A stretch of 20,000 nt of DNA from an uncultured virus (IMG/VR IMGVR_UViG_3300010262_000228). Lineage: Duplodnaviria > Heunggongvirae > Uroviricota > Caudoviricetes. Numbering within the stretch: the stretch's first letter is position 1; the number at the start of each line of letters is the position of its first letter. The position numbers and the translations under genes are program-made. Positions 1 through 20,000 of this stretch are shown here, in pieces. Location of the stretch: the IMG/VR virus record IMGVR_UViG_3300010262_000228. One strand, given 5' to 3'. The notes under the pieces were generated by a model that was not told the DNA's origin, did no database searches, and worked only from the letters and a program-made list of their open reading frames with translations.

Positions 1-308
1 TCAGCATCTACCGAGCCGTCAAGAAGGATGCTGATCCATTTTTCCTTATTCATATGATAGGCCGGAAAAATCCCCGGCTCCTGTCGCAAAGTGCCTGAGA
101 GCAGGGGGTCACATTTAACATTGACAACATCCACGGTTCCTTCACCGGAGAGGCCAAGCTTTGACCTGCCTACTTCCAATATAACTGCGTACCATTTCCG
201 GGACGGTTGATGCCGCAGCACGGCATTGTTGTCTCCCCATGGATAATCCGGCTCGGTTCCATATAGCCCTTTTGCCAGATCAAAAAGCTCTTCTCTGGTA
301 CTGCCCAT
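1..308 (-). CDS. MmcQ/YjbR family DNA-binding protein (3' end runs off the window)
   Basis: Not in the ORF track. Manual minus-strand translation from ATG 308 (GGGAGGG RBS at 321-327) gives MGSTREELFDLAKGLYGTEPDYPW..AVLRH..RKWYA..VVNVKCDP..PGIFPAYHMNKEKWISILLDG. PAYHMNK..W is the YjbR signature. Confidence 0.9.
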   Translation of the reverse strand, partial: MGSTREELFDLAKGLYGTEPDYPWGDNNAVLRHQPSRKWYAVILEVGRSKLGLSGEGTVDVVNVKCDPLLSGTLRQEPGIFPAYHMNKEKWISILLDGSVDA

Positions 309-518
309 GGATTGACACCACCCTCCCAAGTCTGCAAAAAATTGACCAAAATTTGCGGCCTAATCCCCATGCAAGACCGCTGTATACTCTTCCCATAGAA
401 TTAGCAAAAATATCGTTTGAATAAGAGATGTGGCTTTCCAGAACACACTTCTCGATGAATACGCCTTTCAATTATTTGCATGAAGGCCGCAAGAAATCAA
501 GATGCACTCAGGGTATGA

Positions 519-554
519 GAAAACCGCAAAATCGCCATCTAATTTTGCGGTCTT
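519..554 (-). terminator. Intrinsic terminator downstream of the XRE gene
   Basis: Perfect 10-bp stem ACCGCAAAAT/ATTTTGCGGT (523-551), followed by TTTCT on the minus strand. Confidence 0.6.
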
Positions 555-627
555 AATTTTCCTTTTGCACCATTTAACCGCACTTAAATAATACTCGAAA
601 GCGATTGAGTATACAAGCCAAGTCTGA

Positions 628-933
628 TTAGTCTGGGCTTGTATGTGATTCGAGCAAATGAAGTGCATCTTCCCTTGCGCGGTCGTCTGCATTGCGAGCT
701 GCAACCACTAGGGCTCGTTCATAAGAGGACAGCGTTCCGTCCTCTACTTGCTCCTTGCCAACTAAATAATCAATAGTGACGCCAAACAAATCAGACAGTC
801 TGATGAGGACATCAATCGAAGGCTGTCTGGTTTCTCTCTCATATCTGCTGTACACCATAACACTACAGCCAATGGCATCTGCCACCTGCTGTTGTGTAAG
901 GCTACGTTTTGTGCGTAAGTCTTTCAAATTCAC
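628..933 (-). CDS. XRE/Cro-CI family HTH repressor (ImmR-like)
   Basis: LKDLRTKRSLTQQQVADAIG..YSRYERETRQPS..LSDLFGVTIDYLVG. Start moved to GTG 933, which has GGAGG 8 nt upstream. Confidence 0.9.
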   Translation of the reverse strand: MNLKDLRTKRSLTQQQVADAIGCSVMVYSRYERETRQPSIDVLIRLSDLFGVTIDYLVGKEQVEDGTLSSYERALVVAARNADDRAREDALHLLESHTSPD

Positions 934-967
934 GGCATACACCTCCCGTGTAACTGACTTGATTATA

Positions 968-1058
968 CTACCGGTGCGGTTATATGAGTATGTCCGTTTT
1001 GGTTAATTACTTGTTGACGAATAACCAAATTGGCTATATAATATCTCCGTAATGGTTA
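968..1058. promoter_or_regulatory. Four operator-like boxes (CC-N5-GGYTA; idealised TAACC-N5-GGTTA)
   Basis: 968 CTACCGGTGCGGTTA; 991 TGTCCGTTTTGGTTA; 1022 TAACCAAATTGGCTA; 1044 TCTCCGTAATGGTTA. Confidence 0.65.
1014..1042 (+). promoter_or_regulatory. sigmaA promoter for the ATPase-recombinase operon
   Basis: TTGACG (1014-1019), 17 nt spacer, TATAAT (1037-1042). Confidence 0.8.
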
Positions 1059-1082
1059 TTATGTTGCGAGGAGGTGTTATCC

Positions 1083-2078
1083 GTGAACGAGGCTTTATGC
1101 GTGTACTATTCATCAGTCGAAAGCAAAAAAGTCGACTGGTTATGGTATCCGTATATTCCTTACGGAAAGCTAACCTTGCTGCAAGGTGATCCCGGCGAAG
1201 GAAAATCAACCTTCATTATCAATGTAGCCGCTCGATTAACTAATGGTGAGGCCATGCCAGGGACTTCGGATGCGGGTACCCCCCAAACGGTGATTTACCA
1301 ATGTGCGGAGGATAATGTCGCAGATACCATCAAACCTCGATTAGTTGCTGCGGGAGCTGACTGCTCCCGAATTGCATTTATTGCAGATGAAAGCGAACAG
1401 CTTACATTAGAAGATCAGCGCATCGAGCAGGCCATAAAGGAAACGAAAGCTCGACTGCTTATCATAGATCCATTACAGGCTTTTATGGCACAAGACGGTG
1501 ATATGCAAAATGCCGTTCGTGTGCGCACAGTCCTTCGCAAGCTGGCAAATGTGGCCGATAGAAATAATTGTGCCGTTGTTATGATTGGTCACATGAATAA
1601 AGGTGTCGGTGGAAAGAACCTGTATAGAAGTTTGGGGAGCATTGACATAGCAGCAATCTCAAGAAGCGTCCTTATGATTGCAAGGGATAATGCAGATCCA
1701 AATCTGCGGTATATGTTTCCGGTTAAAAGCAGTCTTGCCGCTGAAGGAAGCCCGATTGCCTTCCGTATGGATGAAAAACGTGGCTTTACATGGATTGGTA
1801 AATGTGCCATGGGAGATTCTGTCAAGAATGAGGATGCAAACATATCCAAATTGGATCTCGCGCGTAGCTTTATTGTCGATATCCTCGCAGATGGTCCCGC
1901 TCCCGCAAAAGACATTATTGGCGACTTAGCAAAATTGAGTATTGGTCAAAGAACCGTTGAGAGCGCTAAGAAAGCACTTGGCGTCAAGTCACATCGCATT
2001 GGTTCTGCGTGGTTCTGGTCTTTGGACGGGAACTATGAACAAAGAACGGGAGGTCATTCAGTATGCGATATCGAGTAG
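1083..2078 (+). CDS. AAA_25 / RepA-like (RecA-fold) ATPase, putative replication helicase
   Basis: WLWYPYIPYGKLTLLQGDPGEGKST (Walker A), LLIIDP (Walker B), GHMNK..GSIDI..SRS, and a C-terminal wHTH-like RTVESAKKALGV..W.W. GTG 1083 follows GGAGG. Confidence 0.85.
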   Translation: MNEALCVYYSSVESKKVDWLWYPYIPYGKLTLLQGDPGEGKSTFIINVAARLTNGEAMPGTSDAGTPQTVIYQCAEDNVADTIKPRLVAAGADCSRIAFIADESEQLTLEDQRIEQAIKETKARLLIIDPLQAFMAQDGDMQNAVRVRTVLRKLANVADRNNCAVVMIGHMNKGVGGKNLYRSLGSIDIAAISRSVLMIARDNADPNLRYMFPVKSSLAAEGSPIAFRMDEKRGFTWIGKCAMGDSVKNEDANISKLDLARSFIVDILADGPAPAKDIIGDLAKLSIGQRTVESAKKALGVKSHRIGSAWFWSLDGNYEQRTGGHSVCDIE

Positions 2079-2569
2079 CTGGATATGTAAAGTTGGCAAA
2101 GCTCTGGGAGCGTAGCCGAGATACTGCCATCCCGTATCACCATCAATACTACGAGAAGAAGTTTGAAGGACACCCTGATTTCGAGCTTGTGGATGTTTAT
2201 ATCGATATCACCGGACGGAAGGAAATCAAGAACCGGCCCGAAATGTTGCGCCTGATCAATGACTGCAGAGAAGGGAAAATCGACTGCATCGCAACACAGA
2301 CGAGAGCGTATCTTGCAGCCAACACCGGAGAGTTCTGCAGTTTGTTGCGGTACCTCTTTGACATGGCGAATCCTATTCACATCATCACCGAAGATGAGCA
2401 ATACAACATCAACACAATCGCGAACGATGACCATCAGAGAGAAGAACTCTATCGAATGGCAAGAAGTTTCACAGAGATAAATCCCGACGAATACCGAAAA
2501 TGGCTGGAGGATGTATTCCTCGGCATCGATAAATACGTACCGCAGGAGAGTGGAACCCATGGATACTGA
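2063..2569 (+). CDS. Resolvase-fold (serine recombinase N-domain) protein, apparently catalytically dead
   Basis: RVAGYVKLA, LVDVYID.TG...NRPEMLRLINDCREGKIDCI match the resolvase domain. The YxRxS nucleophile and D/SRxxR motifs are replaced by YVKLA and AYLAAN. Confidence 0.75.
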   Translation: MRYRVAGYVKLAKLWERSRDTAIPYHHQYYEKKFEGHPDFELVDVYIDITGRKEIKNRPEMLRLINDCREGKIDCIATQTRAYLAANTGEFCSLLRYLFDMANPIHIITEDEQYNINTIANDDHQREELYRMARSFTEINPDEYRKWLEDVFLGIDKYVPQESGTHGY

Positions 2570-4541
2570 TAAGCTCAAAGAAATGCCGGAAGCAACAGCA
2601 AGCGGTGAGGCAGAAGCTGTTGCCTCTGCCCCAGAAAAGCCTGTCAGCACATGGCGGCCACAGGATGCAGACCGTGAAATCATCAAGGCAAATATTCGCC
2701 GTAGAGTTTGGTCATCCAATGCGTCCCCAAAGGCACAATTCATCCCGGCCAAGCCTTTGCCCACCGTTCAGGATGAGGGGCAAAAGCGAGTGGCTGTGTA
2801 TGCCCGAGTCAGTACGAAGAGCACTGAACAGGTCTCATCGATTGAGAACCAGACTCGATACTATACCGAAAAGATTGAAAAGACCCCCAATTGGGATATG
2901 CAGGAAATCTATAGTGATGAGGGCATTTCCGGCGTCTCCATCAAAAAGCGTCCCGCATTCCTTCGCATGATCGATGATGCCAGCCATAAACGGATGGATC
3001 TTATTCTCTGTGCCAGTGTCTCGAGATTTGCTCGTAATATGTCCGAATGCTTGGAGCAGATCCAGATACTGAGGACGAAAAATCCCTCACATCCCGTCGG
3101 TGTTTACTTCGAAACCGAGAACATCTACACCCTCGACCCCAGAAGCTCCGACCAGCTCCAGATCCACGCAATGCTGGCTGACTGGGAATCCGCCAATAAG
3201 AGCAGACGCATGATTCTCTCCTATGACCAGAGAATCAGCACCGGACAGTATCCAGTTTCTGACTTGCTGGGGTATCGGCATACCGAAGACGGTCAGTTGA
3301 TCATCCAGGAGGATGAGGCGACTACAGTGCGCTTTATCTTCCTTGCCTACCTTGTAGGTTACTCTCTGGGCGAGATTGCCGATATCCTGACCGAAAAGGC
3401 AAGGCCGACCCTGAAGGGCAATACCGTATGGAATGCCGCCATGGTAAAGAACATCATGCAGAATGAGCGGCGTTGGGGACACCTCGAAGCGCGAAAGAGC
3501 ATCGTCATTGACCACAAGTCCAAGAAGGTGACCAAGAATAACAACACTCGTGACTCCGCCTACGATCCTGAACATCACGAGGGAATCGTCACCTACGAAA
3601 TCGCCAAGGCCGTACATATGGTAGCCGCAAGCGGCAGATCGTTAAAAGGTGGCATCCACGATTTGCACGTTATCGAAGAGGGTGCGCTGAAAGGATTTAT
3701 CTGCGTCTGCCCTGCATGGAGCGGTATGAACAGTCAGGCTCTGCAGGATATCTGTACAAGCGTATATTCCGATGATGAGTTCGAAGACCTGCAGTATAAA
3801 GCAAGTATCCTGCGTGGTGAAGCACATGGCAAAGTGGATTCTATGACTTTCTACAGCTATGAGGCACCTCCGGGCGTTTACTTCATGAACAGCAGGACAC
3901 CGTCTCTAACGCTTTCAAAGAAAAACATCAAACTCAATGCAGCTTGTAAAGCCCGTTTCACCAAGTACACCCATGTAGAAATCCTTTATCATCCTGTGCT
4001 TCAGGTAATTGCCCTGCGCGGCTGCGCGCCTGATGCTCCGAATGCAGTTCCTCTCGATGTTGATAAGGCGAATACTCCGATTCCAACCAATTCCTTCACC
4101 GAAGCTATCTTCGAAAAGATGGAATGGGTTCCTCGCTATCGTTTCCGTTTCCGTGGGATCGGTCGGGAGCGTGGCAACAGCCAAATCATGCTGTTCTTCC
4201 TTGACGATCCGCAGATCCTTCTCCCTAAAAAGGATCGGGAGCGCATAGAAGCAGAGAAAGAAGAATGTGAAAGCAATGCACGCTATATTCCCTATAAAGT
4301 GCAGGAAGAAGCTGTAGTGATGGAAGATAATCCCTTCCAAGTGGCCTATCCCGAAAAATGGGGTGGCCACCATATCGGAATTAGCTATGGCCTGTGTGAA
4401 CAAAGAAATTTGCTGCTCAATACCTTAACCGAACGCGATCTCCGTATCGAAGGCACTGCCGTACTGAATCCCCTGATTGGCATTTTGCCGGACCGACTTG
4501 AGGTTGAAGATGAAATCGAGCAGTTGCTTCTGAAAATGTAA
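2559..4541 (+). CDS. Large serine recombinase (resolvase + recombinase domains + atypical C-terminal domain)
   Basis: RVAVYARVST, YSDEGISG..KRPAFLRMI, SVSRFARN, ES.NKS, LLGY..EATTVRFIF, HEGIV. ATG 2559 follows AGGAGA. 660 aa. Confidence 0.93.
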   Translation: MDTDKLKEMPEATASGEAEAVASAPEKPVSTWRPQDADREIIKANIRRRVWSSNASPKAQFIPAKPLPTVQDEGQKRVAVYARVSTKSTEQVSSIENQTRYYTEKIEKTPNWDMQEIYSDEGISGVSIKKRPAFLRMIDDASHKRMDLILCASVSRFARNMSECLEQIQILRTKNPSHPVGVYFETENIYTLDPRSSDQLQIHAMLADWESANKSRRMILSYDQRISTGQYPVSDLLGYRHTEDGQLIIQEDEATTVRFIFLAYLVGYSLGEIADILTEKARPTLKGNTVWNAAMVKNIMQNERRWGHLEARKSIVIDHKSKKVTKNNNTRDSAYDPEHHEGIVTYEIAKAVHMVAASGRSLKGGIHDLHVIEEGALKGFICVCPAWSGMNSQALQDICTSVYSDDEFEDLQYKASILRGEAHGKVDSMTFYSYEAPPGVYFMNSRTPSLTLSKKNIKLNAACKARFTKYTHVEILYHPVLQVIALRGCAPDAPNAVPLDVDKANTPIPTNSFTEAIFEKMEWVPRYRFRFRGIGRERGNSQIMLFFLDDPQILLPKKDRERIEAEKEECESNARYIPYKVQEEAVVMEDNPFQVAYPEKWGGHHIGISYGLCEQRNLLLNTLTERDLRIEGTAVLNPLIGILPDRLEVEDEIEQLLLKM

Positions 4542-4551
4542 TGGAGGGCGA

Positions 4552-5259
4552 ATGATGAGCACAACCGAACAGAAAAGCCAGGGTTATACCGCGAAAGAAC
4601 AGGAACTTATCCGTCAGCTCGTTCAGGCCCGGTTAGAGCAAAAGAGCGAGTTGGGTTATGAGAGCTTGGAAAGCTATGAATTGCCTCCCCGCACACAATT
4701 CTCTATGCTCAACAAACCGGCAGTCAGTATCAAGCATAGAGAAATGACCTTCAATATGGCGTGTATTCGTCTGTTTGAAGGTGTACAATTCATCCTCCCC
4801 TTCACCAGCCGCACGAAGAAGCGTTTGGCCGTGGCCACCTGTAACGAAGAAGAGGCTGAATCTGTCCAATGGGCACGCATCAATAACAAAGGGGCTTGGG
4901 CAAACAGAACTATCGTGTCTGAAGAGTATCTGCATAAGATCTTTGAATTCATGCACTGGGACCCGAACTGCCGCTACAAGGTAATGGGGCGCGTTACGAA
5001 CTCGGATCGTGGTCTCATCCTCGTCTTTGATTTGGACGAAGCGATTCTCTTTACCACACCCGAAGAATATGTGGACAGAAGAACTGGCGAGGTCAAGAAA
5101 CGCACGATCAAGTATTATCCTGACGAATACAGGGAGCGAATCGGAAAGTCCTACAAGGATTATCTCGAGAAATATCAGATGAGTATGTTCGAGCAGCTCA
5201 GTGATTATGGCAGCGAGGATGAACAGCAAGCCCCCGCACCTAGTTTCAGTGGGTATTAA
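4552..5259 (+). CDS. Recombinase-associated protein homologous to the LSR C-terminal domain
   Basis: GGAGG RBS, 10 nt after the LSR stop. Motifs P..S..FNMAC..F, IFEFMHWDP..RY...G, FDLDEA and YPDEY..IGKSY align with the LSR C-terminus. Confidence 0.8.
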   Translation: MMSTTEQKSQGYTAKEQELIRQLVQARLEQKSELGYESLESYELPPRTQFSMLNKPAVSIKHREMTFNMACIRLFEGVQFILPFTSRTKKRLAVATCNEEEAESVQWARINNKGAWANRTIVSEEYLHKIFEFMHWDPNCRYKVMGRVTNSDRGLILVFDLDEAILFTTPEEYVDRRTGEVKKRTIKYYPDEYRERIGKSYKDYLEKYQMSMFEQLSDYGSEDEQQAPAPSFSGY

Positions 5260-5269
5260 GGAGGGCAGT

Positions 5270-5650
5270 ATGAGTAACGGAGAAAAGAGCGCAACCGCAA
5301 AGACTCTGAGTCTTATTCTCACTATCAAGAGTTTAAGAAACAAAATATATGTAGGAAAAGACATCGTTCGAGTTCTCGGTGCCCCTAGATATGTATGCGT
5401 AAAAATCAATGAGGATATGTCCTCTCTTGCCATTCAGCCCGGTGATGAGAAGGAATATATGTCATTTAAGGTCCCAGAAAAACTATTCCTCTCTCACAAA
5501 TGCGAATTCACCATAAACAGCAAGAGTTTTGTGAATGATCTGCTCAAAGCAAACAACCTAGACCCTACAAAGAATCACCCGATTACTGGAGTGTATTCCG
5601 AAAAGACAAACTCCGTCATTTTCAAAATCAATCCCGATACGGAGAACTGA
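5270..5650 (+). CDS. Small recombinase-operon hypothetical protein (beta-rich, possibly the same fold)
   Basis: AAGGAGG RBS then ATG 5270. NKIYVGKDIVRVLGAPRYVCVKIN..LAIQPG..INSKSFV. 126 aa. Confidence 0.75.
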   Translation: MSNGEKSATAKTLSLILTIKSLRNKIYVGKDIVRVLGAPRYVCVKINEDMSSLAIQPGDEKEYMSFKVPEKLFLSHKCEFTINSKSFVNDLLKANNLDPTKNHPITGVYSEKTNSVIFKINPDTEN

Positions 5651-5660
5651 CATCGTAATG

Positions 5661-5692
5661 AAACAAAAGCACCCCGCCGAGCGACGAGGTGC
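5661..5692 (-). terminator. Intrinsic terminator of the 5704-6429 gene
   Basis: Minus strand GCACCUCGUCG-CU-CGGCGGGGUGC followed by UUUUGUUU. The stem pairs fully with G-U pairs on the minus strand. Confidence 0.75.
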
Positions 5693-5703
5693 GGTCAATG
5701 TAT

Positions 5704-6429
5704 TTACTTGCGTTTCGCTTCCAGATCGGATTCCTTGATGGTTCTACTGTTGGCGTACCATGCGGAGCGTTTGTTGCTCCATCTACCGCCACGTGCCTCA
5801 ATCAGTTCCTTGTGTGCGTCAGTATCCCCAGACAGCCAGATAACCGGAGAATCGGTCTGTGCTCCCTTGATGGTAGTAGTCACACCCTCCAGGTCGGCAA
5901 AGCGTGTTGCAATCATTTCTGCAATGCTGACTTCTGACGGATGTTCAGATTGATGCAGCTCTACAGGCGCATCATCGCTCAAAGCATCGAAAAGTGCATT
6001 CGCGTAGACAAGCAGTGTCGCCCGTTCCTTCCGTGAGAGATTGCTCGGAAACGGTTCACGAAGTTGTTCGGCTAGACGGCGGGCGCGCCGAATATATTTC
6101 GGTGTGCGGGGAGATTGGTAGCACAAGGATGCCTTTGCACCACGGAACCCCAAACGGTTCAACTCTTCTATCGTCTCCTGGTCTGGCTGTTGATCAAAAA
6201 CAAAGCAGATGCGATTCGTCTGTTCATTTGTCTGATACTGCCCACCAGGAAACCAACCCACTTCGTGCTCCATGCGTTCAATCCGTTGTTGCTGACGAAT
6301 GCGCTTTTTCGTTTCAGAGATAGCACTATTGTTTCTTGGAGAGGCAGCTTCTAACTGAGAAAGCCTTGCTGTCAGTTTTTCCAATGCCTGGGGATCATCA
6401 CTTCGGATGGGTTTTGACTGTGTGGCCAT
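5704..6429 (-). CDS. Phage/plasmid 'polyvalent'-type protein (DUF3560-associated C-terminal region + DUF5710-like GxRW..W domain)
   Basis: IRSDDPQALEKL..L, NNSAI..KKRI, NRICFVFDQQPD..LGFR; C-terminal IWLSGDTDAHKELIEARGGRWSNKRSAWY. Has its own promoter and terminator. Confidence 0.65.
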   Translation of the reverse strand: MATQSKPIRSDDPQALEKLTARLSQLEAASPRNNSAISETKKRIRQQQRIERMEHEVGWFPGGQYQTNEQTNRICFVFDQQPDQETIEELNRLGFRGAKASLCYQSPRTPKYIRRARRLAEQLREPFPSNLSRKERATLLVYANALFDALSDDAPVELHQSEHPSEVSIAEMIATRFADLEGVTTTIKGAQTDSPVIWLSGDTDAHKELIEARGGRWSNKRSAWYANSRTIKESDLEAKRK

Positions 6430-6465
6430 GGCCTCTCACCTGCCTTCCTTATCGGGGTCACAGAA

Positions 6466-6494
6466 AGTATATCACACGCCCCACCGAACGGCAA
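6466..6494 (-). promoter_or_regulatory. sigmaA promoter for the 5704-6429 gene
   Basis: Minus strand TTGCCG, 17 nt spacer, TATACT, with an extended -10 TG. Confidence 0.7.
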
Positions 6495-6518
6495 GACAAG
6501 CAAACTTCGCAACAGAAA

Positions 6519-6536
6519 GTGGTCGATTTCGACCAC
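6519..6536. repeat. Perfect inverted repeat GTGGTCGA-TT-TCGACCAC, candidate operator
   Basis: 8-bp arms just upstream of the phosphoesterase RBS. Confidence 0.55.
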
Positions 6537-6557
6537 CTTAAACCAGCAGGAGGAAAG

Positions 6558-7274
6558 ATGATTTACTATACAGGAGATATACATGGCTCCCATCATGAGC
6601 TAACCGCATTCTGCCGTGAATACAAGCTGACCGAGAAAGACACGGTCGTTCTTCTCGGTGATGTGGGTGCCAATTACTATCAAGACAAGAGCGACAGGGA
6701 TCTGAAGCGGGCTTTGAACCGATTGAAGCCCACGATCCTCTGTATTCACGGAAACCACGAAATGCGCCCGGCCACGCTCCCTTCCTATCTGATGAAGGAG
6801 TGGAACGGCGGCATGGTTTGGTATGAGGAAAAGTATCCCAATCTGCTCTTCGCAAAAGACGGAGAAATCTTTACGCTGGAAGGACTTCGCCACTTTGTTA
6901 TCGGCGGTGCCTACAGCGTTGATAAGTATTACCGACTCAGTCGAAACTATGGCTGGTGGCCAGATGAGCAGCCGTCCGAGGAAATCAAAGCCTATGCGAC
7001 CAAGCAGCTTGCCATTCATAAAGTGGACATTATCCTGTCCCACACCTGCCCCTATAAGTATGAGCCGACCGAGGTGTTTCTTCCCTTCATTGACCAGAGC
7101 ACTGTGGATGACAGCACCGAGCGTTGGCTCGACAAGATCGAAGATGCCATTGATTATAAAGCGTGGTTCTGTGGACACTGGCATGTGGACAAGCGCATCG
7201 ACAAAATGCACTTTCTCTTCCACTCCTTTGAATCTTCGGAACAATTCATGAGGGACAGCAACGATGAACAGTAA
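6558..7274 (+). CDS. Calcineurin-like metallophosphoesterase (phage/ICE type)
   Basis: GDIHG, LGDVG, GNHE, GGAYSVDK, SHTCP, GHWH. AGGAGG RBS then ATG 6558. Confidence 0.92.
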   Translation: MIYYTGDIHGSHHELTAFCREYKLTEKDTVVLLGDVGANYYQDKSDRDLKRALNRLKPTILCIHGNHEMRPATLPSYLMKEWNGGMVWYEEKYPNLLFAKDGEIFTLEGLRHFVIGGAYSVDKYYRLSRNYGWWPDEQPSEEIKAYATKQLAIHKVDIILSHTCPYKYEPTEVFLPFIDQSTVDDSTERWLDKIEDAIDYKAWFCGHWHVDKRIDKMHFLFHSFESSEQFMRDSNDEQ

Positions 7275-7301
7275 GCGGTATGGCTGATGGAGGTACGGAA
7301 T

Positions 7302-7643
7302 ATGGGAAGCAACGATGCTTTGTTAAACGAAATCAAGGACACCATAAATGGTATCAGGGCACTTATGGACAGAGCCTATCAGCAATATTCCTCGTTGGTC
7401 GATGCTGTTATAAATGATGAAATTACAGACATCAACCAGATCGAACGGATCATGGACGGTCTGGTTGACCTTGGCGACGATGTGCGTTTCATCGAGATAT
7501 ATAGAAAGCTTTGCCGCCATGTCTATCATCGGTACCCGCAGTTGGTGGGTGAGCATGTAATGATGTTTCGGGCGCAGTTCGAGTCCAACGAAGATACCGC
7601 TCAGAGCGATATTGCAGGACCAAAAACCACTCTCGAAGAATGA
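7302..7643 (+). CDS. Conserved helical hypothetical protein (paralog 1)
   Basis: GGAGG RBS. IERIMDGLVDL..FIEIYRKLCRHVY..YP. Confidence 0.8.
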   Translation: MGSNDALLNEIKDTINGIRALMDRAYQQYSSLVDAVINDEITDINQIERIMDGLVDLGDDVRFIEIYRKLCRHVYHRYPQLVGEHVMMFRAQFESNEDTAQSDIAGPKTTLEE

Positions 7644-7714
7644 CCTGCACGCAAAGAGAAAAAGCAATGTCCAGATAATTGGACGCAAGAAATTGTAAGC
7701 TGATGAAGGTGGAA

Positions 7715-8233
7715 ATGATGCAAAGCAATACTGGATATGAACAGATGCTCGAAGTCTTGAATGCGACAAAAATGCAGTCCCAAAAGCTCAAGGATGATAA
7801 CTACAACGATTACTGTCTACTGCTTCGTGCGGTAGAAAAGGGTCGTGTCACAAATGAAACTGAGCTCCGCAGCATTATGGATGGCTTCCTGGGCCACTTT
7901 GAGGAGGAACGCTTCCTCGAACTGTATGAACAGTTGTGTAAGTGCTGTTATGAAAAACACCCAGAACTTATAACGGAGCATGTAAAGCTGTTTCAGGCAC
8001 ACATTGAATGGATGGACAACTCTGCCAAAAAACATAGATTCCCCTTGGCAGAATCAGACTCCCGGCCTGTACCTGAACTGACCGGCGAAAAGTTCGAAAT
8101 GCTGACTATGGCATTAACACGCAGCATCCACAAGGATGATCCTTGGATGTTGGATAGGCTGAATGAAATCGAGTCAGAACTGAACCGCCGGAGAAGTGAA
8201 AATCTGGCTGATCGAAACGAGCCAGATGCATGA
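7715..8233 (+). CDS. Hypothetical protein, paralog 2 with C-terminal extension
   Basis: LRSIMDGFLGH..FLELYEQLCKCCY..HP..EHV aligns with the previous ORF. Confidence 0.75.
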   Translation: MMQSNTGYEQMLEVLNATKMQSQKLKDDNYNDYCLLLRAVEKGRVTNETELRSIMDGFLGHFEEERFLELYEQLCKCCYEKHPELITEHVKLFQAHIEWMDNSAKKHRFPLAESDSRPVPELTGEKFEMLTMALTRSIHKDDPWMLDRLNEIESELNRRRSENLADRNEPDA

Positions 8234-8243
8234 GGTAACGCAA

Positions 8244-8714
8244 ATGTCCGCTACATATAACTCATATACCGTGGAGGCTATGCATAATGGGCAGTGGTTT
8301 AATATCGACCACTGGTATCGCAATGCCGATGGACAAATGAAACATCAGTATCCGCTTGTCTTTTCGGAGCGGAACCTTATCTGCGAGACTTATGAAAATC
8401 TGCTGCGGTTTCGCCGCCGGATGGAGTTCGATGAACTTGCGCCAACAACACAGGAAATCATCTGTATTGGACACCCCGCTTTTTCTCGTGAATCGCTTGC
8501 ACAATGGGATTACTTCCTTTGGGGAGATTTTGGGGACTTAGAGGCCATGCTGGAATTGGAGCCTGACCCCAGTGAATATCTCACAAAAGAACGCTTCCAT
8601 GAGTTTGTTGCGGAGGTTCGAAAGCTGCGCTATGAGTTTTGGCGCACGATTCCATACAGTCCGGATAGACCCTCAGTTGAGAATTGCCCAATCCGAATAA
8701 TTATCTGCCAGTAA
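8244..8714 (+). CDS. Hypothetical protein
   Basis: GAGGT RBS then ATG 8244. Fits the operon tiling. Confidence 0.65.
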   Translation: MSATYNSYTVEAMHNGQWFNIDHWYRNADGQMKHQYPLVFSERNLICETYENLLRFRRRMEFDELAPTTQEIICIGHPAFSRESLAQWDYFLWGDFGDLEAMLELEPDPSEYLTKERFHEFVAEVRKLRYEFWRTIPYSPDRPSVENCPIRIIICQ

Positions 8715-8787
8715 AGCAAAGTTCTAATAGCTTTTTAGCGTAAGTTGTGGTATTTGTTCGTGTTACCAAAGAAGGAGGTGGACCACC

Positions 8788-9564
8788 ATGATTTATGTTA
8801 TGTCCGATATCCACGGACAGAAACGTCGATTTGATTCTGTCATGGAGCAGATCAACCTGCAACCTGAAGATACCCTTTACATCCTCGGCGATGTTATCGA
8901 CCGAAATCCCGATGGCATCAGAATCTTACGCCAGATCATGGCGATGCCCAATGCAAAAATGGTCTTGGGAAATCATGAATATATGATGCTGAACGCGCTA
9001 TACTACCCCGCACCCGGAGATGACCCAGAGTGGATGGAATACTATCGAGAGCGCAAGTTGTCGCTCTGGTATAACAACGGTGGTCTTGTAACACACAGGT
9101 ATTTGAAGCGAATCCCCAAAATAGTCCGGCAGGAAATCTTCGAATACTTGGATAAGCTGCCCGTCAATATCGACCTGACAGTAAATGACAGACAGTACAT
9201 CTTGACCCACGCAGCTCCCGTTGAGCTGTACCGTCGCTTCGGTCACAAATATAGGGACGAAAGAGAGTTCGCCGTCTGGCGCCGCTTTGATACCTTCATG
9301 GAACTGGAGGGCAAGACTGTGGTGTTTGGTCATACACCAACCTACAATTATAACTTTGAAAGCCCCATGGAAGTCTGGAATGCCGGAAGCTGGATTGGGA
9401 TCGACTGTGGTTGTATTTATCCCGAGGAAGGAGATCTCTGGAGTGGAGCCAATGGCCGTCTGGCCTGCTTACGGTTGGATGACATGATGGTCTTCTACTC
9501 TGAAGAAAACTATCCCGAGGAGGATAATGAAGATGAACAAGAAGCTGAAAGCACCTCAAGTTGA
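8788..9564 (+). CDS. PPP-family Ser/Thr phosphatase-like metallophosphoesterase
   Basis: SDIHG, GDVIDR, GNHE, W..NGG, THA, FGHT, IDCGC. AAGGAGGT RBS. Confidence 0.92.
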   Translation: MIYVMSDIHGQKRRFDSVMEQINLQPEDTLYILGDVIDRNPDGIRILRQIMAMPNAKMVLGNHEYMMLNALYYPAPGDDPEWMEYYRERKLSLWYNNGGLVTHRYLKRIPKIVRQEIFEYLDKLPVNIDLTVNDRQYILTHAAPVELYRRFGHKYRDEREFAVWRRFDTFMELEGKTVVFGHTPTYNYNFESPMEVWNAGSWIGIDCGCIYPEEGDLWSGANGRLACLRLDDMMVFYSEENYPEEDNEDEQEAESTSS

Positions 9565-10786
9565 TCGTTATCTTTGGTGGCTTGGACAAATGGATTACCA
9601 GAAATATGACCATGCCTCCAAATATGATGCAAGATCCTACGAGCTTCTGGACGAACTGTTCGAACTGCTCAAGAATATAAAGACTCTTGAAGGGTCTAGT
9701 GCCTGGAAATTCTGGATTCGTGCAGAACGTGGCACCATTGAAGACTACGGCGACTATGAAGAGATGTTCGATTGTGGTGAGGTCGAAAACCACGAAGATT
9801 ATCTAAACCGATGGAAAACCGAGTATCCCGATGAAACTGAGTGGTATGAGTTTCAGGCCCTCGATGAGAAGACCATCGGGTACAAAGCCATCTTTGTACG
9901 TCACAAGTTTGTTATTGAGTTGGATTCCAGAAAACCAATGGTCGGCTATGAGTATGATATCTCCGAGTTTTCGCAATGGCTTGTAGATGCAGTAAAAGAG
10001 GTCATATCGGAGCTAAAAGAGGGTACCTACAACGAGCGGTTGTCGCGTGAGCTTCCTGATGAACAGCGAACGGGGACAGTTCTGCGGAAATACCAATGGG
10101 AAGTCAGGCCGAAAATCAGGGAGGAAATCTTCGGGGATCTTTCTGAGGCCGACCTTGCTGAATTCCTATCCAATGCAGAAGAAAAACTGTCCGACAACTC
10201 TCGGCTGCTCACTCAGATGACGGCCAATGACTTCTATCGGTACTGCGCTATGGGGTATGCAGCAAACGGATACGATTGCTGCGACAAACCGCCCAAGGAA
10301 CAATACCTCAAGCACGCTGATGGGCGAGATGATGGGCTTCGGAACATAGATCCTGACTCGCCGGAAGCCTTTTCTGACTGGTACCACAATCATATTGGTG
10401 GTGGACATCCGTGGGAGGTCTGTCGCGGCGGAAACTCAACGCACGTATCTCTCTATGTACACCCAAAAGACAATGGTTGGTACCTTTCCCTTGCAGGCTC
10501 TGCATGGACCAGATGCCAGGAAACAATGAAATTCTTCCTTGCGCTACATCGTGCAGGTCTACCAGTGACCGTGTATGAAGCACCTGTGCTGAAGGCCAGG
10601 GTGTTGGGTGAAGAAAAGGTCGGAATCGTCCCTCTGGGTGTCTTTCCGGCGTATTGCCACAGCTACTTCCCCGGCGAAACAGTAATCGACTTTATGAATC
10701 TGCCCGGCGATGAAGATGACAGGAACCGGCTGGTGGAGCATTGCATCTGGCAGCCCCTAGAATATGCAGAGTTAAGCGAGGGATGA
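9533..10786 (+). CDS. Conserved hypothetical protein (417 aa) with HADGRDDGL and GGHPWEV.RGGNSTH motifs
   Basis: Long ORF overlapping the phosphatase stop, with a GGAGG RBS. Confidence 0.8.
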   Translation: MNKKLKAPQVDRYLWWLGQMDYQKYDHASKYDARSYELLDELFELLKNIKTLEGSSAWKFWIRAERGTIEDYGDYEEMFDCGEVENHEDYLNRWKTEYPDETEWYEFQALDEKTIGYKAIFVRHKFVIELDSRKPMVGYEYDISEFSQWLVDAVKEVISELKEGTYNERLSRELPDEQRTGTVLRKYQWEVRPKIREEIFGDLSEADLAEFLSNAEEKLSDNSRLLTQMTANDFYRYCAMGYAANGYDCCDKPPKEQYLKHADGRDDGLRNIDPDSPEAFSDWYHNHIGGGHPWEVCRGGNSTHVSLYVHPKDNGWYLSLAGSAWTRCQETMKFFLALHRAGLPVTVYEAPVLKARVLGEEKVGIVPLGVFPAYCHSYFPGETVIDFMNLPGDEDDRNRLVEHCIWQPLEYAELSEG

Positions 10787-10788
10787 AG

Positions 10789-11037
10789 ATGGTCATTTCC
10801 TACAACAAGCTCTGGAAGCTCCTGATTGATAAGAAAATGAGCAAAGCAGATTTAAGAAAAGCAGCGGGATTGGCTCCCAATACGATGACTCGTCTGCGAA
10901 GGGATCAGGAGGTCACCATTTCGGTGATATACAAAATCTGCACAGCAGTTGGTGCAGACATTGGAGATGTCATGGAATTTCTGCCCGAACCAGAGGAGAC
11001 CCGTGACACTATGATTTCGGCGGCAAATAAAATTTAA
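10789..11037 (+). CDS. Cro/C1-type HTH (HTH_26) regulator
   Basis: ISYNKLWKLLIDKKMSK.DL..V....KIC....IGDVME. Confidence 0.9.
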   Translation: MVISYNKLWKLLIDKKMSKADLRKAAGLAPNTMTRLRRDQEVTISVIYKICTAVGADIGDVMEFLPEPEETRDTMISAANKI

Positions 11038-11106
11038 TATACCTGTAGAGTAGAAAATGGAGTTCAATGCTATATGGGGAGAGCCTTGATTTGACAAAGT
11101 ATCTGT

Positions 11107-11189
11107 CTGTTGCCGCGCAGACCAAGGGGCGTGATAACAGCGATGGCGAGGGACATTTTTCCCTCGCCATTCACGGGAAGGGTGAGGGA
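11107..11189 (+). promoter_or_regulatory. Structured leader with mutually exclusive hairpins over the RBS
   Basis: 11-bp perfect stem at 11143-11170. Its 3' arm can instead pair with the RBS GAAGGGTGAGGGA. A further stem lies at 11107-11140. Confidence 0.45.
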
Positions 11190-11867
11190 ATGAAAATCAT
11201 AGATTATGAGCTCAAGGGTAATGTGGTGCGCTTTTACTTGGGAAAAGCAACGGCAAAAGATTACCACGGAGATGATTGGGACGATCCACTTACCGAAATT
11301 AATGGCAACCTTGTCTATAGCGAATATATCACCGGAACTGCCGAAATTGCGTTCCCATTCGATGCTCTTGTTTTGGACCCATGCGCCGGAGAGCGCAGCT
11401 ACAATTGCACATATTCCAAAAATGACATGAAAAACAGAACTGTTCCCTGCGTGATTGTAATTCCACCGGAGATTGCGAAAAACAGCAGCAGGGACAATTT
11501 TACATACTGGGCTGGGTACAAGGATGCCCTTCGCTTCTATTTTGAAGATCCTATGGAACCCTCACCATTACTTATAAGCTATAGCTTTGAACCCCTGCAG
11601 AAAGGGTTTGTTCAGCAGCACGATGTGTACCAAGCGCTGGCTGGATCGCAATCTGCACAGGAGGGCAATTCGGCGAGGCCGGTGCCTCTGTGGGAAAAGG
11701 AAAACCTCACAATAGAAGAAGCGGCTTCCCTCTTTGGTGTAGGTCAGAACAGAATCCGTGCGCTGACAGACAAGCGCAACTGCGATTTCGTTCTATTCGT
11801 TGGAAATCGACGCCTGATCAAGAGAAAGAAATTTGCCAAGTATTTGGAAACTGCCTTCTCAATCTGA
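11190..11867 (+). CDS. Phage-like hypothetical domain fused to a C-terminal Tn916-type excisionase
   Basis: N-terminal KGNVVRFYLG..GDDWDD. C-terminal VPLWEKENLTIEEAASLFGVGQNRIR..VLFVGNRRLIKRKKF is the Tn916-Xis pattern. Confidence 0.8.
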   Translation: MKIIDYELKGNVVRFYLGKATAKDYHGDDWDDPLTEINGNLVYSEYITGTAEIAFPFDALVLDPCAGERSYNCTYSKNDMKNRTVPCVIVIPPEIAKNSSRDNFTYWAGYKDALRFYFEDPMEPSPLLISYSFEPLQKGFVQQHDVYQALAGSQSAQEGNSARPVPLWEKENLTIEEAASLFGVGQNRIRALTDKRNCDFVLFVGNRRLIKRKKFAKYLETAFSI

Positions 11868-11883
11868 TATGGAGGGATCTTCA

Positions 11884-12129
11884 ATGCTGGATTACTCGAC
11901 ACTGCCCTCGGTTACAGAGGATGAATTCGTAAAAGACCCCGAAACCTATTTTGAAAGAGTTCACCAAGGGGAAAGCCCCCTTTTGATTATCAACAACGAT
12001 GGCCGAAAGTACCTCCTGTTTGATTGGGAAGATTATTGGAAACGCTTCGGTATGCTTTACCCTGACGGAGAGAAAGAGCGGGTCGAAGAAGCCTGCAGAA
12101 AGGCGGCACTTAATGCTCCCCAAGAGTAA
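11884..12129 (+). CDS. Phd/YefM-like antitoxin (orphan)
   Basis: VTEDEFVKDPETYFERVHQGESPLLI..G..YLL..EDY resembles the Phd N-terminal fold. GGAGG RBS. Confidence 0.55.
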   Translation: MLDYSTLPSVTEDEFVKDPETYFERVHQGESPLLIINNDGRKYLLFDWEDYWKRFGMLYPDGEKERVEEACRKAALNAPQE

Positions 12130-12283
12130 GTTTGACATAGAGCTTCCCCAGTCTATCGTCGATTCCTACGCTAGACATCTGGTGTCCGAAATACGCAAGT
12201 ATTACGCCAAAGAAGAGAATCAGCAGGAGTTGGAAGAACACTTAGAAAAGGAAGAAAAGATAGATGATTCTATTTACCAGTGA
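12113..12283 (+). CDS. Small ICE-type hypothetical protein (56 aa)
   Basis: GAAAGG RBS then ATG 12113. ARHLVSEIRKYYAKEENQQELEE. Overlaps both neighbours. Confidence 0.6.
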   Translation: MLPKSKFDIELPQSIVDSYARHLVSEIRKYYAKEENQQELEEHLEKEEKIDDSIYQ

Positions 12284-13058
12284 CCTGCACCTTGGTCATA
12301 AGAATATCCTCAAACTGTGTAATCGTCCGTTTTCCTCAATTGAAGAAATGGATGCGACACTGATCGAGAACTGGAACAAGAAGGTGCATAAGAACGATCA
12401 GGTATATATCCTTGGGGATCTGATGTATCGAAATGAAAAGCCGCCCGAGGAATACCTGCGGCAGCTCAACGGCAAGAAGCACCTCATTACCGGAAATCAC
12501 GATAGAGCCTGGGTCAAGATGTGCGATACTTCTCAGTATTTTAAAAGTGTAAACAGACTGGACTACATTTCGGATAGGAAGCGTCAAATGACGCTGTGCC
12601 ACTTCCCAATGATGTCCTGGCCCCACATGCCCAGGAGCTACATGGTCTTTGGCCACATTCATGGCACTACCGATGCTGATTACTGGCTGCTCATCGCACG
12701 AAACGAAAAGATGCTCAATGCTGGTGTCGATATCAACGGCTATGCACCCGTCACTTTCGATGAGATGGTCGAAAACAACGCAAAACATAAAGCTGCATAT
12801 CTTGAGATGACCACTCAATACACCTTAGAAATGCGGCTTGAAGATATGCTCTGTGATTTGGAGCGTCGCATTGGACTGTTCGAGGAGGCTTGTGCGGCAG
12901 ATATGGCGAAGTGTAAGGAAGCAATTGCGGAGAAAGAATACGAAGGCTTCAAGAGTTACCTCTTGGGTTACCTTGCAAGCAATCAGGCCAGAGATGCGGA
13001 GCTGCAGTTGCTCCGCACGCAGTACGATGCCCTGCTTAGTCTAACCCAGAGCCATTGA
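12264..13058 (+). CDS. Calcineurin-like phosphoesterase (AQ1575-like) with C-terminal helical extension
   Basis: SDLHLGHKNI, RPF..EEMD..WN, LGD, GNHD, CHFP, GHIH, NAGVD. Confidence 0.9.
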   Translation: MILFTSDLHLGHKNILKLCNRPFSSIEEMDATLIENWNKKVHKNDQVYILGDLMYRNEKPPEEYLRQLNGKKHLITGNHDRAWVKMCDTSQYFKSVNRLDYISDRKRQMTLCHFPMMSWPHMPRSYMVFGHIHGTTDADYWLLIARNEKMLNAGVDINGYAPVTFDEMVENNAKHKAAYLEMTTQYTLEMRLEDMLCDLERRIGLFEEACAADMAKCKEAIAEKEYEGFKSYLLGYLASNQARDAELQLLRTQYDALLSLTQSH

Positions 13059-13116
13059 ATCCTCGGAAGTAACATACAAGAGAACCGGACCAAAAGACTG
13101 AAAGGGGCTTTGGACT

Positions 13117-13380
13117 ATGCGAAAACCACAGGAGATCAATGTGATCGTACATTACCCAGCCACGCTCTGTGGGATGGTATCCTTCGTAAAGCAGGTTGTG
13201 TATGCAAATCCAAATCTTCTTTATGACAGAATCAAGAAAAAGCGCATGCCCAAGGAAGAGAAAGGCATTCTTCTCATGATGGCTCGTGAAGAAGAAAGAA
13301 AGTATTCCCGTAATGATTTGCTGTTTTATCAATTGGCAGCGGCGCAAAACGACAAGGAGGATAAACTGCATGTTCCATAA
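13117..13380 (+). CDS. Small ICE-type hypothetical protein
   Basis: GAAAGGGG RBS. INVIVHYP N-terminus. Overlaps the next gene. Confidence 0.6.
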   Translation: MRKPQEINVIVHYPATLCGMVSFVKQVVYANPNLLYDRIKKKRMPKEEKGILLMMAREEERKYSRNDLLFYQLAAAQNDKEDKLHVP

Positions 13381-13834
13381 GCTCCAGGGCGTGTTCCCTA
13401 TGGAAGACTTTGTCCTTGGCTGCAAATTCAAAAACGGGGCTGTTAAGCTCTACGATATGAAACCGTTGATGCGTGATGACTCCGTTTTTTCCTATTTCAA
13501 AGAACATCCTGACATCTTCTATCAGGTAACTGTTAGCCCCGGTGGATACGGAATTATCTGGAATGACGATCTTGACCTCGCGGCAGAGGAAGTCTGGGTG
13601 AACGGCTGGCCGGAATGGGATGAAAACAATCTCGTAACCTTCGAAGTTGAAATTGATGCTGAACTGCTTAGACAGGCGGCAGAACGATTGAAGTCCTTCA
13701 ATCTGTCCCCGGAAGACTGGATGGTCATGTGCTTGGAGGCACTCGTATATCCAGCAACAAGGGATAAGATGATGGAAATACTTCTGAGAGGGCAAGATGA
13801 GCACGCTGCCATGGAGCAAAAGGAGGAGCCATGA
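13370..13834 (+). CDS. DUF2442 domain fused to a RelB/DinJ-like ribbon-helix-helix
   Basis: MFHKL..V.PMEDF.L..F.NG..K.YD..GGYGIIWNDDLDL..EEVW.NG (DUF2442), then EVEIDAELLRQA..L..NLS (RelB-like). AAGGAGG RBS. Confidence 0.75.
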   Translation: MFHKLQGVFPMEDFVLGCKFKNGAVKLYDMKPLMRDDSVFSYFKEHPDIFYQVTVSPGGYGIIWNDDLDLAAEEVWVNGWPEWDENNLVTFEVEIDAELLRQAAERLKSFNLSPEDWMVMCLEALVYPATRDKMMEILLRGQDEHAAMEQKEEP

Positions 13835-14142
13835 TCACAAAAGAGCTCTTCTGTAAAGCCCTCCGAATGATCGTGGAGCAGGAGGAAATCAATCGTCAGT
13901 TTTCCGTTGCTCTACAAGCTGTTGGAAATGGCCACTATGTATTTGGCACACCCAATAAGTATTACGATGCCCTGTTGGAAGTATTGAAAGAGACTGTTGG
14001 CGACAAGTATGACTACATAAGTTGGTGGCTCTATGAAGGAGCTCCCGACTATGAAGTCTGGTCTGCTGACGAAGCGCAGAAGTGGGTACTCAAGGAGCCA
14101 GAAGCACTCTACGACTATATTCGGGACGAGTGCCAGGAATAG
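13831..14142 (+). CDS. Phage-like hypothetical protein
   Basis: ATGA overlap and AGGAGG RBS. MITKELF..DYISWWLYE..EALYDYI. Confidence 0.75.
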   Translation: MITKELFCKALRMIVEQEEINRQFSVALQAVGNGHYVFGTPNKYYDALLEVLKETVGDKYDYISWWLYEGAPDYEVWSADEAQKWVLKEPEALYDYIRDECQE

Positions 14143-14163
14143 CGGACGAAAGGACTATAATCG

Positions 14164-14733
14164 ATGAAGAAAATTCCTACATTATTTCAGCGTGTATTCG
14201 ATAACCACCGAATTGTTGAGGTTTTGCCTGAAGTGCCATCCGAGCTTTCGTGGGTTTTGGCCGGTGAAGGAGTTGCCACGATTAAGTGGGACGGCTCCTG
14301 CTGTGCCATCATCGGTGGAGAATTTTATAAGCGGTATGATGCTAAGCACGGGAAGAAGGTCCCTGCGAATGCTATCCAATGCGAGGCAGCGGCAGACCCT
14401 GTGACTGGACACCTTCCATGCTGGGTTCCATGTAACAGGAATGACCCTGGTGATAAGTGGTTTTGGGATGCCTACGACCGCTCGGAGTCCCATTGCGATG
14501 GAACTTATGAGGCTATTGGACCGCACTTCCGTACTAATCCCCACGACCTTCCCGAGGACATCTTGAAGCCGCACGGCGAGGACATTATCGAAGTGGTTCG
14601 CTCTTTTGACGACATCAAGGCATACCTGACCGAACATTACATCGAAGGAATCGTTTTCTGGAAAGACGGGGAACCCAAGTGCAAAATCAAACGATCCGAC
14701 TTTGCCCTGCCTTGGGGCAAGAATGTGCGGTAG
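14164..14733 (+). CDS. ATP-dependent RNA ligase-like protein, RLIG1/C12orf29 (DUF5565) family
   Basis: Nucleotidyltransferase motif I ATIKWDGSCC (KxDG), RYDAK, GHLPCWVP, YEAIGP..NP, LKPHG, motif IV IEGIVF and motif V KIKR. Confidence 0.85.
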   Translation: MKKIPTLFQRVFDNHRIVEVLPEVPSELSWVLAGEGVATIKWDGSCCAIIGGEFYKRYDAKHGKKVPANAIQCEAAADPVTGHLPCWVPCNRNDPGDKWFWDAYDRSESHCDGTYEAIGPHFRTNPHDLPEDILKPHGEDIIEVVRSFDDIKAYLTEHYIEGIVFWKDGEPKCKIKRSDFALPWGKNVR

Positions 14734-14745
14734 GAGGACATCGCC

Positions 14746-14967
14746 ATGATTCAGTTTGCCATAAATGACGAACAAGAGATCAAGCTGCAGGAATGGAGAA
14801 AAAACCACGATTGCGCCATCAGAAAACCAGATGGGACAAGAATCGCCAGCACTTTTGGCGAAGCAGAAATTTTCCGCTTTATACCTACATCCGTTGGGAC
14901 GGTAATCACTACAGTACAGTGTGCTTGTGGCGCGGACCTGGACTTGACTGAATGGGAGTTTTTCTAA
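14746..14967 (+). CDS. Small phage-like hypothetical protein (His/Cys, possibly Zn-binding)
   Basis: AGGAGG RBS. HDC..FIPTSVG..CACG..LDLT.W. Confidence 0.75.
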   Translation: MIQFAINDEQEIKLQEWRKNHDCAIRKPDGTRIASTFGEAEIFRFIPTSVGTVITTVQCACGADLDLTEWEFF

Positions 14968-14987
14968 GCTGAAAGAGGCGGAAAAAT

Positions 14988-15242
14988 ATGATGTTTCCCT
15001 TGGTGACTCTGGAGGATCAAACTGAAATTGTCCATTCCCACTTGCTCGAGGATGGACGGATAAAGGTGTATGTCGAAACACCGGTTGAGAATGGATTCCA
15101 TAACGCAGAGCTCTATATACCTGAATACATGTGGAAGCAAGTTGATGGTTATGATTCTGATGAATTGGACAAGTTTCTGCAAATCATCATGACAGAAAAA
15201 GACAAAATAATCCTCCGTGCAAAAGGCACGGGCAACACATAA
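14988..15242 (+). CDS. Conserved Firmicute hypothetical protein (family recalled as lying next to DUF4160 genes)
   Basis: MMFP..TL.D.TEIVHS...DGRIKVYVETP..GFH.A...P.Y.W....GY. Confidence 0.7.
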   Translation: MMFPLVTLEDQTEIVHSHLLEDGRIKVYVETPVENGFHNAELYIPEYMWKQVDGYDSDELDKFLQIIMTEKDKIILRAKGTGNT

Positions 15243-15305
15243 CGCGAAAAAATCCCAATAGCCAAAGGCATGACGATCCATCTTCTTTTGACAAGGAGCG
15301 TGAAG

Positions 15306-15791
15306 ATGACCACTCAGGATAAAAACCGCAAACTAATTGAGCGCTTTCCGTTCCTTTTACCGCATAATCGATGGACGGATGAGGTGCCAGAGGACTATGA
15401 CTACTCTTACACAGAGCTAGATGCCATGCCACACGGGTGGCGTATAGCTTTTGGCGAAGAACTGTGTGAGGAGATTCGAGAAGAACTCGTTCAGGCTGAT
15501 TATTTAGACAAGTACCGTATTGCAGAAATCAAGGAAAAATATGGTGCGCTATGTTGGTATGATTTCGGCTGTACTGAGAAGATGGACCGAGAGATTATTC
15601 CGAAGTACGCTGAGAAGTCTGCCACCACCTGCATTCGCTGTGGCAAACCAGCCACAAGGATAACTACTGGGTGGATCAGTCCCTACTGTGACAACTGTCT
15701 CCCCCATTACAACGGGACCCCAGGGCGAAGCATTTCCGTTGAAGAGTTTTTGGGGAAATCAGATTCTGATAAAAAAGGGGAGCGGCTTTAG
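15306..15791 (+). CDS. Phage-like protein with KEKxG motif and C-terminal Zn finger
   Basis: GWR..FG, EIKEKYGALCWY, CIRCGKP..GWI.PYCDNC. AAGGAG RBS. Confidence 0.8.
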   Translation: MTTQDKNRKLIERFPFLLPHNRWTDEVPEDYDYSYTELDAMPHGWRIAFGEELCEEIREELVQADYLDKYRIAEIKEKYGALCWYDFGCTEKMDREIIPKYAEKSATTCIRCGKPATRITTGWISPYCDNCLPHYNGTPGRSISVEEFLGKSDSDKKGERL

Positions 15792-15792
15792 A

Positions 15793-16269
15793 GTGAACGA
15801 TCAGACGATCAAACGAGTCAAAGAACTTCTCGCGACCTATCATGCTCGGGAGCGGCAGATATCCGTTCTACTCTATGAGTTGGATCATGCTCCGAGAGAA
15901 ACTCCGGCTGAGATTATCTCTGAATTGGCTTATGCCAAATCAACTGGTATGTGCGGTATGCCACGCCGGAAAAGCACAAACTACATCGCTGTGAATTACA
16001 AGGAACAGCTTAAGCAAGTCAATGAAGAGGTTATCTGCGAAATATCTATGGAACTGTACCCGCTCAAGCAGGAGCAAGAAAGACTCAACTACTATATGTC
16101 GCTCTTGGAGCAGCGCAAAGCAGATGTTCTTAAACAGATTTACATTGTCGGTGCGACAACAAGCCAAGTCGCCGAGCAGTATGGCCTAACTTATCGAACC
16201 ATTGACCGAATCAAAAAAGCTGCGATATCGTTCAACAACTGGATTCCAGTTCGAGGTCTTGACGGATGA
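15793..16269 (+). CDS. Sigma70 region-4 / ArpU-RinA-like transcription factor, C-terminus possibly chimeric
   Basis: GGGGAG RBS then GTG 15793. LEQRKADVLKQIY..G.T..QVAEQYGLTYRTI.RIKKAAI. Confidence 0.75.
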   Translation: MNDQTIKRVKELLATYHARERQISVLLYELDHAPRETPAEIISELAYAKSTGMCGMPRRKSTNYIAVNYKEQLKQVNEEVICEISMELYPLKQEQERLNYYMSLLEQRKADVLKQIYIVGATTSQVAEQYGLTYRTIDRIKKAAISFNNWIPVRGLDG

Positions 16270-16390
16270 TCCCGTCACCCGGAAAGCGATTGACGATCTC
16301 ATATATGATTTGTACGGTGAAGAAAACCAGCATACCTTAGAGGACTACAAAAGTGGACCCGAACAAGGAATGCAATTTGGTGGCATGTAA
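16227..16390 (+). pseudogene. 3' remnant of an ICE gene
   Basis: Frame ..FEVLTDDPVTRKAIDDLIYDLYGEEN..QGMQFGGM* looks protein-like but has no RBS or start, and overlaps the tail of the sigma-like gene. Confidence 0.5.
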
Positions 16391-16431
16391 ATCGCAAATA
16401 TGAATAACAGAAAGGTTGTGACCGAAGCGTT

Positions 16432-17289
16432 ATGGCTGATAGAAGAGCAAGAAATGCGGATATCTTCCGAGATACAGAAAAGCATTACAAGACAAACACT
16501 GTGCTGAAGCAAGCAATCCAAGCATCAATCAAAGCGCAGCGATTTATATCTATTAAAGATGCTGTTGGACAGCCCATCAAGACAGAATCCAAGAATGCAA
16601 AAGTTTTAGTAAGCGGCAAGCGTTCACTCGAAGCCGCCGAGTTCTATGCAAAACAAGGCAAAAAAGTATGTGTGCTGAACTTTGCTTCAGCTACAAACCC
16701 TGGTGGCGGTGTAGTCAACGGCTCATCTGCACAGGAAGAAAGCATCTGCCGCTGCACGACACTCTATCCCTGTCTAAACACAGAACCCATGTGGCAAGCC
16801 TTTTATTCACCACATAGAAAATCGGGAAATCCGCTCTATAACGATGATTGCATTTATACACCTGATGTTTATGTGTTCAAGAGTGATACAAATTTCCCCG
16901 AGCTGTTGCCTTGTGACGATTGGTGGAGTGTAAACATCTTGACTTGTGCGGCTCCCAACCTTCGTGATCGCCCAAGCAATGCAATGAATCCATTCGCTGG
17001 TAATACTGCCGCAAAGATAACTCCTGCCGAATTGAAGCAATTGCTGAATTCACGAATCAGGAGAATATTTGAACTTGCGGTAGCCAACGGAAATGAGGTG
17101 TTGATCCTTGGAGCATTCGGTTGTGGTGCATTTAGAAATCCTCCTAAAATTGTAGCGGAGGTATTTTACGATGTTATGCAAGAGTATCTTTGCTATTTTG
17201 ATGTAATCGAATATGCTGTTTACCACACCGAACGAGAAGCTGCCAACTACGAAGCCTTTAAGAACAGACTCGGATACTCTCAAAGGTAG
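16432..17289 (+). CDS. TIGR02452 (DUF2263 macrodomain) bacterial-type poly(ADP-ribose) glycohydrolase
   Basis: VLNFASATNPGGG-X6-QEESICR catalytic loop, IYTPDV, TCAAP, LILGAFGCGAFRNPP. Confidence 0.93.
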   Translation: MADRRARNADIFRDTEKHYKTNTVLKQAIQASIKAQRFISIKDAVGQPIKTESKNAKVLVSGKRSLEAAEFYAKQGKKVCVLNFASATNPGGGVVNGSSAQEESICRCTTLYPCLNTEPMWQAFYSPHRKSGNPLYNDDCIYTPDVYVFKSDTNFPELLPCDDWWSVNILTCAAPNLRDRPSNAMNPFAGNTAAKITPAELKQLLNSRIRRIFELAVANGNEVLILGAFGCGAFRNPPKIVAEVFYDVMQEYLCYFDVIEYAVYHTEREAANYEAFKNRLGYSQR

Positions 17290-17297
17290 GGGAACCA

Positions 17298-17645
17298 TTG
17301 CTGATGCAGATTGATGGAGTGAATGTGACATCCCTTTCAAATTGGGACGGGAAACCCATAAAGAACAAGCTCCCTGCAGAGCTGAAAACCAGAATGAAAA
17401 CGGAAAACCAATGGCTGGAGGCGGGATACCTTGTAAAAGCTGGAGCCACAGGTTACGAAATGCACTCTAATGTTATGGGAAAGCAACTCTTCACGTATTA
17501 CATAGATTCTGAAGTAGAGGAGATTACCGACAGCAATGCACCTAAGAACTGCATGACCTGCGGCATTCGCACCGGAAGATTCTGCGTTTTCGCCGGTGAT
17601 TATGTAAGTGCAAAGACCTGTTGTTCAGAATGGATATTTGACTAA
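17298..17645 (+). CDS. Hypothetical protein with Cys-rich C-terminus
   Basis: AGGGG RBS. KTENQWLEAGY; CMTC..C..CC..W. Start is TTG 17298 or ATG 17304. Confidence 0.65.
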   Translation: MLMQIDGVNVTSLSNWDGKPIKNKLPAELKTRMKTENQWLEAGYLVKAGATGYEMHSNVMGKQLFTYYIDSEVEEITDSNAPKNCMTCGIRTGRFCVFAGDYVSAKTCCSEWIFD

Positions 17646-17697
17646 GCGCAGGGATTCTCATGATCGGGAAAACCTGAACTCACGAGACTCCCTGCGC
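17646..17697. repeat. Long imperfect inverted repeat between convergent genes
   Basis: GCGCAGGGATTCTCATGA..TCACGAGACTCCCTGCGC (16/18 arm match) plus an inner TCGGG/CCTGA stem. Confidence 0.65.
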
Positions 17698-17728
17698 CAC
17701 ATTATCGGGGATATGAGGAGGCTATTCG

Positions 17729-19119
17729 TTAAAGAATATTTTCCGGTTTTTGTTTGCGGCCACTCCATCCCTGCATCTGCGCCCATGCTCTTAGATTGGA
17801 AGAATCCTCAGTTTTAGCAGCATGAATGGTGTAAAGAAAATTACAGTAACCCGAAACTCCACCAACATCATCCATAACATTTAATCCATCCAGCATAACA
17901 CATAGAGGTTTCTCTTCCGATGCAACTTCGGGGTGCGCTATGGCTTCTTCGCTGTTTTCAACATAAGTAATTCGAACTTCCCATCCATCTCCATAGTCAT
18001 ATAGATAGAGCAACTCGTTTGTCACCGGAACAGCCTCGATTAAGTGTCTAATATTTTCGGGGGACGTTGTTTTTTTCCCAAATACATGACATCTGCAATT
18101 GTAAGACGCTCAAGCAGGGACTGAAGATTTCCTCCAAAGTCCAGGCTTCGCTCCAGCTCTGCTATGGTTGCTTCTTTGGGAGAAATCTGTTTCTCAATCA
18201 TGTTGCCGCTCGGGTTCTTTAGGAAAGTCTCAAAGGGAACCCTTACATCGACTCGTGGATAATTGGTATAAAAGTTCAGCAGTTCTTTTTGGCACTCGAG
18301 ATAAAGTTCGCTATATCCTTCGTAGGTGTATGGACCACAATACTTCTTACGAAGCCATGTGCGAAAACTCTTTGTGCCGTCGTAGTCATCATCCCAATAC
18401 AAATCTTCCATATCATCTGTAGGCATTCTGAAATAGATGCCGCAAAGCTCACCCCAACGCTGGAACATTCCACCAGTTAACTTATGGTATGTTTCTTCCG
18501 GTAGTTCAAAATGGTGCAGATGAGAATTCTGCCAACCAAACGCTCTTTGAACGGCAAAATGGAGAGAATGCAATGTTATCGAGCTTGGTACAAGAATGTC
18601 TCGGGAAATGGACTCTTGTACCTTCCCAAACTCTGCCAGCATCCCCAGTTCGTCATCGACAACTTTGCTGTCGACTAATTCCATGTGCAGATGAACTGTT
18701 TTTCTCATGGCGACATCTTTTGAATCATACGCATGCATCGAGGACACCTCCTTGTTATTGTGGGCATGGCTGTTGGGATATGCAGCAAGAACCTGATGAG
18801 CCAACGCACTTTGATTTCTACTACGATAAGATTTACAACGCTCTGCTGAATAGGTGCTTGTTTCTTTGCCGTATGCGCCCTTTCTATACGGTGCGTAGGC
18901 TTCCACATTTTTAACAGTAACACGAAGCTGGGCGGCAATTTCCTCGACCGAAAGCCCCTTGTCCAACAGAGCACAAACAGCGGTACTTCGTTTGCTACTC
19001 CACAAGCCAGCGGTGATTAGTGTTCGGCGAACCTTGACTACAGAAACTCCAAGAATGGCTGCAGTTTCTTTTACAGACTTAGTCACCTTAAAACTGTCAA
19101 CAATACGCTGATCAATCAT
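17729..19119 (-). pseudogene. HTH + pRiA4b ORF3 / IS1096 passenger TnpR-like protein split by a -1 frameshift
   Basis: 18040-19119 carries the HTH (KVRRTLITAG..AYAPYRKG.Y) and RDILVP..LHSLH..QRAFGWQNSHLHHF. 17729-18025 carries YLYDYGDGW..PLC..DG..MDDVGG..GY. The frames join at GGGAAAAAAA (18070-18079). Confidence 0.8.
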
Positions 19120-19214
19120 CTCGACCACCTACTATCGATTAAATTTTGGATATAATATCACACCGAATGAATGGTGTCAACCTAACCTTTTGCGAGAGGA
19201 AAGTGCATAATGAT

Positions 19215-19433
19215 ATGAGAGTATCCTACAAAAAGCTATGGAAACTCTTAATTGACAAGGACATGAAGAAGAAAGACCTGTACATTGCAGCGGAGGTTTC
19301 TCCCGCAACCATAACTAAGATGGGACGTGGTGGCCATGTTTCAACAAGCGTCATCATGAGAATATGTATGGCGCTCAATTGTCAGCCGGAGGATATTATG
19401 GAAATCACAGAAATACCTCCAACTGGCTGTTGA
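19215..19433 (+). CDS. Cro/C1-type HTH (HTH_26) regulator
   Basis: MRVSYKKLWKLLIDKDMKKKDL..VS..RIC.ALNCQPEDIME. Confidence 0.9.
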   Translation: MRVSYKKLWKLLIDKDMKKKDLYIAAEVSPATITKMGRGGHVSTSVIMRICMALNCQPEDIMEITEIPPTGC

Positions 19434-19480
19434 CAATACCTCCAACTGGTGTTATCATATCGATACTACCAATTGGAGGT
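19412..19480 (+). promoter_or_regulatory. sigmaA promoter with three operator repeats
   Basis: TTGACA (19430-35), 17 nt spacer, TATCAT (19453-58) with extended TG. AATACCTCCAACTGG at 19412 and 19435; inverted copy CCAATTGGAGGT at 19469-80 over the RBS. Confidence 0.8.
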
Positions 19481-19485
19481 GCTAC

Positions 19486-19833
19486 ATGGAAGATTTCAAG
19501 CTAGATGGTTTTCAGATTGTCCATACCGTTGAGAAGGATAATGGCGGTAGCATTTTACGAGAAAAGCGCGTAGTCTTGGGGCTGACCCAAAAGCAGGTTG
19601 CTGAAAAAGCAAAAGTCCCACTTGCCAGTTATCAACGGTTCGAAAGCGGCGAACGCAATATTTGTACTGCATCCTTTCAGCTTGCCTGCCGCGTCATCGA
19701 AGCTCTTGGGATGAATGTCTCAGATTTTTATCACGGCGAGTACGTGTTAGGCGAAGAGATCGTTAACTCGAAAGAAGGCCTTCGCTATAAGAAGACTGGC
19801 AAGCTCATCGAGGAAGATGTTTCGGATTTATAA
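19486..19833 (+). CDS. XRE family HTH regulator
   Basis: LREKRVVLGLTQKQVAEKA..YQRFESGERNI..IEALGM. GGAGG RBS. Confidence 0.9.
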   Translation: MEDFKLDGFQIVHTVEKDNGGSILREKRVVLGLTQKQVAEKAKVPLASYQRFESGERNICTASFQLACRVIEALGMNVSDFYHGEYVLGEEIVNSKEGLRYKKTGKLIEEDVSDL

Positions 19834-20000
19834 TATGACTATGAGCCGAGCCGGATATCTATTTCGACTCCAAACCCATTAGCCACGCCTGAATCTGGAA
19901 CCGTAGAAATTTACACCGCATTGCAAGGCCGCAAGACCGCAAAGTATTGAAAACACTGGGTTTTCAGAAAATATCTATTTCAGACCCGCAAGCCATAAAA

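Follow-up and report, generated by a model that had tools for sequence, protein, structure and literature searches.

A large serine recombinase with an unrelated C-terminal module and free-standing copies of its domains on mobile elements of gut Clostridia

Large serine recombinases (LSRs) are major genome-engineering tools. Canonical members, such as PhiC31, Bxb1, SPbeta SprA and A118/LI, start with a Resolvase domain carrying the serine nucleophile motif, followed by a recombinase domain and then a zinc ribbon with a coiled-coil hairpin. What is understood of direction control in LSRs concerns, to our knowledge, solely the zinc-ribbon/coiled-coil module and its directionality factors (RDFs). 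The DNA analysed here, a stretch of 20,000 nucleotides from an uncultured virus of the Caudoviricetes (IMG/VR IMGVR_UViG_3300010262_000228; hereafter the window), encodes a recombinase, LSR*, that shares the first two domains and ends differently, with genes resembling parts of it on either side. What stands in place of the zinc ribbon and coiled coil, and what might the neighbouring genes contribute?

LSR* is encoded in a tightly packed single operon (genes 1074-5650), carried by a gut-bacterial mobile element, and occupies the interior of the operon rather than the edge of the element. The first gene of the operon encodes an AAA_25 (RecA/DnaB/KaiC-like) ATPase (1074-2078, plus strand; Pfam AAA_25, E = 1.2e-26), the 3' end of which runs into the beginning of ORF 2063, the gene that follows. 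Divergent from the operon is an XRE-type HTH regulator (628-942, minus strand; Pfam HTH_3, E = 4e-17), and an HTH_3 gene also lies just 5' of the AAA_25 gene in three related loci (L046, L023 and L017). Dorea and Acetivibrio isolates are the source of L023 and L046.

The recombinase and a catalytically dead paralogue

The longest open reading frame for LSR* spans 2511-4541 (676 residues), but its relatives begin at M17, giving a gene at 2559-4541 on the plus strand and a protein of 660 residues with Pfam Resolvase and Recombinase domains. The catalytic domain (residues 76-220, 2784-3218; Resolvase PF00239, E = 3.9e-25) resembled resolvase and integrase catalytic domains when its model was compared with known structures (Z 13-16). 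Judged by sequence, its catalytic motif is intact: YxRVS and SRFAR are conserved, with R83 and S85 present in at least 90% of 40 sequences and S155-R156-F157-A158-R159 invariant. The recombinase domain follows (residues 221-365, 3219-3653; PF07508, E = 3.1e-14). Residues 69-361 of the LSR* model superposed on residues 6-300 of the SPbeta integrase (9y66_A) with Z 12.8 and an rmsd of 3.9 over 234 aligned residues, and alignment to the solved SPbeta, Bxb1 and PhiC31 integrases was limited to model residues ~69-362.

An earlier note on this DNA had proposed that the recombinase has neither zinc ribbon nor coiled coil, and several lines of evidence bear this out. A Pfam scan gave no match to the zinc ribbon PF13408 at E <= 0.1, the domain was absent from the precomputed domains of LSR* relatives (0 of 67), and no cysteine after C151 was invariant among 40 aligned LSR* sequences. 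As a positive control, the LSRs that adjoin the cassette in L046 and L001 matched Zn_ribbon_recom (PF13408), whereas the L001 cassette LSR did not. The AF2 model (mean pLDDT 71.6) contained no coiled-coil hairpin, and its predicted helices after residue 361 were only 10-14 residues long (392-401, 405-418, 557-567, 610-621 and 646-659). The Pfam scan, which gave Resolvase and Recombinase only, also found no match to DUF4368, which we take to be PF14287. This domain distinguishes LSR* from the TndX/TnpX-like LSRs, a multi-targeting clade that resembles LSR* in being marked by an unusual C-terminal domain, DUF4368, of unknown function; the sections of the source cited here make no mention of free-standing paralogues of that domain (PMC10083194).

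Immediately upstream, ORF 2063 (2063-2569, plus strand; 168 aa) encodes a paralogue of the resolvase catalytic domain, matching Pfam Resolvase over profile positions 31-124 only (E = 1.1e-5). It has Lys-Leu-Ala where LSR* has Arg-Val-Ser, and lysine and alanine replace the arginine and the serine nucleophile in 49 of 50 sequences of such copies. To judge by this Ser-to-Ala replacement, the ORF 2063 product is catalytically dead.

The C-terminal module and its free-standing copies

Where canonical LSRs have a zinc ribbon and an inserted coiled coil, LSR* has an unrelated module of ~260 residues that contains no conserved cysteine. It runs from short helices through an arm with the motif YE-x-PP..F and a basic core, beta-rich and ~110 residues long, to an acidic tail. 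The helices belong to an acidic linker (residues 366-425, 3654-3833; AF2 helices 392-401 and 405-418; pI 4.6), which leads into the arm (residues 426-446, 3834-3896; YEAPPGVYF, with Y434 and F442 invariant). The core (residues 447-556, 3897-4226; pI 9.5) has its AF2 strands between 449 and 554. The tail (4227-4541) holds a YPEKW..GISY motif followed by a conserved C-terminal strand and helix, and its invariant residues are G607, D627, N637, G641, P644 and E652.

Starting 11 nt past the LSR* stop codon, ORF 4552 (4552-5259, plus strand; 235 aa) repeats most of this layout: a helix, an arm (YELPPRTQF, residues 42-50), a core (residues 55-168; AF2 pLDDT 75-92) and a YPDEY..IGKSY motif. That the LSR C-terminus aligns with ORF 4552 had been suggested by eye, and all comparisons supported it. 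BLASTP gave E = 1e-8 with 31 of 137 identities (LSR 435-566 in the 676-residue numbering, ORF 4552 27-163), profile-profile comparison a probability of 98.2% (E = 3.4e-14, 209 columns), and hhalign with deeper alignments 99.45% (E = 5e-22, 201 columns). The match proved wider than first seen, with LSR residues 401-629 (660 numbering) covering residues 10-222, or nearly all, of ORF 4552. It takes in the helix and YE-x-PP..F before the core, with homology between the second linker helix of LSR* and the N-terminal one of ORF 4552 (hhalign columns from LSR residue 401), and YP-E/D-x-W/Y..IG-x-SY after it; the C-terminal strand and helix are found only in LSR*. Helix and arm alone were sufficient for a significant match (hhalign E = 8.6e-11). 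The arms are among the best-conserved stretches of both proteins (Y434 and F442 in LSR*; Y42, P45, P46, Q49, F50, S51 and M52 in ORF 4552) and are disordered in the predicted monomers, that of LSR* at pLDDT < 50.

A weaker copy of the pattern had also been proposed in ORF 5270 (5270-5650, plus strand; 126 aa), which starts 11 nt past the ORF 4552 stop codon and is nested in a longer frame, 5201-5650. This copy emerged only with deep alignments. BLASTP (E = 0.35 and 4.8) and profile comparison with shallow alignments (E = 0.01 and 0.1) were not significant, whereas deep alignments of 62, 61 and 46 sequences from the window and related loci gave E = 3.2e-10 against ORF 4552 (110 columns) and E = 2.4e-9 against LSR* (98 columns). 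In addition, the ORF 4552 family HMM matched 12 of 62 ORF 5270-like ORFs at E <= 1e-3, the best at 4e-8. ORF 5270 comprises the core domain only, so that LSR* 447-556 has homologues both in ORF 4552 (55-166) and in ORF 5270.

We also considered a second, N-terminal arm-like motif in LSR* (PKAQF..AKPLP) and rejected it: it reached an i-E of 0.012 in one record of a phage collection, its HMM matched 0 of 46 LSR* sequences, and hhalign gave E = 0.23 and 0.029.

A predicted arm-core contact and its possible roles

In structure predictions of LSR residues 400-660 together with ORF 4552, the complex scored an ipSAE of 0.66 (runs 0.65, 0.68 and 0.66), compared with 0.00 for the best of three controls; agreement between runs extended to at least 92% of contacts, and the partner had a pLDDT of 62 or more. 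Of 157 solved complexes, 116 attain the pass mark applied, as do 2 of 215 mismatched pairs; the score expresses model confidence, derived from alignments built in this analysis. The main predicted contact places the LSR arm (428-444) on the ORF 4552 core (residues 82-106, 121-133 and 151-152). It is one-way in the models, which leave the ORF 4552 arm outside the interface and show no symmetric pairing of the two beta cores. Because a controlled prediction docks the LSR arm on the ORF 4552 core, hetero-oligomerisation is supported in silico. The earlier note had envisaged it as running through the shared domain; the association itself is retained here as a prediction, but not as a symmetric pairing of beta cores. 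The scores may also reflect a mode of self-association common to the paralogues.

We favour, with a probability of roughly 0.45, the reading that arm-core contacts of the new module, joined by its free copies, control the recombinase. The module would assume the tasks that zinc ribbon and coiled coil perform in canonical LSRs: its basic core would recognise the outer DNA site, and subunits would contact one another by docking the arm of one chain onto a second chain's core. Both free copies would join this network, ORF 4552 both giving and receiving an arm and ORF 5270 only receiving one, and would cap or redirect the contacts of the recombinase, much as RDFs act on canonical integrases via the coiled coil. 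The timing, and perhaps the direction, of recombination would then be decided by the free copies; such control of synapsis and directionality, like the DNA binding and the substrates, is something that we infer.

Several known systems come close to parts of this arrangement. RDFs include Bxb1 gp47, PhiC31 gp3 and SPbeta SprB, and we know of none that is a paralogue of the integrase domain it binds. These small proteins, encoded by the same element, are thought to bind the C-terminal part of the integrase and redirect subunit contacts (PMC11722253). ORF 4552 is similarly predicted to bind the C-terminal module of LSR*. Truncated, transposase-derived regulators such as Tn5 Inh and IS911 OrfA arise from the transposase gene itself through alternative starts or frameshifting. 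Like them, the cassette provides a free copy of the DNA-binding or multimerisation part of a recombinase, with regulation here being our proposal; unlike them, its copies are separate, old and diverged genes on a serine-recombinase element. CcrA and CcrB of SCC elements are paralogous serine recombinases that are encoded side by side and act together, both full-length and active, whereas the partners here are single-domain copies, one of them apparently catalytically dead; the NCBIfam models for CcrA/CcrB gave partial matches only. A search of the literature, supplements aside, found no description of the LSR* architecture.

If the favoured reading is correct, a widespread natural clade, which retains the catalytic and recombinase domains and differs in its C-terminal module, would have solved site recognition and directionality independently, in a second way, and the clade's own domain paralogues would be the likely partners of its recombinases. 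It would also put names to three unannotated families (ORF 4552-like, ORF 5270-like and the dead resolvase copies) and draw attention to a conserved, unexplained module carried by one of the very prevalent groups of phages in human and animal guts. A more ambitious version, which we hold only tentatively, is a multi-part machine composed of an active LSR, a dead catalytic copy and two free module copies, possibly driven by the AAA_25 ATPase. In such a machine, arm exchange would replace the coiled-coil switch of synapsis and direction, and the 'directionality factors' would be paralogous to domains of the enzyme itself. Prophages and islands of gut Clostridia commonly carry the system, the widespread Heliusvirales among them.

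A different possibility, compatible with the favoured reading and distinctly less probable when taken by itself, is that the copies act at the level of DNA. DNA-binding-only versions of transposases and the accessory sites of resolvases regulate their enzymes in this way, by competition or architecture. ORF 4552 and ORF 5270 might thus bind the same motifs as the LSR* core, or neighbouring ones, and block sites or scaffold accessory sites with no need to contact LSR*. All three cores are basic (pI 9.5 in LSR*, 8.6 in ORF 4552 and 9.1 in ORF 5270) between acidic flanks, ORF 5270 is a core with neither arm nor tail, and canonical LSRs have a DNA-binding domain at this position. The closest structures, though weak matches, are also DNA-binding barrels: among 48,161 chains the top match to the core was MraZ (1n0e_A; Z 4.7, rmsd 3.3, 85 aligned), with plant B3 domains, which are DNA-binding pseudobarrels, scoring lower (6j9b_D, Z 3.2; 4i1k_B, Z 2.9; 1yel, Z 2.8; 1wid, Z 2.6). 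DNA binding by the cores is suggested by this charge and this resemblance. However, the MraZ and B3 scores lie below the level usual for chance, and no chain reached Z >= 5; the window yielded no repeated DNA motifs; and the arm, the most conserved element outside the core, is predicted to bind protein.

The same comparisons leave the label 'AbrB/MraZ-like', previously suggested as a possibility for this domain, unestablished. The swapped-hairpin barrels of MraZ/AbrB and the plant B3 pseudobarrels are basic beta domains that bind DNA, and the core resembles them weakly. Comparison of all three families with an alignment of 19 MraZ sequences by hhalign did not support MraZ homology, giving probabilities of 0.15%, 0.36% and 1.6%. 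Searches of Pfam, NCBIfam, PHROG and PDB sequences yielded no match that would name the domain. Across 42 ORF 4552 relatives, Pfam at E <= 5 returned scattered single matches, none in more than three members and none to MraZ or AbrB; the ORF 4552 profile hit only a protoglobin among PDB sequences (E = 0.37), and the ESM Atlas returned nothing but unnamed clusters. Foldseek of the ORF 4552 model against the PDB found nothing at E <= 0.001. A PCNA/beta-clamp fold was discarded as noise (best Foldseek E = 0.026, TM about 0.1).

The conservation of the locus counts in favour of the favoured reading and also bears on whether the copies are regulators at all. The order dead copy, recombinase, 4552-like gene, 5270-like gene holds in most of 67 gut Clostridia loci and is also seen in Heliusvirales phages, and the cassette is conserved on both mobile elements and prophages of these bacteria. 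Among loci with room for the respective gene, LSR* stands directly 5' of an ORF 4552-like gene in 54 of 57, a downstream ORF 5270-like gene occurs in 59 of 61, and 49 of 55 have the dead resolvase copy. This near-invariant order, with neighbouring genes overlapping or 11 nt apart, would suit a single recombinase or transposase of which the dead copy, ORF 4552, ORF 5270 and perhaps the AAA_25 ATPase are obligate subunits, LSR* being inactive by itself. The predicted LSR*/ORF 4552 complex fits this arrangement, as does the AAA_25 gene, found in the same position directly upstream in the window and in all three other loci examined (L046, L023 and L017). Yet a Heliusvirales phage (L001) carries the trio, at 35%, 27% and 29% identity, with no dead copy, five further loci with room for one lack it too, and we consider obligate subunits improbable.

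More doubtful still is the idea that ORF 4552 and ORF 5270 encode transcription factors, or element proteins of another kind, that are built on a common phage fold and have no role in recombination, the recombinase having merely acquired the domain. The fold does occur in small uncharacterised phage proteins of 110-130 aa (BFVD, TM 0.5-0.63 normalised by target), and a search with the ORF 4552 profile returned 1312 cluster representatives at E <= 1e-3. However, the gene directly 3' of LSR* in those 54 of 57 loci bears the same module as the recombinase, the three exceptions resemble truncated or rearranged remnants, and the homology extends beyond the fold to helix, arm and tail motifs. Finally, although ORF 4552 and ORF 5270 are both homologous to part of the gene upstream, decaying fragments of a duplicated recombinase gene are a far-fetched explanation, given that the two reading frames are intact across ~60 loci, at 50-75% identity and with 47 and 22 invariant columns, respectively. 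Identity between ORF 4552 and the LSR* tail amounts to only 20-23%, from which we take the duplication to be old and the copies to have been kept.

Substrates and genomic setting

To look for what the recombinase acts on, we searched the window and the reads and contigs of four runs. Repeats in the window that might mark recombination sites were limited to short, low-identity pairs, and neither these nor the four runs revealed att sites or rearrangements, a point against the favoured reading. The contigs were collinear with the window and had no well-supported joints in 1000-6000, which is not proof that rearrangement is absent; the sole joints had sides of 21-44 letters and < 95% likeness, none of them supported within the cassette. 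No plasmid or phage matched the whole window by megablast. Upstream of the window, contig C5 of G001 extends for a further 3.4 kb with mobile-element genes, among which we found no integrase or tRNA.

Two candidates were rejected. MT838295.1 (5.4 kb), considered as a minimal circular element, is a linear scaffold fragment with no terminal overlap. An att site inside ORF 4552 had been suggested by 'fusion' cluster representatives, but the breakpoints lie dispersed between profile positions 36 and 182, and other cassette genes account for many of the fusion partners, which makes chimeric or deleted contigs the likelier source.

Canonical LSRs, which could be the integrases, adjoin the cassette in L001 and L046; this, like the position of LSR* in the interior of an operon, counts against the favoured reading. 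A further serine recombinase gene lies ~2 kb upstream in nine loci, including L046.

A recombinase whose C-terminal module recurs in the next genes

Genes at 1074-5650 of the window are co-directional and tightly packed, with neighbours overlapping or separated by 11 nt. Divergent from this operon is a gene for an XRE-type regulator (628-942, minus strand). On the plus strand the operon encodes an AAA_25 (RecA/DnaB/KaiC-like) ATPase recognized by Pfam (1074-2078), a 168-aa resolvase-like protein (2063-2569), the large serine recombinase LSR* (ORF 2511-4541; 2559-4541 and 660 aa if started at M17, as in relatives), ORF 4552 (4552-5259, 235 aa) and ORF 5270 (5270-5650, 126 aa, within a longer frame at 5201-5650).

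The earlier note had aligned the C terminus of LSR* by eye with ORF 4552 and, more weakly, with ORF 5270. The first likeness was borne out by BLASTP (E = 1e-8, 31/137 identical) and by hhalign of 40 LSR family members against 42 ORF 4552 relatives (98.2%, E = 3.4e-14, 209 columns; residues 401-629 in 660-aa numbering and 10-222 of ORF 4552), and deeper alignments raised it to 99.45% (E = 5e-22, 201 columns). ORF 5270 emerged only with these deeper alignments, which hold 46, 61 and 62 sequences from the window and related loci: it then matched ORF 4552 (96.7%, E = 3.2e-10, 110 columns) and LSR* (96.2%, E = 2.4e-9, 98 columns), having given E values of 0.35 and 4.8, respectively, by BLASTP and 0.01 and 0.1 by hhalign with shallow alignments. 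Of 62 ORF 5270-like ORFs, 12 also matched the ORF 4552 family HMM at E ≤ 1e-3, the best at 4e-8. ORF 5270 consists of the beta-rich core alone, equivalent to ORF 4552 residues 55-166 or LSR residues 470-569 (676-aa numbering). Between LSR* and ORF 4552, the shared stretch exceeds this core, as a helix and YE-x-PP..F arm alone give E = 8.6e-11 and a YP-E/D-x-W/Y..IG-x-SY motif after the core also aligns. At the sequence level, the finding of a recombinase with a module repeated in the next genes is solid.

Pfam assigned Resolvase (94-245) and Recombinase (267-369) domains to the 676-aa ORF and no further domain at E ≤ 0.1, and PHROGs and NCBIfam matches were confined to the Resolvase/Recombinase N-terminal parts. 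Catalytic motifs are kept across 40 aligned family members (R83 and S85 of YxRVS in at least 90%, SRFAR invariant). The proposed lack of a zinc ribbon was confirmed: no Cys past C151 is invariant in these 40 sequences, which rules out a four-Cys zinc site for the family, and PF13408 was present in the precomputed domains of 0 of 67 relatives found through the LSR C-terminal region. Pfam can detect the ribbon in this setting, as canonical LSRs adjoining the cassette match Zn_ribbon_recom (E = 5e-12 at locus L046; 5e-7 and 2e-12 in the Heliusvirales phage L001); the cassette recombinase of L001 has no such match. Modelling likewise favours the predicted loss of the coiled coil. The AF2 model of LSR* (mean pLDDT 71.6) contains only helices of 10-14 residues, and no helical hairpin, past residue 361, and the solved structures of SPbeta, Bxb1 and PhiC31 integrases align only with residues ~69-362 (69..361 on 9y66_A 6..300, Z 12.8, rmsd 3.9, 234 aligned; 76..359 on 9iu2_A, Z 12.0, rmsd 9.4, 225 aligned).

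Of the four features that define large serine recombinases, LSR* keeps two, the Resolvase and Recombinase domains, but lacks the zinc ribbon and the coiled coil. It would work like a serine recombinase but is not a canonical serine integrase. The closest described variants are TndX-like LSRs of the DUF4368 clade (PMC10083194), and LSR* lacks DUF4368. In the literature searched, we came across neither LSRs that carry this module, nor integrase-domain paralogues resembling recombination directionality factors, nor a dead-copy gene such as that at 2063-2569. That gene reads GYVKLAKLWE where LSR* has VYARVSTKSTEQ and has lost the SRxxR arginines. Lys and Ala replace the Arg and nucleophile Ser in 49 of 50 such sequences, the remaining one being truncated, and the gene is present at 49 of 55 loci with room for it (not in L001, L049, L050, L051, L054 or L055). 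Its conservation and lost residues mark it as a catalytically dead duplicate, kept across loci, of the resolvase catalytic domain.

Core fold and a predicted contact between paralogues

Neither ORF 4552 nor ORF 5270 matched Pfam, PHROGs or NCBIfam, and no Pfam family at E ≤ 5 was common to more than three of 42 ORF 4552 relatives. Searches with the domain returned nothing below E = 0.37 from PDB sequences and unnamed clusters only from the ESM Atlas. The AF2 model of ORF 4552 comprises a beta-rich domain and two helices (mean pLDDT 70.5, core 75-92). For the AbrB/MraZ-like label suggested earlier, MraZ was the top structural match among 48,161 chains (1n0e_A, Z 4.7, rmsd 3.3, 85 aligned, model 55..165), followed by plant B3 DNA-binding domains (Z 2.6-3.2), and no chain reached Z 5, itself below what unrelated models usually reach. 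Foldseek against the PDB gave no match, and comparing each of the three families with 19 MraZ sequences by hhalign gave probabilities below 2%. Given the weak Z and the failed profile comparison, the label is a weak lead. The modelled fold recurs in BFVD among uncharacterized phage proteins of 110-130 aa (TM 0.5-0.63, normalized by target), and it may represent a small domain that is widespread in phages. Among them, A6MAH0, A0A7U0GBQ4 and A0A142F1T0 (113-129 aa, from Lactococcus, Klebsiella and Bacillus phages) have TM 0.56-0.63 to the core.

The earlier note had also proposed that LSR* associates with its paralogues, and complex prediction favoured this for ORF 4552. LSR residues 400-660 with ORF 4552 gave an ipSAE of 0.66 (runs 0.65, 0.68 and 0.66; best of three controls 0.00), a score of model confidence that a self-association mode shared by paralogues may also raise. 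Contacts agreed by at least 92% between runs, with partner pLDDT of at least 62. The prediction thereby passed. Among solved complexes 116 of 157 attain the pass mark, and among mismatched pairs 2 of 215 do so; both counts are only roughly valid here because our own alignments were used. The predicted interface involves LSR 428-444 (the arm), 532-550 and 597-621, and ORF 4552 residues 82-106, 121-133 and 151-152. Both arms are among the most conserved stretches of their proteins and have pLDDT below 50 in monomer models, as is expected of segments that acquire their fold on binding a partner.

We infer a mechanism in which the arm of one chain would dock on the core of another, the resulting network standing in for coiled-coil contacts, and in which ORF 4552 (arm and core) and ORF 5270 (core only) would cap or redirect that network. 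The dead copy suggests that the same logic might operate at the N-terminal end of the recombinase. Competition for sites by DNA-binding cores may be an equally simple mechanism: the cores of LSR*, ORF 4552 and ORF 5270 are basic (pI 9.5, 8.6 and 9.1) with acidic flanks, which fits DNA binding without proving it.

Two further parts of LSR* are conserved. A C-terminal strand and helix (residues ~611-660, window 4389-4541; pLDDT 80-91; D627, N637, G641, P644 and E652 invariant) has no counterpart in ORF 4552 and could serve in further interactions or in autoinhibition. The N-terminal extension (residues ~38-74, window 2670-2780) contains a W..R.E...P.KP.P stretch; an arm-like reading of it, from Y.VPPQTIF.PAKP in one subfamily, had no statistical support (i-E 0.012 in one record, hhalign E = 0.23).

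Conservation, context and the search for recombination sites

The ORF 4552 profile matched 1312 cluster representatives (E ≤ 1e-3), 710 of them at E ≤ 1e-10. Relatives were encoded at 65 loci on one-genome-per-species contigs, making 67 with the window and L001; denominators count loci with room. An LSR with the same module lies directly 5' of the ORF 4552-like gene at 54 of 57 loci, the exceptions (L049, L051 and L055) having a Mob_Pre gene or unrelated genes there and, in two cases, a 5'-truncated ORF 4552-like gene. An ORF 5270-like gene follows at 59 of 61, the exceptions being L001, where it is present with a weaker E value, and the rearranged L015. In the window, as in 3/3 other loci examined (L046, L023 and L017), XRE and AAA_25 genes lie ahead of the cassette, and the conserved module therefore comprises at least six genes.

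In other respects the elements vary. Canonical LSRs, which are possible integrases, often accompany LSR*. One lies at the left end of L046, and an HMM scan placed a serine recombinase gene ~2 kb upstream at nine loci; L023 has an actin-like partition gene. Heliusvirales phage genomes carry the LSR*/4552-like/5270-like trio 3' of the repressor and two canonical LSRs by the endolysin. In the gut phage L001 (PV036436.1), the trio is at 4438-7442 and the two canonical LSRs, both with zinc ribbons, are at 9328-12178; the unusual recombinase is therefore probably not the only integrase there.

LSR* itself is internal to the operon. We found no site-marking repeats in the window, and contigs from four runs that were compared with it showed no supported joint. 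Among cluster representatives P0227-P0357, many fuse an ORF 4552-like C-terminal part to truncated unrelated proteins (Tn916-type integrase, ATP-grasp protein, methylase, UDP-glucose dehydrogenase and Y-family polymerase) or to AAA_25, dead-copy or LSR* fragments, and some ORF 4552 variants are joined to several partners at almost identical positions. An att site in ORF 4552 was rejected as their source because breakpoints are scattered over profile positions 36-182; these proteins are likely to reflect chimeric or deleted contigs.

DNA nearly identical to the window occurs in 19 runs on animal gut samples, which come from 10 studies; 14 of these runs may be sources of the window DNA. Its cargo is typical of mobile elements: three calcineurin-like metallophosphoesterase genes (6336-7274, 8788-9564 and 12264-13058), a microbial PARG-like protein (16432-17289) and a 266-aa protein (11067-11867) ending in a Tn916-Xis-like domain. 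For the sole minus-strand gene 3' of the cassette (5704-6429), PHROGs gave a match to the C-terminal part of 'primase' families (phrog_19458, E = 1.8e-10) and Pfam gave none. PRiA4b ORF-3-like domains occur both in the window (17729-19128, minus strand) and in L095 (206-937). The window copy is apparently split between adjacent ORFs (18040-19128 and 17729-18025), and a run-derived contig has one extra T behind 18069, which may be a frameshift or a sequencing difference.

Follow-up and report, generated by a model that had tools for sequence, protein, structure and literature searches.

Genes of the element and its cargo

The window, that is, the whole stretch of 20,000 nucleotides analysed here, carries a mobility module and a block of cargo genes. 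Five of the cargo genes encode predicted enzymes: three phosphoesterases (MPE1, MPE2 and MPE3), an RNA ligase and a PARG. The features are as follows.

628–942, minus strand: Cro/CI-type HTH repressor (PF01381, E 4e-17), divergent from the main run of the element
1074–2078, plus strand: AAA_25 (RepA-like) ATPase/helicase of the mobility module (PF13481, E 1e-26)
2063–2569, plus strand: resolvase-like domain (PF00239, E 1e-5); catalytic Y-x-R-x-S serine absent in a motif scan
2562–4541, plus strand: large serine recombinase (PF00239 and PF07508; phrog_95, E 9e-71; YARVS motif)
4552–5259 and 5270–5650, plus strand: two conserved module genes with no family match in Pfam, NCBIfam or PHROGs
6558–7274, plus strand: MPE1, calcineurin-like phosphoesterase (PF00149; phrog_1649), usually the lead cargo gene
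7302–7643 and about 7715–8233, plus strand: two related genes with no family match
8244–8714, plus strand: recurrent cargo gene (3 of 29 MPE1 groups)
8788–9564, plus strand: MPE2, PPP/lambda-phosphatase (NinI)-like phosphoesterase (phrog_246, E 4e-42)
9533–10786, plus strand: conserved 417-aa cargo protein (1240 homologues; 8 of 29 MPE1 groups)
10789–11037, plus strand: HTH_26 regulator (family match)
11067–11867, plus strand: ORF fusing an unnamed domain to a Tn916-type excisionase (family match)
11884–12129, plus strand: small recurrent gene (4 of 29 MPE1 groups), no toxin adjacent
12264–13058, plus strand: MPE3, AQ_1665-like calcineurin-like phosphoesterase (phrog_547, E 2e-50; PDB 1XM7, E 5e-8)
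13370–13834, plus strand: DUF2442 with a RelB/DinJ-like C-terminal domain (PF10387), no toxin adjacent
13831–14142, plus strand: recurrent small cargo gene (phrog_28377; 7 of 29 MPE1 groups)
14164–14733, plus strand: predicted ATP-dependent RNA ligase of the RLIG1/C12orf29 (DUF5565) family (phrog_14301, PDB 9C6L, motifs)
15306–15791, plus strand: zinc-ribbon-like cargo gene (two CxxC)
15793–16269, plus strand: sigma-70 region-4 type regulator (family match), ending at a probable junction near 16220
16432–17289, plus strand: bacterial-type PARG (TIGR02452/DUF2263), GGG-x6-QEE motif intact

The assembly is real: six long contigs from run X1 tile positions 1–19999 with 0–3 differences each and a single 59-bp hole. 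The preliminary description of this DNA had reported five co-oriented enzyme genes carried as mobile-element cargo, which was borne out. The ORFs starting at 6558, 8788, 12264, 14164 and 16432 all lie on the plus strand, contain no internal stops and showed complete catalytic motifs in a motif scan. They are dispersed across 10.7 kb, with about 16 further ORFs interspersed.

The large serine recombinase is the marker of the element family and was found in 21 of 29 MPE1 groups, and the module gene at 4552–5259 was present in 19 of them. The AAA_25 gene occupies the same position in two other loci (L207 and L014), and the HTH gene of related elements is likewise oriented opposite to the main run. 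We conclude that the block represents cargo of a mobile-element family with a serine recombinase in gut Clostridia, its gene order being shuffled. The window itself is a mosaic. Similarity to locus L251 starts near 16220, where a recombination junction is probable; a 2-kb segment of the window is missing from L251, and the PARG gene lies beyond the junction.

A promoter scan showed no excess over shuffles (14 vs. 18.4). Three RNA-labelled runs covered the whole window evenly, in the manner of DNA carry-over, and contigs cannot show transcription. PADLOC identified no defence system among 23 proteins, giving just three marginal matches (E 8e-4 to 6e-3).

Several of the remaining cargo genes recur in related elements. 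The domain of the genes at 7302 and 7715 is found elsewhere in cargo and, by eye, lies N-terminal to a Macro domain in L061. The domain fused to the excisionase is a standalone gene adjoining the ligase in L249, and the zinc-ribbon-like gene is immediately upstream of the ligase in a sister element group. The 417-aa protein gave a confident predicted model (pLDDT 93.7) with no structural match (best Z 4.0; best E 0.01) in a whole-chain search, which a single-domain match could escape. The Atlas gave no family name for this protein or the 7302 gene, and the commonest unassigned cargo families received no name from PHROGs. Relatives of the 13370 gene match PF04221; its family profile matched DinJ/RelB structures weakly (E 0.005–0.006), ranking them below unrelated repeat proteins. 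The 11884 gene was taken by eye for a Phd/YefM antitoxin, which was not confirmed (hhalign probability 19%, no PDB match).

Predicted activities of the five enzymes

The gene at 14164 had been described as a KxDG ligase, and K41-W-D-G is indeed present. The protein matched the RNA ligases of phrog_14301 (1.5e-55) and Yasminevirus RLIG1 (PDB 9C6L, E 6.7e-14). K41 aligned on K73 of the latter, the residue altered in PDB 9C6M, and E116 and E161 aligned on the 9C6L glutamates; the other catalytic residues are K174/K176. K41 and E116 were invariant across 59 aligned rows. The window ligase itself had no Pfam match at E ≤ 0.01. PF17720 (RLIG1) was matched by 44 of the 59 aligned relatives, and the relative in L166 scored 43 bits against a cut-off of 25. 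Homology, together with the lysine of motif I and the pair of catalytic glutamates, assigns the window ligase to the RLIG1/C12orf29 family, with what is predicted to be a minimal nucleotidyltransferase domain. It shares the adenylated lysine with its Yasminevirus homologue and is shorter, at 189 aa vs. 277 for RLIG1. A counter-immunity role has been predicted for viral RLIG1 members by the authors of PMC11494293.

The phosphoesterases are calcineurin-like enzymes of distinct subtypes, as had been proposed: all three exceeded the curated cut-off of PF00149, fell into PHROGs 1649, 246 and 547, and carry all five metal-binding motifs. In MPE1 the motif residues are D7/H9, D35, N66-H67, H162 and H207/H209. 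Its predicted model (pLDDT 92) had the Dbr1/CWF19L1 lariat-debranching family as its top structural match, filling the first 9 Foldseek rows and, in a second search, reaching Z 15.2–15.6 (rmsd 3.5–4.2 over 195–209 residues, 13–19% identity), in a tie with aq_1956 (Z 15.2) and with MPPED2 and Rv0805 within about 1 Z. Dbr1 has a cysteine in motif I at the position matching D7, whereas D7 of MPE1 was invariant in 21 rows and a motif-I cysteine was not found.

MPE2 contains the PPP motifs DIHG, GDVIDR and GNHE. Its best PDB match was 1G5B (E 1e-10), followed by ApaH and 4J6O, and it shows a weak relationship to the phosphatase domain of Pnkp (TIGR04075, E 5e-5; 4J6O). These features point to a PPP phosphatase of the lambda NinI type, although the motifs do not separate protein from RNA substrates. 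Lambda phosphatase is reported to hydrolyse 2',3'-cyclic phosphates (PMC2190708). MPE3 has about 80 additional C-terminal residues. Among the 29 MPE1 groups, MPE2 was present in 11 and MPE3 in 13.

The intact TIGR02452 macrodomain described at 16432 scored 179.6 bits against a cut-off of 50, with NPGGG at 89 and AQEE at 100, and matched PDB 5ZDA–5ZDG and 3SIG at about 1e-28. PARGs of this cargo family were also found in L166, L251 and L252/L253. By eye, three close PARG relatives adjoin type I restriction-like genes. Bacterial PARGs are reported to reverse RNA ADP-ribosylation (PMC11833690).

Co-occurrence and gene neighbourhoods

The expectation that these genes co-occur across elements held in varied orders, but not as a fixed five-gene kit. 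The three phosphoesterases form a conserved cargo core together with orphan antitoxin-like genes and genes without family match. Optional members are the ligase, found in 3 of 29 MPE1 groups (just 3 of the 21 having the recombinase module), and the PARG (1 of 29). MPE1–3 recur with a ligase in L037, L052 and L061, and a Macro domain occurs in L061 and L063. The sole other joint occurrence of all five enzymes is in L166, in a different order and at 52–69% identity. On a quick tree the cassette ligases represent at least two and up to four lineages, with no significant clustering of the cassette label (59 of 500 shuffles as low). A fixed five-gene system is ruled out, as PARG was present in 0 of 160 ligase-anchored loci and a viral PARG scan found nothing.

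Such variation raises the possibility that the cargo site gathers small, individually useful stress genes and that the five enzymes form no pathway. Content and order of the cargo vary in almost every element, and the mosaic structure and interspersed ORFs of the window fit this explanation. Moreover, most ligases are solitary and often lie in phage regions. A phosphoesterase was absent within 10 kb in 59 of 67 ligase groups, and within 3 kb in 36 of the 42 groups flanked by 3 kb or more on each side; in the window, 1.1 kb separates the ligase from the nearest phosphoesterase. Against this explanation, the same families are kept across elements at 30–75% identity. A phosphoesterase lies within 3 kb of the ligase in 8 of the 67 groups; in four of the 8, which are unrelated loci, the distance is no more than 70 bp. 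For this count the cassette-bearing viral ligase loci, 32 in all, formed one redundant group and were entered once. In three loci a phosphoesterase and RtcB are at most 320 bp apart. The ligase is also rare, occurring in 2 of 401 genomes (one match may duplicate another ligase locus and was counted once). We consider an unconnected collection of genes unlikely.

Outside the element, the phosphoesterase and PARG families adjoin RtcB, Rnl1, Rnl2, Thg1, RlaP and cREC, and the ligase type is exchanged beside the same phosphoesterases in other clusters. Among the best 20 MPE1 loci of the 401-genome sample, 6 had RtcB, RlaP or cREC within 3 kb and 14 had no repair gene nearby. RtcB was present in 3 of these 20 loci vs. 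0.016 expected, and PARG and an MPE1-family gene were no more than 11 kb apart in 8 cases vs. 0.09 expected; both figures overstate significance because uniform gene placement was assumed, while accessory genes cluster. The PARG/MPE1-family clusters additionally contain RtcB, Rnl1, Rnl2, Thg1 or RlaP. A second set of 20 genome regions, 6 of them chosen for PARG proximity, was excluded from the frequencies.

The preliminary description had proposed that the block reverses three toxin chemistries. A counter-toxin role is plausible; the neighbours share a single theme, RNA-end repair, which is thus favoured over three separate chemistries. If the targets were separate, the ligase would act on RNA, MPE2 would act on proteins phosphorylated by kinases of the HipA/Stk2 type, and the substrate of PARG would be ADP-ribosylated protein or DNA. 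The PPP motifs of MPE2 and its closeness to the lambda Ser/Thr phosphatase are consistent with this, as are a HipA kinase (PF07804) flanking the element in 10 of 44 clustered loci (in L353, 548 bp away from a gene of the MPE1 family), the recurrence of orphan RelB-like genes and RelB-ligase fusions, and the restriction-like neighbours of the PARG relatives. However, the HipA genes are accompanied by a HipB-like HTH gene of their own, and one redundant element group contributes many of them. The arm that sets a protein phosphatase against HipA is weaker than had been stated, its basis being PPP-family motifs and the HipBA pairs that border certain related elements. RtcB, Thg1 and RlaP also occur in clusters with MPE2 and PARG (L337, L349), and the macrodomains known to take off DarT marks are of the DarG/TARG1 type, not the PARG type. 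Separate targets seem improbable to us on this evidence.

Small molecules or DNA are still more doubtful as targets of the phosphoesterases and PARG, which would then destroy nucleotide or ADP-ribose immune signals or nick host DNA as mycobacteriophage Gp48 reportedly does. The closeness of the MPE1 fold to the phosphodiesterases MPPED2 and Rv0805 and the resemblance of MPE2 to ApaH would fit such roles. A phage metallophosphoesterase is reported to disrupt host DNA and silence defence genes (PMC12287305), and a phage Macro enzyme to turn ADPR-1P into ADPR (10.64898/2026.01.28.702374). On the other side, NAD-rebuilding genes, Nudix and sirtuin were not found among 93 cargo representatives, and the genes that recur nearby encode RNA ligases and RNA nucleotidyltransferases.

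A proposed kinase-free repair model and related known systems

No polynucleotide kinase was found in the window, as had been noted. The motif GxxxxGK[ST] occurred in 0 of 345 cargo ORFs, and no kinase family was found among the 93 cargo representatives. Pnkp (TIGR04075) had no match in five cassette-bearing genomes, three of which contain AAA_33 proteins, and the Hen1 methyltransferase had no Pfam or NCBIfam match among window or cargo proteins. RLIG1 is reported to require a 5'-phosphate and not to join 2',3'-cyclic-phosphate/5'-OH ends (PMC11071452). Because of this and the missing 5'-OH kinase, rescue from PrrC/RloC is not expected: the block alone should not mend breaks of that type, but it could mend 5'-phosphate breaks. 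AriB reportedly leaves 5'-phosphate/3'-OH ends (10.1101/2025.02.04.636281); the available text of PMC13056530 contains nothing on end chemistry. Since RtcB is described as requiring a 3'-phosphate (PMC7824862), a plain 3'-phosphatase adjoining RtcB would be counter-productive.

We propose that the block is probably a kit for mending toxin-damaged RNA, a reading of predicted activities to which we give an even chance. Its enzymes may, as part of this explanation as a whole and with the same middling confidence, be drawn from the RNA-repair gene pool. In RNA damaged by toxins or defence nucleases, tRNA included, the phosphoesterases would free the ends of phosphate, cyclic phosphate or 2'-linked blocks, PARG would strip ADP-ribose from 2'-OH groups or capped 5'-phosphates, and the RLIG1-type ligase would seal 5'-phosphate to 3'-OH. 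Such a kit would suit breaks already bearing a 5'-phosphate (two-metal nucleases such as AriB, uncapped ends), or it might borrow a host kinase. Orphan RelB-like genes may contribute direct toxin binding. The outcome would be protection of translation for element and host.

A bolder and quite unlikely version is that MPE1 is a bacterial mobile-element Dbr1-like 2'-phosphodiesterase. Together with PARG and the ligase it would make up a kinase-free route for removing 2' blocks (2'-5' links, 2'-phosphate, 2'-ADP-ribose) and for rejoining 5'-phosphate breaks left by defence nucleases of the two-metal kind, for example PARIS AriB. If true, this would explain MPE1 beside both RtcB and ATP-dependent ligases and provide a native pathway for bacterial RLIG1, with a prokaryotic relative of lariat debranching.

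In the literature searched, no partners are described for the bacterial members of the RLIG1 family; the available text of the RLIG1 preprint contains no gene-neighbourhood analysis, the words 'operon' and 'neighbor' occurring 0 times. The element family supplies a small set of candidate partners, the three phosphoesterases and PARG. The exchange of ligase types beside the same phosphoesterases is also a functional lead for the phrog_1649 and AQ_1665-like families. As tRNA-cutting defence effectors are common, kinase-free repair of 5'-phosphate breaks would differ from the counter-defence of T4 Pnk-Rnl1. Even an unconnected collection of genes would be an undescribed cargo family of gut Clostridia.

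The block is a variant of known RNA-repair/counter-toxin clusters. Burroughs and Aravind (2016) may already list the arrangement of three phosphoesterases with RLIG1 on a recombinase element. T4 Pnk-Rnl1 and bacterial Pnkp(-Hen1) combine an ATP-dependent 5'-phosphate/3'-OH ligase with end-healing phosphoesterases, as predicted here, whereas the window has no kinase, Hen1 or Pnkp fusion and its ligase belongs to a family reported to be without the RNA-binding domain of Rnl1 (PMC11494293). RNA-repair neighbourhoods with RtcB/Rnl, RlaP, Thg1, cREC and Macro name calcineurin-like domains as occasional members (PMC7824862, PMC9503650), and the phosphoesterase and PARG families of the window join the same genes elsewhere; the available portions of these two accounts do not include a recombinase element that combines a core of three phosphoesterases with RLIG1 as its ligase. 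The DRB0098–DRB0100 operon of Deinococcus radiodurans, the ligase operon in which DRB0099 is located, likewise unites a ligase, a bacterial-type PARG and an end-processing phosphatase in one proposed nucleic-acid repair cluster, its phosphatase being an HD domain fused to an active polynucleotide kinase (PMC11833690). The block in the window, by contrast, is carried by a mobile element, lacks a kinase and combines three calcineurin-like enzymes with a ligase of the RLIG1 family.

The five enzymes of the window

The preliminary description had placed five genes in the window, and these were found where it put them, intact and all on the plus strand. They encode three calcineurin-like phosphoesterases (MPE1, MPE2 and MPE3, starting at 6558, 8788 and 12264), an RNA ligase (14164-14733) and a TIGR02452/DUF2263 protein (PARG, 16432-17289). 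A motif scan found the motifs complete in all five, and the window sequence was reproduced by an independent sequencing run. The phosphoesterases matched PF00149 and three different PHROGs. The nearest solved structure to MPE2 is 1G5B, which from its entry code we take to be the phage lambda phosphatase, in agreement with the NinI-like PHROG; that nearest to MPE3 is AQ_1665. By sequence MPE1 showed no close solved relative (best E 0.013). For its predicted structure (pLDDT 92), Dbr1 and the CWF19L1 spliceosome chain ranked first, tied with aq_1956 and with MPPED2 within about 1 Z. The ligase had no match in Pfam, and its matches in PDB and PHROG together with its relatives identify it as an RLIG1 homologue. 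The PARG scored above the TIGR02452 cut-off.

The mobile element and its cargo

The cargo is preceded by a divergent HTH gene, an AAA_25 ATPase, a resolvase-like protein (2063-2569) that lacks the catalytic serine, a large serine recombinase and a pair of conserved genes. Locus maps showed that this mobility and regulatory module is constant, and that the cargo run after it, usually with MPE1 first, differs in content and order from element to element. Locus L207 has the module layout of the window without the ligase. In a tree, the ligases closest to that of the window come from Oscillospiraceae genomes; the nearest genome, G001, has only window positions 1-4119 in common.

In most related elements the module closes with two ParB-like genes, one of them DUF6551 and the other assigned by eye (L164 3275-4138, L190 3953-4912); the subtype in the window has the AAA_25 gene in their place. 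Stand-alone resolvase-like domains like that of the window recur in module and cargo (L166 17206-17847, L037 10552-12043, L203 11819-12352) and might act as directionality factors or as decoys for the recombinase. An opposite-strand ORF between module and cargo (5704-6429, minus strand) has a weak primase-related PHROG match (E 2e-10) and no relatives among the 238 loci searched; it is probably a recent insertion. Complete toxin-antitoxin pairs (ParE-like, AbiEii-like, HipBA) stand at the cargo head or flank of some related elements (L166 9059-9734, L037 2548-4162, L171 1348-3014).

An MPE1-anchored search of viral contigs returned 79 loci, 78 of which were analysed and fell into 29 groups at 80% identity. 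The recombinase was present in 21 groups, MPE3 in 13, MPE2 in 11 and a 417-aa protein in 8. The proposal that the five genes travel together held in part: all five are found in L166, in a different order and with 58% (ligase) and 69% (PARG) identity, but only 3 of the 29 groups have the ligase and 1 has PARG. The five-enzyme kit is loose. A single group (L037, L052, L061) carries MPE1-3 and the ligase, and a Macro domain occurs in L061 and L063. The PARG-anchored metagenome search gave 13 loci, one of them spurious and six shorter than 3 kb; L251 and the near-identical pair L252/L253 are members of the window's cargo family, and three further loci lie, by eye, downstream of type I restriction-like genes. 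Among the 67 groups formed by 160 ligase-anchored loci (the top 80 out of 220 matches in genomes and the top 80 out of 370 in viral sequences), a phosphoesterase was found within 3 kb in 8, RtcB in 3 and PARG in none; these ligases mostly stand alone, often inside phage gene runs. A quick tree required at least two origins for ligases with phosphoesterase cargo.

The 417-aa protein (9533-10786) is conserved (1240 homologues), and its predicted structure (pLDDT 93.7) had no structural match (best Z 4.0). Since its stretches HADGRDDGL and GHPWEVCRGGNSTH are nearly invariant, they suggest an active site. Three other cargo families (L165 11297-11950, L167 10705-11316 and L061 6113-7358; about 210, 200 and 200-290 aa), without match in Pfam or PHROG, are among the commonest MPE1 partners (13, 8 and 2 of 29 groups) and are absent in the window. 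The N-terminal domain of an excisionase-bearing ORF (window 11190-11580) is a separate gene at L249 (9146-9544, 48% identity), a locus unrelated to the window, where it overlaps the stop of an RLIG1-type ligase. The 3' segment holds the following feature.

17265-19225: segment missing from L251, with two pRiA4b ORF3-like ORFs on the minus strand

Two runs carried one additional T following position 18069, and the break separating these ORFs may accordingly vary among strains. The absence of this segment from L251 and the mosaic structure, including a junction near 16220, would fit a cargo site that gathers stress genes, with five enzymes sharing no common pathway.

Neighbourhoods of the phosphoesterases

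RNA repair as a common pathway was suggested by wider neighbourhoods. Among 401 genomes from the family of G001, 2 carried the ligase, 62 the MPE1 family, 56 TIGR02452 and 110 RtcB. None of the 20 top-scoring MPE1 loci had module genes of the element. An RNA-repair gene lay within 3 kb in six (RtcB 3, RlaP 2, cREC 1; the assignments at L328 and L336 rest on tblastn, and L336 also on an RtcB search of the 401 genomes) and was absent at that distance in 14. Eight PARG genes, in six genomes, had an MPE1-family gene at most 11 kb away, in clusters with RtcB (L337), a T4 Rnl1-type ligase (L344), an Rnl2-type ligase (L347), Thg1 and RlaP (L349) or cREC with R2K ATP-grasp (L332). Phage MPE1 genes often have Thg1 or RlaP nearby. 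RtcB neighbours numbered 3 against 0.016 expected and PARG neighbours 8 against 0.09 under a uniform-placement model, which overstates significance because accessory genes cluster. Our main argument for RNA repair as the proposed shared function is that four unrelated ligase types adjoin the same phosphoesterase families.

Larger islands at L332 (G148:C15), L337 (G398:C9) and L349 (G392:C71) hold three or four phosphoesterases and PARG with RtcB, Thg1, RlaP, cREC or R2K ATP-grasp, and one genome has three phosphoesterase/PARG/repair-gene clusters. At L046, L047, L125 and L128 an RLIG1-type ligase lies immediately 5' of RtcB, at 64-500 bp, making neighbours of two ligases with opposite end requirements; in those of these loci that are from phages, a terminase gene adjoins. 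At L016, a family member (1296-2690; relative at L014 1162-2466) is a CBASS-like, DncV-like nucleotidyltransferase with an AGS-C domain, about 1 kb upstream of an adjoining ligase-MPE1 pair.

Proposed repair and known systems

From homology and context we infer a repair mechanism in all its steps. RLIG1 seals breaks with 5'-phosphate and 3'-OH ends but not those with cyclic-phosphate/5'-OH ends (PMC11071452, PMC11494293). The initial caveat that no polynucleotide kinase was visible is borne out: a Walker A motif occurred in 0 of 345 cargo ORFs, no kinase family among 93 cargo representatives, and no Pnkp in the five genomes with ligase-phosphoesterase cargo. Since PrrC-cut ends carry 5'-OH (PMC11494293), the block alone should not repair PrrC breaks. 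AriB products are 5'-phosphate/3'-OH (10.1101/2025.02.04.636281), and breaks of this type would be a direct substrate for an RLIG1-type ligase. Bacterial PARGs are reported to take ADP-ribose off RNA 2'-OH and 5'-phosphate ends and to protect against an RNA-modifying toxin (PMC11833690); given their action at 5'-phosphate ends, the window PARG could supply ligatable 5'-phosphates. Since lambda phosphatase opens 2',3'-cyclic phosphates (PMC2190708), MPE2 is not necessarily a protein phosphatase. RtcB requires a 3'-phosphate (PMC7824862), and because MPE1 also flanks RtcB, its target would be a 2'-linked block and not a 3'-phosphate.

The preliminary description had instead proposed that RNA cleavage, phosphorylation and ADP-ribosylation by toxins are reversed separately. 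This model has some support, as HipA flanks 10 of 44 clustered loci and RelB-like domains recur, both orphan and ligase-fused. The fused domain was seen in four ligase homologues (P0043, P0053, P0066, P0025), C-terminal in three (PF04221) and, by eye, N-terminal in one. The phosphoesterases and PARG might instead degrade immune signals or attack DNA, for which there are precedents (PMC12287305, 10.64898/2026.01.28.702374).

A literature search, mainly at the level of listings, found no paper in which RLIG1 is combined with phosphoesterases or PARG on a mobile element. Burroughs and Aravind 2016, or its supplement, may already record the arrangement. The five-gene block has precedents. Published RNA-repair neighbourhoods combine ligases, RlaP, Thg1, cREC and Macro, and sometimes include calcineurin-like domains (PMC7824862, PMC9503650), and a known Deinococcus operon combines ligase, PARG and phosphatase/kinase (PMC11833690).
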